Virus record (IMG/VR): IMGVR_UViG_3300045988_131485
Direction: 5' to 3' (one strand)
From: a virus
Length of the DNA stretch: 64,000 bases
Both the position numbers and the translations under genes were made by a program. This document shows, one piece after another, positions 1 to 64,000 of this stretch. The notes beneath the pieces were generated by a model. It saw nothing but the letters and a program-made list of their open reading frames with translations, made no database searches and was not told where the DNA came from. Positions within the stretch are counted from its first letter, which is position 1, and each line of letters opens with the position of its first letter.

Positions 1-123
1 AGGCCGATCATAGATGATGGCGGAAGACAGTACATCACGTTCAACCGAAAGAGATACTACATCAAGAATGCTGGGAGCCTCTATTCTCCCCACTATGTTT
101 TTGCCGATGAACGGAACCCCTGA
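1..123 (+). CDS. 3' end of a gene entering from the left edge (partial)
   Basis: Frame 1 is open from base 1 to TGA at 121-123 (..YITFNRKRYYIKNAGSLYSPHYVFADERNP*). No motif recognised. Confidence 0.4.
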   Translation, partial: RPIIDDGGRQYITFNRKRYYIKNAGSLYSPHYVFADERNP

Positions 124-138
124 AAGGAGCACCTGGGA

Positions 139-339
139 ATGACAAGAATCGGAAAAGAAACAATCATTCGTGCTCTGGAACAGCACGCGAAATCCCAATC
201 TGATATCGAACAGAATGCAAGGGAGCGCGGGGAACCAGACTTTGCTATTAAGGCAGGCCGTGAGAAGAATGTGGCTGTCGGTCTGGTGAGTGTGTTCCAA
301 GGTATTTTGGATAGCCCGAGTGGAACCGTTAAGATTTAA
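139..339 (+). CDS. hypothetical small protein (66 aa)
   Basis: ATG preceded by AAAGGAG-type RBS. Tight co-directional packing. No motif recognised. Confidence 0.5.
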   Translation: MTRIGKETIIRALEQHAKSQSDIEQNARERGEPDFAIKAGREKNVAVGLVSVFQGILDSPSGTVKI

Positions 340-357
340 GTATAAGGAGGTAGCAGT

Positions 358-927
358 GTGAAGATTACGGTTGCTGTCATAACCCCACAGGATTACGAAA
401 AATTCAATGCTGTCGGAATGAACGCCGAGGCGTGTCTGGCAGACCGTGTAAAGCTGATATGCCAAGATGACGCCGGACACGTGGCAGAGTCCTTCATGAA
501 ACAGGATGAGTTCGACCGGCTGGGGCTGGCCTATATCGAACAGCACGCAAAGCTGGAACACTCTGAGGTCTGCGACGAGTGGTTTATGAAGTGTTCTCAA
601 AATTCCTGGTACAACGATCTGGAACGCAATCCTGAGAAAGTCATCAAAGTTATGTTCGTCGGCATCGAAGACGGAACAGGCCGAGAGGTTTACCGAGGTG
701 TTGAGACACAGCGTTATTATCTGCGTGAGGTACACGCCCACCAGCTTTTTGCCAAGTGGTATTTGTGCGGAGAGCGCCGGGTGCCGGAGGATGGTAGAGA
801 GCCAAGACCTAACCTGGTTTTCCAACTGGGAGATCAGACGGAGAAGGTTGTGTATGACGACTGGAACGGCGTTGCTGCCTACAAGGATCAGTTCAACAAA
901 AACTTCCGAGAAAAGGTTAGCAAATAG
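358..927 (+). CDS. hypothetical protein (189 aa)
   Basis: GTG start shortly after AAGGAGG. 189-codon ORF. No motif recognised. Confidence 0.6.
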   Translation: MKITVAVITPQDYEKFNAVGMNAEACLADRVKLICQDDAGHVAESFMKQDEFDRLGLAYIEQHAKLEHSEVCDEWFMKCSQNSWYNDLERNPEKVIKVMFVGIEDGTGREVYRGVETQRYYLREVHAHQLFAKWYLCGERRVPEDGREPRPNLVFQLGDQTEKVVYDDWNGVAAYKDQFNKNFREKVSK

Positions 928-1003
928 TAGTTTCATCCTGAAAATGTAGTGGTCTGGGAGGCTCCACTATAAAAAGCCTCACCCCATAAAGTGAGGTGGC
1001 GAT

Positions 1004-1138
1004 ATGGAAATCCTCTTTGGGCTTGTCATCGTGGCCGTGAAGCTGATTTTGGAACACGTGGCCGTGAGGCACGCCAACAAATACTCCGATACCGTTGTTC
1101 GTAGATACAACAAAAATGAAAGTGAGGAAGAAAGATGA
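1004..1138 (+). CDS. possible small hydrophobic peptide (44 aa)
   Basis: ATG 4 nt after GAGGTGG. MEILFGLVIVAVKLIL.. has a hydrophobic N-terminus. Stop overlaps the next start (ATGA). Below the ORF-track size cutoff. Confidence 0.3.
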   Translation: MEILFGLVIVAVKLILEHVAVRHANKYSDTVVRRYNKNESEEER

Positions 1139-2106
1139 GTTTGATGGAGAAGTTCTCCGCCGTCGAGATCAAGGCGGACAACAGAATTTCCGAGGATGAC
1201 AAGGCGTTTTGTCTCCGCCAGCAGGAAGCCTTTGATAAGGCTGGGCCGGCGCTCCAGAAGGTTGCTGAGGCGATGTCCGCAGCCAAGGCAGAGCAGGCTG
1301 GAATCCTGACCGCAGACGAAGACTTTATCGACCGGTATGTGGGCGATGATTGCGACGTAGATGGTGTTTACGACACCATGAAGAAGAGGAACCGCACATT
1401 CATTTCAGCTGTCGTCAATTATTTCAGCCGCAAGTACAGTGTTGAGCTGGACAAGCACGAGATTGAGGAGCATCTTATTCCCACCGGCCCGAAGGAGCCG
1501 AATTTGCCCTGGGGTGGATACAGAAGCATGAGCGAGGACGAGATTGCCTCTTATCAGCAGGAGCTGGACGCCTATAAGGTCGAAAAGGATAAGTTTGAAC
1601 AGTCCTTGCGTACTCTCCCTCTCCGGTATGAACAGGTTGTGGATGAGATCTTTGTACAGCTGGGCGGATTCTCATTCCAGGAGCGAGCCATGAATGAGTT
1701 TCTCCGGTTGTGTTGGGACGCATCTCATCACAGAAATTGGAGTTCCGATCAGTATGTGGAAGAGTTCGAGATCAAGAACGATGTGCTCCGCCTGACCGGA
1801 TCGTGGGTATATTGTGATGAAAACAAATGGATGAGCAGTCCTGTCCCTGAGTATAAGCCCAGTGAGTCCCTGAAAACCATTCTGAATGCGCTGGCACACT
1901 ATGAGACTGGGAAGTTCAAGGACGGCGCAAATTGGTTCCCGGAGCTTTTCAAGTACGATACCAAGGAAAACCAGTTTGAGATCGCGTACATGAGCAAGGT
2001 CAAAAATATCAAGCTGTTCAAAAATGGCCGTGTGGATATCAAGTTCCGCAGTGCCGCTTTTGTCCAGGAGTTTGTGGGACAGTATTTGAGGAGGAACCCG
2101 GCATGA
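1135..2106 (+). CDS. hypothetical protein (323 aa)
   Basis: Long ORF with RBS GTGAGGAAGAAAG before ATG. No motif recognised. Confidence 0.7.
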   Translation: MSLMEKFSAVEIKADNRISEDDKAFCLRQQEAFDKAGPALQKVAEAMSAAKAEQAGILTADEDFIDRYVGDDCDVDGVYDTMKKRNRTFISAVVNYFSRKYSVELDKHEIEEHLIPTGPKEPNLPWGGYRSMSEDEIASYQQELDAYKVEKDKFEQSLRTLPLRYEQVVDEIFVQLGGFSFQERAMNEFLRLCWDASHHRNWSSDQYVEEFEIKNDVLRLTGSWVYCDENKWMSSPVPEYKPSESLKTILNALAHYETGKFKDGANWFPELFKYDTKENQFEIAYMSKVKNIKLFKNGRVDIKFRSAAFVQEFVGQYLRRNPA

Positions 2107-2660
2107 AACTGACAAAGAAGCAGCTCTCCGCCCTACAACGGATTGTAGGGCGGGAGCAGACCCGATATGACGAAACCCAGTCGGAGGCTCTGGCTGGTGT
2201 TCATCCCAGCGAGAAGCATTTTGCCATAACAGATGGAACTATGGTGGTGCTGTTTGCGGAACAGCCCGAGGGAATCCCCGTAGGTGATCGGACGGAAACG
2301 TATGATAAATACGTTCAGGACTATCTCAAGGACGCGAACGCTTCGTTGGTTGTTTCGCCGCCCACTGTGGATGATTGCAAAAAGATCATCCGTGAGTGGA
2401 GAGGTATGAAGCCTCTTTTCCCGAAGATTACCGTTACCACCGAGGATGAGAACGGCGCTCCTATGACGAGCTATTTCGACGCTTATCGCTATCTGGATAT
2501 CTTGGAGGCTGTCGGGCCGTATCGTAACATCTATATGGGGAGCAGCGACACAATACGGACGCCGTACCCGTGCCTACTGGTGTATAAGCGGTGTGGACGT
2601 GACGAGCGAGATAGTGTCAACTGGGACGAGCCGGCATTTCTGCTGCCGTGCCGTCCTTGA
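2103..2660 (+). CDS. hypothetical protein (185 aa)
   Basis: ATGA start/stop overlap with the upstream gene. No motif recognised. Confidence 0.65.
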   Translation: MKLTKKQLSALQRIVGREQTRYDETQSEALAGVHPSEKHFAITDGTMVVLFAEQPEGIPVGDRTETYDKYVQDYLKDANASLVVSPPTVDDCKKIIREWRGMKPLFPKITVTTEDENGAPMTSYFDAYRYLDILEAVGPYRNIYMGSSDTIRTPYPCLLVYKRCGRDERDSVNWDEPAFLLPCRP

Positions 2661-2675
2661 CAGGAGGAGGATGTT

Positions 2676-2900
2676 ATGAGTTTTGAAGACGCGCTTGAAA
2701 AGCTCTTGTCTCTGGGCATCTATAAATGTCTCGCAGAACGAGTTTTGAGAACTGTTTGCAAAACAGGAAGAAGCATGGACGTTATGGTAGGGAACGAGAT
2801 TTATTGTATCAATGCGGTATATTCGGGTGAGAGACGCGAGGATACGAAATTCTGGGGACTTGCTACAAGCAACTATACTTTCGATGTGGGGAGAGTTTGA
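2676..2900 (+). CDS. hypothetical small protein (74 aa)
   Basis: ATG after CAGGAGGAGG RBS. Confidence 0.55.
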   Translation: MSFEDALEKLLSLGIYKCLAERVLRTVCKTGRSMDVMVGNEIYCINAVYSGERREDTKFWGLATSNYTFDVGRV

Positions 2901-2901
2901 C

Positions 2902-3636
2902 ATGACCAGACGGAAAGTGATTTTCTGGAACGATCTGAATGACAGCTATATCGTTTCCGAGGAATATAACGGCGACAAGGCTGAAATGGAACGCTTCGGC
3001 CTTGGAGCCTGCGACCATACTTGGCCTGAGTTTATGGAGGCTATGAGCAGCGTGAGCAACATGGCGGACTTCCTCAAGGTGATCTCCTACATCACTGCCA
3101 GTTACCATGCTACTGTCAATGGCGTGCCTCTCCCGGAGCAGGCCAATAACCTGCCTGGGTCACGGCTGAATGTCGCCCATAGCCATAAGGAGCTGTATAA
3201 CTTAGTTGGCGACATGGATGAGGTGTGGGAGGTCAAGCGGAATATCTCTGGCGCTCATCTGCTGGACGTGTCCACCATCGCTCCCAAGCCCAAGCAGGTC
3301 TGGGACGGAAAGGAAGTCATAGATGAGGATGACTTCGACTACGCCACCGCAAAGCCCGGTGACTTTGTGACTCAGGCCGTAGTGGACAATGCAATGGATT
3401 GTCTGCCACCTGTTTGTATGAGTGCCCGGTGCTCTCAGATGGGCGAGCCGTACTCCAGCAAGCTGGATGAAAAGACCGGCGAATGGCGGAGCATCTATGC
3501 CACCTTCCGTAAGGTCGGTGGAGAGTGGCCGAATGGTATTTGGGAATACTGCGGTCACTGCTTCCGGGGTGAAACAGTGGAACGGGGCAAAGAAATGGCT
3601 CATATCCAAAATTTTCTCGCTACTATTGAGAGATGA
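2902..3636 (+). CDS. hypothetical protein (244 aa)
   Basis: Internal ATG at 2902 directly follows the stop of 2676..2900. The upstream part of the tracked ORF (2812..) overlaps that gene. Confidence 0.6.
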   Translation: MTRRKVIFWNDLNDSYIVSEEYNGDKAEMERFGLGACDHTWPEFMEAMSSVSNMADFLKVISYITASYHATVNGVPLPEQANNLPGSRLNVAHSHKELYNLVGDMDEVWEVKRNISGAHLLDVSTIAPKPKQVWDGKEVIDEDDFDYATAKPGDFVTQAVVDNAMDCLPPVCMSARCSQMGEPYSSKLDEKTGEWRSIYATFRKVGGEWPNGIWEYCGHCFRGETVERGKEMAHIQNFLATIER

Positions 3637-4520
3637 GGTTAGCATCCGTCGTCTCCCGCCTTAATTACAGACGGGAGACGAAAATTTTGGAGGTGTTAAT
3701 TTTGAAACGGTTTAAGGTGCAAACCGCAGACGGCCACACTTTGCTGCTCTACTATCCCACCCAAGAGAAAGCCCAGGAGAGCTACCCGGACGCCACAATT
3801 ACGGAACATACCGACCAATCTCATGTAGAGTACATTGAGCGGATGCTTGCTGCCGCCAACGATTGTAAAACGGCGGAACGCAAAGGTTCTACCGTTTATC
3901 TTCTCAGGTTTAATACGTCGGCGGGCATCTGTTTGGCGATGCTTTCCCGAGATATCAGCGACGGAATGTGGTACGACTTGTGCCAGTATCAATTCTGGAA
4001 ATCCGGGGCACTGGTCGCTCCAATCACTAAGACCCTATCTAATCCGGCTGCGTTTTGTAAACAGTTTCTTTTCCCGAAGTCGGAATACCAAGTGCTTTGC
4101 GCTGGCGGCAAGCTCCCAAAGCCGGAAGAAATCAGAGGCGTTAGGAAATTCGCTTCTGTCCCTTTTGAGGGAATATGTCAGTGCCAGCTATTCCTAAAAG
4201 GTGACGACTTATATATCAAGCATAACGACTACTTTTCAGAAACGCACTCCACCGGAAAGATTGATCCGCGCACCAACATGGAGGAACGGGTGCTATATAT
4301 TTGCCACGCATGGCTGAGGATTACCAATTTTGTACCATTGGTAAAACTCCTGAACAACGTGGAAATTTCTGCCACAGTTTGGCCTATGCTTCGGGACTTC
4401 CACCAATGGCCGGCAGGTGAATATAATATGGAGTGGAACCGCTTTTTGGAGGGTGTAGCGAGGGCTACAAGAAACTATCTGAGCAAAAAGGAGGTAGGTT
4501 ATGGAACAGAGAACTTGTAA
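3633..4520 (+). CDS. hypothetical protein (about 270-295 aa)
   Basis: ATGA overlap with the upstream gene. Alternative TTG start near 3702 after GGAGG. No motif recognised. Confidence 0.6.
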   Translation: MRLASVVSRLNYRRETKILEVLILKRFKVQTADGHTLLLYYPTQEKAQESYPDATITEHTDQSHVEYIERMLAAANDCKTAERKGSTVYLLRFNTSAGICLAMLSRDISDGMWYDLCQYQFWKSGALVAPITKTLSNPAAFCKQFLFPKSEYQVLCAGGKLPKPEEIRGVRKFASVPFEGICQCQLFLKGDDLYIKHNDYFSETHSTGKIDPRTNMEERVLYICHAWLRITNFVPLVKLLNNVEISATVWPMLRDFHQWPAGEYNMEWNRFLEGVARATRNYLSKKEVGYGTENL

Positions 4521-4989
4521 TATCATCATGTGCTGCAAGGGGCATTGCAAACTCGCGGGCGAAAATGCTCCGCCGTTGGAGGCCATCGCTGCATACATGA
4601 GCGCTGAGTGCGCTTGTCCGAAGGAAGACTACACCGGAAAGCTGATGGAAATGATTTTGAGAGAGGCGCTGTTTGATTATATGGCGGGCGCGGACAAGCC
4701 CGGATATGAGCTGCGCCAGCTTCTTCAGCAATATGCCACACGTGACCCCAATCTTTCGGAGCGTATCTACACCTTATTCCAGTTAGCCCAAGTGAGAGAT
4801 GATAACAGGTATGTCAATGGGTTTACGGATAAATTGCTCCGGCAAAGTGAGATTGATCTTGGAGCCTCCAGAGACAGTATGCCCTGTCTTTTGGATGAAA
4901 AGAAGATCGTCAATTATCCTTGTTCTCGCGCCTGCCCGCTTTTTGGAGACTGCGTTACAAAGTGGTATCAGGTAAGAAAAAGAGCTTGA
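4501..4989 (+). CDS. hypothetical Cys-rich protein (162 aa)
   Basis: ATG after AAGGAGG RBS. Several Cys pairs. No family recognised. Confidence 0.6.
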   Translation: MEQRTCNIIMCCKGHCKLAGENAPPLEAIAAYMSAECACPKEDYTGKLMEMILREALFDYMAGADKPGYELRQLLQQYATRDPNLSERIYTLFQLAQVRDDNRYVNGFTDKLLRQSEIDLGASRDSMPCLLDEKKIVNYPCSRACPLFGDCVTKWYQVRKRA

Positions 4990-5100
4990 CCGGTTAGCAA
5001 TCCCCCTTTTCTTTCTGTAATAGAAGTGAGGGGCGCGGTTCTGAGAGGACTCCGCATAAAAGCCTCTCTCCAGAAAAAGAAAGATAGAGCAGGTGAAAGA

Positions 5101-8100
5101 ATGAAGTATCAATACCTTAATGAACCGATTCCCCAGGAAGCCCGACATGAGTTGAACGACAAGATCCTCTATTTGGTAGACCAGGATTTGGCCGAACAGT
5201 CTGGGATCTCCCGTGAGGATATCTATAATGCCTATACCGGAGACGGTGGATTGCATGGCCTGAAACGCTCTGACTTTGCCAACTATCATGAGTATGCGGA
5301 GGCTAAGAAGGAGATCGAGAACGGTCAGTTCTTTACACCTCCCGCTCTTTGCCAGTTTATCATGGAGGCGCTGTCCCCTGCTATGGACGAAACGGTAGCA
5401 GACCTCACCTCTGGCATCGCCAACTTCTGTAACTTCATGCCGCTGGAGGCAAACTTCTACGGCTGTGAGTTGGACATCAAGTCCCACAAAGTAGCGCACT
5501 ATCTTTACCCCGCCGCTAATCTGGAACACCGTGATATCCGTTTCTATCAGCCGAATATGCGGTTTGACTATGTAGTGGGCAACCCTCCGTTCAATCTGAA
5601 ATGGGAGACGGAGGGTGGCGAGATCATCTCTCAGATGTACTACTGCCTGAAAGCGGCGAAGCTGCTGAAGCCTCTGGGCATTATGGCGATTGTGGTGCCG
5701 GCGTCTTTCCTGGCCGACGAATATTTGGACGGTGCGAAAATTTCCGAACTGGCAAAAGATTTCTCTTTCCTGGGTCAGGTCTCCATTCAGAAGGATGCGT
5801 TCAAATCTCTTGGCGTGGATAGCTACGCTACCAAGATACTCTTTTGGCAGAAGAAGCTGGACGTTGCCGACAAGGGAGAACCTTATGCTCTGAACAGTGC
5901 CAACTGGTTCAATCTGACCGACATGAATAACGCGGCAGAGCTGCTTGAGATCGTCCGTAAGGAAGTCGTTGCCCCGGCCAGAGAGCGGATGCGGAGCAAC
6001 AGTGCCCGCGTTAAGCTGGTGTCGATGGGTGGGAGCGACAATGCGTTCGAGTATGAAGTGCGGAAGCTGATGTTCCATATCAAGTCCAACCCCAAACTGA
6101 TAGACAAATATGCCAAGTGTCAGGAATATCTCTACAAGTTCCGCCATCAGGAACAGCCCAAGGATATGAAGTATGAGGAATGGGCAAAAATCCGTATTAC
6201 GGAAGCTAAGGTATTGGCCTATCTTCGTCGTGTTATCAAGTCTCAGCATAAGAAGCCCAGCCAGGATGTGGTACGACTGGTCAAGCAGGATGGAGGGCTG
6301 ATTTACAAAGGGTACAGCAAAAAGGCACAGAACAGCATGAGCGACGGCATGAAACAGCTCGTTCCCTTCTATGCCCTTGCCTCTGGACAAGCGGATGATA
6401 CAGGTCTTGAGCAGTATGCCCGCCTTATTCGTCGTAAGCAGCGCGACTATGAGCGAGAGACAAAACCTTTTACCGAGATGGAACAGGACGCCGAGATCGC
6501 TCAGTTCCTGGATGACTTTACCGTTTATGACAATGAGAACGAGGAGTGGATTCACCTCAATAACACCCAGAAGCACGACCTGAACCTCGTTCTTCAGAAG
6601 CATTATCATCTGTTACAGTGGGAACAGGGTGGTGGCAAGACGCTGGCCGGCATCTCCACAGGCCGGTATCGGATGGAGCGTCAGGGCGCTCGTAACGTGT
6701 GGGTGGTATCCACTGCTATCTCCATCAAGAACAACTGGGATCTGGTGTTCAAAAACTATGGCATGACCAACTACCGGATGATAAAGTGCCTCGCCGACCT
6801 CGACAAAGTACAGGATGGGGAGTTCGTTATCATCACCCTGAATATGCTTACCAAGTACCGTAAGCAGATCAAGCGCCATATCAAAATGCGGGACCAGAAC
6901 GTGTGCTTGGTGTTCGATGAGTCCGACGAGATGACCAACCCGGATAGCAAGCGCACAAAGGCTGTGTTGGATTGTTTTCGGAGAGTACGGTTTAAGCTGG
7001 AAATGACTGGCACTGTCACCCGGAACAACATCTCGGAATGTGCGCCTCAGCTTGAGCTGCTTTATAACAACTCTTACAATATGCTCTCCTGGGCAGAAGA
7101 TCTATATTGCTATGAGAAGGATGACTGTGAGGAATATCTGAACTGTTCAAGTAATCCTTACTACGGCCAGCCCTTCCCTGCTTATAAAGCTGGATACAAT
7201 CTGTTCGCTGAATCCCATCTGCCTGAGCGGATCACCGTTTTCGGAGTGGGTAAGAAAACCCAAGACATTTACAATGCGGATGTCCTGAACAAGCTCCTCT
7301 CCTACTCGGTCATCACCCGGACTTTCGCGGAGATCACCGGCAAAGAGATACGTAGACTTCATCAAACCCCAGTTTCATTCGCTCCTGCAGAGCGTGAAGT
7401 CTATCAAAAGGCCATGGAAGAGTTTTTCTCCATGCGCCAGCGGTACTTCGCCCTTACCGGGAATAGCCGCAAGGATAGCATGATGGCGCTGATCCAGCAG
7501 ATTACTTTGTTGCTCCGTATCTCTGCTGCACCCAACACTGTGGAGGAATACGACAGCCCGAATACGCCGGTCAAAATTCGGAAGGTTTGTGACATGGTGG
7601 GCGAATGGAAGGATGAGATTGTAGTTATTGGTGTCCGCCATAAGAACGTGGTGGAAGCATACGCTAATGAAATCCGCAGGAGATTCCCGGATCGGAAGCT
7701 GTTTGTCGTGACCGGCTCTACCACCACTCTGGCCGGACGTCGGAAGCTGAAAAATACTCTGAAAGAAAGCGGAAACGGCATTCTCCTTTGTACCCAGCAG
7801 TGCCTCCCCTCCTCTGTCAACTTTGAGTTCGTCAACAAAGTTATCATCCCGGAGCTGCATTACAACAATGCGCGGATGAGCCAGTTCTATATGCGGTTTG
7901 TTCGCTTTACCTCTACGGACTGGAAAGACATCTACTTTGTTACTTACTCTGGAAGCATTGAGTCCAACCAGATGCAAATGGTGCTCGCCAAAGAGAAACT
8001 GAACCTTTTCATGAAGGGGCAGGACGTAGATCTGGATGAGGTGTATGACCGCTTTGGCGTGGATTATGACCTGATGAGCCTGTTGATGTCTCGTGAGGCA

Positions 8101-8151
8101 GACGAGGACGGAAACTTCAAAATCTCTTGGGGAGAGCAGAAGATCAGCTAA
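5101..8151 (+). CDS. fusion protein: N6-adenine DNA methyltransferase domain plus SNF2/DEAD-like helicase domain
   Basis: ATG 5101. Methyltransferase motif IV VVGNPPFNLKW and AdoMet-region DLTSGIANF. Helicase Walker A GGGKT, motif II DESDE, motif III MTGT and C-terminal helicase blocks. Confidence 0.85.
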   Translation: MKYQYLNEPIPQEARHELNDKILYLVDQDLAEQSGISREDIYNAYTGDGGLHGLKRSDFANYHEYAEAKKEIENGQFFTPPALCQFIMEALSPAMDETVADLTSGIANFCNFMPLEANFYGCELDIKSHKVAHYLYPAANLEHRDIRFYQPNMRFDYVVGNPPFNLKWETEGGEIISQMYYCLKAAKLLKPLGIMAIVVPASFLADEYLDGAKISELAKDFSFLGQVSIQKDAFKSLGVDSYATKILFWQKKLDVADKGEPYALNSANWFNLTDMNNAAELLEIVRKEVVAPARERMRSNSARVKLVSMGGSDNAFEYEVRKLMFHIKSNPKLIDKYAKCQEYLYKFRHQEQPKDMKYEEWAKIRITEAKVLAYLRRVIKSQHKKPSQDVVRLVKQDGGLIYKGYSKKAQNSMSDGMKQLVPFYALASGQADDTGLEQYARLIRRKQRDYERETKPFTEMEQDAEIAQFLDDFTVYDNENEEWIHLNNTQKHDLNLVLQKHYHLLQWEQGGGKTLAGISTGRYRMERQGARNVWVVSTAISIKNNWDLVFKNYGMTNYRMIKCLADLDKVQDGEFVIITLNMLTKYRKQIKRHIKMRDQNVCLVFDESDEMTNPDSKRTKAVLDCFRRVRFKLEMTGTVTRNNISECAPQLELLYNNSYNMLSWAEDLYCYEKDDCEEYLNCSSNPYYGQPFPAYKAGYNLFAESHLPERITVFGVGKKTQDIYNADVLNKLLSYSVITRTFAEITGKEIRRLHQTPVSFAPAEREVYQKAMEEFFSMRQRYFALTGNSRKDSMMALIQQITLLLRISAAPNTVEEYDSPNTPVKIRKVCDMVGEWKDEIVVIGVRHKNVVEAYANEIRRRFPDRKLFVVTGSTTTLAGRRKLKNTLKESGNGILLCTQQCLPSSVNFEFVNKVIIPELHYNNARMSQFYMRFVRFTSTDWKDIYFVTYSGSIESNQMQMVLAKEKLNLFMKGQDVDLDEVYDRFGVDYDLMSLLMSREADEDGNFKISWGEQKIS

Positions 8152-8159
8152 TAATAAAA

Positions 8160-8185
8160 CCGCCCTCTTCGGAGGGCGGTTCATT
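8160..8185. terminator. bidirectional intrinsic terminator between convergent genes
   Basis: CCGCCCTC-TTCG-GAGGGCGG hairpin, flanked by an A-run upstream and TTCATTT downstream. Confidence 0.75.
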
Positions 8186-8781
8186 TAGGCCATGTACTTA
8201 TTGCGGAATATACGAAGCATTCCGTTTTCCCATGCCGTTTTGACATGGCCTCTGCACCATTTTGTGTATCGGTCGAATTGAAGTGCTGCCGCTTGATTGG
8301 ACAACCCGTATGTTGCCTTGATCTCAGAAGCGGAACGGATACCCATTTCACGCAGGATAGGAAGCGGAGCAAGTAAATTCCAGGCGAAGTAGTCTGCCTC
8401 GCTCTCGAACTGGTCATAGAAGCCCCTTTGCTCATTGTAGGCGATTTCGGCTCCCTCTATGACTTCCAGATGGCCTATATAGATATGGCCGATCTCATGC
8501 GCCAAAGTCCACCGGATACGGCCAGCGTTCATTTCAGCATTGTAGAGAATAAGATAACGGTTTGTATCTGGATCGTAGTGCGTCGCTCCAGAATTGCTTT
8601 TGCATAGAACGGCAACGTCTTGGACAGTGCATCCAGTGACTTCGGCCATTTCCTGATACGACAAAATACGACAGCTTTTGGGGATGCACTGCAAGAGCAA
8701 TTCAGGTTGGATAGGATAGGATACAGAATCCATGTCCTGGTAAAGCTCCAAGACCTTACGCTGTACAAAAACACTCCTCAC
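8185..8781 (-). CDS. immA: ImmA/IrrE-family zinc metallopeptidase (anti-repressor protease)
   Basis: HEXXH motif LAHEIGHIYIGH. GTG start 8 nt after AAAGGAGGG. Lies immediately downstream of the XRE repressor, as in immR-immA pairs. Confidence 0.85.
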   Translation of the reverse strand: MRSVFVQRKVLELYQDMDSVSYPIQPELLLQCIPKSCRILSYQEMAEVTGCTVQDVAVLCKSNSGATHYDPDTNRYLILYNAEMNAGRIRWTLAHEIGHIYIGHLEVIEGAEIAYNEQRGFYDQFESEADYFAWNLLAPLPILREMGIRSASEIKATYGLSNQAAALQFDRYTKWCRGHVKTAWENGMLRIFRNKYMA

Positions 8782-8832
8782 TATTTTGCCCTCCTTTCGC
8801 TACACGGAGACATCATAAGTGCATATTATAAT

Positions 8833-9219
8833 TTATTCCGTGTCCAATAAAACGGACTTCTTCTGCTGCGGATTATTCTCATCGGAAAAAGCGTAGTCAA
8901 ATCCGATTTTCAGAATACCCATCATGCGGTTTCTATCCTGCTCAGTCATGCGCTCTCTGGCTCGCTGGAGGGTAATATAGTCGGGGTCGCCAAGCATGGT
9001 ATCGGCAGTAGAGCGCACATTAGAAGCGCCTACCAGGTAGTCAATGGAGACATGGAAATACTCGGCGATCTTGGAGATTTTATCAATGGTTGGAGAGGTA
9101 GCGCTTTTCCACCTTCCAATAGAATATTGGCTCATACCAAGTTCGGATTCCAGTTTGTTGATTGTGATGTTATTTTCAGCACACAATTCTTTAATCCTTG
9201 TAAAAATGACAGAGTCCAT
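8833..9219 (-). CDS. XRE-family HTH repressor (cI/ImmR-like)
   Basis: N-terminal HTH (ITINKLESELGMSQYSIGRWKSATSPTIDKISKIAEYFHVSIDYLVG). Divergent from the early promoter. Confidence 0.85.
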   Translation of the reverse strand: MDSVIFTRIKELCAENNITINKLESELGMSQYSIGRWKSATSPTIDKISKIAEYFHVSIDYLVGASNVRSTADTMLGDPDYITLQRARERMTEQDRNRMMGILKIGFDYAFSDENNPQQKKSVLLDTE

Positions 9220-9249
9220 AACACAACCTCCAAACAGAGAATTTGAATG

Positions 9250-9267
9250 TCACGAATTTTTTCGTGA
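9250..9267. promoter_or_regulatory. operator-like inverted repeat O1
   Basis: TCACGAA-tttt-TTCGTGA perfect palindrome just upstream of the -35 of the rightward promoter. Confidence 0.6.
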
Positions 9268-9274
9268 AAAGCAC

Positions 9275-9303
9275 TTGACAGCATGAAAGTAAGCTGGTAT
9301 AGT
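9275..9303 (+). promoter_or_regulatory. sigma-A-type early rightward promoter
   Basis: TTGACA (9275-9280), 17-nt spacer, TATAGT (9298-9303). Confidence 0.7.
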
Positions 9304-9313
9304 AAATACCAGA

Positions 9314-9329
9314 CACGAACTTATTCGTG
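9314..9329. promoter_or_regulatory. operator-like inverted repeat O2
   Basis: CACGAA-ctta-TTCGTG has the same half-sites as O1 and lies 10 nt downstream of the -10. Confidence 0.6.
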
Positions 9330-9397
9330 AAGTTGATTATATCATATCACACGTTTTCAGTTTAGTCAACCTAATACTTATTTGGAGGCGCGTAAAA

Positions 9398-14512: not shown

Positions 14513-15670
14513 GTGGTATATCTCGACAATGCTGCCAACGCTCCGGTCTTCCCGGAGGTTCTGGAAGCTATGCTCCCCTGGCTCCGGCCCGATCATGTAG
14601 GCAATCCCGGAAGCCTCCATACCCAAGGGGTCAATGCTCGTGAAGCTGTTGAAAATGCCCGCCGCCAGGTAGCTAAAATGATTGGTGCCGATCCCTCAGA
14701 GGTGTTCTTTACCTCTGGTGGCACAGAGTCGAACAATGCGTGGTTGCAAAACTTTGGCGGCGATTTGATTTTAACAACTGCTCTGGAACACGATTCGGTT
14801 CTGGAACCTATGTCTGCACACTGTCATCGCCATTATATCAAAGTCCACAAAGATGGTAGCGTAGACCTAAATGATCTGGAGCGTTTTTTATCGGATGCCC
14901 ATACTGCTGAGTCTAACTATTTACCTCGTGATGGACGTTCGACAGCTGTTTCTATCATGTGGGTAAATAATGAGCTGGGCACTGTCAATCCTATGAAAGA
15001 AATCGGAACCCTTTGCAAAAGGTATCATGCCGTATTCCATGCCGATGCTGTGCAGGCGGCAGGCCATGTGAATATGAACGTGAAGGACTGCGGAATTGAC
15101 TTCTGCTCTATGTCCGGTCATAAGTTCGGTGCTCCTCTGGGTGTTGGTGTGCTTTATATCAGCAATTCTATCCGTAAATCCCCGTGGATTATCGGTGGAG
15201 GCCAGGAAAACGGAATGCGTGGTGGTACCGAGAACGTTCCGGGAATTGTAGGAATCGGCAAAGCAGCAGAAATCGTTACTGAACGCCTCCAGAACTGGAA
15301 GCTACGGTGGGGATTGCTCAGAGATACATTCTTAACTGATTTGGGGCTAAGAATGCCTGGGGAGTTCTATATCAACGGTGATAGCGAGAACTATTCTTCT
15401 AACATCATCAGCCTGACCATCCCTGGCGTCAACAGCGAATCTCTGCTTCTTCTGTTGGATCAGTTGGATATCTACCTTTCTGCTGGTTCTGCGTGCAGCG
15501 CTGCCAGTGCTAAATCCTCTCACGTTTTGCGTGGTATTGGAATGTCTGATGAAGATGCGGCCTGTACTGTGCGTATTTCAATGGGGTTCAATACCACTGT
15601 TAATGAGATGCACGAAGCGGCAGAGGCTATCGTGACTGCCTCTCATAAGCTGAAATCCATGTATTCTTGA
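14513..15670 (+). CDS. cysteine desulfurase (NifS/IscS class V aminotransferase)
   Basis: VYLDNAANAP N-terminus and PLP-lysine motif SGHKFGAPLGVGVLY. GTG 14513 lies 8 nt after AAAGGAG; the alternative GTG at 14504 is in frame. Confidence 0.85.
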   Translation: MVYLDNAANAPVFPEVLEAMLPWLRPDHVGNPGSLHTQGVNAREAVENARRQVAKMIGADPSEVFFTSGGTESNNAWLQNFGGDLILTTALEHDSVLEPMSAHCHRHYIKVHKDGSVDLNDLERFLSDAHTAESNYLPRDGRSTAVSIMWVNNELGTVNPMKEIGTLCKRYHAVFHADAVQAAGHVNMNVKDCGIDFCSMSGHKFGAPLGVGVLYISNSIRKSPWIIGGGQENGMRGGTENVPGIVGIGKAAEIVTERLQNWKLRWGLLRDTFLTDLGLRMPGEFYINGDSENYSSNIISLTIPGVNSESLLLLLDQLDIYLSAGSACSAASAKSSHVLRGIGMSDEDAACTVRISMGFNTTVNEMHEAAEAIVTASHKLKSMYS

Positions 15671-15671
15671 T

Positions 15672-15687
15672 TAGTGGCAAAGTAAAT
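15672..15687 (+). repeat. junction motif copy (TAGTGGCAAAGTAAAT)
   Basis: Directly after the stop of the cysteine desulfurase gene and before the RBS of the RNA ligase gene. Confidence 0.6.
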
Positions 15688-15705
15688 TAACAAGGAGTGA
15701 ATATA

Positions 15706-17105
15706 ATGTATTGTGCCTATGTTACCAGGATTCACAATCTGAGGAAGCATACCAATGCCGACCGGCTGCTCTGTGGCGAATGTTTCGGTAATACGGTGAT
15801 TGTGGATCTCGGCACCGACCCTGATCAGCTGGGCGTGTACTTCCCTACCGATGGCAAACTCGGTTTGGAGTTCGCACAGAAGAATGACTTGCTGCGGCGC
15901 AAGGATGAGAACGGCGCTCCGGCTGGCGGATACCTTGACCCGGAGAAGCGGAATATTAAGGCTCTCAAGCTCCGGGGCGAGAAGAGCGACGGTCTGTTCC
16001 TCCCTCTCTCCTGTTTAGCTTCTTTTACCGATATCAAGAAGCTCCAAGAGGGCGATACGATCTCTGTGTTGAACGGTATCACTATCTGCGAGAAGTACGT
16101 ACCCGCCGTCAAACGCGCCTCCGGTAGTGGGGGGGTGGCAATCATGTTCGTAAGCGTTCTGATCCTATCTCCCCGCTCTTCCAAGAACACGCTGACACGG
16201 AGCAGTTGGCCTACAACCTCTCCGCATTCCATGCTGGGGATCTGGTAGAAGTTACCCTGAAAATGCACGGAACTTCTCAGCGTACCGGCTATCTGCCTGT
16301 GTTGCAGGGCTATAAATATCGGAACCGTATGGAAAAGCGGCTCTATGAGAGTCGTAAGACCCCGAATGTGATTCGTTCCAAAATCAAGCGGGCACCCATC
16401 TATGATTGGGGCTATGTTACCGGAACCCGCCGCGTGGTTCTGGATACCTTCGATGAGGGAGGCTTCTACGGTAATAACGCTTTCCGCGAAAAACACGCCA
16501 ACGTCTTTGAAGGAAAGCTCCACAAGGGAGAGACGGTCTACTACGAGGTTGTTGGCTTCACTGACGATGGTACGCCCATCATGAATCCCGGAAACAACTC
16601 TAAGCTGAACGACAAGGAGTTTACTAAACAGTACGGTAAAACCACCACATTCAGCTATGGCTGCGCTCCCGATGGTAAGGAACATCCCAAGTCCGATCTT
16701 TTCGTTTACCGCATGACAATGACCAACGAAGACGGTGATGTGGTGGAGTATCCGCCCGACTTTATGCGCTATCGTTGCGAACAGATGGGCGTCAAATGCG
16801 TCCAAGTGTTCTGCCGCACTATCATCCCGGACTTCTACCAGCTCCCCGACGATGTTGGATCTCCGCAGGCAGTGAACGCCGGCGAGTATGTGAAGAAGCT
16901 GGCTGAGAATTTCTACGACGGCCCCGATCCTGTCGGCCATACCCATGTTCGGGAAGGTGTCGTGTGCCGTATTGTCAACCGTCCCAAGTTCGCCGCCTAT
17001 AAGCATAAAAACTTTGCGTTCAAGGCGCTGGAGGGACTGATCAAAGACACCGCCGCCGCGCCTGATATGGAAGAAGCTCAGGATGTTGGAGAACAGAATG
17101 GATGA
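15706..17105 (+). CDS. RNA ligase, Rnl5 (DraRnl/DRB0094-like); reading frame broken at a G7 tract (16129-16135)
   Basis: N-terminal OB-like domain (NADRL.., VYFPTDGKL, KALKLRGEKSDGLFLPL). After the G-run, in the other frame, come motif I TLKMHGTS, EGVVCR and YKHKNFAFK. One extra G fuses the two frames. Confidence 0.8.
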
Positions 17106-17214
17106 AAAAGTCGTTTTTGGCTTTATCAACAACTTCAAAGCTGGGCAGATATGGAGCAGCTTGACTCAAGCCTATACCGGAGAATGATCCGGGATTGTAT
17201 CAAAAAGGAGCGAT

Positions 17215-18048
17215 ATGACGATGACGACTTTGATCCAGAATGAGCAGAAGCGCCAGAAGATTATGGCGCGGATGCGGGAACATCTGGTGCCCGTCTTGGA
17301 GCATTGCAGGGGAGGCTGGGTCGGCCTCTTCCTGCAAGGTTCTCAGAATTATAACCTTGACTATGAGGGTAGCGATATTGACACCAAGGCAATCATGTTG
17401 CCCAGCTTTTCCGATTTCGTGTTGAACGCCAAACCTCTCAGCACTACCCACATTATGGAGAATAACGAACACGTGGATTTCAAAGACATCCGCCTCATGT
17501 TTGACTGTATCAAGAAGCAGAATGTCAACTTTGTTGAGATCCTGTTCACCCCTTACTCCATCATCAACCCGGAGTATGCCGATCTTTTCCAGCCTGTTCT
17601 GGACGCTCGTGAAGAGATTGCCCGATACAACAACTACGCCGGGATGAACTGCATTATGGGTATGGCTCTGGAAAAGCAAAAGGCAATGGAGCACCCCTAC
17701 CCTGCCACAATGGACAAGATTGAGGCATTTGGGTATGACCCGAAGCAGCTTCACCATGCTCTGCGGCTGCGGGAGTTTATGACCCGTTACGAAGCCGGCG
17801 AGCCTTACGCTGACTGTCTTATCAGTAACCAGTGTGATTATCTCAAAGAGGTGAAGCGCGGTTGCTACTCTTTGAAAGAAGCACGGGCACTGATGAGCAC
17901 TGCAATTCAATCTATGACCGAAGACAAAAAGCGCTATATGGATACGGTGTCTGTTTCGATCAACCAGCACGCCAATGAGGTACTGCAAAAGGCTACCGTT
18001 GAAATTCTCAAACGATCCTTCTTAAAGGAAATCCAAGGAGGAGAATGA
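17215..18048 (+). CDS. Pol-beta-superfamily nucleotidyltransferase (RlaP-like, RNA-repair associated)
   Basis: GLFLQGSQNYNLDYEGSDIDTKAI carries the GS..D.D nucleotidyltransferase motif. Sits between the RNA ligase and the kinase-HD protein. Confidence 0.65.
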   Translation: MTMTTLIQNEQKRQKIMARMREHLVPVLEHCRGGWVGLFLQGSQNYNLDYEGSDIDTKAIMLPSFSDFVLNAKPLSTTHIMENNEHVDFKDIRLMFDCIKKQNVNFVEILFTPYSIINPEYADLFQPVLDAREEIARYNNYAGMNCIMGMALEKQKAMEHPYPATMDKIEAFGYDPKQLHHALRLREFMTRYEAGEPYADCLISNQCDYLKEVKRGCYSLKEARALMSTAIQSMTEDKKRYMDTVSVSINQHANEVLQKATVEILKRSFLKEIQGGE

Positions 18049-18049
18049 G

Positions 18050-18964
18050 ATGCCGATGTTTTACATGATGGTTGGCCTCCCTGGTAGCGGGAAGTCATTC
18101 ACTGCCGAAAGCATCCCTAACGCCGTCGTCCACTCCAGCGATGCGATCCGTGCCGAAGTTCTTGGTGACGAGAACGACCAAACCCAACAGGACTTGGTTT
18201 TCCAAACCCTTCACAAAAGGGTTTTGCAGGATCTGGTGGATGGCAAGGATGTGGTGTACGACGCAACCAATATCAACTACAAGCGCCGTATCGGATTCCT
18301 TGATCGTATCCGAGCGCTCCACAAACATGATTTGCGTACAGTATGTCTTTTCATGGCGACGCCCTATGAGGTGTGTTTGGAGCGCAACAATAATCGGGAA
18401 CGTTCTGTCCCGGAGTCTGTAATCCAAAAGATGTACTTCAAATTCGATGTTCCTATGATGGCAGAGGGTTGGGATGAAATCAGGATCGTGGGTGACGAAG
18501 ATCGCCACGACCAGATTGATACCCTTATGCTTCGTCTCTCCAAGCTGGAACATGATAACCCGCACCATGAGTACACGGTTGGTCAGCACTCTATGACGGC
18601 ATGGCAGTATCTGATCAGCCACTATAAAGGTGCCGATGCTGCTCTGCTCCGCGCCACGCTGTTGCACGATATTGGCAAAGAAAAGACTAAAGTATTTCAT
18701 AACATCAAAGGCAACCCCACTGAGATCGCCCACTTCTATCATCATGAGCGTGTAGGAGCTTATGACAGCTTCTGCTATACCGGCGATCTCAGTCCTAACC
18801 AGCGCCTTACTGTGGCGCTGCTGATCCGCTGGCATATGTGGCCGTATGCGGTTGAAAAGTCAGATAATCCGAGTAAGACGGTTAGCAAAATCAAACGTCT
18901 GCTTGGTAATGATATCTGGAACCAGGTCATGGTGTTGAACGCCTGTGACCGCAATGCACACTGA
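18050..18964 (+). CDS. polynucleotide kinase (P-loop) fused to an HD phosphohydrolase domain (RNA end-healing enzyme)
   Basis: Walker A GLPGSGKS with a T4 Pnk/AAA_33-like N-terminal half. The C-terminal half has HD motifs (LLHDIGK, HHERVGAYD). Confidence 0.75.
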   Translation: MPMFYMMVGLPGSGKSFTAESIPNAVVHSSDAIRAEVLGDENDQTQQDLVFQTLHKRVLQDLVDGKDVVYDATNINYKRRIGFLDRIRALHKHDLRTVCLFMATPYEVCLERNNNRERSVPESVIQKMYFKFDVPMMAEGWDEIRIVGDEDRHDQIDTLMLRLSKLEHDNPHHEYTVGQHSMTAWQYLISHYKGADAALLRATLLHDIGKEKTKVFHNIKGNPTEIAHFYHHERVGAYDSFCYTGDLSPNQRLTVALLIRWHMWPYAVEKSDNPSKTVSKIKRLLGNDIWNQVMVLNACDRNAH

Positions 18965-18980
18965 ATAGGAGGAAATAACT

Positions 18981-19439
18981 ATGATTCCCGACATGATCCA
19001 CACTCCCTACATCGCTCCCCGCATCTCTGTTATGGCACCCCCCCCGGTAACTGCTGAACGGTTCGTTGATGAGCTTCTGAGCGGCCTGTGTATGCCGGAC
19101 GGCGGCTTTGTTGCCCATCTCGCTCCCAGCGGAGATCCTTTCTCCAACGGTTGGAATGCGGCAATGAAGCTCCAAGCCAGTCAGCCTACTTCTCGCTGTT
19201 TGCCGATGCCCGTCAATGTGATCTTTCACAACCCGGCCACCATCGTGTTCTGGGATGACGGTGATAAGACGGTTGTGAAGTGCCAGCCCGGTGATACATT
19301 CAGCGCCGAAGCCGGCCTGACTGCTGCCATGCTGAAGAAGTACATGGGCAACGACAATACTTTCAACAAGGTCATCAACGAGTGGCTGGCTCGTGCCAGC
19401 TATGCCAGCGTCCCCGCTCTGCCGGAGGCCACAGAGTAA
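18981..19439 (+). CDS. hypothetical protein (152 aa)
   Basis: ATG after AGGAGG. Contains the in-frame C8 tract (APPPV). Confidence 0.6.
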   Translation: MIPDMIHTPYIAPRISVMAPPPVTAERFVDELLSGLCMPDGGFVAHLAPSGDPFSNGWNAAMKLQASQPTSRCLPMPVNVIFHNPATIVFWDDGDKTVVKCQPGDTFSAEAGLTAAMLKKYMGNDNTFNKVINEWLARASYASVPALPEATE

Positions 19440-19506
19440 CCAATGGACGGTATCATCCTACTGCTTTTGGCTCTGGTGCTGATTTATACGGTAGGATCGG
19501 GCGGCG

Positions 19507-20481
19507 ATGACGACAATCATTGGAACCGGGGAGGTGGGTGCTTTGCATAGCAGAGAAGAGTTGGAAGAGATGCAGCACCTGCCTCTCCAACGCAAAATCC
19601 AGATCACTACTGCTCGTATCATCGAGTGGTATCAGCACTACGACGGGAAGGTCTATGTGGCATTTAGCGGTGGTAAGGATTCTACCGTACTACTCGATAT
19701 TGTGCGGCGGATCTACCCCGATGTGCCTGCTGTTTTCTCTGATACCGGGCTTGAGTTCCCGGAAGTCAGAGAATTTGTTAAGAGCTGTGAAAACGTTACG
19801 ATTGTCCGGCCTGAGATGAACTTCCGTAAAGTTATTGAGGTGTACGGATATCCCGTTGTCTCGAAGCGTGTAGCTGACACTGTGGAATATGGGCATAAGC
19901 CTGGTTCTTTCAGATGGAAAGAGCTACATGGAGAGATCATGCGGAGCAACGGAACGCCGTCAGAGTTCAACTGTGAAAAATGGTGCTATCTATTGGATGC
20001 CCCATTCAAGGTTTCTTCTCGGTGCTGTACAATCATGAAGAAGCAGCCTATGAAGAAATACTCCAAGGAAACTGGTCGAGTGCCTATTATTGCAACTATG
20101 GCAAACGAGAGCAGATCTCGGCGTGCCACATGGTTACGTATGGGATGCAATGCTTTTTCCGGTAAGAAGCCCAGCTCCCAACCCATGTCTTTTTGGACTG
20201 AGGAAGATGTGCTGGAATACCTCTATACCTATCAAGTCCCCTACGCTTCGGTTTATGGCGAGATCGTCAGAACTGATAGGGGGGGGTGGACGACGACAGG
20301 CGAAAAGCGTACTGGCTGTGTCTTTTGTGCCTTTGGCGCTCACCTTGAAAAAGCTCCAAACCGTTTCCAGCGTCTAAAAATCACGCACCCAAAGCTCTGG
20401 GATTACTGCATGAGGCCGTGGGAAGAACATGGTTTGGGTATGCGGCAAGTCCTTGAGTATATTGGTATTCCGGTAGAATAA
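19507..20481 (+). CDS. PAPS-reductase-family PP-loop ATP pyrophosphatase (IbrA/DndC-like)
   Basis: PP-loop VAFSGGKDSTVLLDIV. C-terminal Cys cluster (CVFCAFG). Start is uncertain (alternative ATG 19570). Contains an in-frame G8 tract. Confidence 0.75.
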   Translation: MTTIIGTGEVGALHSREELEEMQHLPLQRKIQITTARIIEWYQHYDGKVYVAFSGGKDSTVLLDIVRRIYPDVPAVFSDTGLEFPEVREFVKSCENVTIVRPEMNFRKVIEVYGYPVVSKRVADTVEYGHKPGSFRWKELHGEIMRSNGTPSEFNCEKWCYLLDAPFKVSSRCCTIMKKQPMKKYSKETGRVPIIATMANESRSRRATWLRMGCNAFSGKKPSSQPMSFWTEEDVLEYLYTYQVPYASVYGEIVRTDRGGWTTTGEKRTGCVFCAFGAHLEKAPNRFQRLKITHPKLWDYCMRPWEEHGLGMRQVLEYIGIPVE

Positions 20482-20504
20482 TACAAATAAAAAAGGAGCG
20501 CCTT

Positions 20505-21161
20505 ATGATTGATGTAATGGAAAACATCAAAAAACTCTCCGCCGCTTTGGATGCGGAAACTGCAAGCCTACATCCTTCCGGCAAGCTGCTTCTGCTTGGT
20601 TCTCAGGATAGCGTGTTCCTGAAAGCCATCAAGCGTAAGGCAGACCAGCTTGGTATCAACTGTGATCATACGTCCAACCCTCTCCCTCCCTATCGAGGGA
20701 TTGTTGTGGATAGTGAAACAGTGTCGTTCAACTCTATTCTCGATCCTGATGTGGATATTGACCACTCTTATTCTCCCGGAATGTCGGCGGTCTCTCAAGC
20801 AGTCATGGATTTGCTAATTGAGTCTGGATTGGTATGGGAGAAGGATATTACCATCGTAGGCCGAGGGCACGCCGTTAAAGAACTGGCGAAGTATTTGGAC
20901 TTTAACAACGCGACGGTTACAGTAGCACATTCCAAAACAAAAAGCCTGTTGCAAGCTACGCAGAACCGGGATGTGGTGATTTACGCAACTCCGATTATCA
21001 CGCAGGATATTTCCTACAATACCCGCGATCTGGTTATTGATCTGGGAAACAGCGTCCCGCATCCTGACCGGCTTAATTGCCCCTATGTAAATCGGATCGG
21101 ACAGCTTACCGTAAGTATATTGCTGAACCGTTTTGCAAAGAAGGAGTCGGTATGGATCTGA
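20505..21161 (+). CDS. FolD-like methylene-THF dehydrogenase/cyclohydrolase (shortened, 218 aa)
   Basis: FLKAIKRKADQLGI is a FolD N-terminal block. ITIVGRGHAVKELAKYLDFNNATVTVAHSKT is the FolD NAD(P)-binding block. Confidence 0.65.
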   Translation: MIDVMENIKKLSAALDAETASLHPSGKLLLLGSQDSVFLKAIKRKADQLGINCDHTSNPLPPYRGIVVDSETVSFNSILDPDVDIDHSYSPGMSAVSQAVMDLLIESGLVWEKDITIVGRGHAVKELAKYLDFNNATVTVAHSKTKSLLQATQNRDVVIYATPIITQDISYNTRDLVIDLGNSVPHPDRLNCPYVNRIGQLTVSILLNRFAKKESVWI

Positions 21162-21362
21162 AATTCAACACAGTATATTTTACCCAAAAACCTATTCCGC
21201 TGCCCCATGCGATTTTTAAGGGCGGCGAAAATAATTCAAATTTAGAAAGGAGCTAATACCAATCCCGGTAAACCGGGTTTCTACAAGATTGATAAGTGTA
21301 GAGTAAAGCCGTCTGTTACAGCGTGAAAGCCATCTGGCCGGTAGCAAGGGAGGATTAGACGG

Positions 21363-22205
21363 TTGACCTCAGCCGAGATGGTTGTGGTCGGTATGAAGCA
21401 CATCGTTTGTTTTTCTGGCGGTCATTCCTCTGCGATTGCCGCCGTGGAAGTAGTTAGAAAGTTCGGAGCAGAGGACACGATCTTGCTCAATCATGATTTG
21501 TGTCCTCGAACCGAAGACGCTGATATCAAGCGTTTCAAAAAACAGGTTTCGGATTATCTGGGCGTTCCCATTACTTACGCCAATATGCCCGGATGGTATG
21601 TTAAGGATCAGTTCGACGTGTGTATGGAAATCAAGGCGTTTAAGGCTGGCGCTCAGTCCACCGCCTTTTGCACCAACAGACTGAAAACCGAACCTTTTCA
21701 TAAATGGCTGTCCGAGCACTATCCCGCAAATCCTCCCGAAGTAAGGGACGATATCTCATTAGTCTATGGCTTTGACGCCAATGAACAGCACCGTATTCGG
21801 CGCAGAGTTGGCATTATGGCCGCGATGGGGTACCAAACAGAGTACCCTTTGACATGGGAGGTACGTACTATCCATGACATCGAGGAGGTTGGGATTGAGC
21901 GTCCGAAGACCTACAGCATTTTCAATCATGCAAATTGTACCGGGTGTCTGAAAGCCGGCAAACAACATTGGTTTGTTGTTTATTGCCTCTATCCTAAAAT
22001 ATGGGAAAAGGCGAAGCTGGCCGAAGACACAATCGGGTACAGTATTCTCAAACAAGGCTATCTTTCAGACTTTGAGGCGGAATTTGCCAAGCTCAAAGAA
22101 AAGGCGTTGCCGCCCACTGAAAAAGCCAAACCTCAAACATTTTGGGCCGCTGCACGAAAGCTCATCAAGGACGACGATGATCTACCGTGTGAGTGCTCAT
22201 TTTAA
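21363..22205 (+). CDS. second PP-loop (adenine nucleotide alpha-hydrolase / PAPS-reductase-like) protein
   Basis: VCFSGGHSSAIAAV is PP-loop-like, and FCTNRLKTEPF resembles a PAPS-reductase block. TTG start lies after GGGAGG; an alternative ATG is at 21393. Confidence 0.55.
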   Translation: MTSAEMVVVGMKHIVCFSGGHSSAIAAVEVVRKFGAEDTILLNHDLCPRTEDADIKRFKKQVSDYLGVPITYANMPGWYVKDQFDVCMEIKAFKAGAQSTAFCTNRLKTEPFHKWLSEHYPANPPEVRDDISLVYGFDANEQHRIRRRVGIMAAMGYQTEYPLTWEVRTIHDIEEVGIERPKTYSIFNHANCTGCLKAGKQHWFVVYCLYPKIWEKAKLAEDTIGYSILKQGYLSDFEAEFAKLKEKALPPTEKAKPQTFWAAARKLIKDDDDLPCECSF

Positions 22206-22218
22206 GGAGTTGTTTAAG

Positions 22219-22785
22219 ATGAAGATTCTTGTAATAGTGGATATGCAAAACGATTTCATCAATGGTGCGCTCGGAACCCCGGAGGCGCAGGCCGCTGTTG
22301 GAGATGTCGCCAAAAAGATTTCTGGCTTTGACGGAGACCTGATTTGCATTACCAAGGACACCCATCGTTCTGCCGACTACCTGAAAACCCAAGAAGGTCA
22401 GCTACTTCCTGTCGAGCACTGCATTGAGGGGACTCACGGCTGGCGGCTCGACGATATCATTGCCACGGCTGTTAGCCATGCGGCTATCGACGCGGAGAAA
22501 AGCGTATCCGTATTCCAGAAAGGTACGTTTGGCTCTGTGGAGTTGGGCGATTACCTGGTAGAGCTTTCCGCCAGAAGGAAGCAGCGCATTGAAGAGATCG
22601 TTTTCGTTGGACTCTGCACCGACATCTGCGTTATCTCTAACGCACTGCTCGTCAAAGCGTTTCTACCTGAGACGAAAATCACCGTTGACGCTGCCTGCTG
22701 TGCCGGCGTTACCCCGGCAAGCCACAAAAATGCTCTGGCTGCTATGAAAGCGTGCCAGATCAATGTGGAGAACTGGGAGGTCTGA
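22219..22785 (+). CDS. pncA: isochorismatase-family cysteine hydrolase, nicotinamidase-like
   Basis: ILVIVDMQNDF, and the catalytic Cys context VGLCTDICV. Confidence 0.75.
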   Translation: MKILVIVDMQNDFINGALGTPEAQAAVGDVAKKISGFDGDLICITKDTHRSADYLKTQEGQLLPVEHCIEGTHGWRLDDIIATAVSHAAIDAEKSVSVFQKGTFGSVELGDYLVELSARRKQRIEEIVFVGLCTDICVISNALLVKAFLPETKITVDAACCAGVTPASHKNALAAMKACQINVENWEV

Positions 22786-22786
22786 A

Positions 22787-23599
22787 ATGATTTTTGTTGA
22801 CGATAGAAGGATTGACTTCACCAGTTTCCCCGACGGTACATCTTCGATCCGTATTGCTCCCAAGCTGGATTTCACATTTTTCGCCATGGGTAAATCCGCT
22901 TACTTCATCCGGTGGATGTACGACAATGATGCCGAGTGTATGCAACTCTGGTATTTGGTGAAGCACCTCAAGAGCGCCGGCAACCCGCTCCTCTATCTGG
23001 AGATGCCGTATATCCCCAACGCCCGTATGGACAGGGTGAAGAACCGCGACGAGGTATTCACGCTCAAGTGGTTCGCCGAGTTTATCAATTCGCTCGGGTT
23101 CGAGTCTGTCAAAGTTCTCGACCCCCACTCTAATGTGGCTATGGCGCTGATTAACCGGGCTGAGACCATGGATGTGAAGCACTACATCGACTATGCAATC
23201 CAGTGGATGGTCAGTCAGGGTATGAATCCTCTGCTGTGTTACCCGGATGAAGGTGCCGCCAAACGATACTCTGAGCTTCTTCCTATGGAGTATGTTTTTT
23301 GCATTAAACATCGTGACTGGCGCACCGGCAAGATTGAGCGGCTGGAGCTGACAGAGCCTGAGAAAGTCAACGGCAGAAATATTCTGATTGTGGACGATAT
23401 CTGCTCTCGCGGTGGGACATTCACCCATACTGCCAAAGCTCTGAAAGAGGCCGGCGCGGAGGAAGTTATGCTCTATGTTACCCACTGTGAGAACACGATC
23501 CTGAAAGGCACTGTGTTGACAGATGGTCTTATCTCTCGTGTATTCGCCACTGATAGCATCCTCCGTATTGATCACGAGAAGATTTCCATTTGCAGATGA
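22787..23599 (+). CDS. ribose-phosphate pyrophosphokinase-like protein (Prs / Adps-like)
   Basis: PRPP-binding loop NILIVDDICSRGGTFTH. ATG 22787 lies 7 nt after GGGAGG. Adjacent to the NAMPT-like gene. Confidence 0.75.
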   Translation: MIFVDDRRIDFTSFPDGTSSIRIAPKLDFTFFAMGKSAYFIRWMYDNDAECMQLWYLVKHLKSAGNPLLYLEMPYIPNARMDRVKNRDEVFTLKWFAEFINSLGFESVKVLDPHSNVAMALINRAETMDVKHYIDYAIQWMVSQGMNPLLCYPDEGAAKRYSELLPMEYVFCIKHRDWRTGKIERLELTEPEKVNGRNILIVDDICSRGGTFTHTAKALKEAGAEEVMLYVTHCENTILKGTVLTDGLISRVFATDSILRIDHEKISICR

Positions 23600-23620
23600 T
23601 TATGAAAAGAGGGTAAAACA

Positions 23621-25114
23621 ATGATTTCATACAGTCCTTTGCTCTGTTTGGACTTCTACAAGACTGCCCATGCAGAGCAGTACCCCGCAGCACTGACCAA
23701 GATGGTGTCTTATTACACCCCGCGCATGACACGGCTGGCTGATACCAAGAAGGTCACAATGTTCGGTCTTCAGGCATTTATCCAGGAGTATTTGATTGAG
23801 GCGTTCAATACTCACTTCTTTGATCGCTCATTGGATGAGGTGCTTGCCGAATACAAGCGGGTGCTGAATAACACCATCGGCACGGACGGCGTTGGTGTGG
23901 AGCGTTTGACGGCGCTTCATAAGTTGGGGTATCTGCCTCTGGAAATCCGGGCCGTGCCGGAAGGAACCCGTACCAGTATTCATGTTCCGCAAATTGAGAT
24001 CTCGAATACCAACCCCAACTTTGTGTGGTTGGTCAACTCTATCGAAACAATGCTGTCATGTACCATGTGGCATACTCAGATTTCAGCGGAAGTTGGATAT
24101 CGTTACCGGCAGATCGTCAATAAGTACGCTGCCCTTACCTGTGACGATGATGTGGTACGGGCCAAGCTGCTGGGCGACTTTTCCATGCGTGGTCAGGAAA
24201 GCGTGGAGAGCGCCACCAAGAGTTCTGCTGCGTTCTGCCTGAGCTTCCTTAATACCGCTACAGTGCCGGCTATTCTTTGGCTGGAACACAACTACGCCTG
24301 CCGGGTGGAGAATGACGCAGTAGCTTATGGTGCTCTTTCTACTGAGCACAGTGTTATGTGCTCCAACTATGCGGTTGACGGCGATGAGATTACGCACGTG
24401 CGGCGTCTGCTGAAAGAAATCTATCCGTACCAAAACTTCTCTATGGTCAGTGACAGCTATGACTATTGGAACCTGGTCAATAATATTCTCCCCGCAATTA
24501 AAGAGGATGTGATGGAGCACCATGGATGTCTTGCTATTCGCGGCGACAGCGGCAACCCCGTGGAGATTGTAACCGAGACGGTGTTCAAACTGTGGGAAAT
24601 TTTTGGTGGTACCGTGAATAGCAAGGGTTACAAAGTTCTTGATCCACACGTCAAGGCATTGTATGGCGATAGCATTACCCCGCAGCGGTGCGAGGCAGTG
24701 TATAAGATCCTGATGGAGCATGGCTTCGCTATCAACAATGTTTCTCTGGGTGTCGGTTCTTTCTCTATGCAGTGTCTGGAGACGATGGACGGCGGTGAAA
24801 AGACTTATGCGCCGTATACCCGTGATACATTTGGTATCGCAGTCAAAGCGACCTATGCAGAAGATGCTGACGGAAAGCCCATCATGATTTTTAAGAACCC
24901 CAAGACAGATAGCGGACATTTCAAGAAGTCTCAGCGCGGCTGCTGTAAGGTTGTATATGACTATACGTACCACAACTTCTTCTGTCAGGACGGTTTGACT
25001 TGGGAGGTGTCGCAGGCTGGGAACTGGCTTCAGCCAGTTTTCAAGGATGGAAAGCTCCTGAGAATTTATACCCTGGATGAGGTTCGCAAGAATCTTCATG
25101 AGGGAAACTTTTGA
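23621..25114 (+). CDS. nicotinamide phosphoribosyltransferase family protein (NadV/NAMPT or Namat-like)
   Basis: CLDFYKTAHAEQYP, DFSMRGQES, STEHSVM, SDSYDYW, IRGDSGNP and LYGDSIT are NAMPT family blocks. Confidence 0.8.
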   Translation: MISYSPLLCLDFYKTAHAEQYPAALTKMVSYYTPRMTRLADTKKVTMFGLQAFIQEYLIEAFNTHFFDRSLDEVLAEYKRVLNNTIGTDGVGVERLTALHKLGYLPLEIRAVPEGTRTSIHVPQIEISNTNPNFVWLVNSIETMLSCTMWHTQISAEVGYRYRQIVNKYAALTCDDDVVRAKLLGDFSMRGQESVESATKSSAAFCLSFLNTATVPAILWLEHNYACRVENDAVAYGALSTEHSVMCSNYAVDGDEITHVRRLLKEIYPYQNFSMVSDSYDYWNLVNNILPAIKEDVMEHHGCLAIRGDSGNPVEIVTETVFKLWEIFGGTVNSKGYKVLDPHVKALYGDSITPQRCEAVYKILMEHGFAINNVSLGVGSFSMQCLETMDGGEKTYAPYTRDTFGIAVKATYAEDADGKPIMIFKNPKTDSGHFKKSQRGCCKVVYDYTYHNFFCQDGLTWEVSQAGNWLQPVFKDGKLLRIYTLDEVRKNLHEGNF

Positions 25115-25130
25115 GAAAAGAGGTGCCACA

Positions 25131-25874
25131 ATGTTAGCTAACCCAAAGCGTACTAAGGATGAGATTGTCCAGTGGATTCGTTCCTACTTTGAAAGTAACG
25201 GCCCTGGCTGCGATGCGGTGGTCGGTATTTCTGGTGGTAAAGATTCCAGCGTTGTCGCCGCTCTTTGCGTAGAGGCACTGGGCAAAGAGCGTGTAGTGGG
25301 TGTTATGATGCCGAATGGAGAACAGCCCGATCTGGACGATAGCAAGCAGCTGATCGAATTTCTGGGTATCAGATACGCCTATACCGATATCTCCAAAGCA
25401 GTGTCTGCGGTAAGTGATCAAGTAGCGCTCAATATGAACGTCAGCGATCAGACGAGGATAAACCTCCCTCCCCGTATCCGTATGGCGACCCTCTATGCTA
25501 TTTCTCAGTCGTTGCCTCACGGCGGACGTGTTGCTAATACCTGCAACCGCTCTGAAGACTATGTGGGATACTCTACCAAGTTTGGCGATAGCGCCGGCGA
25601 TTTTAGCCCGCTCGCTAATCTGATGGTGCATGAAGTCATCCAGATTGGGTACGAGCTTCTTCTGCCTATCAACCTGATAAGCAAGACCCCTTCCGATGGG
25701 CTGTGTGGAAAAACTGATGAGGATAATCTTGGATTTACCTATGCTCACCTGGATGCTTACATCATGTATGGCACCAGTGGAATTGAGGAAATCGACAAGA
25801 AGATTGCCTCTATGCACGATCACAACCTTCACAAGCTCAATTCTATGCCTGCCTACGGAACGACAATTTTTTAA
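25131..25874 (+). CDS. nadE: NH3-dependent NAD+ synthetase
   Basis: PP-loop VVGISGGKDSSVVAAL. NadE-like length (247 aa). ATG lies after AGAGGTG. Confidence 0.8.
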   Translation: MLANPKRTKDEIVQWIRSYFESNGPGCDAVVGISGGKDSSVVAALCVEALGKERVVGVMMPNGEQPDLDDSKQLIEFLGIRYAYTDISKAVSAVSDQVALNMNVSDQTRINLPPRIRMATLYAISQSLPHGGRVANTCNRSEDYVGYSTKFGDSAGDFSPLANLMVHEVIQIGYELLLPINLISKTPSDGLCGKTDEDNLGFTYAHLDAYIMYGTSGIEEIDKKIASMHDHNLHKLNSMPAYGTTIF

Positions 25875-25888
25875 TAGGCGGTGAGAAA

Positions 25889-26494
25889 ATGGAAGAGCGT
25901 ACTTATTTGAGCGGCACCAGTTTGGCCGGTATGTCCCCTACCCGCTCTCGTGTGGAGAACGACTACTATGCTACTCCGTTCGAGGCGACAGAAGCCATCC
26001 TTAGCCGAGAAGAGCTGCACGGCTCCATTTTGGAGCCTGCGGCTGGTGAAGGGCATATCAGTAAGGTGCTTCGGGAACATTATCCCAACAGTCAAATTAT
26101 CTCTACTGATATGGTTCAGAGAGATGATAGGTTCGGATGTGGTATTGTTGGCGGGGTGGATTTCCTCACTGAGAACTATCCCGAAAAATTCAACAACGTC
26201 ATCACGAACCCTCCGTTCTCTTTGGCGAAAGAGTTCGCTGAGAAAGCTCTGGAGGTATCCACTGGCAAGGTGATCCTGTTCGCCAAGATCCAGTTTCTCG
26301 AAGGACGGCAACGTAAGGATTTCTTTGCCACCCACCCTCCGAAAGCCGTGTATGTATTTTCAAAACGTGTCAATCCTTTGAGAAACGGATTGGAAGTTGA
26401 CGAAAATGGTAAGCCCTGGTCAAGTACCATGTGCTTCGCTTGGTTCGTATGGGAACATGGCTATACCGGCGAACCTTGCATTCGTTGGATTTAA
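25889..26494 (+). CDS. N6-adenine DNA methyltransferase
   Basis: YYATPFEATEAIL, AdoMet loop ILEPAAGEGHI, and motif IV ITNPPFS. Confidence 0.8.
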   Translation: MEERTYLSGTSLAGMSPTRSRVENDYYATPFEATEAILSREELHGSILEPAAGEGHISKVLREHYPNSQIISTDMVQRDDRFGCGIVGGVDFLTENYPEKFNNVITNPPFSLAKEFAEKALEVSTGKVILFAKIQFLEGRQRKDFFATHPPKAVYVFSKRVNPLRNGLEVDENGKPWSSTMCFAWFVWEHGYTGEPCIRWI

Positions 26495-26495
26495 T

Positions 26496-26511
26496 TTGCA
26501 ACAAAGTAAAT
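26496..26511 (+). repeat. junction motif copy (TTGCAACAAAGTAAAT)
   Basis: Starts 2 nt after the TAA stop of 25889..26494 and precedes the RBS AAGAGGTG. Confidence 0.6.
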
Positions 26512-26525
26512 CAAGAGGTGCAGCT

Positions 26526-27052
26526 ATGAAGATGGATAAGGTTGCCGGCAGTGGCAACGACGAGTTCTATACACCGGAGTATGCGATTGCCCCGTTGTAC
26601 AAGTATCTTCCACCCCCCCCGTGACAATTTGGTGTCCGTTTGACACTGAGGATAGTCTGTTTGTAAAGCTCTTTCGGCAACGCGGCTATACCGTTATCGC
26701 AACACATATTGCAAACGGTCAGGATTTTTTCGCTATTGACCCACCGAAGTGTGACTACATCATCAGTAATCCTCCGTATTCCCTCAAAGGCGAAGTGTTT
26801 GAGCGACTATTCCAGTTGAATATACCCTTTGCTATGTTGGTAGGGGTCGTCGGACTTTTCGAGAGTCAGAAACGCTTTAAGATGTTCCGTGAGCATGATT
26901 TTGAAATCATGTATCTCAATCGGCGTGTATCTTACTTTAAGAACTACGCCGACCAAAAGCCGTCTCTAAACCCGCCTTTCAGTAGTGTCTATGTATGCAA
27001 AGGAATGTTACCAAAGCAGATTATCTTTGAAGAAATTCAAAAAACCTCATAA
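26526..27052 (+). CDS. N6-adenine DNA methyltransferase; reading frame broken at a C8 tract (26613-26620)
   Basis: MKMDKVAGSGNDEFYTPEYAI..YLPPPP, then after the C-run in another frame TIWCPFDTEDS.. with motif IV ISNPPYS. C9 or C6 would fuse the two parts. Confidence 0.75.
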
Positions 27053-27068
27053 TAGCAACAAAGAAAAT
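27053..27068 (+). repeat. junction motif copy (TAGCAACAAAGAAAAT)
   Basis: Directly after the stop codon. Its 3' extension (..aaaattaTTGACT) runs directly into the -35 of the next promoter. Confidence 0.6.
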
Positions 27069-27070
27069 TA

Positions 27071-27099
27071 TTGACTTTATGGAGACAGTATGATAGAAT
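27071..27099 (+). promoter_or_regulatory. sigma-A-type promoter with extended -10
   Basis: TTGACT (27071-27076), 17-nt spacer ending TGA, TAGAAT (27094-27099). Confidence 0.65.
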
Positions 27100-27142
27100 A
27101 AAAGCAGTTCGAGGGAGATTGTAAATCCCTCAACCTTCCGTT

Positions 27143-27158
27143 TAGCAACAAAGAAAAC
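27143..27158 (+). repeat. junction motif copy (TAGCAACAAAGAAAAC) in the leader of the C5-methyltransferase gene
   Basis: About 40 nt downstream of the -10 and followed by AAAGGAGG. Confidence 0.6.
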
Positions 27159-27177
27159 CAACAAAGGAGGAACTAAT

Positions 27178-28055
27178 TTGGATTACCAAACTGCCCTTTT
27201 CTGCGAGTTCGATCGTTACGCCGCAGAAAGCTATTGCGCCGTTCATGGTGTTGATCCCACCCTTAACATCGGAGATATTACCAAAGCCGATGAGAAGGCT
27301 GTGCCGGATTTCAATGTCATGTTCGGTGGAAGTCCGTGTCAGGATTTCAGCATAGCAGGCAAACAGGGGGGGGCTGCATGGACTTGTAAGCATTGCGGCC
27401 ACGTATATAATCCCCTGGAAGCTCACTATGATCAACGCGACCATTGCCCTAAGTGCGGATCAACTGAAATCGAGAAGACTCGCTCTTCCTTACTGGTCGA
27501 ATGGCTGCGTTTCCTAAGAGAAAAGAAGCCTCGCTTCGCTATCTACGAGAACGTTAAAAATATTACCGGTTCTCGCTTCTATGCCACTTTTAACCTCTTT
27601 GTCAAAGAGCTGGAAGACTACGGTTACAACGTCTACTGGCAGGTTCTGAATGCAAAACACTACGGAATCCCCCAGAATCGTGAGCGTGTTTACTGTGTCA
27701 TCATTCGTAAGGATTTAGATAATGGGAAGTTTAAGTTCCCGTCTCCTATCCCTTTGAAAAAAGCGCTGGTAGATATGCTGGAGGATAAGGTTGACGAGCG
27801 ATACTACCTGCCTGATGACAAGGTAGCTGCCATGATAACCCCCCCCGTTCAGACAAATCAGTAACACCGTCCGCACCAGCGGAAGAGGTTCCACAGACCA
27901 CCACTGCTGGGACTTGCTCACTTGCCGGTGTGAAGCTGAGTAAGAAAGGCACCCAGTTTGAAGGATACTGTGAGACGGCCTTGACTTTGCTGGCCCGTGA
28001 CTATAAGGGCTTTGGAAATCAGCAAATGACAGGAGTTATGGAGCATAATGAGTAA
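27178..28055 (+). CDS. dcm: DNA cytosine-5 methyltransferase, part 1 (motifs II-VIII plus first TRD block); no motif I; frame broken at a C8 tract (27839-27846)
   Basis: TTG start. FCEFDRYAAESY (II), GGSPCQDFSIAGKQ (IV), FAIYENVKNI (VI), QNRERVY (VIII). After the C-run in the other frame comes ..TLLARDYKG... CxxC..CxxC insert between motifs IV and V. Confidence 0.75.
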
Positions 28056-28967
28056 GCGATATATTATCCCCGCTGCAATTCGTGGAAGATATGCGGGGGG
28101 GGTAAGATAATACAGCGTTTGGAAGTTCGCCCTAATATGTGTACCAACACTTTGACGGGTGTTCAAAAAGACAATGTATTGATTGAGATAGATGAAAGCG
28201 AGGAAGCTAATGTGAAAATCGTATGTGAGCGTCGATGCGATGAAGGTGTGCGTTTTTTCAAAGATAATGTCTGCGGCACTATTCGCACCATTGATGGGGG
28301 GGGGGACAAGAGAGTGATTGAAAGAAGTCCTACGTCAGAAGATAAAATCACAATGATTGGCGGCTTACAAAAGCACCAGACTCCAAGAAACGATGGTATT
28401 TGCCCATGCATAAATAGTGCCGCTGGTATGGGCGGCGGACAAACACCTATCGCAATACGCCCGAGTTTTCGTGTCCGTAAACTTACGCAAAAAGAGTGTT
28501 GGCGTTTAATGGGTTTCCAAGATCAGGACTTTGAACGTGCCAAATCCGCCATGAACGAAAATATCTATGGTGGAGCAGATAGGAGCGGGTCACAGCTTTA
28601 CAAGCAGGCTGGAAACTCTATCGTGGTAGACGTTCTCTGTGCCATTTTGGATGAACTTCACAGTGCTATGCCGTATCTCTTTGAAGATATGACTGTTGGT
28701 TCTTTCTTTTCCGGTATCGGAGCATTTGAAAAAGCACTGTCTACTTTTGATATTACCGATGTTAGCGACAAAGTAAATTATTCTGATAAGAATGATGAAC
28801 TGAAGCAGCTCGGATATATCAATGATTACAATGGAGACGCCAATCGTGTATATGATGGCGAAACCATTGCACGTGCTTTGAAAGCCGAAGCGGGAGGGGG
28901 CGGAGCCAAGACTGGATGGTATGCTCTGAGAAGCCCGGAGGTTGACCATGGAGAAAGTCAGAATTAA
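28048..28967 (+). CDS. dcm: DNA cytosine-5 methyltransferase, part 2 (several TRD-like blocks, motifs IX and X, then motif I); frame broken at a G8 tract (28095-28102)
   Basis: MSKRYIIPAAIRGRYAGG / KIIQRLEVRPNMCTNTLTGVQKDN. RKLTQKECWRLMGFQD (IX), QAGNSIVVDVL (X), then MTVGSFFSGIGAFEKAL (I) in frame. In-frame G10 tract at 28296. Confidence 0.7.
28763..28778 (+). repeat. junction motif copy (TAGCGACAAAGTAAAT) inside the ORF, immediately after the displaced motif-I segment
   Basis: ..FDITD|VSDKVNY.. Followed by ATTATTCTG, as in the copies at 10925 and 51723. Confidence 0.65.
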
Positions 28968-29163
28968 GCAGGCCACCCAAAAAGGTTATATCGAGTGTGC
29001 TGTGGGGGGGGTAGCGGATTTATCTTACCCGTCCAGTAAAACTCGAAGAGGTCGAGTCCAGGAAGGTGGTTGGATTTGTCCAACTATCACTGCAACAGAA
29101 ACCGGCATTTGTCGGATAGAAAGAGGTGATTCATATGAGCATTGCGTTGAGAAACCGCCGTGA
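28942..29163 (+). CDS. C5-methyltransferase TRD-like fragment (73 aa)
   Basis: KVRIKQATQKGYIECAVGGVADLSYPSSKTRRGRV resembles TRD blocks of phage C5-methyltransferases. No catalytic motifs. In-frame G8 tract at 28994. Confidence 0.4.
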   Translation: MTMEKVRIKQATQKGYIECAVGGVADLSYPSSKTRRGRVQEGGWICPTITATETGICRIERGDSYEHCVEKPP

Positions 29164-29422
29164 AGCATATGACCAGATCGAACCGAAGCGTCCTAATCGT
29201 AAGGCTATGATTTTGGATATTCTGACCAGCGGTGATCCTGGCGGTATGACTGCTGATGAGATTGGCGAGAAGCTGGTCTCTGAGGGCAAAATCCCCACCA
29301 ACAGTCCGAACTTCACACGGCCTCGTCTGACAGAGATGAAAGCCGAGGGCAAGGTTGTGATCGTCGGCAGACGTCTTGGCAAGTCTGGGTGCAATACGGC
29401 AGTCTGGAAGGTGAAGCGCTGA
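29135..29422 (+). CDS. small winged-helix DNA-binding protein (95 aa)
   Basis: ATG after AGAGGTG. ILDILTSG..MTADEIGEKL..RPRLTEMKAEGKVV is a wHTH-like pattern. Confidence 0.5.
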   Translation: MSIALRNRREAYDQIEPKRPNRKAMILDILTSGDPGGMTADEIGEKLVSEGKIPTNSPNFTRPRLTEMKAEGKVVIVGRRLGKSGCNTAVWKVKR

Positions 29423-29682
29423 TGTATGGTGAATACACCTGTCTGGACTGTGGCAAAACCTTTGACGATCCGAAGCGATGGGAAGAACGCCATGGGTTAG
29501 ATTCTCCGCCCTATGAGGATTTCAGCGGTTGTCCTTACTGTGGCGGAGCCTATGCCCGTACTATCCTTTGCGATGCCTGCGGAGAACCGATAGTCGGCGA
29601 TTATGTCAAAATCCAAACAACTGGCGACTGCTATTGTGATGAATGCTTCATGATGAAATCGCTGGGCGAAGATGATCCATGA
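29422..29682 (+). CDS. zinc-ribbon protein (86 aa)
   Basis: CLDCGK..CPYCGG..CDACGE..CYCDEC are four Cys pairs. ATGA-type overlap with the upstream gene. Confidence 0.55.
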   Translation: MYGEYTCLDCGKTFDDPKRWEERHGLDSPPYEDFSGCPYCGGAYARTILCDACGEPIVGDYVKIQTTGDCYCDECFMMKSLGEDDP

Positions 29683-29696
29683 GAAGAGGTCGTGAA

Positions 29697-30476
29697 ATGA
29701 AAACTTCAGTCAAACGGCGTGCGAAAAACTGCATACGGGGAGCGGTTTTATTGGCCTGTTTCATTGCCGTCTGGTATGTGGCCTCGTGCTTCACCCAACC
29801 GCTGTTTATCCCCGCCCCTGCTACCGTCTGGGAAGCAATCGTCGGGTTGGCAGAGACAGGCCAGTTGCAAAAAGGACTTGCCTACTCTTTCCTGCGGATT
29901 ACTGGTGCGTCTGCTCTTTCTATGCTGGTAGCAATTCCCCTCTCCCTTCTGATTTATGGCGTGAAGCCTATCAAGGAAACTATCATGCCGGTTGTTTCCT
30001 TCCTGCGGTATGTTCCCGTAACCGCATTTTCTCCGCTCCTGATCCTATGGTTTGGGATTGGGGAGCAGATGAAAATTTCGTTCCTATTTATTGCAACGTT
30101 TGTCTACTTGCTGCCGTCGATCCTGCTTTGCTTTAACGACGTACCGCAAGATCTGATGGATACGGGCAAGACAATCGGAATGACCAGTTGGGAGACAATC
30201 AAAGAAATCCTGCTCCCCGCATCGCTCCCTTCAATATTCAGTACGTTCCTTATGATGTATGGCATTGGCTGGACATACTGCGCCGTGGTAGAGGCAACCA
30301 ACGCTAAGTACGGCTTGGGCTTCATCATCAATGTAAGCTCCGCCAGAGGCCGTACCGCCGTGGTGTTCGGGGCAATCATCGTAATCATGTTGTTCAGCTT
30401 CGTTTTTGACAAGCTGGGGAACTTGCTGATCCGAAAGATATTCCAGTGGAGGTACTGCGATGATCAAGTTGAATGA
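29697..30476 (+). CDS. ABC transporter permease (NitT/TauT-type)
   Basis: Six hydrophobic segments. EAA-like loop DLMDTGKTIGMTSWETIKEILLPASLPSI. Confidence 0.8.
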   Translation: MKTSVKRRAKNCIRGAVLLACFIAVWYVASCFTQPLFIPAPATVWEAIVGLAETGQLQKGLAYSFLRITGASALSMLVAIPLSLLIYGVKPIKETIMPVVSFLRYVPVTAFSPLLILWFGIGEQMKISFLFIATFVYLLPSILLCFNDVPQDLMDTGKTIGMTSWETIKEILLPASLPSIFSTFLMMYGIGWTYCAVVEATNAKYGLGFIINVSSARGRTAVVFGAIIVIMLFSFVFDKLGNLLIRKIFQWRYCDDQVE

Positions 30477-31101
30477 TCTGGCTATTGGGTACAACGGCGA
30501 AGCAATTCTGGAGCACATCGACCAGGAATTTGACGACGGTTTGATTTACGGTATTTTGGCGAAGTCTGGTGCCGGTAAGACGACTCTCCTCAAAACCATC
30601 TCTGGCCTTCTTCACCCTGTTCATGGTGAGGTTATCATTGATGGCACTACCTATCGGAACGCCGACAAGAACCCTGTGTACATGATGCATCAGCGCTATT
30701 CCAACTTCGGATGGCTTTCCTGCACGGAGAATGTGCTGATTGCCCAACGGGACAAAAAACTCCGTAGCCGCGATGACGCTATCAAGGTACTTGCAGCGGT
30801 TGGGTTAGAGCAGTATGCAGATAAATGGCCGTCTCAGCTATCAGGTGGTATGCAACAGCGCCTTGCGTTGGCGAGAACACTGTATGTCAAGCCGAAATAC
30901 CTACTTATGGATGAACCGTTATCCGCTTTGGACGACAAAACCCGTAGCAAAATGCAGCGTTTGATTTTGGATGTCCATGCTGAGACAGGCAACACAATCA
31001 TTATGGTAACGCACAGCCAGGACGAGGCGTTCAAAATGTGCGATAAAATAATCAAATTTGAAACGAGAGGAGCTGTAACAAACCATGGCAGGTTTATTTG
31101 A
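30460..31101 (+). CDS. ABC transporter ATP-binding protein
   Basis: Walker A AKSGAGKTT, signature LSGGMQQR, Walker B LLMDEPLSALD, H-loop VTHS. Confidence 0.85.
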   Translation: MIKLNDLAIGYNGEAILEHIDQEFDDGLIYGILAKSGAGKTTLLKTISGLLHPVHGEVIIDGTTYRNADKNPVYMMHQRYSNFGWLSCTENVLIAQRDKKLRSRDDAIKVLAAVGLEQYADKWPSQLSGGMQQRLALARTLYVKPKYLLMDEPLSALDDKTRSKMQRLILDVHAETGNTIIMVTHSQDEAFKMCDKIIKFETRGAVTNHGRFI

Positions 31102-31645
31102 ACGCATGGGACTGGTTCGTACCGAATACGAAGGTATGCCTGAAATCCCTATGCAACCCGTATTCGAGCCTATGTACGCGCCTGAGACGCCGGTAATTGA
31201 CGCTACTCAGGTGTCCTATGATGATGTGATCGCATCCATCTATCAGCAGGGCGATATCGACGACGAGAACTCGATCTTCAAGATCAAAGCGTATATCGAC
31301 ATTCTGCCCCAGGATATGACTAAGGCCAAGAAACAGGCGTCCATCGCCGGCATTCTCAGCGTCAACGGGATCAATGTGGATGATCTCATTGAGGACGGTC
31401 TGAAGCGTGGTCGCGCCTTGGACGCTGCCGAGGATAGTATTAGGGCGGAAAACGATGCGCTGATCGCTGAGACCGAGGCGGATATCGAACATCTGAAGTC
31501 CCTGATCGAGCAGGCGGAAGCCAGAATTGAGGACTCCAAACAAAAGACCTCTGATTCCAGCGCCGCCATCCAGAAGGAAAAAGAAGCTATCAGTCAACTC
31601 TTGGAGTTTGCGAACGGCGTTGCCGGTAAGGAAGGAGCACAGTAA
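31085..31645 (+). CDS. hypothetical acidic coiled-coil protein (186 aa)
   Basis: ORF overlaps the ATPase gene end. The C-terminal half is heptad-like and acidic. Confidence 0.55.
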   Translation: MAGLFERMGLVRTEYEGMPEIPMQPVFEPMYAPETPVIDATQVSYDDVIASIYQQGDIDDENSIFKIKAYIDILPQDMTKAKKQASIAGILSVNGINVDDLIEDGLKRGRALDAAEDSIRAENDALIAETEADIEHLKSLIEQAEARIEDSKQKTSDSSAAIQKEKEAISQLLEFANGVAGKEGAQ

Positions 31646-32460
31646 TGGGCATTGTGATTGGAGCGGTAGCGGTTGTATTTATGCTCGCCCTGATCATCTT
31701 CCCCGGTGTCCGGGGTAAGCTGAAAGTCCTCGTTGGAGGGTTCCTCAACATCTTCGTGGAGGATATCGCCAAGACACCCGAGGGTGCAAAGGCTGTTTTC
31801 CAGCAAGCCATTGAGGAAGTGCAGGAGCGTTACAACAAGGCTGGTGACACCCTGAATCGGTTTGTGGGCGAGCAATCCTCCGTCCAGAAGAACCTCAACA
31901 AGCTATATGGAGAACTGAAGGACGTTGAATCAAAGTGTGAGTCTCTGGTCAGATCTGGCAATATGGCCGATGCTGCCATTTTTTCAACCAGGCGTGAGGA
32001 AATCCTGTTTGAAATCTCCCAGAAAGAGGGATACCTGCGAGAGATTGAACCTATGGTAAAAGAGGCTCAGACCGTTTATGAAGCGTACGACAAGAAGCTC
32101 CGCGAGCTGAAAAAGCAGAGCCGTATGACTGTCGAGGAAATGAAACTCCGTGGCAACATGAAGGATCTCTTGGGCGATCTGGACGAGCTGCGCCGGGACT
32201 CTGCTACTGATAAGCTCTTGGGCAGTGTCCGGGACGGAGCGGAGGATCTTCGCAAAGAGGTTGATGGTGCGATTGTCGTTCATGCAAGCCGTACCACCAC
32301 CAAAATGTCAATGGCTGAGAAAAATGCGGCGAAAGCTCAGTCGGATGCTTATCTGCAGTCTCTCGCCACAAAGTATAACGGGAAGCCGGCTATTCAGGCT
32401 TCACGGTCTGGCGTCACCTTCGACGCTCCTAAATCCAAAGTGAAAGAGGAAAGGAAGTAA
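31645..32460 (+). CDS. PspA/IM30-family (ESCRT-III-like) protein with an N-terminal transmembrane segment
   Basis: TM segment GIVIGAVAVVFMLALIIF, then a PspA-like coiled coil (AKAVFQQAIEEVQERYNKAGDTLNRF.., EEMKLRGNMKDLL). Confidence 0.65.
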   Translation: MGIVIGAVAVVFMLALIIFPGVRGKLKVLVGGFLNIFVEDIAKTPEGAKAVFQQAIEEVQERYNKAGDTLNRFVGEQSSVQKNLNKLYGELKDVESKCESLVRSGNMADAAIFSTRREEILFEISQKEGYLREIEPMVKEAQTVYEAYDKKLRELKKQSRMTVEEMKLRGNMKDLLGDLDELRRDSATDKLLGSVRDGAEDLRKEVDGAIVVHASRTTTKMSMAEKNAAKAQSDAYLQSLATKYNGKPAIQASRSGVTFDAPKSKVKEERK

Positions 32461-32466
32461 CTTACC

Positions 32467-34041
32467 ATGAAGAGAATGAAACTCACTACCGCTGGCCGTG
32501 TGGTGATCTTCGTCATCGTGCTGGCGCTCCTCGCTGGTATCGGCGGCTTCGGCTACAACTACTACAAGAACAACATCGCAGACGACAAACTCATCAGTTC
32601 GGGTACCCAGTCTGGCAGCACGTCCCAGAAGCCCACGACAAAGCCCTCTGCCGGCAAGACGGACACTTCTGATCCCGTGATTAACCTGTCTCTGGATGAG
32701 TGGGTGGGCTGGAAGCCTATTATCGACGCTAACCAGGGCTTGACCACGCAACCCGGTTCAATTTTCGACCAGTTGGGCATTAAGGTTAACATCAATATCA
32801 TCAATGACGCAACTGCCAGCAGCAATGCTTTGATTACTGGGGAGCTGAATGCTGCGGGTTATACCACCAACCGTGCCGCGTTCCTATCTGGTAAGTTCCA
32901 GGAGGCCGGATTGGATGTGGTAATGCCGGTATTCACCAACTACTCCGCTGGTGGCGACGGCATTATTGCTAAGTCCGGTATCAACACCGTAAATGATCTG
33001 CTGGGTAAGAAGATCGGCGTTCCCAGATTCAGCGAAGCCCAGACGCTTGTGGCATGGTTTGTTAATAAGAGTGACCTGTCCGATGCTGACAAGCAGTCTA
33101 TCATTGATAATATGATCCTCTTTGACGATGCGTCTGAGACGGGCGAGGCGTTCTTCGCCGGCCAGCTGGACGTGGCAGCGACTTGGCAGCCTTACCTGTC
33201 CTATGCAACCGAAAACAGCGATGCGCACATCATGTTCTCTACCACAGCCTCTAAGAGCCTGATTATGGACGGTATCGTATTCCGTTCCGACTTTGCCCAG
33301 GCACACCCCGACGTTGTGACCGCCTTTATTGATGGTATCTTCCAGGCCAACGCAATGTATACCACTGAGTTTGACTACATCCGTTCTGTTATGCCTATGT
33401 TCGCCGGCGTTTCCGACGAGGAGATTAAGGCTCAGTGCGGCGATGCCGAAATGATGGGCTACGCCGAGAATAAGGAAGTGCTGGACTCCACTGCTCCTTC
33501 TGTCTACTTCGATATGTGTGATATCTGGGAGTCTTTGGGTGAGACGGTCAATCGCAAGGTGGCTATGACACTCTTTGATAACCAGTATCTGCTCCCTCTG
33601 GCAAGCAAGTATTCTTCTACCTCTGCCTCTACCAGCAAGCCCGTTGAGCTGACCGAGGAGCAGAAGCAGGAAATCGTCAATTATGAGGCGCTGCTGACCA
33701 AATCCATGACCGTTGAGTTTGTGGCTGATACCGCTCAGTTCAAGAACCCCGAAGAGGCATACGCCATCATGGATGAGTTCGTTTCTATCGCCAATACTCT
33801 GGATGGCGCGATTATCCAGGTGGAGGGCAATATCAATGCCCGCAACTACTCCGACTCTGGACAGGCGCTGTCTGCTGAACGTGCAAAGGCTGTCGCCAAG
33901 TATTTCATCGCTTGCGGTATTGATCCGAACCGTCTGATTACAGTCGGCAATGGCAACACGAAGATGGTTGCAGATCCCGGTTCTGCCGATGCCTACCTGA
34001 ACCGTAGAACCGACGTGTTCTTCAAAATCATCGAAGAGTAA
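32467..34041 (+). CDS. membrane-anchored ABC substrate-binding protein (NMT1/SsuA/TauA-like) fused to a C-terminal OmpA-like domain
   Basis: N-terminal TM segment, S/T/P linker, SBP-like core, and a C-terminal OmpA_C pattern (..LSAERAKAVAKYFIACGIDPNRLITVGNGNTKMV..NRRTDVFF). Confidence 0.7.
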   Translation: MKRMKLTTAGRVVIFVIVLALLAGIGGFGYNYYKNNIADDKLISSGTQSGSTSQKPTTKPSAGKTDTSDPVINLSLDEWVGWKPIIDANQGLTTQPGSIFDQLGIKVNINIINDATASSNALITGELNAAGYTTNRAAFLSGKFQEAGLDVVMPVFTNYSAGGDGIIAKSGINTVNDLLGKKIGVPRFSEAQTLVAWFVNKSDLSDADKQSIIDNMILFDDASETGEAFFAGQLDVAATWQPYLSYATENSDAHIMFSTTASKSLIMDGIVFRSDFAQAHPDVVTAFIDGIFQANAMYTTEFDYIRSVMPMFAGVSDEEIKAQCGDAEMMGYAENKEVLDSTAPSVYFDMCDIWESLGETVNRKVAMTLFDNQYLLPLASKYSSTSASTSKPVELTEEQKQEIVNYEALLTKSMTVEFVADTAQFKNPEEAYAIMDEFVSIANTLDGAIIQVEGNINARNYSDSGQALSAERAKAVAKYFIACGIDPNRLITVGNGNTKMVADPGSADAYLNRRTDVFFKIIEE

Positions 34042-34053
34042 TCCTGCGCCTTA

Positions 34054-34079
34054 CGAGGAGGGGCATTGTCCCCTCCTCG
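34054..34079 (+). terminator. strong GC hairpin after the SBP gene (no U-tract)
   Basis: CGAGGAGGGG-cattgt-CCCCTCCTCG. Confidence 0.4.
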
Positions 34080-34109
34080 GGGCACCAACATAATAAAGGA
34101 GTGGTCAAT

Positions 34110-34721
34110 ATGGATGTAGTGAATGTAGAAATCGCAAATTTGGACGATCTGAAAAAACGGTTCGTTGAAATTTGCGCTACTATCAATCGTCCGGGTATGG
34201 AAGACCTGATGGCGTGGTTGGAACGTTCTGACTTCTATACTGCGCCGGCAAGCACGCGCTTCCACGGCAACTATACTGGCGGGCTGCTGGAGCATAGCCT
34301 CAATGTGTATGACAAGCTCTCTGGGTTTGTGGCTCGCTATCCTGAACTGGAGATCTCACCGGAGACGGTGGCGGTCACTGCATTGTTCCACGATCTGACG
34401 AAGGTGAACTACTACACCGTCAGCTCTCGGAACGTCAAGGATGATGTTACGGGCGCATGGCATAAGGAGCCGTTCTACAAAACGGAAGATCGTCTCCCGC
34501 TTGGTCATGGCGAGAAATCTGTCATCATCCTGCAGAGCTTCATCAAGCTCACACGTGACGAAATTGTTGCAATCCGCTGGCATATGGGCAGCTTTGATTG
34601 TGCAGTCAAAGGCGGGGATTACGGTATGGGCAATGCTTTTGAAACTTACCCGCTGGCAGTCATGACGCATTTGGCTGATATGGAGGCTACCTATCTTGTC
34701 GAGGGTTTAGCAGCAAAGTAA
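34110..34721 (+). CDS. HD-domain phosphohydrolase (YhaM-like HD module)
   Basis: LLEHSLNVY, ALFHDLTK and PLGHGEKS are HD superfamily motifs. ATG 34110 lies 7 nt after AAAGGAG. Confidence 0.6.
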   Translation: MDVVNVEIANLDDLKKRFVEICATINRPGMEDLMAWLERSDFYTAPASTRFHGNYTGGLLEHSLNVYDKLSGFVARYPELEISPETVAVTALFHDLTKVNYYTVSSRNVKDDVTGAWHKEPFYKTEDRLPLGHGEKSVIILQSFIKLTRDEIVAIRWHMGSFDCAVKGGDYGMGNAFETYPLAVMTHLADMEATYLVEGLAAK

Positions 34722-34723
34722 AT
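34708..34723 (+). repeat. junction motif copy (TAGCAGCAAAGTAAAT) overlapping the stop codon of the HD gene
   Basis: ..tta gca gca aag TAA at.., followed by GGAGG and ATG 34738. Confidence 0.6.
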
Positions 34724-34737
34724 CAACGGAGGCTAAC

Positions 34738-35343
34738 ATGGAAAAAAGCGTTTTTCAAATTCTGAACGAGTACGACATCACGGAACACCTCAAGAAGAAG
34801 GATAAGATCGTCTACCTGCCTTGGTCTAAGGCATGGATGATCGTGAAATCCCTCTTCCCCAGTGCCAAGTTTACCATCAACAAGGCCGCTGACGGCTGCA
34901 TTTACCATACGGACGGAAAGACCGCCTGGGTAGAGGTATCTATCACCATCAACGACCAGACTGAAACGGAGTCTCTGGCTGTTATGGATTTCCGTAACAA
35001 GTCTATTCCCATCGACACGATCACCTCTGCCGATGCAGAGAAGTCTATCAAGCGCTGCTTGGTCAAGTGTGCTGCTCTGCACGGCCTGGGTCTGTCTCTT
35101 TGGACGGGTGAGGAGCTGTCCAGCGCCGCCCGCAAAAAGAAGGAAGACGATCTGGACGATGTGAAACAGGAGATCCTGAGCGTTGTTGCCGGGAAGTTGG
35201 AAGCCGGTGTGTCCAAAGACACCATCTACAAGGCTATCGAAAGTGTTGCCGGTGTGAAGAACCCCAACGCTATCAAGGATATCGCAACGGCTCAGAAAGT
35301 CGTTGAGCAGATCAAGAAACTGGAGGTAAAGCACAATGCTTAA
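34738..35343 (+). CDS. Rad52-like single-strand annealing protein (Sak/DUF1071-like)
   Basis: LPWSKAWMIVKSLFP and CAALHGLGLSLWTGEEL resemble Sak/Rad52-family blocks. Followed by SSB. Confidence 0.6.
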   Translation: MEKSVFQILNEYDITEHLKKKDKIVYLPWSKAWMIVKSLFPSAKFTINKAADGCIYHTDGKTAWVEVSITINDQTETESLAVMDFRNKSIPIDTITSADAEKSIKRCLVKCAALHGLGLSLWTGEELSSAARKKKEDDLDDVKQEILSVVAGKLEAGVSKDTIYKAIESVAGVKNPNAIKDIATAQKVVEQIKKLEVKHNA

Positions 35344-35773
35344 TAAGGTAATCATCATGGGTCGTCTTACCCGCGATCCTGAGATCAAGAAGGTAAACAA
35401 TGACATCTCCGTGTGCAGCTTTTCTATCGCCTGCGACCGCGACATCGTGAACAAGCAGAACAATGAGCGCGAGACGGACTTCTTCGATGTGACTGCGTGG
35501 CGCTCTACGGCGGATTTCGTTGGCAAGTATTTTGGCAAGGGGCGCATGATTGTTGTTGTCGGTCGGCTGCAGAAGCGCAACTACACCGATAAGGACGGCA
35601 ACAAGCGTTCTGCCGTAGACATCATTGCCGAGAACGTCTATTTCGGCGATTCCAAGAAGGACGGCGAGACTTCTGACAACGCCTCTGCCCCCACCACCGG
35701 ATATGCTACCGCTCCTTCTCAGAACAGCGACTTCGCAAATGTCGGTGAGGAAGATGGAGAGCTGCCCTTCTGA
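35336..35773 (+). CDS. ssb: single-stranded DNA-binding protein
   Basis: MLNKVIIMGRLTRDPE OB-fold start. Acidic tail ending EEDGELPF. Confidence 0.9.
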   Translation: MLNKVIIMGRLTRDPEIKKVNNDISVCSFSIACDRDIVNKQNNERETDFFDVTAWRSTADFVGKYFGKGRMIVVVGRLQKRNYTDKDGNKRSAVDIIAENVYFGDSKKDGETSDNASAPTTGYATAPSQNSDFANVGEEDGELPF

Positions 35774-36540
35774 TGGATAATTCTTTTCTCCTGGACGCTA
35801 TGGACTGGTCATACTCCCGCGTTAGCAGTTTTGATCAGTGTCCGCGTATGTTTGACCTTACTTACCTCCAGTGCATGGATCGCGTGGACAACGCTTTTGC
35901 TCAATGGGGTTCACTGGCGCACTCGCTTTTAGAGCGATATTTTCGTCAGCAGGTCGAGCTGTGGGATTTATCCGGCCTCTATGAGAAGGAATACGCAAGA
36001 GCAGTTACAGAACAGTTTCCATTTCCCCGACTGGAAGGTAGCTACTATGAGCGCGGTATGGAATACTTCGATAATTTCGGTGGACAACTGGGAGACGAAG
36101 AAAAAGTGCTTGCGGTCGAAGATCGGTATACCTCTACACTGGGCGGCAGACCAGTGGTAGGTATTATAGATCTGGTGCTTCGTAATAGGTCTGGGCTGAT
36201 TGTTTGCGATCACAAAAGCCGGGGCAAATGGAAATCCAGAGAGGAACGCCGCAAATATCTCCGCCAACTGAACTTGTATGCAGTACGGGTCAAAGAGGTC
36301 TACGGTGAGTGGCCGCATGAACTTTGGTTCAATAAGTTCCGTGAAGGTATCTTGGACAGAGATCCATTCAACATCGTAACTGCTCAGGAGGACATAGACT
36401 GGTTCCTGCGTTCCATTGACGACATCTATAAGGCAAGGAGCTTTCCTGCCAAACCTGACCGTTTCTTTTGTGACTACCTGTGTTCTGTGCGCGAGCATTG
36501 CGAGCATTCCAGCCAATATATTACGGAGGAATATGAGTGA
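35773..36540 (+). CDS. PD-(D/E)XK nuclease, Cas4/RecB-like with a Cys cluster
   Basis: GIIDLV..CDHKS core. N-terminal Cys (QCPRMF) plus C-terminal CDYLCSVREHC. Confidence 0.7.
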   Translation: MDNSFLLDAMDWSYSRVSSFDQCPRMFDLTYLQCMDRVDNAFAQWGSLAHSLLERYFRQQVELWDLSGLYEKEYARAVTEQFPFPRLEGSYYERGMEYFDNFGGQLGDEEKVLAVEDRYTSTLGGRPVVGIIDLVLRNRSGLIVCDHKSRGKWKSREERRKYLRQLNLYAVRVKEVYGEWPHELWFNKFREGILDRDPFNIVTAQEDIDWFLRSIDDIYKARSFPAKPDRFFCDYLCSVREHCEHSSQYITEEYE

Positions 36541-36998
36541 TGGGAAAGATCAAAGTAATTTTCCTCGACGTTGACGGTGTGCTCAACAGTGATCGTACAG
36601 CCCGCAGAACCCAAAGCGGCTATACGTTTGTTGACAACAGGCAAATGAAGAACCTGAAGCACATCATTAACATGACAGGAGCTAAGGTCGTTCTTTCCAG
36701 TGATTGGAGATACGACCGAGATGACCCGAGATACAACGGAGACTATCTGGAACTGGAAGCAGAGCTGTTGAAATACGGGGTTCGTCTTTATGGCTTTACG
36801 CCGGAGCTGCCATCCTGTCACAGAGGTGTGGAAATTGACTGCTGGTTAAAAGAACATAGCGAGGTCGGAGACTTCGTAATTCTGGACGACCGGACAGATA
36901 TCGAGCCGAACAAAGATCACTGGGTTCAGACAGTAATGCGTCGGGGACTCGGTGTTGAGGAGGCCGAGAGTGCTATCCGCATCTTGAACGGCAAATGA
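36537..36998 (+). CDS. HAD-superfamily phosphatase (HAD_SAK-like, RNA-repair associated family)
   Basis: VIFLDVDGVLNS (DxDG motif I) and VVLSSDWR. Confidence 0.6.
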   Translation: MMGKIKVIFLDVDGVLNSDRTARRTQSGYTFVDNRQMKNLKHIINMTGAKVVLSSDWRYDRDDPRYNGDYLELEAELLKYGVRLYGFTPELPSCHRGVEIDCWLKEHSEVGDFVILDDRTDIEPNKDHWVQTVMRRGLGVEEAESAIRILNGK

Positions 36999-37074
36999 AA
37001 GACGGATTTTATTCGGATAAGACCCGTCCACATGAAGTGGGCGGGCTTACCGAAGAACTGAGGTGATTTTACCC

Positions 37075-39030
37075 ATGCAGATTGATAGAGAAGCAATTTT
37101 GCAGGCCAAAGAAAAGCTCGGAGATCGTAACGCTCAGATTATCGTCGAAGAGCTGGGGATTACCGATTTCGATGAGAAAAACATGAAGTGTTGCTGTCCC
37201 TTCCATCAGGAGGATCACGCTTCCTTCATTTACAACAAGAAAGCATTCAACTTTCGTTGTTTCGGTAGTTGTGGCCGTAGCTACGACATTCTGGACGTTT
37301 TCATGTATAAAGGCGCGACTTATGCCGAAGCCTGTAAGAAACTTTTCGAGCTTGCCGAAATGCCCTACTCTTTCGGAGAGCTGGGCGTAAAAACCAAACG
37401 GCATTATAGATATCCCCACGAGGTTCCCTGCACTGATAAATCCAAAGTGTACGCATATTTTGAGCAGCGCAAGATCAGTCGTGAGACGCTGGATGCTCTT
37501 GATGTGCGGCAGGACTCCGAGGGAAACGCGGTATTCAATTACTACGACACGAACGATGTGTTGACGATGGTGAAATACAAACCGTCGCATAAAGTCCAGC
37601 ATGGTCAAGCAAAGTGCTGGTGCCAGCAAAACTCTGATACGGCTCCGTTGCTGTTCAACATGAACCGCATCAACGTTAATTCTCCCCTTCTGATCTGTGA
37701 GGGCGAGCCGGATTGCCTTAGTGCGATTGAGGCAGGATTCAAAAATGCTGTTTCCGTTCCTCTGGGCAGTTCAAATCTCCACTGGATCGACGAAAACCTG
37801 GAATGGCTCGATCAGTTTGAGAGCATTATCATTTGCGCCGACAACGATGACGCCGGCGTGAAAATGCAGAAAGAGTGCGTTCCCCGGCTGGGTAGCTGGC
37901 GAACAAAGGTCGTAGACATCCCAGCAATCCCCATTGGAAATACTGGACGGGTAACAAAAGACCTGAATGAGATCCTTTACGTTTGCGGCAAAGACAAAGT
38001 GTTGGAGCTGATCTTGGATGCTAAAGACTCCCCTGTTCCTTCCGTAGCCGACCTTTCTGATGTCGAGCCGACCGAGTATGAGGATGTTGACGGTGTGACT
38101 ACCGGGCTGAAGGCCATTGATGATGAGCTGATGCGGCTCTTTTTCGGAACGCTTACTATTGTGAGTGGTCAGCCCGGATCTGGTAAGAGTAGTCTTCTTA
38201 CTCAGCTCGCGTGCAATTCTCTCGATAATGACATCGGTACGTGGCTTTTCAGCGGCGAACTTCCCAACGGTGTAGAAAAGTCCTGGTTCAACTACATTTT
38301 CGCCGGCCCCCGCAATATCACGGATGCTATCTCTCGTCGGGGCAATCCTTACAAGAAGATTTCCACGACGACGCTTGCCGAGATCAACAAGACCTATAAA
38401 GGGCGTTGGCATATCTATCGTGATGACTACGACAACGTACTGGATAAGCTCATCGCCTCTATGACGGATACCGTTCGGAAGTACGGTGCCCGTTGTCTGA
38501 TCCTCGACAATTTCATGTGTATTGACACTGAAACCAGCGAAGAGGAACTGCGCTCTCAGACAGATACGATTAAAAAGCTCATTGAGTTTGCTAAGAAGTA
38601 TCAAGTGGCTGTAATCCTTGTTTGCCACCCTCGAAAGATGGACGCCGGAACCAATGTAGGCATCTATGATATCGCTGGTACCAGCAACATCGTGAACCTG
38701 GCACATCGGACTATTGGCCTGCGGCGAGTAACGGACGCAGAACGTGAGAATGCTGCGAAGTATTCTGAGAAGCGTCGCCAGTTGCTCAAGTACGATGTGA
38801 TCGTAACTATCGTCAAAGACCGTATGTTTGGCCGGCAGAATATCGACGTTGGCCTCTATTACGATCCCGCTTCCCGCCGTTTCTTCGGCGATATGGACGA
38901 GTACGACCGTCGTTTTTCTTGGGACAAGAAGGAGTACAAAGAGCCTCTGCCTCTTCCTCCTCAGCTGCTTGCTGAAGAGCGTGCCTCCGAAGACGAAGCA
39001 TTTGGAGCAGTGAACGACAGAGAGGGCTAA
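37075..39030 (+). CDS. bifunctional primase-helicase (zinc finger + TOPRIM + DnaB/gp4-like helicase)
   Basis: CCPFHQEDHASF zinc finger. TOPRIM CEGEPDCLS and ADNDDAG. Walker A GQPGSGKS. An in-frame GTG at 37063 is an alternative start. Confidence 0.85.
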   Translation: MQIDREAILQAKEKLGDRNAQIIVEELGITDFDEKNMKCCCPFHQEDHASFIYNKKAFNFRCFGSCGRSYDILDVFMYKGATYAEACKKLFELAEMPYSFGELGVKTKRHYRYPHEVPCTDKSKVYAYFEQRKISRETLDALDVRQDSEGNAVFNYYDTNDVLTMVKYKPSHKVQHGQAKCWCQQNSDTAPLLFNMNRINVNSPLLICEGEPDCLSAIEAGFKNAVSVPLGSSNLHWIDENLEWLDQFESIIICADNDDAGVKMQKECVPRLGSWRTKVVDIPAIPIGNTGRVTKDLNEILYVCGKDKVLELILDAKDSPVPSVADLSDVEPTEYEDVDGVTTGLKAIDDELMRLFFGTLTIVSGQPGSGKSSLLTQLACNSLDNDIGTWLFSGELPNGVEKSWFNYIFAGPRNITDAISRRGNPYKKISTTTLAEINKTYKGRWHIYRDDYDNVLDKLIASMTDTVRKYGARCLILDNFMCIDTETSEEELRSQTDTIKKLIEFAKKYQVAVILVCHPRKMDAGTNVGIYDIAGTSNIVNLAHRTIGLRRVTDAERENAAKYSEKRRQLLKYDVIVTIVKDRMFGRQNIDVGLYYDPASRRFFGDMDEYDRRFSWDKKEYKEPLPLPPQLLAEERASEDEAFGAVNDREG

Positions 39031-39032
39031 CT

Positions 39033-39233
39033 ATGGTGAATTTCGGAGTATGTGACTGTGGCGGTAGCCTTATCCCTGTTTGGTTCACAGAAGAAGAGAC
39101 GAAGGTTGCCAACGGCACTATGTATAAGACAGGCCGAGTTCGTAGGGCGTGTTCTCACCTTGTATGTGAAGCCTGTCTGAAAAACTTTTGCGTTGACGAT
39201 ACCTTTGACGGGCCGTGGCACAATCGGAGGTGA
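39033..39233 (+). CDS. small zinc-ribbon protein (66 aa)
   Basis: CDCGG..CEAC Cys pairs. ATG 2 nt after the upstream stop. Confidence 0.5.
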   Translation: MVNFGVCDCGGSLIPVWFTEEETKVANGTMYKTGRVRRACSHLVCEACLKNFCVDDTFDGPWHNRR

Positions 39234-42200
39234 TTTTATTGAGCGGTAACTATACGGCATACCATGTCCATACTGAATTGTCGCTGTTAGACAGCGCGAC
39301 GAAGTTTGAGGACTATATCGCTAAGGCTGTCGAGTTGGGGCAGACTGCCATTGCTTTTACGGAGCATGGTAACATCTATCAGTGGGTCGCCAAAAAGATG
39401 GCCTGTGATAAGGCCGGATTGAAATATCTGCATGGCTGTGAAGTCTATTTGACTGAAAAGCTATTGCTTACCGATCCACGCACCGGAGAGCAGAATAAGG
39501 TACGCGATAACTACCACACCATCCTGATTGCCAAGAACTACGCTGGTCTTCAGGAGATGAACGAGCTAATCAGCCGATCGAATCAGGGCGACCACTTTTA
39601 CTACAAACCCCGTATCACGTTTGATGAGTTCCTTGGTATTTCCAGTAACGTCATCAAGATCAGTGCCTGCCTTGCTTCCCCGTTAAATCGCATGAGCATT
39701 ACTCATCCTATGTATGAGCGACTGCTGAAGCACTACGACTATCTGGAAATCCAAGCGCACGACCACCCAGAGCAGGTTGCCTACAATCGCCACCTGGCGG
39801 AAATGTCTCAGAAATACGGCATCCCGCTCATTGCAGGCACCGATACCCATAGCCTCAACAAATACAAGGCTGAGTGCCGAACGATCTTGCAGTTGAGTAA
39901 ACACATCGAGTTTGCCGACGAAGATACGTTTGACCTTACCTATAAATCCTATGACGAGTTAGTAGCAATGTTCGCAACGCAGGACGCCTTACCGGAAGCG
40001 ATGTATTTGGAGGCCATTGAGAACACCAACCGTATGGCCGACTCTGTAGAGCCGTTTGAGCTGGATATCTCGTTCAAGTATCCCATTCTCTATGGTGAAC
40101 GCGATCGAGAGGTGCTTCATCAAGTTCTTGATGATAACCTACAAGCAAAGATCAAAGAGGGTGCTATCACTCCAGAGCAGATCGAGCCGTTCAAAGCGGC
40201 CATTGCTGAGGAATGCCGGGTCTTTGACAAAATTGAGATGTCAGGCTTCATGCTTTTCATGAGTGAATTGGTGACATGGTGTAAATCTCATGGTATCCCC
40301 ATTGGTTTCAATCGTGGTTCCTGTGGTGGATCTCGTGTAGCTTATGTCACCAATACAACAGACCTCAATCCTGAGACATGGCATACAGTGTTCAGCCGCT
40401 TCTGTAACGAAGATCGTAAGGAGATTGGCGATATTGATATCGACGTGTCACCCTCCCAGCGCGATCTGGTTTATGACTACATCATCAACCGTTTTGGTCA
40501 GGAAAAGACCGCATTTATTCTGGCAATCGGCACTATCAAATCCAAAGGCTGTATTGATGAGATCTGCCGTGCTTTGGCACTGCGTTGGAATCGTGAACAC
40601 CAACGGGACGAGAAAGAGTTCCGTAGAGTGATGGCGCAGCTCAAAGATGAGAACGCGAAGATCGTTTTTGGAGATGCGCGAGACGGATTTAGCCTGTATT
40701 TCTTTGATGAGGCTGGCAATCTTCTTTTGCCCAGCCGCATGAAGGACATTCCCCGTGCCGAGCTGATCAAGCAGTTTTCCAAAGAGTACACAAAACTCAA
40801 AGAGGAAAACGAAAGGATCTTTGCTAAGAACCCCTGGGCTGGTAAGGCAAGTGCCAATATCAAAAAGGAGTTTGAGGCAGACGAGGCAGCGGCTCGGGAA
40901 AAGTATCCCGAAGTATTCTACTACTACGACGGGCTTCTTGACGTGGCGATCTCTCAGTCTATGCACCCTGCCGGTATTGTGGCAAGCCCTATTACCCTCC
41001 GAGATAACTACGGTACGTTCATCTCTGACGGTAAGGAAATCCTGCAGATTGACATGGAGTGTGTGCATGAGGTCAGTTTGGTCAAGTATGACATTCTCGG
41101 ATTGAAAAACATCGAGATTATCAAAGACGCTTATGAGCTGCTGGGTAAGCCCTACCCGAAGTCTCACGAAATCAACTGGAATGATGAGGCTGTCTGGAAG
41201 GATATGCTGAGATCTCCCATTGGTATCTTCCAGTTTGAAGGAGAGTTCGCGTTCCAGATGCTTAGGCAGTACGAGCCGCACAGCATTTTCGACATGAGCC
41301 TTGTTACAGCGGCGCTTCGTCCTTCGGGCGCGTCGTACCGTGACGACCTTATGCAGCACAAGCCTCACAAGAACCCCTCTCCTATCATCGACGAACTTTT
41401 GGCAGATAACAACGGCTATCTTATTTACCAAGAGGACGTTATCAAGTTCCTACAGCAAATCTGCGGCTTCTCTGGGTCAGATGCAGATAACACTCGCCGC
41501 GCTATCGGACGAAAAGACGAAGAACGGTTGAAAAAAGCTCTTCCACAAATTCTTGAGGGATATTGTGAAAAGTCACCGCAGTCCCGTGAAGTTGCAGAGC
41601 AGGAGGCAAAGGAGTTCTTGCAGATCATCCAAGACGCTTCCAGCTATATGTTTGGTTATAACCATTCAGTCGGGTACTGCATGATTGGCTATCTGTGCGC
41701 TTATCTGCGGTACTACCATCCGTATGAGTTCATCACAGCCTACCTTAACAATGCCAACGGCGAGGAGGATGTGAAGAACGGGAACGAGCTGGCAACGCTT
41801 TACGGTATCAGAATTGTCCCGCCGCGTTTTGGCCTTTCCAAGGATAAATATTTGCTGAATACCGAAGAGAAGGTTATCGCCAAGGGTATTTCTTCTGTAA
41901 AGTACATGAATGCCGATGTTGCCAACGAACTCTATGAGCTGGCAAAGGCCGGCAAGCCTGAGTCTTTCATGGACTTGCTTATGCAGCTGGACGAGAAAAC
42001 ACACTTGGATACACGGCAGCGGGATATTTTGGTGAAGATCGACTACTTTGCTGAGTATGGCAATTCCAAAGAGTTGTTGCGTATGGTGAACTTCTTTTCT
42101 TTCTTCAAGAGCGGAACGATGAAGAAGATCTCCAAGGACAAGGTAACGGCTGAATTGGAACCCATAATCGCCCAGTATGCAACTGATAAGTCCAAAAGCG

Positions 42201-42607
42201 GCCAGCCAGCTAAAAGCTATACCTTTACCGATTTGCCCGGATTACTTCGGTATTTGGAAGTGATGGTCAGGGATATGCACATTCAGGATTTCGACCTGAA
42301 AAGCAAAATGCAAATCCAGTTGGAAAATCTGGGCTATATCGACCTAACCACCAATAAAAAAGAAGATCAGCGAAAACTGGTTATTCTGGATATCTACCCC
42401 TTGCGGAGCAAGAAAACCAAAGAGATTTGGGCTTACGCCTTGCAGGTGCGGTCGATTGGCACGGGAAAAACAAATCGGTGGACAATCTACTCAGAACTCT
42501 ACGATCGCAAACCGCTTCAACGCTACGATACCATTTATGTTCCTATGAATGGATGGGGCGAGCGGCGTGGGTATCTGTATTTGTACAACTACGACTATGT
42601 AATTTAG
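39215..42607 (+). CDS. dnaE: DNA polymerase III alpha subunit (DnaE-type, PHP domain)
   Basis: PHP motif YHVHTELSLLDS..FTEHGN. The Pol III alpha core runs throughout. The likely start is TTG 39239 after GGAGG. Confidence 0.9.
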   Translation: MAQSEVILLSGNYTAYHVHTELSLLDSATKFEDYIAKAVELGQTAIAFTEHGNIYQWVAKKMACDKAGLKYLHGCEVYLTEKLLLTDPRTGEQNKVRDNYHTILIAKNYAGLQEMNELISRSNQGDHFYYKPRITFDEFLGISSNVIKISACLASPLNRMSITHPMYERLLKHYDYLEIQAHDHPEQVAYNRHLAEMSQKYGIPLIAGTDTHSLNKYKAECRTILQLSKHIEFADEDTFDLTYKSYDELVAMFATQDALPEAMYLEAIENTNRMADSVEPFELDISFKYPILYGERDREVLHQVLDDNLQAKIKEGAITPEQIEPFKAAIAEECRVFDKIEMSGFMLFMSELVTWCKSHGIPIGFNRGSCGGSRVAYVTNTTDLNPETWHTVFSRFCNEDRKEIGDIDIDVSPSQRDLVYDYIINRFGQEKTAFILAIGTIKSKGCIDEICRALALRWNREHQRDEKEFRRVMAQLKDENAKIVFGDARDGFSLYFFDEAGNLLLPSRMKDIPRAELIKQFSKEYTKLKEENERIFAKNPWAGKASANIKKEFEADEAAAREKYPEVFYYYDGLLDVAISQSMHPAGIVASPITLRDNYGTFISDGKEILQIDMECVHEVSLVKYDILGLKNIEIIKDAYELLGKPYPKSHEINWNDEAVWKDMLRSPIGIFQFEGEFAFQMLRQYEPHSIFDMSLVTAALRPSGASYRDDLMQHKPHKNPSPIIDELLADNNGYLIYQEDVIKFLQQICGFSGSDADNTRRAIGRKDEERLKKALPQILEGYCEKSPQSREVAEQEAKEFLQIIQDASSYMFGYNHSVGYCMIGYLCAYLRYYHPYEFITAYLNNANGEEDVKNGNELATLYGIRIVPPRFGLSKDKYLLNTEEKVIAKGISSVKYMNADVANELYELAKAGKPESFMDLLMQLDEKTHLDTRQRDILVKIDYFAEYGNSKELLRMVNFFSFFKSGTMKKISKDKVTAELEPIIAQYATDKSKSGQPAKSYTFTDLPGLLRYLEVMVRDMHIQDFDLKSKMQIQLENLGYIDLTTNKKEDQRKLVILDIYPLRSKKTKEIWAYALQVRSIGTGKTNRWTIYSELYDRKPLQRYDTIYVPMNGWGERRGYLYLYNYDYVI

Positions 42608-42619
42608 GAGGCATTTTCA

Positions 42620-43207
42620 ATGTACGAGACGAAATCGAAATGGTTCAAGAAAGTTCTCAGGGCGACGCTGTGTTTCTTGGTAGTCTGCGGATCTCTGAGT
42701 GCAATGCTGTTCGTCCCGAACAAAGAGGAGGAAACACCACAAGTCCCCATCGAAAAGGAACTTTGTGTTTACTCTGCGCCGCTTCAAGTGTCGCCTACAC
42801 CTACGCCTATTTCTATTGAGGAAGAACCGGCAGAACCCGAGGCAGACCTTAACCCATATGCAGAACTGTCACCCACGGATACCGAAAAAGAGCTGCTGGC
42901 GTGTATGGCCTACAGCGAGGCAGGAAACCAGAGCTTTGATGGTCAGGTTGCCGTGGTGCAGGTAGCGCTTAACCGCTATATGCACGAAGCGTATTCCGGC
43001 AGCATCAGTGATATTCTCTTCTCACCTTGTCAGTTTGTGGTAGGAGATTACTATGGGTCTGTGCAGATGGAAGCAGTAGATGCTGCTCTTGCCGGCCATC
43101 CAGCGTTGGATTTGAATACCGACGTAGTGTACTTCTCTACTGGATCTTTGACCTATGGTAGCTATTATAAGACGATCGGCGATCACGTCTTTCGCACTTA
43201 TATTTGA
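42620..43207 (+). CDS. cell-wall hydrolase (SleB/Hydrolase_2-like) with an N-terminal membrane anchor
   Basis: LACMAYSEAGNQSFDGQVAVVQVALNR..SPCQF is the SleB-family block. Confidence 0.7.
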   Translation: MYETKSKWFKKVLRATLCFLVVCGSLSAMLFVPNKEEETPQVPIEKELCVYSAPLQVSPTPTPISIEEEPAEPEADLNPYAELSPTDTEKELLACMAYSEAGNQSFDGQVAVVQVALNRYMHEAYSGSISDILFSPCQFVVGDYYGSVQMEAVDAALAGHPALDLNTDVVYFSTGSLTYGSYYKTIGDHVFRTYI

Positions 43208-43223
43208 TAGCAGCAAAGTAAAT
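43208..43223 (+). repeat. junction motif copy (TAGCAGCAAAGTAAAT)
   Basis: Begins 1 nt after the TGA stop and is followed by AAGGAGG and ATG 43242. Confidence 0.6.
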
Positions 43224-43241
43224 TAAACAAGGAGGATCAAC

Positions 43242-43922
43242 ATGGGAACAGTTACAATTCAGCGATTCACCTATAAGAATCCTATTTCCATGATCGGTGA
43301 GGAAGCTGGTGTCTGCTGGGGTGCAGATACCAGCGACCCCGAAAAAAACTACAAACGCGGCTTGGATTGCTTGGAAAACGAGCACGGCAGAACGTTTGAG
43401 TTCCCGGATGTCTATATGATCCTGGACGGCTATTCTGCCAGAGTGATCCGTGAGTGGTATACCCACATCGGCGGCGCTCCCACCAGACTACAGGCCAGTA
43501 CCAGATACATCGACTATGAAAGCGGTTTCGATTATGTAACACCGCCCAGCATTGCGGGTAACTCCGCCGCCGTCAAAGTCTACGACTGGATTATGAAGTG
43601 TATCCAGACTGGCTTGAAGATGTTGGAAGGGTTTGGTATCCCCAGAGAGGATTCTGCGCTTGGGCTTCCTCTGGGCATGGGCACCAAGATTGTGTGCAAG
43701 CATAATCTCCGCAACCTAATTGATATGTCGCATCAGCGGGAATGCAGCAGAGCTTATCACGAGTACCGTGGCCTGTTCGCTGATGTTGGCAACGCTCTGA
43801 GAGAGTATTCCGACGAGTGGGCATATCTGGTCGATCACTACTTTATGCCGAAGTGTGAATACTTCGGGTTCTGCCGGGAGAAGAAGTCCTGCGGCAGAAA
43901 AGGAAGGAGAGCTGCGGAATGA
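43242..43922 (+). CDS. thyX: ThyX-like flavin-dependent thymidylate synthase family protein (RHR signature altered)
   Basis: HGRTFEFP.., REWYTHIGGAPTRLQASTRY aligns by eye with QWFRHRIASYNELSGRY of ThyX. A later block is LPLG..NLRNLIDMSHQRECSRAYHEYR. Confidence 0.6.
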   Translation: MGTVTIQRFTYKNPISMIGEEAGVCWGADTSDPEKNYKRGLDCLENEHGRTFEFPDVYMILDGYSARVIREWYTHIGGAPTRLQASTRYIDYESGFDYVTPPSIAGNSAAVKVYDWIMKCIQTGLKMLEGFGIPREDSALGLPLGMGTKIVCKHNLRNLIDMSHQRECSRAYHEYRGLFADVGNALREYSDEWAYLVDHYFMPKCEYFGFCREKKSCGRKGRRAAE

Positions 43923-44482
43923 AAATCGTTTGCATTTCGGGTAAAGCCCAGCACGGTAAAGACACTACCGCCAAACTTTTGGAGGAGATTTTGGAAGCCC
44001 AAGGCAACCGTGTTTTGATTGCCCACTACGGCGATCTGGTCAAGTACGTATGTAAGACCTTCTTTGGCTGGGACGGCAAGAAGGATGAAAAGGGACGCAC
44101 GCTTCTCCAGCGTGTCGGTACTGACAAAATCCGCGCTGTCTCTCCTGATTATTGGGTAGATTTCATCGTCAGTATCCTCGACATCTTCTGCGACGAATGG
44201 GATTACGTGCTTATCCCTGATACTCGTTTCCCCAACGAGTATGAGATCTACGAGACCTACGGCATGGACGCTATTTTGTTGCGGGTAGTTCGCCCCAACT
44301 TCGTGTCTCCGTTGACCGAAGAGCAGCAGAAGCACGCTTCGGAGACTGCATTGGACGATTACCAGTACGACGCTACGATCGTCAACAGCGGCAGTTTGGA
44401 AGATCTCAAAGAGGCCGTAAACAACTTTGTGAACAACGCTCTCAAAGGAGAACTCCATGAAGAAACTGACAATTCTGTTTGA
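43919..44482 (+). CDS. deoxynucleoside monophosphate kinase-like P-loop protein
   Basis: MKIVCISGKAQHGKDT P-loop. Phage dNMP-kinase-like size and context. Confidence 0.6.
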   Translation: MKIVCISGKAQHGKDTTAKLLEEILEAQGNRVLIAHYGDLVKYVCKTFFGWDGKKDEKGRTLLQRVGTDKIRAVSPDYWVDFIVSILDIFCDEWDYVLIPDTRFPNEYEIYETYGMDAILLRVVRPNFVSPLTEEQQKHASETALDDYQYDATIVNSGSLEDLKEAVNNFVNNALKGELHEETDNSV

Positions 44483-45008
44483 TGCCGACGATACCGTAGA
44501 AAACCTGAGTGATTGCTGGATTGCAATGTTGAACGAGCGTTATGGTACCTCCGTAACGCCGGAAGATGTTCACGGCTGGGATATCTCCCTTGCTTTCCCC
44601 ACGCTGACGAAAGAGCAGGTATTCGGTGTACTCCATGATGACGAGCTTTGGCGGCGTATCACTCCGATCCCCGGCTCTGTTGAGGTACTCCAAAAGCTCT
44701 ATGACGAGGGGCACCAGCTCTATATGGTGACTGCATCCAGCTATCACACCTGCAAAACGAAGGTGGAGCGGCTTTTAGAGCTGTTCCCCTTCCTGGACTG
44801 GGAGCACATCATTTTTGCCTGCAACAAGCAAATGGTGCGTGGTGACGTTTTGATTGACGATGCCCCACACAACTTGGTTGGGGGCGAATACGCCAAAATT
44901 CTTTTTGACCGTCCCCATAATCGTAGCTTTGACCATGTAGCTCATGATGCACTCCGGGTAAACACGTGGGAAGAAATTGACCAAGTTATCCACAGCTATC
45001 TTTTGTAA
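44457..45008 (+). CDS. 5'(3')-deoxyribonucleotidase (HAD, NT5C-like)
   Basis: ILFDADDTVENL carries the DxDxT motif. Confidence 0.6.
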   Translation: MKKLTILFDADDTVENLSDCWIAMLNERYGTSVTPEDVHGWDISLAFPTLTKEQVFGVLHDDELWRRITPIPGSVEVLQKLYDEGHQLYMVTASSYHTCKTKVERLLELFPFLDWEHIIFACNKQMVRGDVLIDDAPHNLVGGEYAKILFDRPHNRSFDHVAHDALRVNTWEEIDQVIHSYLL

Positions 45009-45020
45009 GGAGGAATTTTT

Positions 45021-47315
45021 ATGGTTGTCATTAAACGTGATGGCCGTGAAGCCGACTTTGACAAAGGCAAAATTGCCAACGCCATTCTCAAGGCATTCAC
45101 GGAGGTTGAAAAGCTCAGTGCGGTAGGAGATAAGAACGAGGTGCCCAAGAAAATCTCCACCCGTTTGTATAACCGCTATCAGCGGCGCAACCGTGCGATT
45201 TCTGTTGAGGAAATCCAGGACGACGTTGAAACTGAGCTGATGAAAGAGGGCGAGTTCGTAGTCGCCAAAGCGTACATCAAGTATCGCTATGAACATGAGC
45301 TTCTGCGGAACGCTTCTTCTCTGGACGGCAAAATCCTCTCTATTGCGGATAACGTCAATGAAACAGTCATCCAGGAGAACAGCAACAAAAATCCCACAAT
45401 CCTCTCTACTCAGAGAGACTACATCGCCGGCGAGGTAAGCCGCGATATTACTGACCGTCTGCTTATGCCGGATGACATTAAGCAGGCGCACGAAGAGGGT
45501 GTTATCCACTTCCATGACAGTGACTACTTTGTGCAGCACATGATGAACTGCTGTCTGATCAATCTGGAAGATATGCTCCAGAACGGCACAGTTATTTCCG
45601 GTACCTTGATTGAAAAGCCTCACTCCTTCTCAACTGCCTGCAACGTCGCTACCCAGATCATTGCTCAGGTAGCCAGCAATCAGTATGGCGGTCAGTCTAT
45701 CTCCCTGTCCCACCTTGCCCCCTTTGTTGAGGTGAGCCGGCAAAAGATTCGCAAGCAGGTAGAGGCTGAGTTCCTGAAAATTTCTTCCCCGGACAACTTT
45801 GCAGACCCTGAGAAAGTGATCTCTGATCTGGTCGAAGAGCGTGTCCGTGAAGAAGTAAAGAAGGGCGTTCAGACTATCCAGTATCAAGTGATTACTCTCA
45901 TGACCACCAACGGTCAGGCTCCGTTCATTACTGTCTTTATGTATCTGAACGAGGTCAGCGATCCTCAAACCAAGAAAGACCTCGCTATGATTATCGAAGA
46001 AGTCGTGCGGCAGCGGTATCAAGGCGTCAAAAATGAGAAGGGCGTTTGGACAACCCCGGCGTTCCCCAAGCTGATCTATGTGCTGGAAGAGGATAACATC
46101 ACCGAGGATTCTCCCTACTGGTATTTGACCCAGCTGTGTGCCAAGTGCTCTGCCAAACGGCTGGTGCCCGACTACATCTCCGAAAAGAAGATGCGCGAGT
46201 ACAAGCTGTCAAAGGGCGAAACCGAAGGTAACGGCGATTGCTATACCTGTATGGGATGCCGTAGCTTCTTGACACCCGACCGCTCCGGTAACGGCTGGGA
46301 CAATGTTGCCAATGCCGGCAATTACCAGCCCGATAAGCCCAAGTATTACGGGCGTTTCAACCAGGGAGTCGTCACCATCAACCTCCCCGATGTTGCTCTG
46401 AGCGCTCTGAAAGTTTGGGAGGCAACCGGCGACCATAACGACATCCAGAATTTGTATGACACCTTCTGGGAGATTTTCGATGAGCGGCTGGAGCTGTGTC
46501 ATAAGGCGCTGCAAATCCGTCACGAGCGTTTGAGTGGTACTCTGTCCGATGCTTCTCCTATCCACTGGCAGTACGGCGCTTTGGCCCGCCTGAAAAAGGG
46601 CGAAACCATCGACAAGCTGCTTCACGGCGGCTACTCCACCATCTCTTTGGGTTATGCCGGCCTATACGAATGTGTTATGGCGATGACTGGCAAGAGCCAT
46701 ACCGACCCGGACGGAGAGCCTTTTGCACTCAAGGTTATGCAGTACATGAACGACAAGTGCGCTGCATGGAAAGCCGCTGAGGATATCGACTACTCTCTCT
46801 ACGGTACTCCTATTGAGAGTACCACCTATAAATTTGCTAAGTGTCTGCAAAAGCGCTTTGGTGTGATTGAGGGCATCACCGATAAGGGCTACATCACCAA
46901 CTCCTATCACGTTCACGTCACAGAGCATATCAATGCTTTTGATAAGCTGAGATTTGAGTCTCAGTTCCAGAAGCTCTCTCCGGGCGGAGCAATCAGCTAC
47001 ATCGAAGTGGCAAACCTCTCTGACAACATCCCCGCCGTACTGACGGTGTTGAAGTACATCTACGACAACATCATGTATGCGGAGCTGAACACGAAATCCG
47101 ACTACTGCCAGGTGTGCGGCTGGGATAAGGAAATCGAGATTGTGGACGACGATCGCGGCAAGCTGATTTGGAAGTGCCCCAACTGCGGGAATACCGATAA
47201 GAGCAAGATGAACATTGCGCGGCGTACCTGCGGCTACATCGGCCTGAATGACTGGAATCAGGGTAGAACGCAAGAAATCAAAGAACGTTATGTCCACCTG
47301 GGTGGCGACGAATGA
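45021..47315 (+). CDS. nrdD: anaerobic ribonucleoside-triphosphate reductase
   Basis: N-terminal ATP-cone (VIKRDGREADFDKGKI), C-terminal zinc site CQVCG..CPNCG, and glycyl-radical motif RRTCGYIG. Confidence 0.95.
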   Translation: MVVIKRDGREADFDKGKIANAILKAFTEVEKLSAVGDKNEVPKKISTRLYNRYQRRNRAISVEEIQDDVETELMKEGEFVVAKAYIKYRYEHELLRNASSLDGKILSIADNVNETVIQENSNKNPTILSTQRDYIAGEVSRDITDRLLMPDDIKQAHEEGVIHFHDSDYFVQHMMNCCLINLEDMLQNGTVISGTLIEKPHSFSTACNVATQIIAQVASNQYGGQSISLSHLAPFVEVSRQKIRKQVEAEFLKISSPDNFADPEKVISDLVEERVREEVKKGVQTIQYQVITLMTTNGQAPFITVFMYLNEVSDPQTKKDLAMIIEEVVRQRYQGVKNEKGVWTTPAFPKLIYVLEEDNITEDSPYWYLTQLCAKCSAKRLVPDYISEKKMREYKLSKGETEGNGDCYTCMGCRSFLTPDRSGNGWDNVANAGNYQPDKPKYYGRFNQGVVTINLPDVALSALKVWEATGDHNDIQNLYDTFWEIFDERLELCHKALQIRHERLSGTLSDASPIHWQYGALARLKKGETIDKLLHGGYSTISLGYAGLYECVMAMTGKSHTDPDGEPFALKVMQYMNDKCAAWKAAEDIDYSLYGTPIESTTYKFAKCLQKRFGVIEGITDKGYITNSYHVHVTEHINAFDKLRFESQFQKLSPGGAISYIEVANLSDNIPAVLTVLKYIYDNIMYAELNTKSDYCQVCGWDKEIEIVDDDRGKLIWKCPNCGNTDKSKMNIARRTCGYIGLNDWNQGRTQEIKERYVHLGGDE

Positions 47316-47860
47316 ACTACGCGAAGATCCGCAACTATGACATCGCAAACGGAGAGGGAGTCCGCACCTCCCTCTTCGTAAGCGGATGTACAAATCACTG
47401 CCCCGGTTGCTTTAATCCAGAGGAGCAGGATTTTAACTGTGGTAGACCATTCACAAAGGAGACTATCGCAGAGATTCACAAAATGCTTGCCAACCCTGTT
47501 ATCTCAGGGCTTTCTCTACTTGGCGGAGATCCGCTTTGTCAGGACTACGGTGGGATTCATGATCTCATTGATCTTTGTTTCTACACACATTCAATCGGTA
47601 AAACCGTGTGGCTATGGACTGGATTTATCTGGGAGAACTGTTATAACCCTCTTTTCCCGGATAAAGACGAGGATGATCACCAATTTGCACAAATGGTCTT
47701 GCTTACATCATGTGATGTTGTGATTGACGGCCCCTTCAAAATGGAGCTGTCTGACCGGATGTTGAAATGGCGTGGTTCTGCAAATCAGCGGGTCATCGAC
47801 GTACAGAAAACCTTGCGCCAAAAGAAAATTGTCCTATATGAAGGTGAGCACTATGAATGA
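47312..47860 (+). CDS. nrdG: anaerobic RNR activating enzyme (radical SAM)
   Basis: SGCTNHCPGCFN cluster motif. ATGA overlap with nrdD. Confidence 0.9.
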   Translation: MNYAKIRNYDIANGEGVRTSLFVSGCTNHCPGCFNPEEQDFNCGRPFTKETIAEIHKMLANPVISGLSLLGGDPLCQDYGGIHDLIDLCFYTHSIGKTVWLWTGFIWENCYNPLFPDKDEDDHQFAQMVLLTSCDVVIDGPFKMELSDRMLKWRGSANQRVIDVQKTLRQKKIVLYEGEHYE

Positions 47861-48176
47861 AAAGATCGAATTTCGCTGTCCCAAATGCGGGAAGCTCCTG
47901 GACAGTATTACACTGGATTATCGGTTAAAGTGGCTATGTAGCAAATGTGCCGAGGATCAATCTGATGTTCTGCACTGTGAGCGTGGATGTAAGGTTAAAG
48001 CCGTGGATCTGGACGCCGGGTTGAGCTGTGATTCCAAACAGGCTCATGAGCTTTTGACAGAAGGTCAGGTTTACGAGGTTGAAAAGATTCATGTCGGTGG
48101 TTGGTGCTCCTCTATCCGGCTCAAAGAGTTTCCCGGTAAAGAGTTTAACACCGTACACTTCATTCGTTACGAATAG
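47853..48176 (+). CDS. zinc-ribbon protein (107 aa)
   Basis: CPKCGK..CSKC. ATG 47853 overlaps the nrdG stop region. Confidence 0.5.
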   Translation: MNEKIEFRCPKCGKLLDSITLDYRLKWLCSKCAEDQSDVLHCERGCKVKAVDLDAGLSCDSKQAHELLTEGQVYEVEKIHVGGWCSSIRLKEFPGKEFNTVHFIRYE

Positions 48177-48184
48177 GAGGAAAT

Positions 48185-48691
48185 ATGGAGACTGTTGAAA
48201 TTTTAGCAGGTGGCGAATTTGCCAATGCCGTAAAAAGTCTTGGCCTGACATCTGCCGTGTGTGCTTACCATTATCAGCCTCAGCCTACGCATTGGCGTGA
48301 AGAATACCAAGTTTGGCTGTTGTCCAAAGAGGATTTTGACAATATCTGTGCTATCGACAACGATGACTGGAAGGACGATTGGGGCTGGTGGCGTCACGCT
48401 TATGGTTCTAATCTGGGCACTGTTGACTGCGCCTATATTATCAATGGTGAAAAGCTGATGGCGTGGGATGGTCTTCAGCGTAAAGAGTGGTGTCAGGATT
48501 GCAGTGATTGCGCTGGCACCGAAAAGGACAAGGACGAATGCTTTCACGACCATCAGTACCCCGACATTCTCATCTATCTTTGCGATGAAATTGGGGCTTC
48601 TACCGAGCGCAATGTTTGCGCTTGCACGATTGATCTGGCACGGCAAAACAACCTAACCCTTGCAGAGCTTTTCAAAAAGTATTTGGGATAG
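48185..48691 (+). CDS. hypothetical protein (168 aa)
   Basis: ATG after AGGAGG. No motif recognised. Confidence 0.6.
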   Translation: METVEILAGGEFANAVKSLGLTSAVCAYHYQPQPTHWREEYQVWLLSKEDFDNICAIDNDDWKDDWGWWRHAYGSNLGTVDCAYIINGEKLMAWDGLQRKEWCQDCSDCAGTEKDKDECFHDHQYPDILIYLCDEIGASTERNVCACTIDLARQNNLTLAELFKKYLG

Positions 48692-48751
48692 GTCGTGTAA
48701 AAAACAGTATCATCCGCACAACAAAACTATCAAATTGGGAGGCAAACGAAA

Positions 48752-49777
48752 ATGCTCATCATTAACCTTTTTGGCGCTCCCGGTGCTGGTAAATCCACCG
48801 GAGCTGCCTATGTCTTCTCTCAGCTGAAAGCTGCCGGCGTTAATGCCGAGCTTGTCACCGAGTTCGCCAAAGATAAGGTATGGGAAGGGACAAAGGCCGT
48901 TTTCGAGAATCAGGCATACATCTTTGGCAAGCAGTATTTCCGCATCAGCCGGCTTGAGGGCAAGGTCGATGTGGTGATTACCGATTCACCTATCCTGCTC
49001 TCTGCGTTCTATAACGACAACGACCACGTGCTGGGTGAAGAGTTCGACAAACTGGTTTTCAAAGTCTTCGATTACTATAACCGCATCGACGTGTTTGTTC
49101 ATCGGGTGAAACCCTATAACGAAGCAGGACGCTTCCAGACCGAGGAAGAGAGCGATGCAATCAGCAAAGAAATGCTGCGTTTCTTGGACAAGTTCGGTGT
49201 TGACTGTCTGCACATCAACGGCGATTTCGCAGGATATGACAGCCTGGTTGATACCGTACTGGACGCTTTGGCAGCAGACGGCAAGCCTTTTGTCTGCCCG
49301 CATCCTTCTGATGTCTGCCCGCGCCCTTCTGATTCGGCAGAGGCGCTAACAATTAAGGTGCGCTATCTCAGCGATAAAATCCAACCATTGGAATATATCG
49401 ACGGCAAGTCTGACTGGGTTGACCTTCGGGCAGCTGAGGATGTTGAGCTGAAGGCTGGTGAGTTCAAGCTGATCCCCCTGGGAATTGCTATGCAGCTTCC
49501 CAAGGGTTATGAAGCAATCGTAGCCCCTCGCAGCTCAACCTATAAGAATTTCGGTATTCGTCAAACCAACAGCATCGGCGTAATCGACGAGACTTACTGT
49601 GGTGACAACGACCAGTGGTATTTCCCCGCCCGTGCAGACCGCCATACCGTTATTCATGTCGGCGATCGTATCTGTCAGTTTCGCATTGAGAAGCACCAGC
49701 CCCAGCTGTTTTTCGAGCCGGTCGATACGCTGGGCAACGCTGATCGAGGCGGTATCGGCTCTACGGGAAAGAGGTGA
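48752..49777 (+). CDS. dut: fusion: P-loop NTPase/kinase-like domain + trimeric dUTPase domain
   Basis: Walker [11 protein letters not shown]. The C-terminal half has dUTPase motifs [15 protein letters not shown] and GGIGSTG. Confidence 0.8.
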
Positions 49778-49827
49778 GCGATGTGCCCCAGTCGAAGATC
49801 ATATGCTTCAATAAGGAGGGCTAAAGT

Positions 49828-50013
49828 GTGAATGAAACACCGATTTCACCCACATCTAAATGGTGTGACAATCAGTCCGTAGACGAGCTGGGCAAAGTAA
49901 TCTGCTTGGCCCATCTCGCCGAGGCCAGAGTTCCAGACTGTCCATACAAAAGTAAGGAGGAGCGAGCGAGTGCCAAATATCCTTGCTCCGACTATGAAGA
50001 GGTGAGAACATGA
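49828..50013 (+). CDS. hypothetical small protein (61 aa)
   Basis: GTG after AAGGAGGG. Confidence 0.45.
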   Translation: MNETPISPTSKWCDNQSVDELGKVICLAHLAEARVPDCPYKSKEERASAKYPCSDYEEVRT

Positions 50014-50318
50014 AAGGTCTATTCCGAAAACGCGGCGGCGGTAAAACGACCGCATTAGTTTACACATCGGCGATAACCGGATATCCGATTGTCGTACCAA
50101 CTACCATCAACAAGCGTTACGTAAAAGACGTGGCACGGCGGGCAGGTGTATCTATCCCTGAACCGATTGTTATGTCTGAGGATACCAGAGGCCGTCGAAT
50201 TGGTGGTGTACTCATTGACAACGCCGAAGAAATTATCCGGGCGTATGCTGCAGAGCATTTCAATGCCCCGGTCATAGCCTATACCATAACGGTAGACGGG
50301 GATGGTGATAGCGCATGA
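50010..50318 (+). CDS. hypothetical protein with a Walker-A-like GGGKTT (102 aa)
   Basis: ATGA overlap on both sides. RGGGKTTAL. Confidence 0.5.
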   Translation: MKGLFRKRGGGKTTALVYTSAITGYPIVVPTTINKRYVKDVARRAGVSIPEPIVMSEDTRGRRIGGVLIDNAEEIIRAYAAEHFNAPVIAYTITVDGDGDSA

Positions 50319-51184
50319 GCCTCCTCCCTAATACGGTCATCAATGGCAACTGCTTGGAAGTCATGAAGGAAATTGATGATGCGAGCATTGACATGATCCT
50401 TTGTGATTTGCCTTATGGGGCGACTCAGAACTCATGGGACTCGGTTATCCCGCCTGCTCCGCTCTGGGAGCAGTATGAGCGGATTATCAAACCGAATGGT
50501 GCGATCCTACTATTCGGCCAGGATAAATTTACCGCTACCATGATGCTCTCTAACCCTAAGCTGCACCGCTACAATATCATCTGGGACAAGGTGCTAAAGA
50601 GCGGATTTCTCAACGCCAAGAAAATGCCGCTTAGAGAGCACGAGGATATCATGGTGTTCTACAAATCTCCGCCGCCATATCATCCGCAAATGACAGTTGG
50701 CGAGAAAAACCACACCAAGGGCAAGGCCGTAGGGAAACAGGCGGAAGACGTTCATTCTAACCGGAGCTACGGCAACTATACATTGGTAGAGTCGCCAGAC
50801 GGTAACATGAAGTACCCAGCGTCAATTTGGCGCTTCCCTAAACCCCACCCGTCCGTAGCGCTCCACGCCACTGAAAAACCTGTTGATCTGTTGCGCTACG
50901 CAATCCGTACTTACACTGACAGGAATGCAATCGTCCTGGATAACTGTTGCGGCACCGGATCTACTCTCATTGCTGCCAAGCTGGAAGGACGCAGATACAT
51001 TGGGATTGACAATGGTGTGTGTGATAAAAAGAAAAGCCCTTACTATGGAATGCCTTGGGCGCAAGTAGCTCAAATCAGATTGGAGGCGATCGACCATGAA
51101 CCTGCCGATGAACCTGAACGACATCGACCTTTGGGAGAAGGAACTACTGAAGGGGTTTGCACTCCCTCTGGGGTTTCTGCCTGA
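50315..51184 (+). CDS. DNA methyltransferase, N4/N6 beta-class (PF01555-like)
   Basis: Motif IV ILCDLPYG comes first. Later come EKPVDLLRYAI and motif I VLDNCCGTGST. Confidence 0.85.
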   Translation: MSLLPNTVINGNCLEVMKEIDDASIDMILCDLPYGATQNSWDSVIPPAPLWEQYERIIKPNGAILLFGQDKFTATMMLSNPKLHRYNIIWDKVLKSGFLNAKKMPLREHEDIMVFYKSPPPYHPQMTVGEKNHTKGKAVGKQAEDVHSNRSYGNYTLVESPDGNMKYPASIWRFPKPHPSVALHATEKPVDLLRYAIRTYTDRNAIVLDNCCGTGSTLIAAKLEGRRYIGIDNGVCDKKKSPYYGMPWAQVAQIRLEAIDHEPADEPERHRPLGEGTTEGVCTPSGVSA

Positions 51185-51644
51185 AATCGGTGAAGTAGTG
51201 AACATTCTCGAACCGTTCAAAAGACTGACTATTTTTGAGCCGGTCGAAAAAGACGGAGAGACAACCGAAAAGAAAGTCACTGTAGGTATCATATACCGCT
51301 CCGATGGCTTATATGCTTGGGATAACAGCAGAGCTATACCCAACGAATATGACGAGGCTATCAAATGGAGTCCAGCCAGCCAGCTCCCGGAATATGCCAT
51401 TCGGCGTAAGGCTATTGTCACCAAGTTCGAGTACAAGCTGCTTCGATCCTTTACCGCTGATGACATCAAACTTCTTCGGTTGGACTATGCTTCACAAGAT
51501 GATCCCCAGCTTCTTATGGAGGAATATCTGCCCATCAAGAACTTTGAGTTGTTATATGGCTGGTGGAAGCAGCACTATAAAGCGACCCTGAAAGACTGCG
51601 ACAATCCACAGGCCATTATCCTCCATCTTGCTTCAACAGACTGA
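51096..51644 (+). CDS. hypothetical protein (182 aa or shorter)
   Basis: The ORF overlaps the methyltransferase 3' end by 89 nt, so the true start is uncertain. Confidence 0.5.
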   Translation: MNLPMNLNDIDLWEKELLKGFALPLGFLPEIGEVVNILEPFKRLTIFEPVEKDGETTEKKVTVGIIYRSDGLYAWDNSRAIPNEYDEAIKWSPASQLPEYAIRRKAIVTKFEYKLLRSFTADDIKLLRLDYASQDDPQLLMEEYLPIKNFELLYGWWKQHYKATLKDCDNPQAIILHLASTD

Positions 51645-51657
51645 CAACAAACTTCAT

Positions 51658-51673
51658 TAGCAACAAAGAAAAT
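51658..51673 (+). repeat. junction motif copy (TAGCAACAAAGAAAAT)
   Basis: Lies 14 nt after the stop of 51096..51644, upstream of a promoter. Confidence 0.6.
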
Positions 51674-51686
51674 CACGGCTTCCCTC

Positions 51687-51715
51687 TTGACAAATTGGGA
51701 GGCCGTGATTATACT
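51687..51715 (+). promoter_or_regulatory. sigma-A-type promoter
   Basis: TTGACA (51687-51692), 17-nt spacer, TATACT (51710-51715). The next junction motif starts 8 nt after the -10. Confidence 0.65.
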
Positions 51716-51722
51716 ATGTATA

Positions 51723-51738
51723 TAGCAACAAAGTAAAT
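51723..51738 (+). repeat. junction motif copy (TAGCAACAAAGTAAAT) at the predicted 5' end of the transcript
   Basis: Followed by TATTCT..ATAGGAGG and ATG 51767. Confidence 0.65.
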
Positions 51739-51766
51739 TATTCTACCATTATAGGAGGACTGCCAA

Positions 51767-52219
51767 ATGAAAGTAGCTATGGTAAAGCATAAGCCCTATG
51801 GCAAGGTGTTCTGGTTCGAGATCCCTGAGCACCTTGTAGGCAAACTTCAGCCCGGATTTCGTGTGGCCTGTAATACAGCGCGTGGTCGGCGGTATGGCAC
51901 CGTAGTGGCTGCGGATCTTGACGAGCAGGATGTGAAAGAGGTTATGTTGGCCTCCGGCGCTACCTTCCCGCTCTCCACAATCGAAGCCACCACCCAGGAG
52001 GTACTGATAAGCGCCATCAAGATTCCGGGATATATGGCCCGCACAAAGCCCAGCGATGAGAAGATCGCAAAGCGTTTTCTGGAGTTCTATCATACCGGCC
52101 AGTTCAATACCAATGTTGCCCTGGACGATAACGCCGTCTTGATTGACGGCTATTCCGCCTATCTGGTAGCGCAAAAAGTTGGCCTCGCGCTCCTCCCTGC
52201 AATCTACAAGGAGGTCTGA
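51767..52219 (+). CDS. hypothetical protein with a ParB/Srx-like C-terminal region
   Basis: VLIDGYSAYLVAQKVGL resembles the ParB N-terminal-domain DGxHRxxA block, but the His-Arg pair is absent. Confidence 0.4.
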   Translation: MKVAMVKHKPYGKVFWFEIPEHLVGKLQPGFRVACNTARGRRYGTVVAADLDEQDVKEVMLASGATFPLSTIEATTQEVLISAIKIPGYMARTKPSDEKIAKRFLEFYHTGQFNTNVALDDNAVLIDGYSAYLVAQKVGLALLPAIYKEV

Positions 52220-52222
52220 GAT

Positions 52223-52963
52223 ATGCCCGGATTTGTAAAACCTACAAGAAAGGTTGTCAACATTGAAGATGCCTTTGGAGAGCTGATTGGGAAGAAACTC
52301 ATAAAGGATCTCCATGACAATGAGGAGATTTGCCCTGTTTGTCATGGTATCGGCCTCCGTATTGAAGATAATCCTTATGGGTTGTCTGACGACCCCGATA
52401 AGAAAGCCGGCCAATTCCCCTACAAGCACCAGTCTATCCGGTTCTGCCCGAACTGTTATAACGGTGTTGTACGTTTTTGCCCCGACTGTGGAAAGCAGAT
52501 TCCGAGATGCCGAACACTTTGCGACTGCGATGCCGTTGTGCAGCGCCGCCAGCAGGAAGAAAACCGCAAAGAAAAAGAACGGCTCGAAAAAGCAGAAAAG
52601 CACGAGCCGAATGCGCTCGGATCGTTATTTACAATGGCACAAAGCGACTTTTACTCTCACAACGAAGGATATTTCAGCTGTTGGGAGGATTTCTTTGATA
52701 GCTGGAATGAAGATCGTGAAGAGTTCACGGGAAAGCCACTGTACGTATGGGGAACCGAAGAGGTAGAGATGAGTTTCGATGCTTCAAGCATCGTATCCAA
52801 TGCCTGTGAGGATATGTATGAAGATGCTTATGATGACATTGGAGCAGACGCTGTTGCTGAGATGCAGCGCTACCTCAACGAATGGAAAGAGAAATATGGG
52901 CGTACGTCCTATTTGCTGACTACCAAGCACGCTATCCGTATTCCTTGGGAGGAGATGAAATAA
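52223..52963 (+). CDS. hypothetical protein with DnaJ-type CxxCxG zinc-finger repeats
   Basis: CPVCHGIG, CPNCYNG, CPDCGK. Confidence 0.55.
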   Translation: MPGFVKPTRKVVNIEDAFGELIGKKLIKDLHDNEEICPVCHGIGLRIEDNPYGLSDDPDKKAGQFPYKHQSIRFCPNCYNGVVRFCPDCGKQIPRCRTLCDCDAVVQRRQQEENRKEKERLEKAEKHEPNALGSLFTMAQSDFYSHNEGYFSCWEDFFDSWNEDREEFTGKPLYVWGTEEVEMSFDASSIVSNACEDMYEDAYDDIGADAVAEMQRYLNEWKEKYGRTSYLLTTKHAIRIPWEEMK

Positions 52964-52965
52964 CA

Positions 52966-53820
52966 ATGGCAAAGAAAAACGACAATCTGGGCGACCGCAT
53001 GAAAGGCTATGAGGGTGTTTCTCGCAACTTCTTAACCCGCCGTGTGCCCGCAATCATCCGACTTGACGGCAAGGCGTTCCACACCTTCACGAAGGGCATG
53101 GAAAAGCCTTTCGATCTCGTACTGACTCAGGCTATGCAGGAGACGATGAAGCATCTCTGTGAGAACATCCAGGGCTGTGTGCTTGGTTACACTCAGTCCG
53201 ATGAGATCACTCTGGTGCTGACAGACTATGCTACTATCCAGACCGACGCCTGGTTTGGATATAACATTCAGAAAATGTGCAGCGTTTCGGCGTCGATGGC
53301 AACTATGGCATTTAACAGGGAGTTTGAACGTATCGCTGAGGATTGGTTTCACGACAATGGCCCGTATTGGAAATCTATCGGTGTCGATGTTGACGTCGAT
53401 CTTACCATATATAAACGGTACAATGCCTACCAGAAAAAGATGTTCACTGCCATGTTCGACTCCCGCGTTTTCTCTGTCCCAAAAGAAGAGGTCTGTAACT
53501 GTCTGATCTGGCGGCAGCAGGACGCAACCCGAAACAGCATTGAGGCCGTAGGTCAGGCCAATTTTAGCCATCACGAGCTGCACAAAAAGACCTGCAACAT
53601 GATTCAGGAAATGCTTTGGTCTCAGCGAGGCATTAACTGGAACGATTTCCTCACAGAGCTGAAGCGCGGTTCCTGTTGTATTAAACGGCAGTTTGAAGAA
53701 ACCATCGACGATCCTCGCAACCCCGACCAGAAAATTACTGTGCGCCGTAACAGATGGATTATCGACCACGAAATTCCCATCTTCACTCAGGATCGGGAAT
53801 ATATCGAAAGGTTGATTTAA
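52966..53820 (+). CDS. tRNA-His guanylyltransferase-like protein (Thg1/TLP, 3'-5' polymerase)
   Basis: LGDRMKGYE..RRVPAIIRLDGKAFHTFTKG..GYTQSDEITLVL are Thg1 family blocks. ATG 52966 follows the upstream stop. Confidence 0.8.
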   Translation: MAKKNDNLGDRMKGYEGVSRNFLTRRVPAIIRLDGKAFHTFTKGMEKPFDLVLTQAMQETMKHLCENIQGCVLGYTQSDEITLVLTDYATIQTDAWFGYNIQKMCSVSASMATMAFNREFERIAEDWFHDNGPYWKSIGVDVDVDLTIYKRYNAYQKKMFTAMFDSRVFSVPKEEVCNCLIWRQQDATRNSIEAVGQANFSHHELHKKTCNMIQEMLWSQRGINWNDFLTELKRGSCCIKRQFEETIDDPRNPDQKITVRRNRWIIDHEIPIFTQDREYIERLI

Positions 53821-53833
53821 GGAGGCCATAAAA

Positions 53834-54148
53834 ATGTCCCATATTTATGAGAATGATACGAAGCCCATTCTGAGCGACCCTCCGTATCTGTTGCAATTCA
53901 TTTTGTCCGTGGTGCTGTCTGTGCTCTGTGGAGCGACCATCATGTTCATGTGGAACTGGTTCGTTGTCCCGCTCGGGCTTCCCATGATTGGCCTGGTACA
54001 AGCGCTGGGGCTTGATACGCTCATCACATTCATTGTGACCACCAGAGTCAATACCCCCCCCGATCCATTCTGGGATCGTTGGATCACTGCTATCACCTAT
54101 GCGCTTCTCACATTGTTCGTCGGGTGGCTGCTCCATTTCTTCATGTGA
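53834..54148 (+). CDS. small membrane protein (104 aa)
   Basis: Three hydrophobic segments. Contains an in-frame C8 tract (TPPD). Confidence 0.55.
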   Translation: MSHIYENDTKPILSDPPYLLQFILSVVLSVLCGATIMFMWNWFVVPLGLPMIGLVQALGLDTLITFIVTTRVNTPPDPFWDRWITAITYALLTLFVGWLLHFFM

Positions 54149-54165
54149 CCCAGGAGGATGTCATA

Positions 54166-55131
54166 ATGGATACACAAATGGTATTGACCCACACGGGTAA
54201 AATCTACTTCAACCGATCGCTCGGTTTGGAGTTTCTTACCGTGGGTGACTACGGCAAAGAAAACAACATCAAAGCCGATTTCCTCGGCTTAACCAAAAAG
54301 ATTGAGGGCGTTCAGCACCACGACGTTGACCTTATGGACAAGTGGGTTGCGACTATCAGCAGCCAGAAGGGATGTCCCATGAAGTGTACCTTCTGCGATG
54401 TTCATAAATACGGTTTCTTCGGAAATGCCTCTCTGCCTGATCTCGAATATCAGATCCGCTACATTATTGAACATGAGGATGTCCGTTTTACCAACCGTTT
54501 CAATGTCCACTACGCTCGCATGGGTGAGCCGACTTGGAATCCTGCAGTGCTGGATTTTACCGAGTCCCGATTGGACGACCTGGTTAAAGAGTGTGGTCTT
54601 CACGCTGTCACCATCCATCCCGTAGTTTCCACCATGATGCCTCGTAGCAATAACGACCTCTCCAGCTATTTGAAGCACTGGTGCGAAATCAAGAATACCC
54701 AGCGGCATGGTGAAGCTGGACTGCAACTTAGTATCAACAGCACTTCAGACGACCAGCGGGAAGCTCAGTTCGCCGGCAAATCTCTGAGCCTGAGAGAAAT
54801 CGCTAATATCGCCAGCGATTTGCCTATGCCGGTTGGCAGAAAGTACACGTTGAACTTTGCTGTAACCGAAGCAACGATTTTGGACGCCAAAGTGCTCGAC
54901 TCCCTCTTTGACCGCGATAAGTTTATCGTCAAGATTACCCCGATCCACCAAACCAAAGCCGCTCTGGAACACAACTACGATATCACTACCAGCTACGACG
55001 ATTATAGCGTCTACGACAAATTCGAGCAGCCCTTACTTGATTTGGGCTGGGACGTAATCGTGTTTGTTCCCAGCAAGGAAGAAGATTCCGACCGCATTAC
55101 CTGCGGCAACGCTCTTATTAGCGAGGTATAA
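54166..55131 (+). CDS. radical SAM enzyme, RlmN/Cfr-like
   Basis: SSQKGCPMKCTFCDV (CxxxCxxC) and ARMGEPTWN resemble RlmN blocks (SSQVGC..C.FC, MGMGEPL.N). ATG lies after CAGGAGG. Confidence 0.6.
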   Translation: MDTQMVLTHTGKIYFNRSLGLEFLTVGDYGKENNIKADFLGLTKKIEGVQHHDVDLMDKWVATISSQKGCPMKCTFCDVHKYGFFGNASLPDLEYQIRYIIEHEDVRFTNRFNVHYARMGEPTWNPAVLDFTESRLDDLVKECGLHAVTIHPVVSTMMPRSNNDLSSYLKHWCEIKNTQRHGEAGLQLSINSTSDDQREAQFAGKSLSLREIANIASDLPMPVGRKYTLNFAVTEATILDAKVLDSLFDRDKFIVKITPIHQTKAALEHNYDITTSYDDYSVYDKFEQPLLDLGWDVIVFVPSKEEDSDRITCGNALISEV

Positions 55132-55135
55132 CACA

Positions 55136-55969
55136 ATGACTGAACAAGAAAAACTAATCAATGTTGATCTGTATGGTGACGGTAGCCGCGACTCGCGGCT
55201 TCGCGCAGAGTACATTTATTGCGATCATGCCGATGTGTGCTCGGTATACAAGGAAGGAAAATGCTTCCGTAAAACGACACTATTTGGCGTTCGTTGTGAA
55301 TTTGGCCGCATAGCCTGTGTTGATGGCGGCACAAAGAAAACCAAGATGTACGGTCGTGTTTATAGCGAGGCCAAAGACTCTGAGCGATACCATAAGCTCT
55401 CTTACCCCAACAACACCTACATCGCAAAAATCGGCGACGGTGCTTTTCTCGCGCCGCCCTATGTCAGAATCGAACGCGGCCCGGATTCCAGGCTATTCTG
55501 TCATAATCCTGGGTTCGGTTGCAATCGTCTCTTTGTCTCTATTGACGAGCTGACGCCAGACAATATCAATCGAATTTGCACCTACCATCCGCGTGCTATG
55601 CTTGGTGGAGAGATTGAGAGCTATCAAACAGAAACCATCCCGATCTTTCTCCACCAGTTGTCCAAATTATTCCCAGAGCAGTATAGCGCTTTCATCAAGG
55701 CGTTCCCAGATTATGAGCTGAAAGCTCCTGATTACCGTGGGAAATATGCGAAGCTGTCAACCTGCAATCGTGAGCTGATCTATCGTGACGCTCATGGCAA
55801 CTCTTTCCGTTTTGACGGCGATGAGTTGGTATGTGACAAGTATCGGATTGGTGGGTTCATGCCGTTCTCATCCTCTGGTTACGCACAAATGCGTATTCCG
55901 GTAACAGATGATATGCAGGTAAAAATCACCGATAGCAACCAAGTCACGGATCAAACCGTTCTTATATAG
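55136..55969 (+). CDS. hypothetical protein (277 aa)
   Basis: ATG 2 nt after the upstream stop. No motif recognised. Confidence 0.55.
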   Translation: MTEQEKLINVDLYGDGSRDSRLRAEYIYCDHADVCSVYKEGKCFRKTTLFGVRCEFGRIACVDGGTKKTKMYGRVYSEAKDSERYHKLSYPNNTYIAKIGDGAFLAPPYVRIERGPDSRLFCHNPGFGCNRLFVSIDELTPDNINRICTYHPRAMLGGEIESYQTETIPIFLHQLSKLFPEQYSAFIKAFPDYELKAPDYRGKYAKLSTCNRELIYRDAHGNSFRFDGDELVCDKYRIGGFMPFSSSGYAQMRIPVTDDMQVKITDSNQVTDQTVLI

Positions 55970-55993
55970 GCACAAATTATGAGGTGAAATAAA

Positions 55994-56422
55994 ATGAATA
56001 CAGAAGTCATGTTCTCGTCCAGGGCTATGGACTGGGCGACGCCGCAGGCGTTCTTTGACCAACTGGATTCGGAGTTTCACTTCACCCTCGATCCCTGCGC
56101 TGATAAGTCCAATCACAAGTGCGACCGGTACTTTACCGTAGCAGACGACGGACTGAGACAGCCGTGGGGGGGGCAGACGGTCTTCTGCAATCCACCGTAT
56201 GGCAGGGCTATCAAAGACTGGGTGAAGAAATGCTCCGAAGAGGCCAAGCAGCCTGACACCACCGTGGTACTGCTTATCCCGGCCCGTACAGACACAGCCT
56301 ACTTTCACGATTACATCTATCAGAAACCCAATGTGGAAGTTCGCTTCATACGTGGCCGGCTGAAATTTGGAGACGGAAAGAACTCCGCACCATTCCCCAG
56401 TATGGTAGTCATTTTCCGTTAA
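55994..56422 (+). CDS. dam: phage Dam-type N6-adenine DNA methyltransferase
   Basis: DWATPQAFFDQLDSEFHFTLDPCA and FCNPPYG. Contains an in-frame G8 tract (PWGGQ). Confidence 0.85.
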   Translation: MNTEVMFSSRAMDWATPQAFFDQLDSEFHFTLDPCADKSNHKCDRYFTVADDGLRQPWGGQTVFCNPPYGRAIKDWVKKCSEEAKQPDTTVVLLIPARTDTAYFHDYIYQKPNVEVRFIRGRLKFGDGKNSAPFPSMVVIFR

Positions 56423-56438
56423 TAGCAACAAAGTAAAT
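56423..56438 (+). repeat. junction motif copy (TAGCAACAAAGTAAAT)
   Basis: Begins immediately after the TAA stop of dam and is followed by the RBS and ATG 56457. Confidence 0.6.
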
Positions 56439-56456
56439 CAATCTGAGGTGACAAAG

Positions 56457-56759
56457 ATGAAAACCCATACTCTCAAATTCAAAGGAAATCATGGGCGACC
56501 CAAAAAGATTGCTGAGATCCGTGATCTGAACGAAGCAGGCCAGCCCAAATCCGACCAGGATATTTTGGATGAGGCGTTTTTGCTGATCCATGCGTTCTGC
56601 GCCGAACGCAATTTCAAAATCTATTACACCCGTACTTGGAATCACAATGGCGTCACCATTTTTGATGTAGGAAGCCATACTGAGTTCTTTCATCTTACCC
56701 CAGCGGTCAGTCTCTACGCGGACACCGCTTCATCAGAAAGGAGTAAACAAAATGGCTAA
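56457..56759 (+). CDS. hypothetical protein (100 aa)
   Basis: ATG 8 nt after TGAGGTG. Confidence 0.55.
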   Translation: MKTHTLKFKGNHGRPKKIAEIRDLNEAGQPKSDQDILDEAFLLIHAFCAERNFKIYYTRTWNHNGVTIFDVGSHTEFFHLTPAVSLYADTASSERSKQNG

Positions 56760-57330
56760 GGTTTCAACCAGAACCCCGCCGCTCATTTCCCTTTATTTCT
56801 GCCAAGAAAGAGGCGACCCTGACTATGGGTCTTGCCTCTGGGCAGTTTTTAACTTCGATCTCGAACGATATGAGCTGTCCATTACATCCGACTGTGGGAA
56901 CTACGCCTACGGTTGGGTTCCTACCCACAAAAGCGAGAGCTTTATGCACCTCATGGCAAGGTTGGACTCCGGCTATCTGCTGGATAAGCTCGCCAGCCCG
57001 TGCGTTATCAACGAAGAAGCCACCTTTGAGGCTGTAAAAGAACTCATGGAGGCTTGGGGCGTTGATTTCTCAGAGACAGATCGTTGGGGAGACCCCGCAT
57101 TCGATATGGACGAAATCAAAGACTGTTGCTATCAGAGCAACGAGCGAGATGTCCACGATGCCTTGGAGCAAAAGTTCGAGGGCACGTCTATGGAGACCTG
57201 TGACGACTATGATCTCTGGAGCTGTATTCAAAAAGACTTCACGGCCAACGCCAAGAAAATTGTGCAGGTCTTCATGGAATACATTCAGCCTGTGTGCAAA
57301 AAGATTTCTGATGACGAAAAGAGAGGTTGA
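56752..57330 (+). CDS. hypothetical protein (192 aa)
   Basis: Overlapping start. No motif recognised. Confidence 0.55.
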   Translation: MAKVSTRTPPLISLYFCQERGDPDYGSCLWAVFNFDLERYELSITSDCGNYAYGWVPTHKSESFMHLMARLDSGYLLDKLASPCVINEEATFEAVKELMEAWGVDFSETDRWGDPAFDMDEIKDCCYQSNERDVHDALEQKFEGTSMETCDDYDLWSCIQKDFTANAKKIVQVFMEYIQPVCKKISDDEKRG

Positions 57331-57331
57331 G

Positions 57332-57586
57332 ATGGCAGCAATAAAAATCCCCAAGTATATCCGCCAAAAAATGCACCGCATCGCTCACCTTCACGCTACA
57401 GCAAACAAAGAAATGCAAGTAGTAGAAGTGTGGCTGGAAAATCAGGGCTTCGACACATCCATGCAGGGACTGAGATGTGGAAACGGCTATTCTCTTGAAG
57501 AGCTGGATTATGGAAATGATTGCACCGACGAACTTTGCGAGAGCATGGAAAACGGTTTCGGTTTGACAAATGAAAGGAGCGTTTGA
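57332..57586 (+). CDS. hypothetical protein (84 aa)
   Basis: ATG after AGAGAGG. The upstream part of the tracked ORF overlaps 56752..57330. Confidence 0.5.
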   Translation: MAAIKIPKYIRQKMHRIAHLHATANKEMQVVEVWLENQGFDTSMQGLRCGNGYSLEELDYGNDCTDELCESMENGFGLTNERSV

Positions 57587-57587
57587 C

Positions 57588-57764
57588 ATGAAGCCCGGTG
57601 ACAAAGTTGTAATGAACAACAAGTATTACGTGAGTACGGAAAATAAAAGTCGCATCTGGACGGTAGCATCAGAGCCGTGGATGTGCTGTGGCACTCTCGT
57701 TGTAAAACTGAAAGGGAAATCTGGCGGCTATGCTGTTGATGGACTGGACATTATTTCCGAATGA
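57588..57764 (+). CDS. hypothetical small protein (58 aa)
   Basis: ATG after AAAGGAG. Confidence 0.5.
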   Translation: MKPGDKVVMNNKYYVSTENKSRIWTVASEPWMCCGTLVVKLKGKSGGYAVDGLDIISE

Positions 57765-58141
57765 AACGAGGCTTTTATATGAGTAACGAAAAAATTTGCC
57801 CTGTATACAGCGCTTCCGATAATACTGCCCGCGAGTGTATCAAAGAAGAATGTGGGTGGTGGTGCGATCAACGCAATGTTTGTGCTGTAGTATCTGCGTC
57901 CGACAGTGATATCTATGTTCTGTATTACACACCGGGAGCAGAGTCAGTCGAGGAACTGACGTTTATGTACAACGAGGCTAAAAAAGCCGTAGCACCGAGA
58001 CCTATCATCGCATTACCTACCAGCCTCTCGCTCAAAGAAATATCAAAACAAGAACTCTTGAATATTATCTCCAAAACTCTGTGCAAAGATAAAGAGGATA
58101 TTCTCAAATCAGCACAGGCAGAAAACGAGGCTGAAAGGTAA
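57761..58141 (+). CDS. hypothetical protein (126 aa)
   Basis: ATGA overlap. Cys-containing N-terminus. Confidence 0.5.
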   Translation: MKRGFYMSNEKICPVYSASDNTARECIKEECGWWCDQRNVCAVVSASDSDIYVLYYTPGAESVEELTFMYNEAKKAVAPRPIIALPTSLSLKEISKQELLNIISKTLCKDKEDILKSAQAENEAER

Positions 58142-58222
58142 ATCTGGGAAAGCTGGGTAGGGAATCACGACAAGTATATTGAAGATGTTGCCTGTTCCAA
58201 ATTAGGAGTGAAAAGATAATCT

Positions 58223-58474
58223 ATGTACAAATCATATGAACGCCCTCCCCTTGTTCTAAACGGAGGGGCGAAGCTCTTCGCTGTCAACGCTGGATACCGT
58301 AAAACCGACGTAGGTACGAACTGGTATTATGTCCGAGCCAAGAATGCCCGTGAAGCCCGCAAGCGCTTCAAAGACCGGATAACCTGGCTTGATGTCTATG
58401 GCATCCGTGAAGTTACTGACGCCGCACTAATCCAAGATGTGCTTAGTTCTCCGAGAAAGTATATCTGCTTCTGA
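58223..58474 (+). CDS. hypothetical protein (83 aa)
   Basis: ATG after TAGGAGTG. Confidence 0.5.
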   Translation: MYKSYERPPLVLNGGAKLFAVNAGYRKTDVGTNWYYVRAKNAREARKRFKDRITWLDVYGIREVTDAALIQDVLSSPRKYICF

Positions 58475-58680
58475 TGGAGGGCGAGATGGGAAAGAGAAAA
58501 CATAAAGCTCCGCAAATGCCAGCTTGGTTTTGGTACGGCATTGTAGACGGCTGCTGGTGCTGCAAAAATCGCCATAACTGCAACCAGTGTAAAGAAGTCC
58601 GTAAATACCGCAAGCAGCATTTCCCACCCAAAGAAAAAAGTAGGCATGGCAAAGCCGATCATGATGATCGAGGAGAATAA
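58474..58680 (+). CDS. hypothetical basic Cys-rich protein (about 64-68 aa)
   Basis: Alternative ATG 58486 after GGAGGG. CWCCKNRHNCNQC. Confidence 0.45.
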   Translation: MEGEMGKRKHKAPQMPAWFWYGIVDGCWCCKNRHNCNQCKEVRKYRKQHFPPKEKSRHGKADHDDRGE

Positions 58681-58682
58681 CC

Positions 58683-58886
58683 ATGAGAGCAACAAAGCAA
58701 TTCAATAACGTAGACACCCAGAGCAAAATCACAATCAACACTGACGAGCTTCAGGCCATGTTGAGTTGTGGCCGGTATTCTGCCATACAGATTGGCGAGG
58801 CTGCTGAGGCTCGTATCCAGATCGGGAAGCGAATCTTCTGGAATGTCGAAAAGATCAAAAGCTACATCAACTCTATTTCTGTATAG
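58683..58886 (+). CDS. small HTH protein, excisionase/AlpA-like
   Basis: ITINTDELQAMLSCGRYSAIQIGEAAEARIQIGKRIFWNVEKIKSYI is a Xis-type wHTH pattern. Confidence 0.45.
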   Translation: MRATKQFNNVDTQSKITINTDELQAMLSCGRYSAIQIGEAAEARIQIGKRIFWNVEKIKSYINSISV

Positions 58887-58897
58887 GAGACTGCCGT

Positions 58898-59104
58898 ATG
58901 AACACTTACCTGACCATCATGGTGACGGTCTTAGTTCTTACTCAGATTGTCCGTATCGTTCAAAACACCATCCAGCTTCGCCGGCAGTATAAGCTGTTTC
59001 AGGCTCAACTCGGACAGCTGGATGACATCACCCAAGAGGATCTTGATATGCAACGCAGGGCATATCGTTTGATTGTGGACTACTTAGAACGCCATGAAAA
59101 GTAA
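58898..59104 (+). CDS. small membrane-anchored protein (68 aa)
   Basis: N-terminal TM segment (YLTIMVTVLVLTQIV). Confidence 0.5.
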   Translation: MNTYLTIMVTVLVLTQIVRIVQNTIQLRRQYKLFQAQLGQLDDITQEDLDMQRRAYRLIVDYLERHEK

Positions 59105-59298
59105 TACCGTTTGGAGAACCATTTTCTTCTGTATCAAACGGAAGCATCCAGACTGGAGTAACAAGCGTATTACCGCTTGCACCAGATACGCATACAGGAG
59201 GAGCTGTTCGAGGTTAAGGCAGACTTGCCATACCTATGTGAGATTGAGAAGTTCTGTTTTAACTGTGGAGCAAGAATGGTAAAGGAGATCGAAAAGCA

Positions 59299-59709
59299 AT
59301 GACCAAAAAAGAAGCCATTCATTTCCTCTATCAAATTGCCGATGAGATACAGTCATTTCTTGACAAAACCTCGTCCTCCAAAAGGCAATGGACTTCTCAC
59401 AAACGCCTCGAAGCATTAAGTATGGCAATTTCCGCCTTATACGATCTGTCCCAAGCCGAAGAAGACAGTAGGCTAATCATCCCGCCTTGTAAAGTAGGAG
59501 ATACGGTATGGGTTATCACTGGCACAACAATAAAACTCTGTACCGTAGATCGCATTCATATTTTGGGAAACGGGCAAATGCAAATAAGGGCGAAATACTT
59601 TGTCACAGATAATATCTACCTGTATCCCGATATGTTTGGGAAAACTGTGTTTCTAACTTGCGCCGAAGCGGAAGCTGCCATAGAAGCACGGAAAGGAGAC
59701 AAAGAGTAA
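59299..59709 (+). CDS. hypothetical protein (136 aa)
   Basis: ATG after AAGGAGATCG. No motif recognised. Confidence 0.55.
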   Translation: MTKKEAIHFLYQIADEIQSFLDKTSSSKRQWTSHKRLEALSMAISALYDLSQAEEDSRLIIPPCKVGDTVWVITGTTIKLCTVDRIHILGNGQMQIRAKYFVTDNIYLYPDMFGKTVFLTCAEAEAAIEARKGDKE

Positions 59710-59880
59710 GATGAACTTTAAGCAGTTTGTCCGGTGGATGTTGGTTTGCTTTGTTCAAACTCATATCAGACATTGCCAGGAATGCCTTGGCAGTAATGGG
59801 CACTGCCAAGAGTGTAACGACTGGCACCATTTGTTCCGCAGAGACTGGCAACGGACGTATTGGAGAAGGAGGTTCTGACC

Positions 59881-60096
59881 ATGAGCAATAACGCGAACTG
59901 CATCACTTGTAGGCACAAAAAGGACTTCTTAGTTCCGTGCGATTGGCTGAAAAAACAAAGAGCCGTGATTATGCCGCCCTGCCCAAGATATGAGTCCGAA
60001 GAGGAGGATACCGATGCCCGAACCAAACTTGAAACCATTACCTTGCCCATTTTGCGGCAGCACAAAGCTGAAAGTCGATCAGAAAGCAAGCAGTAA
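59881..60096 (+). CDS. hypothetical small Cys-containing protein
   Basis: ATG 8 nt after GGAGAAGGAGG. The 3' end overlaps the Lar-like gene by 83 nt. Confidence 0.35.
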   Translation: MSNNANCITCRHKKDFLVPCDWLKKQRAVIMPPCPRYESEEEDTDARTKLETITLPILRQHKAESRSESKQ

Positions 60097-60301
60097 TACG
60101 AAGTGGAACCCCGAAACACGACGATGCGATAAACTGGTCGTCGTTACAGTTCGTTGTAACAAATGCCACACGAGAGGCCCGACAGTCTCTATGTACGCAG
60201 GGTGGTACGATCGGCCTGCTCAGGTTTTGAATAATGCTGCTATCGAAGCCTGGAATCAGCGTATCGAAAAAGAGGTGGCTAACGATACCATTTGTTGTTG
60301 A
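60014..60301 (+). CDS. lar: Lar-family restriction-alleviation protein
   Basis: LPCPFCGSTKLKV..VRCNKCHTRGP..AIEAWNQR is the Lar-family pattern. ATG lies after GAGGAGGA. Confidence 0.65.
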   Translation: MPEPNLKPLPCPFCGSTKLKVDQKASSNTKWNPETRRCDKLVVVTVRCNKCHTRGPTVSMYAGWYDRPAQVLNNAAIEAWNQRIEKEVANDTICC

Positions 60302-60312
60302 TAGCATAAAAA

Positions 60313-60338
60313 AGAGCGTAGGTGAAAACCCTACGCTC
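60313..60338. terminator. bidirectional intrinsic terminator
   Basis: AGAGCGTAGG-tgaaaa-CCTACGCTCT with an A-run upstream. Separates the plus-strand block from the minus-strand XRE gene. Confidence 0.7.
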
Positions 60339-60346
60339 TTATAGCT

Positions 60347-60559
60347 TTAGATTTCTTCGCCATTATCATTTCTGAGAAATCTTCCTTCAAAATGACAGTC
60401 CAGCGCATTGGCGATCTCTGCTAATTCCTTTTCACTGAAATTATCACGTCTGAATTTACCACTAAGATTTTGAGAAGTACAGTTAAGCCGCGACGCTAAT
60501 TCTTTCAAAGTCATATTACGCTTGATAAGTGCGATTTTGATTTTCTCGGCCATTGCCAT
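60347..60559 (-). CDS. XRE-family HTH regulator (70 aa)
   Basis: IKRNMTLKELASRLNCTSQNLSGKFRRDNFSEKELAEIANAL. Confidence 0.75.
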   Translation of the reverse strand: MAMAEKIKIALIKRNMTLKELASRLNCTSQNLSGKFRRDNFSEKELAEIANALDCHFEGRFLRNDNGEEI

Positions 60560-60726
60560 ACTAACACCTCACAATCTTTGCTAAATCATTATAAATTGTT
60601 AAAGCACAAAAATCAATAGACAGTTTTCAAAGTAACCTATTAGCGATTTTATCGCTTGACTTTAGAAACCTCTCAAGATATTATGTAACTGTAGACTTAC
60701 CATCGAAACAAAGGAGGATGATAAGT

Positions 60727-62001
60727 ATGGCTGGCTTAAAACGAACAGATAACAAAGGCCGTATCTTAAAAGACGGCGAAACCCAAAGGAAAGACGGTAC
60801 CTATCGTTTTACTTACACCGACGCAGATGGTGTTCGGCATGACGTGTATAGCAAACGGCTGGTTCCAACTGACCGCCTCCCTCCGGGCTGCAAAGACGAT
60901 CTCTGCCTTAGAGAAAAAGAACGAAAGATCAACCGCGATCTGGAAGACGGCATCAAGGCTGCGGTCGAAAACAAAGCTACGCTCAATGATCTGTTCGAGT
61001 TGTATATGGCAAACAAGCCCGAGCTGAAAGATACCACTCGTAGCAATTACCTCTATATGTATAACAAGTATGTGAGGAACGATATTGGCAAGAAAAAGAT
61101 AGCCAGTATCAAATATTCAGATGTCAAGGCTTTCTATAACAAGCTCATCAAAGAGAAGGGCTTCAAGCCTAACTCTATGGAAATTATTCACACCATCATC
61201 CACCCCATATTTACTCTGGCCGTCCGTGATAATCACATCCGTATCAACCCGGCTACCGGAGCGATGGCGGAAATCAAAAAGAGCCACAACTGGGAGAAGC
61301 CAAAGCGTCACGCGCTGACCATCGCAGAGCAGACGGCATTTATTGACTATATGAGAAATCACAAAGTTTATAATCATTGGCTCCCCTTGTTCACTGTCTT
61401 GCTTGGTACTGGATGCCGTATCGGTGAAGCCATTGGTCTGCGCTGGGAAGACTGCGACTTTGACGAAGGAATCATCAGTATCAACCACAATATGGTCTAC
61501 CGAAAGTATGAGGAAGACGAAAAGGCACGTTTCCATATCGTAACACCAAAAACAAGCGCCGGCGTCCGTATTGTGCCTATGTTGTCAGAGGTCAAAGCCG
61601 CTCTGCAAGCAGAATGGGAAACACAAAAGATAGTCGGGTTCAATGAGTCCGTTGTTGACGGGTATACTGGCTTCATCTTCCAAAACCGCTACGGCGATCC
61701 TCTCTCTCCTCATAGTGTCAACCGAGCTATTGACCGTATTTGTGCCGCCTACATCGAAGATGAAACGGTACTGGCCGATCAAGAGGGGCGAGATCCTGTA
61801 TTGATTCGTCACTTTTCTGCTCATAATCTGCGTCATACTTTCTGTACGCGGTTTTGTGAGAACGAGCGAAATATTAAAGTCATTCAGGAAATCATGGGTC
61901 ATGCCGATATTGAAACTACCATGAACATCTATGCCGAAGCTACAAAGGAAAAGAAGAAAGAATCTTTCTCCAACCTCGAAGGAAAAATCAAGATCTCTTG
62001 A
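60727..62001 (+). CDS. int: tyrosine site-specific recombinase / integrase
   Basis: LLGTGCRIGEAIGLRWEDCDF (Arg I), HNLRHTFCTRF (H-x-x-R), GHADIETTMNIYAE (catalytic Tyr region). ATG lies 8 nt after GGAGGA. Confidence 0.9.
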   Translation: MAGLKRTDNKGRILKDGETQRKDGTYRFTYTDADGVRHDVYSKRLVPTDRLPPGCKDDLCLREKERKINRDLEDGIKAAVENKATLNDLFELYMANKPELKDTTRSNYLYMYNKYVRNDIGKKKIASIKYSDVKAFYNKLIKEKGFKPNSMEIIHTIIHPIFTLAVRDNHIRINPATGAMAEIKKSHNWEKPKRHALTIAEQTAFIDYMRNHKVYNHWLPLFTVLLGTGCRIGEAIGLRWEDCDFDEGIISINHNMVYRKYEEDEKARFHIVTPKTSAGVRIVPMLSEVKAALQAEWETQKIVGFNESVVDGYTGFIFQNRYGDPLSPHSVNRAIDRICAAYIEDETVLADQEGRDPVLIRHFSAHNLRHTFCTRFCENERNIKVIQEIMGHADIETTMNIYAEATKEKKKESFSNLEGKIKIS

Positions 62002-62012
62002 GGAGGATTTCA

Positions 62013-62594
62013 ATGGGAAAGCTGATAGACCTTACCGACCGCACATTCGATATGCTGACCGTTATAAAAAGGGTTGAGGACAGAAAACCAGGCCGTCCTA
62101 TGTGGTTGTGCCAGTGTGAGTGCGGCAATACCGTTGTCGTGTCCTCTACAAATCTGCTACGAACCAATAGTACAAAATCATGCGGCTGTCTTCGGCATAC
62201 TTCCTCTCCCACCCTCATTGATTTGAGGGGCAAAACATTTGGCAAGTTGAAAGTAATAGAGAAAGATCCAGACTCAAAACCAGGTAAAGCGAAATGGGTT
62301 TGCGAATGCAAATGCGGAAACATCGTGTCTGTCCTCTCCGATAGTCTCCGCAATGGAAAAACCAGATCCTGCGGTTGCGCCCGATCTCAGATCAAGCATG
62401 ACCTTACAAATCAGGCATTCGGCTTTCTTAAAGTAATCGAGCCGGTAAAAAACGAGAGGATCAAAGGTAATGAAACTCGCTGGAAATGCCTCTGCCAGAA
62501 TTGTGGACGCACCGTTGAGGTTAGCAGCTATTGGTTGAGGCATAGCGATCCCTATGGACACTGCAAATGTACCAGATTTAACAAACCTTTGTAA
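62013..62594 (+). CDS. protein with three tandem ~47-aa zinc-ribbon repeats
   Basis: Three repeats of the pattern L.VI......G...W.C.C.CG....V.S..L......SCGC. ATG lies after GAGGAGG. Confidence 0.55.
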   Translation: MGKLIDLTDRTFDMLTVIKRVEDRKPGRPMWLCQCECGNTVVVSSTNLLRTNSTKSCGCLRHTSSPTLIDLRGKTFGKLKVIEKDPDSKPGKAKWVCECKCGNIVSVLSDSLRNGKTRSCGCARSQIKHDLTNQAFGFLKVIEPVKNERIKGNETRWKCLCQNCGRTVEVSSYWLRHSDPYGHCKCTRFNKPL

Positions 62595-62829
62595 AAGCTA
62601 TTTACAGCCTCTCTAAGCGCTTCAAATCTTAAAGGTAAAACTTACCCCCGAACAATTTAATCGCCGCTCCTGCGTTGCCCAGTGGCTCCGCTGGCAAAAA
62701 AAATAGGGTACAGAAATCCGTCGAGGAAATCTGTACCCTATCTTAATTCTCTTATCAAAAAAAACAGGGAGTCAGCCCGTAGGCCAACCCCCTGGTAAAA
62801 GAACCAACATTCGATTAGTCGCAACTTTG

Positions 62830-63465
62830 TCAATATAGATACTTCACAAGATCATCAGAAAGAAAATCTTTGATAACCAATGGAGGCTTTTTATCTTTAT
62901 CAGCGTATGTCATTGTAGAATACTTGTCCACAGAAGCATCCTTAGAAAAGATAAAATCAATGAACTCCGCGTCAGCGCTACTCTCAATCGCTTTATCCTT
63001 CACGCGCAATGTTCTGGGTAAAAACCAATCGTTTATCTTATTTCCTTCCAAATCAAGATTCTCAGACAAACCAATCGTAAAATCTAAATTGGTTACACCG
63101 ATTTTGTAAGTAAGGGTGACAGTCTTCATATCTTTTACAACGCATACAACATTATTTGTCAGTGCGGGCAACATCATCAAGCACGGAAGTTTTCTCTTCG
63201 CACCTCTGTATGTATGCTCCCTGTCATAGAAGATCTGACCAGCAGACAGCATTGAACTTTTTGCTTTGTCATAAAATTCTTGAGCACTGATAGAAGAATT
63301 TACGCCAGTCAAGTGCCTGAAGCGATCTGTCGGAAAAACTACTTCAAAGTAAGATTCTCCATACACATATAAGAAAACTCTACCAGCGAGTTTGTCCCGA
63401 TACACTTCTGAGGCAGTTATGATTTGCTTGCGGATCTGTTCGTCCTTGATATTTTTTGTATCCAT
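62830..63465 (-). CDS. PBECR4-like (phage Barnase-EndoU-ColicinE5/D-RelE-like) putative RNA nuclease
   Basis: VVFPTDRFRHLTGV.. and the overall pattern match my memory of the PBECR4 family. ATG 63465 lies after AGAGG. Confidence 0.45.
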   Translation of the reverse strand: MDTKNIKDEQIRKQIITASEVYRDKLAGRVFLYVYGESYFEVVFPTDRFRHLTGVNSSISAQEFYDKAKSSMLSAGQIFYDREHTYRGAKRKLPCLMMLPALTNNVVCVVKDMKTVTLTYKIGVTNLDFTIGLSENLDLEGNKINDWFLPRTLRVKDKAIESSADAEFIDFIFSKDASVDKYSTMTYADKDKKPPLVIKDFLSDDLVKYLY

Positions 63466-64000
63466 ATCTCTGCCTCTTTCGACAAACATAATCATAGAAA
63501 AGGAGGAATAGCCAACGCTATTCCTCCTTAGCTGCTTGGGTAGAGAGTTTTCTGCTGGTTGTCAGCCGCGACGCCCAGTTAAAGCGTCTATTGGTGCGGA
63601 AATAATTAAGTCCCCCGCATGGACTACAGCAGTTAATTCCCGCTGCCGGACGCGACACCCAGTTAAGATGTCATTCGGCGTGGGTTTTTATCCTGTCCCA
63701 CTCCCAGCACAACTTTTTACGGTGCTCTCACACCGGAAACATTACTGTTTCTATTATCATTATAGGCGGATTTCTCTGTTTTGTCAACAGGAAACTTCAT
63801 CCACATAATGCGCCATTTTTTGGCCCCCACCGGGGTAAAACCGTGGTATGTTCGGCAAATGTGGTAAAGCTGTGGTAAAATGAAAATCGCTTCTCAAATG
63901 CTACAACTTTTTGTTCTTAAAACAGGCGTTTTTCCTTGTTTTTAACCAATTTCAGAACATTTTTCAAGTATTACTCTCCGAGCGGCTTCATCGTGGGGAA

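Follow-up and report, generated by a model that had tools for sequence, protein, structure and literature searches.

A phage NAD+ gene island that may encode a deamidated derivative of the NARP1 pathway

Several phage-encoded routes to NAD+ have been described. NARP1 consists of the enzymes Adps and Namat (Osterman et al., bioRxiv 10.1101/2024.02.11.579819; structures in PMC12774641 and PMC13586617), and in NARP1-AP this pair is joined by Adpp, a macro-domain ADPR-1''-phosphate phosphatase (bioRxiv 10.64898/2026.01.28.702374). NARP2 of Vibrio phage KVP40 combines Nampt with an NMNAT, and NARP3 combines PnuC with NadR (PMC13464706). In Bacillus phage G, a classical Preiss-Handler island (gp275, gp277, gp281 and gp283) includes a PncB-type NAPRTase and NadD. 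Here we analyze a four-gene island within a 64,000-nucleotide stretch of viral DNA (the window) from a phage that is temperate or resides as a prophage and whose hosts are Oscillospiraceae (Clostridia) of the gut. At its center is a gene pair with the layout of NARP1.

The four-gene island and its enzyme families

The four open reading frames lie on the plus strand at the coordinates first read for them, in an operon-like arrangement with a GGAG-like site 5' of each gene (AAGGAG 8 nt upstream of the PncA-like ATG, GGGAGG before the Adps-like ATG and AAGAGG before that of NadE). Homolog alignments and Shine-Dalgarno sites place the Adps start at 22787 and that of NadE at 25131, inside ORFs opening at 22763 and 25077, respectively. 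With these mended starts the intergenic gaps are 1, 21 and 16 nt, the 21-nt gap being the one between the Adps-like and Namat-like genes. The initial annotation had described four consecutive genes of the PncA, Prs, NAMPT and NadE families; all the motifs that it quoted are present in the translations, and the family calls hold, with matches far beyond chance in Pfam, PHROG and NCBIfam.

Table 1. Genes, pocket codons and clamp motif of the island
Feature	Position	Strand	Basis
PncA-like nicotinamidase, 188 aa	22219..22785	+	PF00857, nicotinamidase profile matches, triad and metal ligands
Adps-like candidate ADP-ribose pyrophosphokinase, 270 aa	22787..23599	+	similarity to verified Adps, phrog_619
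Namat-derived transferase with altered pyridine pocket, 497 aa; proposed nicotinate ADP-ribosyltransferase (NA + ADPR-PP -> NaAD)	23621..25114	+	9w5w/9w5x
Codon G185, His187 in canonical Namat (human NAMPT H191)	24173..24175	+	alignment
Codon A213, in place of Namat Asp215 (human NAMPT Asp219)	24257..24259	+	alignment
Codon S240, in place of Namat Ala242 (nicotinamide-pocket residue)	24338..24340	+	alignment
Remodelled selectivity-clamp helix motif	24755..24826	+	alignment vs canonical Namat
NH3-dependent NAD synthetase NadE, 247 aa, single domain	25131..25874	+	PF02540, TIGR00552

The PncA-like protein matches the isochorismatase family (PF00857, E = 4e-22), and a profile of 13 homologs places solved nicotinamidases and pyrazinamidases on top (1ilw at 2.5e-21, then 2h0r, 3pl1, 3o90 and 2wt9). 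Its catalytic triad is D8/K101/C137 and its metal ligands are D47/H49/H67; among 81 distinct homologs K101 is kept in 74 and the other five residues are invariant. Against the NCBIfam equivalog it scores 32, far below the cutoff of 174, and we thus regard the protein as a divergent member of the nicotinamidases. NadE matches NAD_synthase PF02540 at 9e-52 and scores 172 bits against TIGR00552 nadE (cutoff 63.65). It consists of one synthetase domain without a glutaminase domain, and the SGGxDS pattern of its PP-loop (SGGKDS) is kept in 82 distinct homologs. Its best PDB match is the NH3-dependent NadE of P. horikoshii (2e18, 130 bits), followed by the Francisella enzyme 3fiu, which prefers NaMN.

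The second gene had been read as Prs- or Adps-like, and sequence comparison groups its product with biochemically verified Adps and not with Prs. Specifically, it shares 37% identity (153-165 bits) with SPbetaL1 Adps and 33% (122 bits) with ICP1 Adps, which are less similar to one another (90-97 bits) than the window protein is to either, and reaches only 69-77 bits with the Prs of E. coli and S. solfataricus. Like both verified Adps it falls in phrog_619, 'ribose-phosphate pyrophosphokinase' (6e-71), and its score of 103 against TIGR01251 Prs is under the cutoff of 113. The protein ends where Adps ends, the C-terminal regulatory helices of Prs being missing. Equivalents of ICP1 F18, R87, H121, D161, K185, D212 and D213, among the ADPR-binding and catalytic residues defined in PMC13586617, are present and conserved in 80 distinct homologs. 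The product is an Adps-family protein and a candidate ADPR pyrophosphokinase.

A Namat-derived protein with an altered pyridine pocket

The third protein, initially called NAMPT-like, has a NAPRTase/NAMPT_N Pfam match and belongs to phrog_448 (3e-155). Its best PDB matches are SPbetaL1 Namat (9w5w/9w5x, 385 bits), compared with 166 bits to Xcc Nampt and 143 to human NAMPT, which groups it with Namat and not with Nampt. The catalytic core is intact, as D11, Y13, F187, R190, H243, R307 and D309, the counterparts of SPbetaL1 D13, Y15, F189, R192, H245, R306 and D308, are invariant in 80 homologs, and the ring-stacking and ribose-phosphate residues are the same as in canonical Namat. Three pocket residues differ from SPbetaL1 Namat: H187 is replaced by G185, D215 by A213 and A242 by S240, with the alignment to 9w5x gap-free around A213. 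The AlphaFold2 model has a pLDDT below 50 at residues 185-253 and 378-408, which leaves its pocket unusable.

In Namat, Asp215 hydrogen-bonds the amide of nicotinamide (PMC12774641). Its human NAMPT counterpart D219 also binds the amide, and human NaPRT has Ser214 at this position and binds the carboxylate with R318 (PMC4442680). The window counterpart of R318 is the conserved R307. Canonical sequences have H at position 185 and Ala at position 240, whereas all 80 distinct sequences with the altered pocket have G, S or C at 185 and Ser at 240; position 213 is Ala in 120/120 close homologs and in 80/80 locus sequences, and Ala or Ser clade-wide. Over the 150 best 50%-identity cluster representatives, 89 carry the triad H-D-A, approximately 51 carry [G/S/C/A]-[A/S]-S, and approximately 10 are mixed or incomplete. 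Neighbor-joining groups the altered-pocket sequences into a single clade, with canonical Namat from phages of Gram-positive bacteria as its sister group, and the altered-pocket clade seems to have arisen once.

We compared the neighbors within 8 kb of 202 distinct Namat-family loci, of which 118 have the altered pocket and 84 are canonical; the same gut dataset contributes 8 of the canonical loci. PncA, Adps and NadE together accompany the altered pocket in 109 of the 118 loci. These 118 share 30-100% identity with the window, and five of the nine without the full gene set sit at contig ends. This is in contrast to the canonical loci, none of which (0/84) has PncA or NadE and 79 of which have Adps only. 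Gene order varies between clades of altered-pocket loci, and it is thus the gene set that is conserved. Among cultured and deposited phages, 1975 records have a Namat/Nampt homolog, but only 41 have a NadE homolog and 7 a PncA-like homolog; every one of the closest matches (>40% identity) comes from a faecal phage or from phAss-1.

Could these modules be ordinary NARP1 with unrelated additions, PncA and NadE boosting the two ends of the host Preiss-Handler pathway and the pocket changes being lineage noise or tuning for something other than the base? The D215A mutant of SPbetaL1 Namat retains about one eighth of its nicotinamide activity (PMC12774641), so an enzyme with an Ala pocket could still take nicotinamide, and two parallel salvage routes would still be useful against NAD depletion. 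Moreover, since the altered-pocket clade seems to have one origin, the co-occurrence counts do not represent phylogenetically independent events, and co-inheritance could mimic functional coupling. However, the three pocket positions covary near-perfectly across the 50%-identity clusters and have remained unchanged down to ~30% identity despite divergence elsewhere in the protein, and the Ser variant at 213 is the residue of a true nicotinate phosphoribosyltransferase (PMC4442680). A co-expressed nicotinamidase would also destroy the substrate of a nicotinamide-dependent Namat, and no canonical locus has acquired either added enzyme. We therefore consider unrelated additions unlikely and favor a pocket that has been adapted to nicotinate.

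The sugar donor and the proposed route

In the window the clamp helix reads GSFSMQCLE-[variable loop]-YAPYTRD, compared with GSFTYQYNTRD in canonical Namat. F381 (equivalent to F392), T400, R401 and D402 are retained, motif position 3 is Phe, and Tyr394 and Tyr396 (motif positions 5 and 7) are replaced by Met and Cys. A 13-residue insertion, the length of which differs among homologs, breaks the helix, and a new conserved aromatic residue precedes TRD. With the helix interrupted and both tyrosines replaced, a preference for ADPR-PP over PRPP cannot be assumed. R38, matching R40 of SPbetaL1 at the selectivity-clamp loop position where Namat has a stacking Arg, Lys or Tyr, is found in 78/80 homologs; R40 and F392 form the clamp pair of Namat whose double mutation is the most damaging. 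The earliest-branching altered-pocket member, phAss-1, has the G-A-S triad together with a fully canonical clamp, GAYTYQYVTRD.

A macro-domain gene like the Adpp of NARP1-AP is present in 51 loci, about half of the first 100 examined (mostly altered-pocket modules); all but one of the 51 are altered-pocket, and in 47 the gene is flanked by the Namat-like gene and NadE. One such protein from a related locus matches Pfam Macro weakly (E = 9e-4, below cutoff), and we refer to it as putative Adpp-like. No macro-domain gene is present in the window. Collectively, the retained Adps residues, the putative Adpp-like gene in many modules and the phAss-1 clamp favor ADPR-PP over PRPP as the probable donor without proving it.

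The earlier observation that the window has no NMNAT is borne out, as neither signature, (H/T)xGH or ISSTxxR, occurs in any frame of these 64 kb, which are part of the phage genome, and a Pfam scan of 39 ORFs gives no match to PF01467. The Pfam scan also found neither a PncB-type NAPRTase nor NadD in the window; phage G served as the positive control, and both were detected there. NadD is near-universal in bacteria and the host has its own, so that a route through NadD would require no phage gene for it.

That host enzyme could serve a PRPP-driven Preiss-Handler route, in which the Prs-like protein makes PRPP, the Namat-derived enzyme joins it to nicotinate as NaMN, host NadD converts NaMN to NaAD, and phage NadE completes the synthesis. 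Such a route is in keeping with the use of PRPP by Namat in vitro (10.1101/2024.02.11.579819; PMC12774641), the remodelled adenine-clamp helix and the occurrence of Preiss-Handler enzymes in phages such as Bacillus phage G. Against it, the partner enzyme lies within the Adps family, with the Phe that contacts the ADPR adenine and other Adps residues kept, and SPbetaL1 Adps has no Prs activity (10.1101/2024.02.11.579819). The putative ADPR-1''-phosphate handling by the Adpp-like protein that roughly half of the first 100 loci encode, the conservation of R38 and F381, and the combination of canonical clamp and altered pocket in phAss-1 likewise argue for ADPR-PP, and the sole known PRPP-based phage island has a PncB-type enzyme and its own NadD. 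We judge a PRPP-driven route to be quite improbable.

The initial annotation had proposed a deamidated NARP1 variant with either ADPR-PP or PRPP as donor, and the deamidated variant is supported by the Adps/Namat grouping, the pocket change, the co-occurrence of PncA and NadE, and the lack of NMNAT, NadD and PncB in the window. From these we infer a switch to nicotinate, ADPR-PP as its donor and an anti-defense role, and we lean modestly toward a four-enzyme deamidated derivative of NARP1 that would operate as follows. Nicotinamide freed by a defense NADase cutting NAD+ would be turned into nicotinate and NH3 by the nicotinamidase, while Adps would use ATP to pyrophosphorylate ADP-ribose, the other cleavage product, to ADPR-PP. 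The Namat-derived enzyme would join nicotinate and ADPR-PP directly into nicotinic acid adenine dinucleotide (NaAD); this product being already a dinucleotide, neither NadD nor NMNAT would be needed. NH3-dependent NadE would then amidate NaAD to NAD+ with ATP, possibly using ammonia from the first step. Speaking against it, such a route would consume one ATP more than NARP1 with equal net chemistry. We speculate that the detour might gain from trapping diffusible nicotinamide as the nicotinate anion, from an irreversible ATP-driven last step, or from an abundant gut or host nicotinate pool.

A general NAD-boosting metabolic module unrelated to defense, or one acting on another pyridine base, another amide, or NaMN through a Francisella-type NadE, would fit the functional breadth of the isochorismatase family and the 3fiu match, but it is very improbable given a nicotinamidase-specific metal site and triad with solved nicotinamidases as best matches, an Adps that needs free ADPR (mainly a product of NAD+ cleavage), and the lack in the 64-kb window of the NMNAT that an NMN-synthetase route would need.

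We found no earlier description of a deamidated NARP1 or a nicotinate-using Namat in the literature searched. There is, in our estimate, an even chance that the island encodes a new activity, a nicotinate:ADPR-PP ADP-ribosyltransferase that forms NaAD in one step within a four-gene 'deamidated NARP1' bypassing PncB and NadD, recognizable by the signature [G/S/C/A]185, [A/S]213, S240 and common in phages of human-gut Clostridia. If true, this would be an enzyme specificity not described before that is common in human-gut phages.

Comparison with described NAD+ pathways

With NARP2 and NARP3 the island would share phage-encoded rebuilding of NAD+ as an escape from NAD-depleting defenses, but NMNAT, NadR and PnuC are all missing from the window, and its transferase is much nearer to Namat than to Nampt. 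NARP1-AP resembles the related altered-pocket modules with a putative Adpp-like macro-domain gene, and differs from the window, which has none. Human and bacterial NaPRT/PncB enzymes share a small uncharged residue at the position of NAMPT Asp219, which is Ser214 in human NaPRT and Ala or Ser in the altered-pocket clade, and the conserved Arg that in NaPRT binds the carboxylate, whereas the window protein has a Namat/NAMPT scaffold in which the PncB-type domains PF17767 and PF17956 were not detected and which shows no sequence similarity to phage G PncB (23 bits).

NARP1 itself is matched in the adjacent Adps-family/Namat-family pair, in the conserved catalytic and ADPR-binding residues of Adps, and in the Namat core (Phe/Tyr ring clamp, Arg and catalytic His) with equivalents of Arg40 and Phe392. 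It differs in having Asp215, Ala242 and His187 where the window has Ala, Ser and Gly, in a clamp helix without the variable insertion, and in the absence, at all 84 canonical loci compared, of the nicotinamidase and NH3-dependent NadE that accompany nearly every altered-pocket pair. The Preiss-Handler pathway (PncA-PncB-NadD-NadE) has the same first and last enzymes and, on the predicted chemistry, the same nicotinate and NaAD intermediates. Its two middle enzymes, PncB (NA + PRPP -> NaMN) and NadD (NaMN + ATP -> NaAD), are missing from the window, where Adps and the Namat-derived enzyme would instead yield NaAD by a single condensation from recycled ADP-ribose.

The four-gene island and its surroundings

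The initial annotation had placed four consecutive genes, for nicotinamidase-like, Prs/Adps-like, NAMPT-like and NadE proteins, at 22219-25874. Pfam, NCBIfam and PHROGs assignments of the co-directional ORFs upheld this island, and every motif quoted for its proteins was found in them. The genes are closely packed with intergenic gaps of 1, 21 and 16 nt, based on starts chosen from homolog alignments and Shine-Dalgarno sites, which move the true start to 22787 for the second gene and to 25131 for the fourth. A promoter and terminator scan of 21000-27200 returned sites no more numerous than in shuffled sequence and thus did not set the operon limits. Because a search of the island DNA against 50,697 phage records gave just short, weak matches, the island was compared at the protein level.

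Coordinates of the island genes, of neighbouring genes in the window and of features in related loci
Feature	Position	Strand	Remarks
PncA-like, isochorismatase/nicotinamidase family	22219-22785	+	PF00857, 4e-22
Adps-like, phage 'ribose-phosphate pyrophosphokinase' family	22787-23599	+	phrog_619, 6e-71; TIGR01251 Prs 103 bits, below cutoff of 113
Namat-like, NAMPT/NAPRTase family	23621-25114	+	phrog_448, 3e-155
NadE, NAD synthetase	25131-25874	+	TIGR00552 172 bits, cutoff 63.65
Class-V aminotransferase/cysteine desulfurase	14504-15670	+	upstream of island
AAA_33 kinase + HD phosphohydrolase	18050-18964	+	RNA-repair-like
PAPS-reductase-like PP-loop proteins (two)	19507-20481 and 21363-22205	+	phrog_424; upstream of island
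FolD-like protein	20505-21161	+	truncated; upstream of island
Cytosine-C5 type methyltransferase	27178-27864 and 28119-28967	+	split over two ORFs; read from translations
Importer permease	29679-30476	+
Importer ATPase	30460-31101	+
PspA/IM30-like	31645-32460	+	amid importer genes
SsuA-like substrate-binding protein fused to OmpA-like peptidoglycan-binding domain	32467-34041	+	524 aa
HAD_SAK_2 'Swiss army knife' HAD domain	36537-36998	+	RNA repair
AAA_28 + dUTPase domain fusion	48752-49777	+
Thg1-like tRNA-His guanylyltransferase	52882-53820	+	RNA-repair-like
Tn916-type tyrosine integrase	60718-62001	+
Protein with CapR homology domain	61998-62594	+
RtcB-like ligase, related locus	L010:4157-5410		between Adps and Namat-like genes
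Macro-domain (Poa1p/Adpp-like) gene, related locus	L009:8488-8982		164 aa; also in 50 other loci
Preiss-Handler island of Bacillus phage G (L109)	NC_023719.1 200590-213330		complete, classical; isochorismatase gp275, PncB-type NAPRTase gp277, NadD gp281, NadE gp283

The island is set in a phage replication and nucleotide-metabolism block (ThyX, dNMP kinase, 5'-nucleotidase, a dUTPase fusion, a PD-(D/E)XK nuclease and DNA methyltransferases), with the integrase close to the window end. Copies of 98-99% identity occur in assemblies of the Oscillospiraceae Hominicoprocola fusiformis and Dysosmobacter segnis (loci L103 and L105) and on numerous gut contigs (70-125 kb) in IMG/VR. This identifies the element as a temperate phage or prophage whose hosts are gut Clostridia. 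GC content falls from ~0.49 to 0.43-0.45 across 58000-64000, where the integrase and the CapR-homology protein are encoded, and this stretch is probably a prophage end or attachment region.

The aminotransferase/desulfurase, PAPS-reductase-like and FolD-like genes at 14504-22205 suggest a module that modifies nucleic acids in a sulfur- or one-carbon-dependent way. Since it is conserved in the closest relatives only, we do not count it with the NAD genes, and its PAPS-reductase-like and FolD-like genes directly upstream were rejected as island members on the same ground. Directly 3' of NadE are at least four DNA-methyltransferase-like genes (25889-28967, +; the MTS- and Dam-like matches are weak), typical anti-restriction content. 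An apparently complete ABC importer of the NitT/TauT family (sulfonate/taurine/nitrate) occupies 29679-34041 (+); any tie of it to niacin uptake is pure speculation. AAA_28, the domain found fused to dUTPase, is the P-loop family to which the ribosylnicotinamide-kinase domain of NadR also belongs.

An Adps-family protein and a Namat-derived protein with an altered pocket

ADPR-pyrophosphorylating activity has been demonstrated for the Adps proteins of SPbetaL1 and ICP1 (10.1101/2024.02.11.579819; PMC13586617). The window protein shares 37% identity with the former (153-165 bits) and 33% with the latter (122 bits), whereas E. coli and S. solfataricus Prs score just 69-77 bits. The two verified proteins score 90-97 bits against one another, each being nearer to the window protein than to the other, and all three fall in phrog_619 with comparable scores. 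Counterparts of ICP1 F18, R87, H121, D161, K185, D212 and D213, which hold ADPR and catalyze the transfer (PMC13586617), are kept in the window protein and in 80 distinct homologs, and the C-terminal regulatory helices of Prs are missing from the window protein. The choice between Adps and Prs posed by the initial annotation falls on the Adps side, and judged by its sequence the protein is a member of the Adps family.

The description of the third protein as Namat-like likewise held, as its nearest solved relatives are SPbetaL1 Namat structures (9w5w/9w5x, 385 bits) compared with 166 bits for Xanthomonas Nampt and 143 bits for human Nampt. The catalytic core is complete (D11, Y13, F187, R190, H243, R307, D309). 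In an alignment that is gap-free nearby, Namat Asp215, Ala242 and His187 are replaced by Ala213, Ser240 and Gly185. Asp215 and Ala242 count among the nicotinamide-pocket residues of Namat, where Asp215 hydrogen-bonds nicotinamide and D215A lowers NAD+ formation 8-fold (PMC12774641). The equivalent Asp219 of human NAMPT binds the amide, while human nicotinate phosphoribosyltransferase (NaPRT) has Ser214 at this position and holds the carboxylate with Arg318 (PMC4442680), the counterpart of which is the conserved R307 of the window protein. These replacements point to a Namat-derived protein with a different pyridine pocket.

Proteins of the altered-pocket clade also have RGDSG in place of RPDSG, lack 12 residues after PVEIV and carry an insertion of variable length in the adenine 'selectivity-clamp' helix (GSFSMQCLE...YxP[YF]TRD vs GSFTYQYNTRD). 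SPbetaL1 R40 and F392, whose double mutation is the most damaging clamp change in that Namat, are conserved as window R38 and F381. An AlphaFold2 model built from a shallow alignment reached a mean pLDDT of 67.7, with values below 50 at 185-253 and 378-408, the pocket and clamp, and is unreliable in just these parts.

Ala213 is present in 120/120 of the best homologs (74-98% identity) from a 5.8-billion-protein collection, and some of the clusters comprise over 3000 members. In the 150 best representatives of clusters at 50% identity, the triad at Namat positions 187, 215 and 242 is the canonical H-D-A in 89, [G/S/C/A]-[A/S]-S in ~51 and mixed or incomplete in ~10; the Ser213 variants have the same residue as NaPRT. 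A scan of IMG/VR found no relative of the Ser213 representatives nearer than 48% identity but yielded 17 A-S-S and 3 S-S-S loci. A neighbor-joining tree groups the altered-pocket sequences in a single clade, whose sister group is the canonical Namat proteins of Gram-positive phages. Phage phAss-1 branches off first within the altered-pocket clade; its triad is G-A-S, but it keeps the canonical clamp (GAYTYQYVTRD), RPDSG and the long loop. On these alignments the pocket signature falls into two classes throughout the family.

Seven loci, among them Prevotella phage Lak-B7 (L017), have an H-E-A triad with Glu for the amide-binding Asp; in Lak-B7, Adps, PncA and NadE are all absent within 8 kb. 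Many Namat/Nampt-family proteins (among representatives P0121-P0270 and matches H15-H23) are 550-1100 aa long and align to the query in 2-5 separate segments. The breaks lie mostly near query residues 318-323, the site of the 12-residue deletion in the window clade, which suggests recurrent insertions in this loop (inteins, homing elements or fused domains).

Co-occurrence of the altered pocket with PncA and NadE

In the isochorismatase-family protein, the nicotinamidase triad (D8, K101, C137) and the metal site specific to nicotinamidases (D47, H49, H67) are both in place, and their residues are invariant in 81 distinct homologs save K101 (74/81). A 13-homolog profile matches solved nicotinamidases/pyrazinamidases best (P. 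horikoshii, 2.5e-21), with yeast Pnc1 next, then M. tuberculosis PncA and the S. pneumoniae and A. baumannii proteins. The island NadE is of the single-domain, NH3-dependent type.

We scanned six-frame ORFs of 267 Namat-family loci with flanks of up to 8 kb, drawn from IMG/VR, GenBank phages and GTDB genomes, with HMMs from window-clade proteins, and collapsed identical Namat ORFs to leave 202 distinct loci. The altered pocket is accompanied by PncA, Adps and NadE in 109 of 118 distinct loci; five others are incomplete at contig ends, three are without NadE and one is without Adps. This is contrasted by the canonical pocket, where neither PncA nor NadE was detected within the 8-kb flanks in any of 84 loci (79 with Adps only, five with none of the three); eight canonical loci share a gut dataset with many altered-pocket loci. 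Gene order varies by sub-clade, with PncA upstream, or downstream of NadE, Adps downstream at +4.2 kb, and unrelated genes such as the RtcB-like ligase sometimes interposed. Because the order differs between sub-clades, it is the gene set and not merely synteny that is conserved, and because phAss-1 combines G-A-S with a canonical clamp, the pocket triad rather than the clamp insertion tracks the extra genes. The altered clade seems to have a single origin, so the counts are not independent evolutionary events; they show that the gene set has been retained long, down to ~30% identity. That the element runs ordinary NARP1 and the added genes are unrelated to it is in our view unlikely: the three pocket positions change together almost without exception, and among the 202 loci PncA and NadE accompany only the altered pocket.

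Deposited phage records contain 1975 with a Namat/Nampt homolog, only 41 with a NadE homolog and seven with a PncA-like homolog, and the closest matches (>40% identity) are exclusively uncultured faecal phages or phAss-1. Cyanophage NadE was rejected as a parallel case; in S-SSM7, the one examined, it lies amid sugar-modification genes without Namat. Complete four-gene modules also occur on contigs binned to Odoribacter and Methanomassiliicoccaceae archaeon MAGs (L107, L108), which are either mis-binned phage contigs or reflect a host range wider than Clostridia.

A putative deamidated route and its comparison with known systems

The initial annotation proposed a deamidated variant of NARP1 with either ADPR-PP or PRPP as the donor. 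In the mechanism that we propose, PncA would convert nicotinamide to nicotinate and NH3, Adps would form ADPR-PP and AMP from ADPR and ATP, the Namat-derived enzyme would join nicotinate and ADPR-PP to give NaAD and PPi, and NadE would turn NaAD, NH3 and ATP into NAD+, AMP and PPi. We consider this four-step reading as a whole moderately probable. The sequences themselves show what the genes encode, where the proteins fall in their families, which residues differ and which genes occur together, while the switch of substrate, the donor and a counter-defence role are inferred from them. Its net chemistry would be that of NARP1, one ATP dearer. We speculate that the route may pay by converting membrane-permeant nicotinamide into a trapped anion, by making the last step irreversible, by drawing on ambient nicotinate or by evading a host measure that removes nicotinamide.

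Four observations favour ADPR-PP over PRPP as the donor. The second protein belongs to the Adps family and conserves its residues; many loci hold an Adpp-like macro-domain gene; in phAss-1 the pocket is altered and the adenine clamp intact; and the one clearly PRPP-based phage island found, that of Bacillus phage G, has a PncB-type NAPRTase and its own NadD next to PncA and NadE, whereas the window has neither. The earlier statement that no NMNAT is encoded stands for the 64-kb window, in which no PncB-type enzyme, NadD or other NMNAT was found. Because an ADP-ribose donor already brings the adenylate, Adps and the Namat-derived enzyme would stand in for PncB and NadD. A PRPP-based route could run via host NadD and would likewise use PncA and NadE, as in phage G, but in view of these four observations we judge it improbable. 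Other substrates, or a role outside defence, are slightly less probable still.

The macro-domain gene is found in 51 loci, between the Namat-like gene and NadE in 47 of them, and is absent from the window. Its homologs are annotated macro, Appr-1-p or phosphatase in 2105 phage records. Its product, whose Pfam match is weak (E = 9e-4), would be an accessory of the same kind as Adpp of NARP1-AP, which turns ADPR-1''-phosphate into ADPR for Adps (10.64898/2026.01.28.702374). In its place, 10 loci, including those of phAss-1 and the canonical NARP1 phage ALPS (gp65, 'phosphatase'), have a gene for a small HAD-like protein after Namat. Jumbo phage G encodes a NUDIX hydrolase (gp273) and a KptA-like RNA 2'-phosphotransferase (gp280) near its island.

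NAD+ depletion is among the most widespread bacterial anti-phage strategies, and NARP1-3 are the metabolic counter-measures known against it. If the four-step reading is true, the island would provide a fourth route from the same debris (ADPR and nicotinamide), via nicotinate and NaAD, and NAD biochemistry would gain a reaction that makes NaAD directly, with no need of NadD. Among thousands of 'NAMPT' annotations, nicotinamide-type and nicotinate-type enzymes could be told apart by a simple rule, the pocket triad H-D-A versus x-[A/S]-S, and the triad suggests a minimal mutational path to re-engineer NAMPT-family specificity. The NAD arms race would have diversified in phages of gut Clostridia, a kind nearly missing from cultured collections (the closest match is 60% identical and itself uncultured). 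The reason for the extra ATP cost may point to a host counter-measure against NARP1 acting on the nicotinamide pool.

NadE, nicotinamidase, nicotinic acid and NaAD are unmentioned in the literature consulted on NARP1, NARP1-AP, NARP2 and NARP3, and a literature search for NARP4, or for NARP1 with NadE, nicotinamidase, isochorismatase or NaAD, found the variant nowhere described; the phAss-1 paper annotates the four-gene module without discussion. The module appears to descend from NARP1 and to work like it, but the window protein lacks one defining Namat feature, the amide-binding Asp, and its clamp-helix motif is interrupted by the insertion. With the Preiss-Handler pathway it has the first and last steps in common, the two middle enzymes being absent from the window. 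We conclude that this is a derivative of a known pathway, with a probable new enzyme specificity.

Follow-up and report, generated by a model that had tools for sequence, protein, structure and literature searches.

C5-methyltransferases (C5-MTases) are generally held to be architecturally uniform, with N- and C-termini that adjoin in three dimensions. In M.AquI, alpha and beta chains from adjacent genes, split in the variable region, are both needed, and alpha contains motifs I to VIII. The Bacillus phage enzymes studied in the Trautner laboratory (M.SPRI, M.Phi3TI, M.Rho11sI and M.H2I) have tandem TRDs of 40-50 residues between motifs VIII and IX and an anti-restriction role. Simple-sequence tracts occur inside the methyltransferase genes of phasevarions (Type III mod, Type I hsdS/hsdM repeats); these are N6-adenine systems of bacterial chromosomes, in which a gene usually has a single tract. 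Homopolymer-driven switching of a C-terminal sequence has been described as well, for example in Helicobacter canadensis (PMC2823697).

Natural circular permutants of C5-MTases are treated in a 2018 survey of REBASE (PMC5944983). According to that paper, all of them are cut in the variable region, and REBASE holds none that is cut elsewhere. The M.BssHII type ("type H": M.BssHII, M.Alw26I, M2.Eco31I, M.Esp3I and M2.BsaI) has motifs IX-X followed by I-VIII, and an origin by duplication and fusion has been proposed for it; a cut at that place leaves both structural domains whole. The same paper cites natural bisected methyltransferases and describes engineered permutants (cp35M.MpeI, cp33M.SssI and the class B constructs cp62 and cp58), with early large-domain N-termini and fused native termini. 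These are active in vivo; hence, such a topology is compatible with catalysis.

The locus described here is part of a 64,000-nucleotide stretch of viral DNA (IMG/VR record IMGVR_UViG_3300045988_131485; the window), and all its features are on the plus strand. It is best read as a (pro)phage C5-MTase of a natural circularly permuted family, which is split and would carry tract-switched TRDs and play an anti-restriction role; the probability of this reading is put at roughly 0.75. The ORF at 27178-27864 is identified as a C5-MTase by profile search (PF00145, E 1.4e-47; TIGR00675, E 1.2e-48). An RBS, AAAGGAGG (27163-70), precedes its TTG start (27178-80), and the start residue is shared by homologues (MDYxTALF). 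The alpha catalytic core, delimited by the profile, the M.HhaI alignment and the motif positions, occupies 27178..27846 in frame 1 and comprises motif II, LFCEFD (27196-213), PCQ with the catalytic Cys of motif IV (27334-42), ENV of motif VI (27547-55) and QNRER of motif VIII (27673-87). Motif IX, RKLTQKECWRLMGF (28476-517), and motif X, QAGNSIVVDVL (28605-37), follow behind the TRDs. From motif X, a C-terminal helix tail and a conserved linker, AMPYLFED (28638..28688), lead to a displaced N-terminal piece, MTVGSFFSGIGAFEKALSTFDI (28689..28754), which consists of motif I (strand beta-1, FxGxG) and helix alpha-A. Motifs X and I are contiguous at the C-terminus (28605-28754), in the same frame and with no stop between them. 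The order is II-IV-VI-VIII, TRDs, IX, X, I, instead of the canonical I to X. The motifs, a zinc ribbon, a split and the run-on from IX through X to I had all been listed in an earlier note on this DNA and are indeed in place.

That note had described the gene as lacking motif I. The N-terminus bears this out: the match of the ORF to PF00145 does not begin until profile position 24, and that to TIGR00675 not until position 21, which leaves no N-terminal motif I. With MTVGSFFSGIGAFEKALSTFDI put before the ORF, profile positions 1-83 of PF00145 are matched without a break and the score rises from 54 to 67 bits; this de-permuted construct also pairs with residues 17-92 of M.HhaI, at the cost of a single 2-residue gap. 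A canonical-order sister, L074 (IMGVR_UViG_3300025030_000550; 61% identity, E 2e-124), aligns without gaps to the de-permuted window sequence from Met1. It follows that the piece which has moved corresponds exactly to residues 1-22 of a canonical enzyme. The identification of this segment as motif I is upheld by all three alignments (PF00145, M.HhaI and L074), and the two ends, proposed to be complementary, turn out to be so with no residue lost or gained relative to the sister. The new N-terminus is located 3-4 residues ahead of strand beta-2 (motif II). The circular permutation of the window enzyme, which puts motif I after motif X, is genuine.

As in the M.BssHII type, motif X precedes motif I. 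In that type, however, the N-terminus lies in the variable region and IX-X come before I-VIII, which is not the arrangement found here: the cut is in the alpha-A/beta-2 loop between motifs I and II, 22 residues have moved, and the cut runs through the Rossmann-fold cofactor domain. The engineered permutants, in contrast to this natural family, are laboratory constructs, and the passages on them do not place their residues 35 and 33 relative to motif II. As the survey records variable-region permutants only, the I/II-cut topology appears to be new in nature, and the sequence family appears to be previously undescribed. A literature search found no natural motif I/II permutant, no zinc-ribbon C5-MTase and no phase-variable phage C5-MTase.

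Given that the termini of C5-MTases adjoin, the displaced motif I strand could probably still complete the AdoMet pocket. In an AF2 model of the single-chain homologue P0042 (pTM 0.79), the C-terminal motif I forms a strand and then a helix with a pLDDT of about 90. A Foldseek search with this model returned only canonical C5-MTases, M.HhaI included, as best fold matches (TM 0.5-0.6); the aligner is sequential and blind to the position of the displaced strand.

About 150 related but independent loci, from phages and prophages of gut Clostridia and as little as about 45% identical, keep the order II-VIII, IX, X, I with a constant X-to-I spacing of 31 codons, so chance does not explain it. The 52-residue X-to-I junction has a contiguous match in 235 representative protein clusters (50% identity), among which are single-chain proteins of 370-885 aa with the junction at the extreme C-terminus. 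Homologues at 42% identity or less have the canonical order in the same motif-order scan, which serves as a control. The permuted architecture of the protein is ancient and fixed, and did not arise by a recent DNA event.

Two proteins outside the permuted family illustrate the likely state before the permutation; in both, unlike in the window, motif I is at the N-terminus of each protein. The sister L074 shares the zinc ribbon and an SNTVRSSGRGS element with the window enzyme. Bacillus phage BC-VP (OR725122.1) has two canonical C5-MTase genes in tandem, in the same frame and with one stop codon between them: motif X of gene 1 is followed by the stop and then, in frame, by motif I of gene 2, whose TRD is homologous to the one fused behind motif I in the window. 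The permuted family most likely arose by an in-frame fusion of two such tandem genes, after which redundant parts would have been lost; the HhaI-like TRD behind motif I may be a remnant of the second gene. The origin from a tandem duplicate that the earlier note had suggested is plausible, given the BC-VP pair.

Two other histories were weighed against this fusion. The gene might be composed of two independent remnants, an N-terminally truncated methyltransferase and the stump of a second methyltransferase gene, neither of them functional; the displaced piece opens with a Met and has a TRD behind it, as an internally deleted second gene would. Yet, neither a stop codon nor an RBS separates X from I, the Met is Ile, Leu or Val in homologues, the ends are complementary to the residue, and purifying selection acts on the displaced segment. 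Both the joint and its spacing are, moreover, kept across the 235 clusters, including intact single ORFs of 450-885 aa. This history is very improbable; independent truncated genes were ruled out by the conserved X-to-I junction together with the ungapped L074 alignment. Just as improbable is a recent rearrangement in this genome, by excision and re-insertion or by a tandem duplicate, through a repeated DNA motif. The motif in question, TAGCAACAAAGAAAA, is present in two exact copies (27053-67 and 27143-57) and in a near-exact copy at 28763, and P0001, a deletion variant, has its end at the 27143 copy. On the other hand, the permuted order is fixed in the approximately 150 loci across several Clostridia families, most of which have no copy of the motif after motif I, and the X-to-I joint is a conserved peptide, AMPYLFxD, and not a DNA junction. 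The motif itself is a general leader element: about 14 copies precede unrelated genes, 15-35 nt upstream of their RBSs. It had been taken to mark the breakpoints, but the internal copy at 28763 is confined to the closest sub-clade and the permutation is far older and more widespread, so the motif did not create them. As a recombination site behind the permutation, it is refuted by its own distribution and by the conserved gene order.

The two exact leader copies belong to an upstream control region (27053..27157), which also contains a small hairpin and a sigma-70-like promoter, TTGACT-17-TAGAAT, with an extended -10 (27071-99). The internal copy, TAGCGACAAAGTAAATTATTCT (28763-84), is part of a variable linker within the ORF (28755..28799).

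The remainder of the gene is modular. A zinc-ribbon insert of 33 residues, CxxC...CxxC (27373..27471), is located in the catalytic loop between M.HhaI residues 92 and 94. All of the permuted clade has it, as does L074, and homologues at 42% identity or less lack it; the insert that the earlier note had placed between motifs IV and V is a conserved one. Behind the core, two alternative C-termini of alpha overlap. The frame-2 tail, FRQISNTVRTSGRGSTDHHCWDLL... (27848..27940), continues the ancestral chain, and both L074 and distant homologues have it in frame; the variability by codon position indicates constraint in frame 2 and none in frame 0. The frame-0 tail is a TRD module, KLSKKGTQFEGYCETALTLLARDYKGFGNQ...MEHNE* (27930..28055), found in P0002 and P0003, with more than 2,400 member sequences.

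The beta ORF starts in frame 1 at ATG 28048, which overlaps the stop codon of the long alpha form (ATGAGTAA, 28048-55). It reads MSKRYIIPAAIRGRYAGG and then stops (28048..28107), because of a G8 tract at 28095..28102; intact beta homologues begin MxxxxIPAAIRGRY...QRLE.RPD.CTNTLT.VQKDN. The beta TRD modules continue in frame 0 (28104..28457), as KIIQRLEVRPNMCTNTLTGVQKDN (28104-87), CERRCDEG...TIRTIDGGGDKRVIE (28218-322) and ITMIGGLQKHQ...AAGMGGGQTPIAI (28347-457). At least four TRD-like modules are therefore placed between 27848 and 28457, and close relatives differ by insertions and deletions of whole modules. Behind motif I, a HhaI-type TRD-like module, TRD-e, is fused (LGYINDYNGDANRVYD...AEAGGGGAKTGWY, 28800..28967; beta stop 28965-67). 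To our knowledge, a TRD behind motif I is without structural precedent in any solved enzyme. P0088 lacks a TRD between VIII and IX; its AF2 model has a confident core but leaves TRD-e, with a pLDDT of 42-55, unplaced. A stand-alone TRD of 71 residues, of the SKTRRGRV type, follows as ORF-C (28936..29163), with an RBS, GGAGG (28936-40), and an ATG at 28948.

Every module shows third-position-biased variation in its own frame. The trailing TRD-like sequences, regarded earlier as fragments, are instead coding sequence under purifying selection (28800-29160). The division at 28048-28055 is conserved: alpha (about 292 aa) and beta (about 300-360 aa) are separate proteins across an Oscillospiraceae-phage clade. 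The count of two ORFs, in contrast, does not hold for this copy. The TRD blocks are in three frames, with changes at C8 (27839-46) and G8 (28095-102) that had been overlooked, which gives a gene in at least four pieces.

The enzyme of the Oscillospiraceae-phage clade is cut in the variable region into an alpha chain with motifs II-VIII, the zinc ribbon and an optional TRD, and a beta chain with TRDs, IX, X, I and TRD-e. Like M.AquI, it is encoded by adjacent ORFs cut in the variable region. Unlike M.AquI, whose alpha chain has motifs I-VIII, it has motif I on beta and II-VIII on alpha, so the cofactor site would have to form across both chains. Assembly of alpha with beta, enzyme activity and specificity are presumed from these features. 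The likeness to the Bacillus phage enzymes is in the phage origin, the several tandem TRDs and the putative anti-restriction role; those enzymes, however, are single chains of canonical order, without permutation, zinc ribbon, homopolymer switches or TRDs outside VIII-IX.

The window tracts T0 to T5 are homopolymers of 8-10 nt inside ORFs, and their length sets the reading frame. T0 (C8, 26613-20) breaks a neighboring gene for an NPPY-type amino-methyltransferase (26526..27052), the frame of which is restored by the C9 present in 5 of 16 relatives. T1 (G8, 27366..27373) encodes QGGA just past PCQ and is in frame here; among related loci, G8 occurs 33 times, G9 10 times, G7 five times and G6 once, and the lengths G6, G7 and G9 break the catalytic core. 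T2 (C8, 27839..27846) is a three-way switch of the alpha C-terminus. With C8, frame 1 runs to a stop at 27862-64 and gives 228 aa without a TRD; C9 or C6 leads to frame 0, which alone joins the frame-0 TRD to the core as a 292-aa alpha, and C7 or C10 leads to frame 2. All three frames occur among public sequences, and each of the two alternative tails shows third-position-biased variation in its own frame, hence both are under purifying selection. T3, the G8 tract that ends the first beta ORF, is out of frame; it would be joined to frame 0 by a lengthening to G9 or by a -1 slip on G_GGG_GGG. T4 (G10, 28296-305) is in frame, and G9 stops beta. T5 (G8, 29004-11), in ORF-C, is also in frame and is G9 in 9 of 16 relatives. 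The T6 site (28891-900) has an interrupted Gly run here (GGGAGGGGG) and a run of G7-G10 in relatives. In its present state, the window thus has the core on (T1), an alpha without a TRD (T2) and the first beta TRD out of frame (T3); the later beta TRDs, IX-X-I and ORF-C are in frame.

Across relatives, lengths range over C8/C9 for T0, G6-G9 for T1, C6-C9 for T2, G9/G10 for T4, G8/G9 for T5 and G7-G10 for T6; T3 is G8 in 14 of 14 close relatives. Tract lengths differ between genomes that are 99.5% identical, with 4-7 substitutions in 1.8 kb; the window and its relative L004 are separated by four substitutions and one tract indel over this distance. G or C runs in the window are of at most 5 or at least 7 nt, none of exactly 6. 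Ten runs reach 8 nt or more, six of which fall within 3.3 kb of methyltransferase genes (p = 3e-6), and a seventh is in another methyltransferase gene. Some lineages have mixed Gly codons at the tract sites, which are otherwise pure G or C runs of 8-10.

Up to seven runs (T0-T6), in or before individual TRDs and the catalytic core, would change length by slipped-strand phase variation, to which some ribosomal or transcriptional slippage may add. Such changes would switch the core on or off and pick the TRDs that are covalently attached, and in this way the state of the tracts is proposed to set which sites are methylated. The role would be self-protection of the phage DNA against changing host restriction systems; the function is most likely that of a phase-variable, multispecific anti-restriction methyltransferase. 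Differences between genomes alone suggest that the switching would be reversible. Simple-sequence tracts inside methyltransferase genes, their length polymorphism and the ON/OFF or alternative C-terminal outcome are shared with phasevarions. The locus departs from these in having up to seven tracts in one prophage C5-MTase locus, module by module, and a three-frame choice of two TRD tails.

Against phase variation, it might be held that the family is real and that this and many other copies are decaying pseudogenes, or that tract differences are sequencing or assembly errors, the breaks being functionless. Two window tracts do break the frame, about one-third of related loci are out of frame at T1 in the catalytic core, which also fits relaxed selection, and the data are mostly metagenome assemblies. 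Random homopolymer error, though, would hardly spare T3, of the same base and length as the variable tracts, and the assemblies of the cultured isolates L083, L090 and L095 also differ in tract length from one another. Purifying-selection codon signatures are seen in every module, even past a broken tract, and in both overlapping frames. Pure runs are maintained although mixed Gly codons are in use in some lineages, and long runs cluster in methyltransferase genes, with the length of exactly 6 missing from the window. Decay or error is consequently judged quite unlikely. The constancy of T3 is an ill fit with a freely slipping tract and points in another direction, namely programmed -1 ribosomal frameshifting or transcriptional slippage, by which out-of-frame tracts would be read at fixed short/long ratios with no heritable switching. 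C_CCC_CCC at T2 and G_GGG_GGG at T3 are perfect zero-frame X_XXY_YYZ heptamers, both need -1, and a slip would yield a product exactly as long as intact homologues. But the other tracts plainly vary in the DNA, and the RNA folds after T2 (weak, z = -1.67) and T3 (z = 0.08) are not convincing as stimulators; G-rich and C-rich heptamers are not known as efficient bacterial slippery sites. A purely programmed mechanism is unlikely, and frameshifting and phase variation are compatible and not mutually exclusive.

Phase variation may extend to a contingency "switchboard", a tentative proposal with somewhat less than even odds. Up to seven tracts would combinatorially rewire the TRDs on a permuted two-chain C5-MTase, with a three-frame choice between two selected overlapping tails and with TRDs working behind motif I. 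One prophage population could then hold many specificities, as a hedge against host restriction.

The 235-cluster family indicates that nature also cuts through the cofactor-binding domain. The canonical sister L074 and the precursor state of tandem genes in BC-VP would make it an unusually complete natural case of permutation by duplication and fusion. An AdoMet pocket formed from an alpha and a beta chain is relevant to split-methyltransferase tools for targeted methylation. If the switching is real, a temperate phage would have a novel means of altering its methylome, and possibly that of its lysogen, which bears on restriction evasion and host range in the gut.

A near-identity search by megablast with 26400-29500 gave no match among deposited phage genomes. 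The prophage is present in cultured Dysosmobacter segnis BX15, Hominicoprocola fusiformis CLA-AA-H269 and Clostridiales bacterium CCNA10. The permuted family is abundant in the Clostridia phages of human and animal guts.

The methyltransferase cluster belongs to a large temperate phage that encodes a DNA polymerase, a primase-helicase, NrdD, NAD-salvage genes and an integrase. It is flanked by the NAD-salvage set (22763-25874: a phosphoribosyltransferase-like gene, NAMPT at 23621-25114 and NAD synthase at 25077-25874) and by an ABC transporter permease/ATPase pair (29679-31101). A 1041-residue helicase (5026-8151) with an N-terminal methyltransferase-like region shows weak matches to DarB-like anti-restriction proteins and may be a further anti-defence gene.

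All elements named in the earlier note were found, on the plus strand, by three-frame translation of 27040-29440, an ORF list and exact motif coordinates. The first ORF, in frame 1, begins with a TTG at 27178, 7 nt past AAAGGAGG, and its N-terminus, MDYQTALFCEFDRYA, is motif II. It contains PCQ (27334-42), a 33-residue CxxC..CxxC insert (zinc ribbon, 27373-471), ENV (27547-55) and QNRER (27673-87). Motifs IX (28476-517) and X (28605-37) lie in frame 0, and the same frame runs via AMPYLFED into the displaced piece MTVGSFFSGIGAFEKALSTFDI (28689-754); neither a stop codon nor an RBS is present between motif X and this piece. The first ORF is matched by Pfam PF00145 only from profile position 24 and by NCBIfam TIGR00675 only from position 21, and the matches of both profiles to the last ORF are confined to their very C-terminal positions. 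The N-terminus of the first ORF has no motif I equivalent.

When the 22 residues of the displaced piece were put ahead of the first ORF, the PF00145 match became contiguous (positions 1-83; 67 bits vs. 54 bits without the added piece), and only one gap, of 2 residues, interrupted the alignment of this de-permuted construct with M.HhaI residues 17-92. The best test is provided by a sister enzyme, L074, which has 61% identity, the same zinc ribbon, the canonical order (MKVLSCFSGLGAFEKALQRQNIKYELVNYCEIDKYA...) and a C-terminus 13 residues past GNSIV. The de-permuted sequence aligns to it without gaps from Met1 to residue 203 (E 2e-124); hence, the moved piece corresponds precisely to residues 1-22 of a canonical enzyme, initiator Met included, with no residue lost or duplicated at the joint. 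The claims that motif I had moved behind motif X and that the gene ends are complementary are thereby confirmed, and the former withstood both checks proposed with it (an N-terminal motif I equivalent; alignment of 28689-28760 to motif I). The central claim of a permutation is correct, and the case is stronger than could have been known from the window alone. L074 (IMGVR_UViG_3300025030_000550, 3938-5371) also carries an SNTVRSSGRGS element and, as the sole canonical-order case among about 150 close loci, can be used as an evolutionary outgroup.

An AF2 model of the single-chain homolog P0042, built from a 75-sequence alignment (mean pLDDT 80, pTM 0.79), places a strand (362-368) followed by a helix (371-386) in the C-terminal segment, at a pLDDT of about 90. 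In this model, the pair is the predicted beta-1/alpha-A unit of the Rossmann fold, and we infer that the displaced strand packs beside beta-2 and the motif X helix. The closest structural matches are M.HhaI, M.MpeI and M.HaeIII. The HhaI-like TRD module behind motif I (TRD-e, 28800-28967) was not placed in an AF2 model of another single-chain homolog, P0088.

Thousands of homologs were retrieved with the first ORF, and all those inspected start at motif II. The single-chain proteins P0042, P0088 and P0100 end in ...GNSIVVDVL..MPYLFxD..GSFFSGIGAFEKA... In an all-frame motif scan of 80 IMG/VR and 80 GTDB genome loci, every homolog of at least 45% identity has the order II-IV-VI-VIII-IX-X-I, with motif I exactly 93 nt past GNSIV and in frame. 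Homologs of at most 42% identity (L149-L159) show the canonical order, motif I preceding the match by 51-69 nt, and are devoid of the zinc ribbon; the scan is thus able to detect both arrangements. A 52-residue X-to-I junction query against 1.84 billion representative proteins gave contiguous matches in 235 clusters (124 at E 1e-10 or better), many of them proteins of 370-885 aa with the junction at the extreme C-terminus. The hosts are gut Clostridia. The split form occurs in Oscillospiraceae, namely Dysosmobacter segnis BX15 and Hominicoprocola fusiformis (both 99% identity) and Clostridiales bacterium CCNA10 (complete genome). In Lachnospiraceae (Blautia, Dorea, Enterocloster, Coprococcus), the enzyme is a single ORF of 450-730 aa, and its stop lies 10-25 residues past the motif I helix. 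In a distant sub-clade of GTDB MAG contigs (L144, L147, L148), a Cys-rich zinc-finger-like domain (…GHCPICGKAMTD…HICNDC…) replaces the TRD behind motif I.

This permutation topology of a C5-methyltransferase appears to be new in nature and is fixed in a sizeable phage family. According to a 2018 PLoS One study (PMC5944983), in which M.MpeI and M.SssI permutants were engineered and REBASE was searched for natural ones, all 27 natural permutants had their cut within the variable region (M.BssHII type); other topologies seemed to its authors to be absent from nature, though several engineered ones were active. The family in the window, on the contrary, is cut between motifs I and II. A full-text literature search, with REBASE itself outside its reach, turned up no motif I/II permutant published since then.

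A tblastn search of deposited phages with the IX-X-I segment identified Bacillus phage BC-VP, which has two same-frame canonical C5-methyltransferase genes with only a stop codon between them (...GNAIVVDVMVDIFKELFKDRIKGETH, stop, MEELRVVELFSGYG...). Loss of that stop in such a pair would fuse X to I at almost the spacing of the window. The window module behind motif I (LGYINDYNGDANRVY..RALKAEAGGGGAKTGWY) is a clear relative of the TRD in the second gene (IGYIGNQPKQATRVY..STLTANGGGQGGKTGLY), and it also matches, weakly but specifically, the M.HhaI TRD (residues 229-268). The simplest history would be an in-frame fusion of a tandem gene pair, followed by loss of motif I of the first copy and of II-VIII and IX-X of the second, in line with the duplication model cited in PMC5944983. 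The canonical pair heads a row of three adjacent DNA methyltransferase genes in the BC-VP locus (OR725122.1, 74133-77103).

The division into an alpha and a beta ORF at the overlap ATGAGTAA (28048-55, plus strand) was rightly noted before. It is conserved: alpha homologs are 292-295 aa long and end in ...GNQQMTGV(M/V)E..., and beta homologs begin with MxxxxIPAAIRGRY...QRLE.RPD.CTNTLT.VQKDN. The description as two ORFs holds for the split itself and misses two further breaks in the window, each a frame switch at a homopolymer. At the alpha C-terminus, the C8 run T2 (27839-46, plus strand) leads to a stop after five codons; the near-identical genome L001 has C9 and a 292-aa alpha. C9 or C6 opens frame 0, where an unconserved linker leads to the TLLARDYKG TRD. 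C7 or C10 opens frame 2, FRQISNTVRTSGRGSTDHHCWDLL, which is how the chain continued ancestrally and is read in frame in L074 and distant homologs. All three frame states occur in public sequences. Codon-position variability among 26 relatives reveals constraint in frame 1 at 27700-27835, in frame 2 but not frame 0 at 27850-27940, and in frame 0 at 27946-28050; both alternative alpha tails are thus selected. In beta, the G8 run T3 (28095-102, plus strand) cuts the ORF off after 20 codons; the length of intact homologs would be regained with G9 or through a -1 slip on G_GGG_GGG. Programmed slippage at T3 is possible; however, RNA folds gave no supporting stimulatory structure.

G/C runs of exactly 6 nt are absent from the window, one has 7 nt and ten have at least 8 nt, six of the ten inside 25889-29163 (binomial p = 3e-6). 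A seventh (56166-56173) lies in the phage N6-adenine methyltransferase gene (55994-56422, TIGR01712). The others are at 20279-20286, in a PP-loop/PAPS-reductase-like ORF (19507-20481), and at 19038-19045 and 54054-54061, in small ORFs. Among relatives, T1 in the catalytic core is G8 (33 loci), G9 (10), G7 (5) or G6 (1); T2 is C9 (11), C8 (8), C7 (1) or C6 (1); T4 in beta is G9 (13) or G10 (11); T5 in ORF-C is G9 (9) or G8 (7); and T6, the Gly run of TRD-e, is G7-G10, with all three frames used. T3 is G8 in all 14 close relatives. The adjacent NPPY-type amino-methyltransferase gene (26526-27052) is broken by the C8 run T0 (26613-26620), C8 at 11 loci; C9, in 5 of 16 relatives, gives a single ORF.

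Decay or sequencing error could also break frames, and both fit less well than contingency loci. The contingency reading, drawn from sequence comparison, is suggested by pure runs held at 8-10 nt despite available synonymous Gly/Pro codons, by the module-by-module placement of the tracts, by their length variation among near-identical genomes (4 substitutions and 1 tract indel in 1.8 kb against L004; 6 and 3 against L033) and by continued selection on the flanking coding sequence. Variation is third-position-biased in the own frame of every module, including TRD-e and the TRD of ORF-C (28936-29163), a stand-alone 71-residue TRD with its own GGAGG RBS. The constancy of T3 provides an internal control against an origin in error alone, and it also means that the tracts do not all behave alike. 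TRDs of the SKTRRGRV, VQKDN and YDDYN types occupy the VIII-IX interval in some genomes and the position behind motif I in others; TRD-e is found only behind motif I (61 of 61 loci). Reversible tract switching, C5-methyltransferase activity, alpha-beta assembly and a role of the TRDs behind motif I are putative. The homopolymer frame switches may be the most interesting biology of the locus.

The motif TAGCAACAAAG(A/T)AAA, often with TTATTCT, occurs 20 times in the window vs. 2 expected. Plus-strand copies lie at 9939, 10925, 14419, 26496, 27053, 27143, 28763, 34708, 43208, 51658, 51723 and 56423, among others. Nearly all copies are on this strand and stand 15-35 nt ahead of an RBS with its start codon, at no fewer than 14 genes; the motif resembles a phage-specific promoter or leader element. 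The copy at 28763, the one inside the methyltransferase ORF, lies in a variable linker and is restricted to the closest sub-clade. For both reasons, the earlier hint that this "junction motif" caused the permutation was wrong and is rejected. In the near-identical genome of the public protein P0001, a deletion of about 0.9 kb relative to window 25889-27177 removes the second methyltransferase and joins the 118 N-terminal residues from the 25889 ORF to the C5-methyltransferase leader, which is translated in the fusion; the endpoint of the deletion is the leader copy at 27143.
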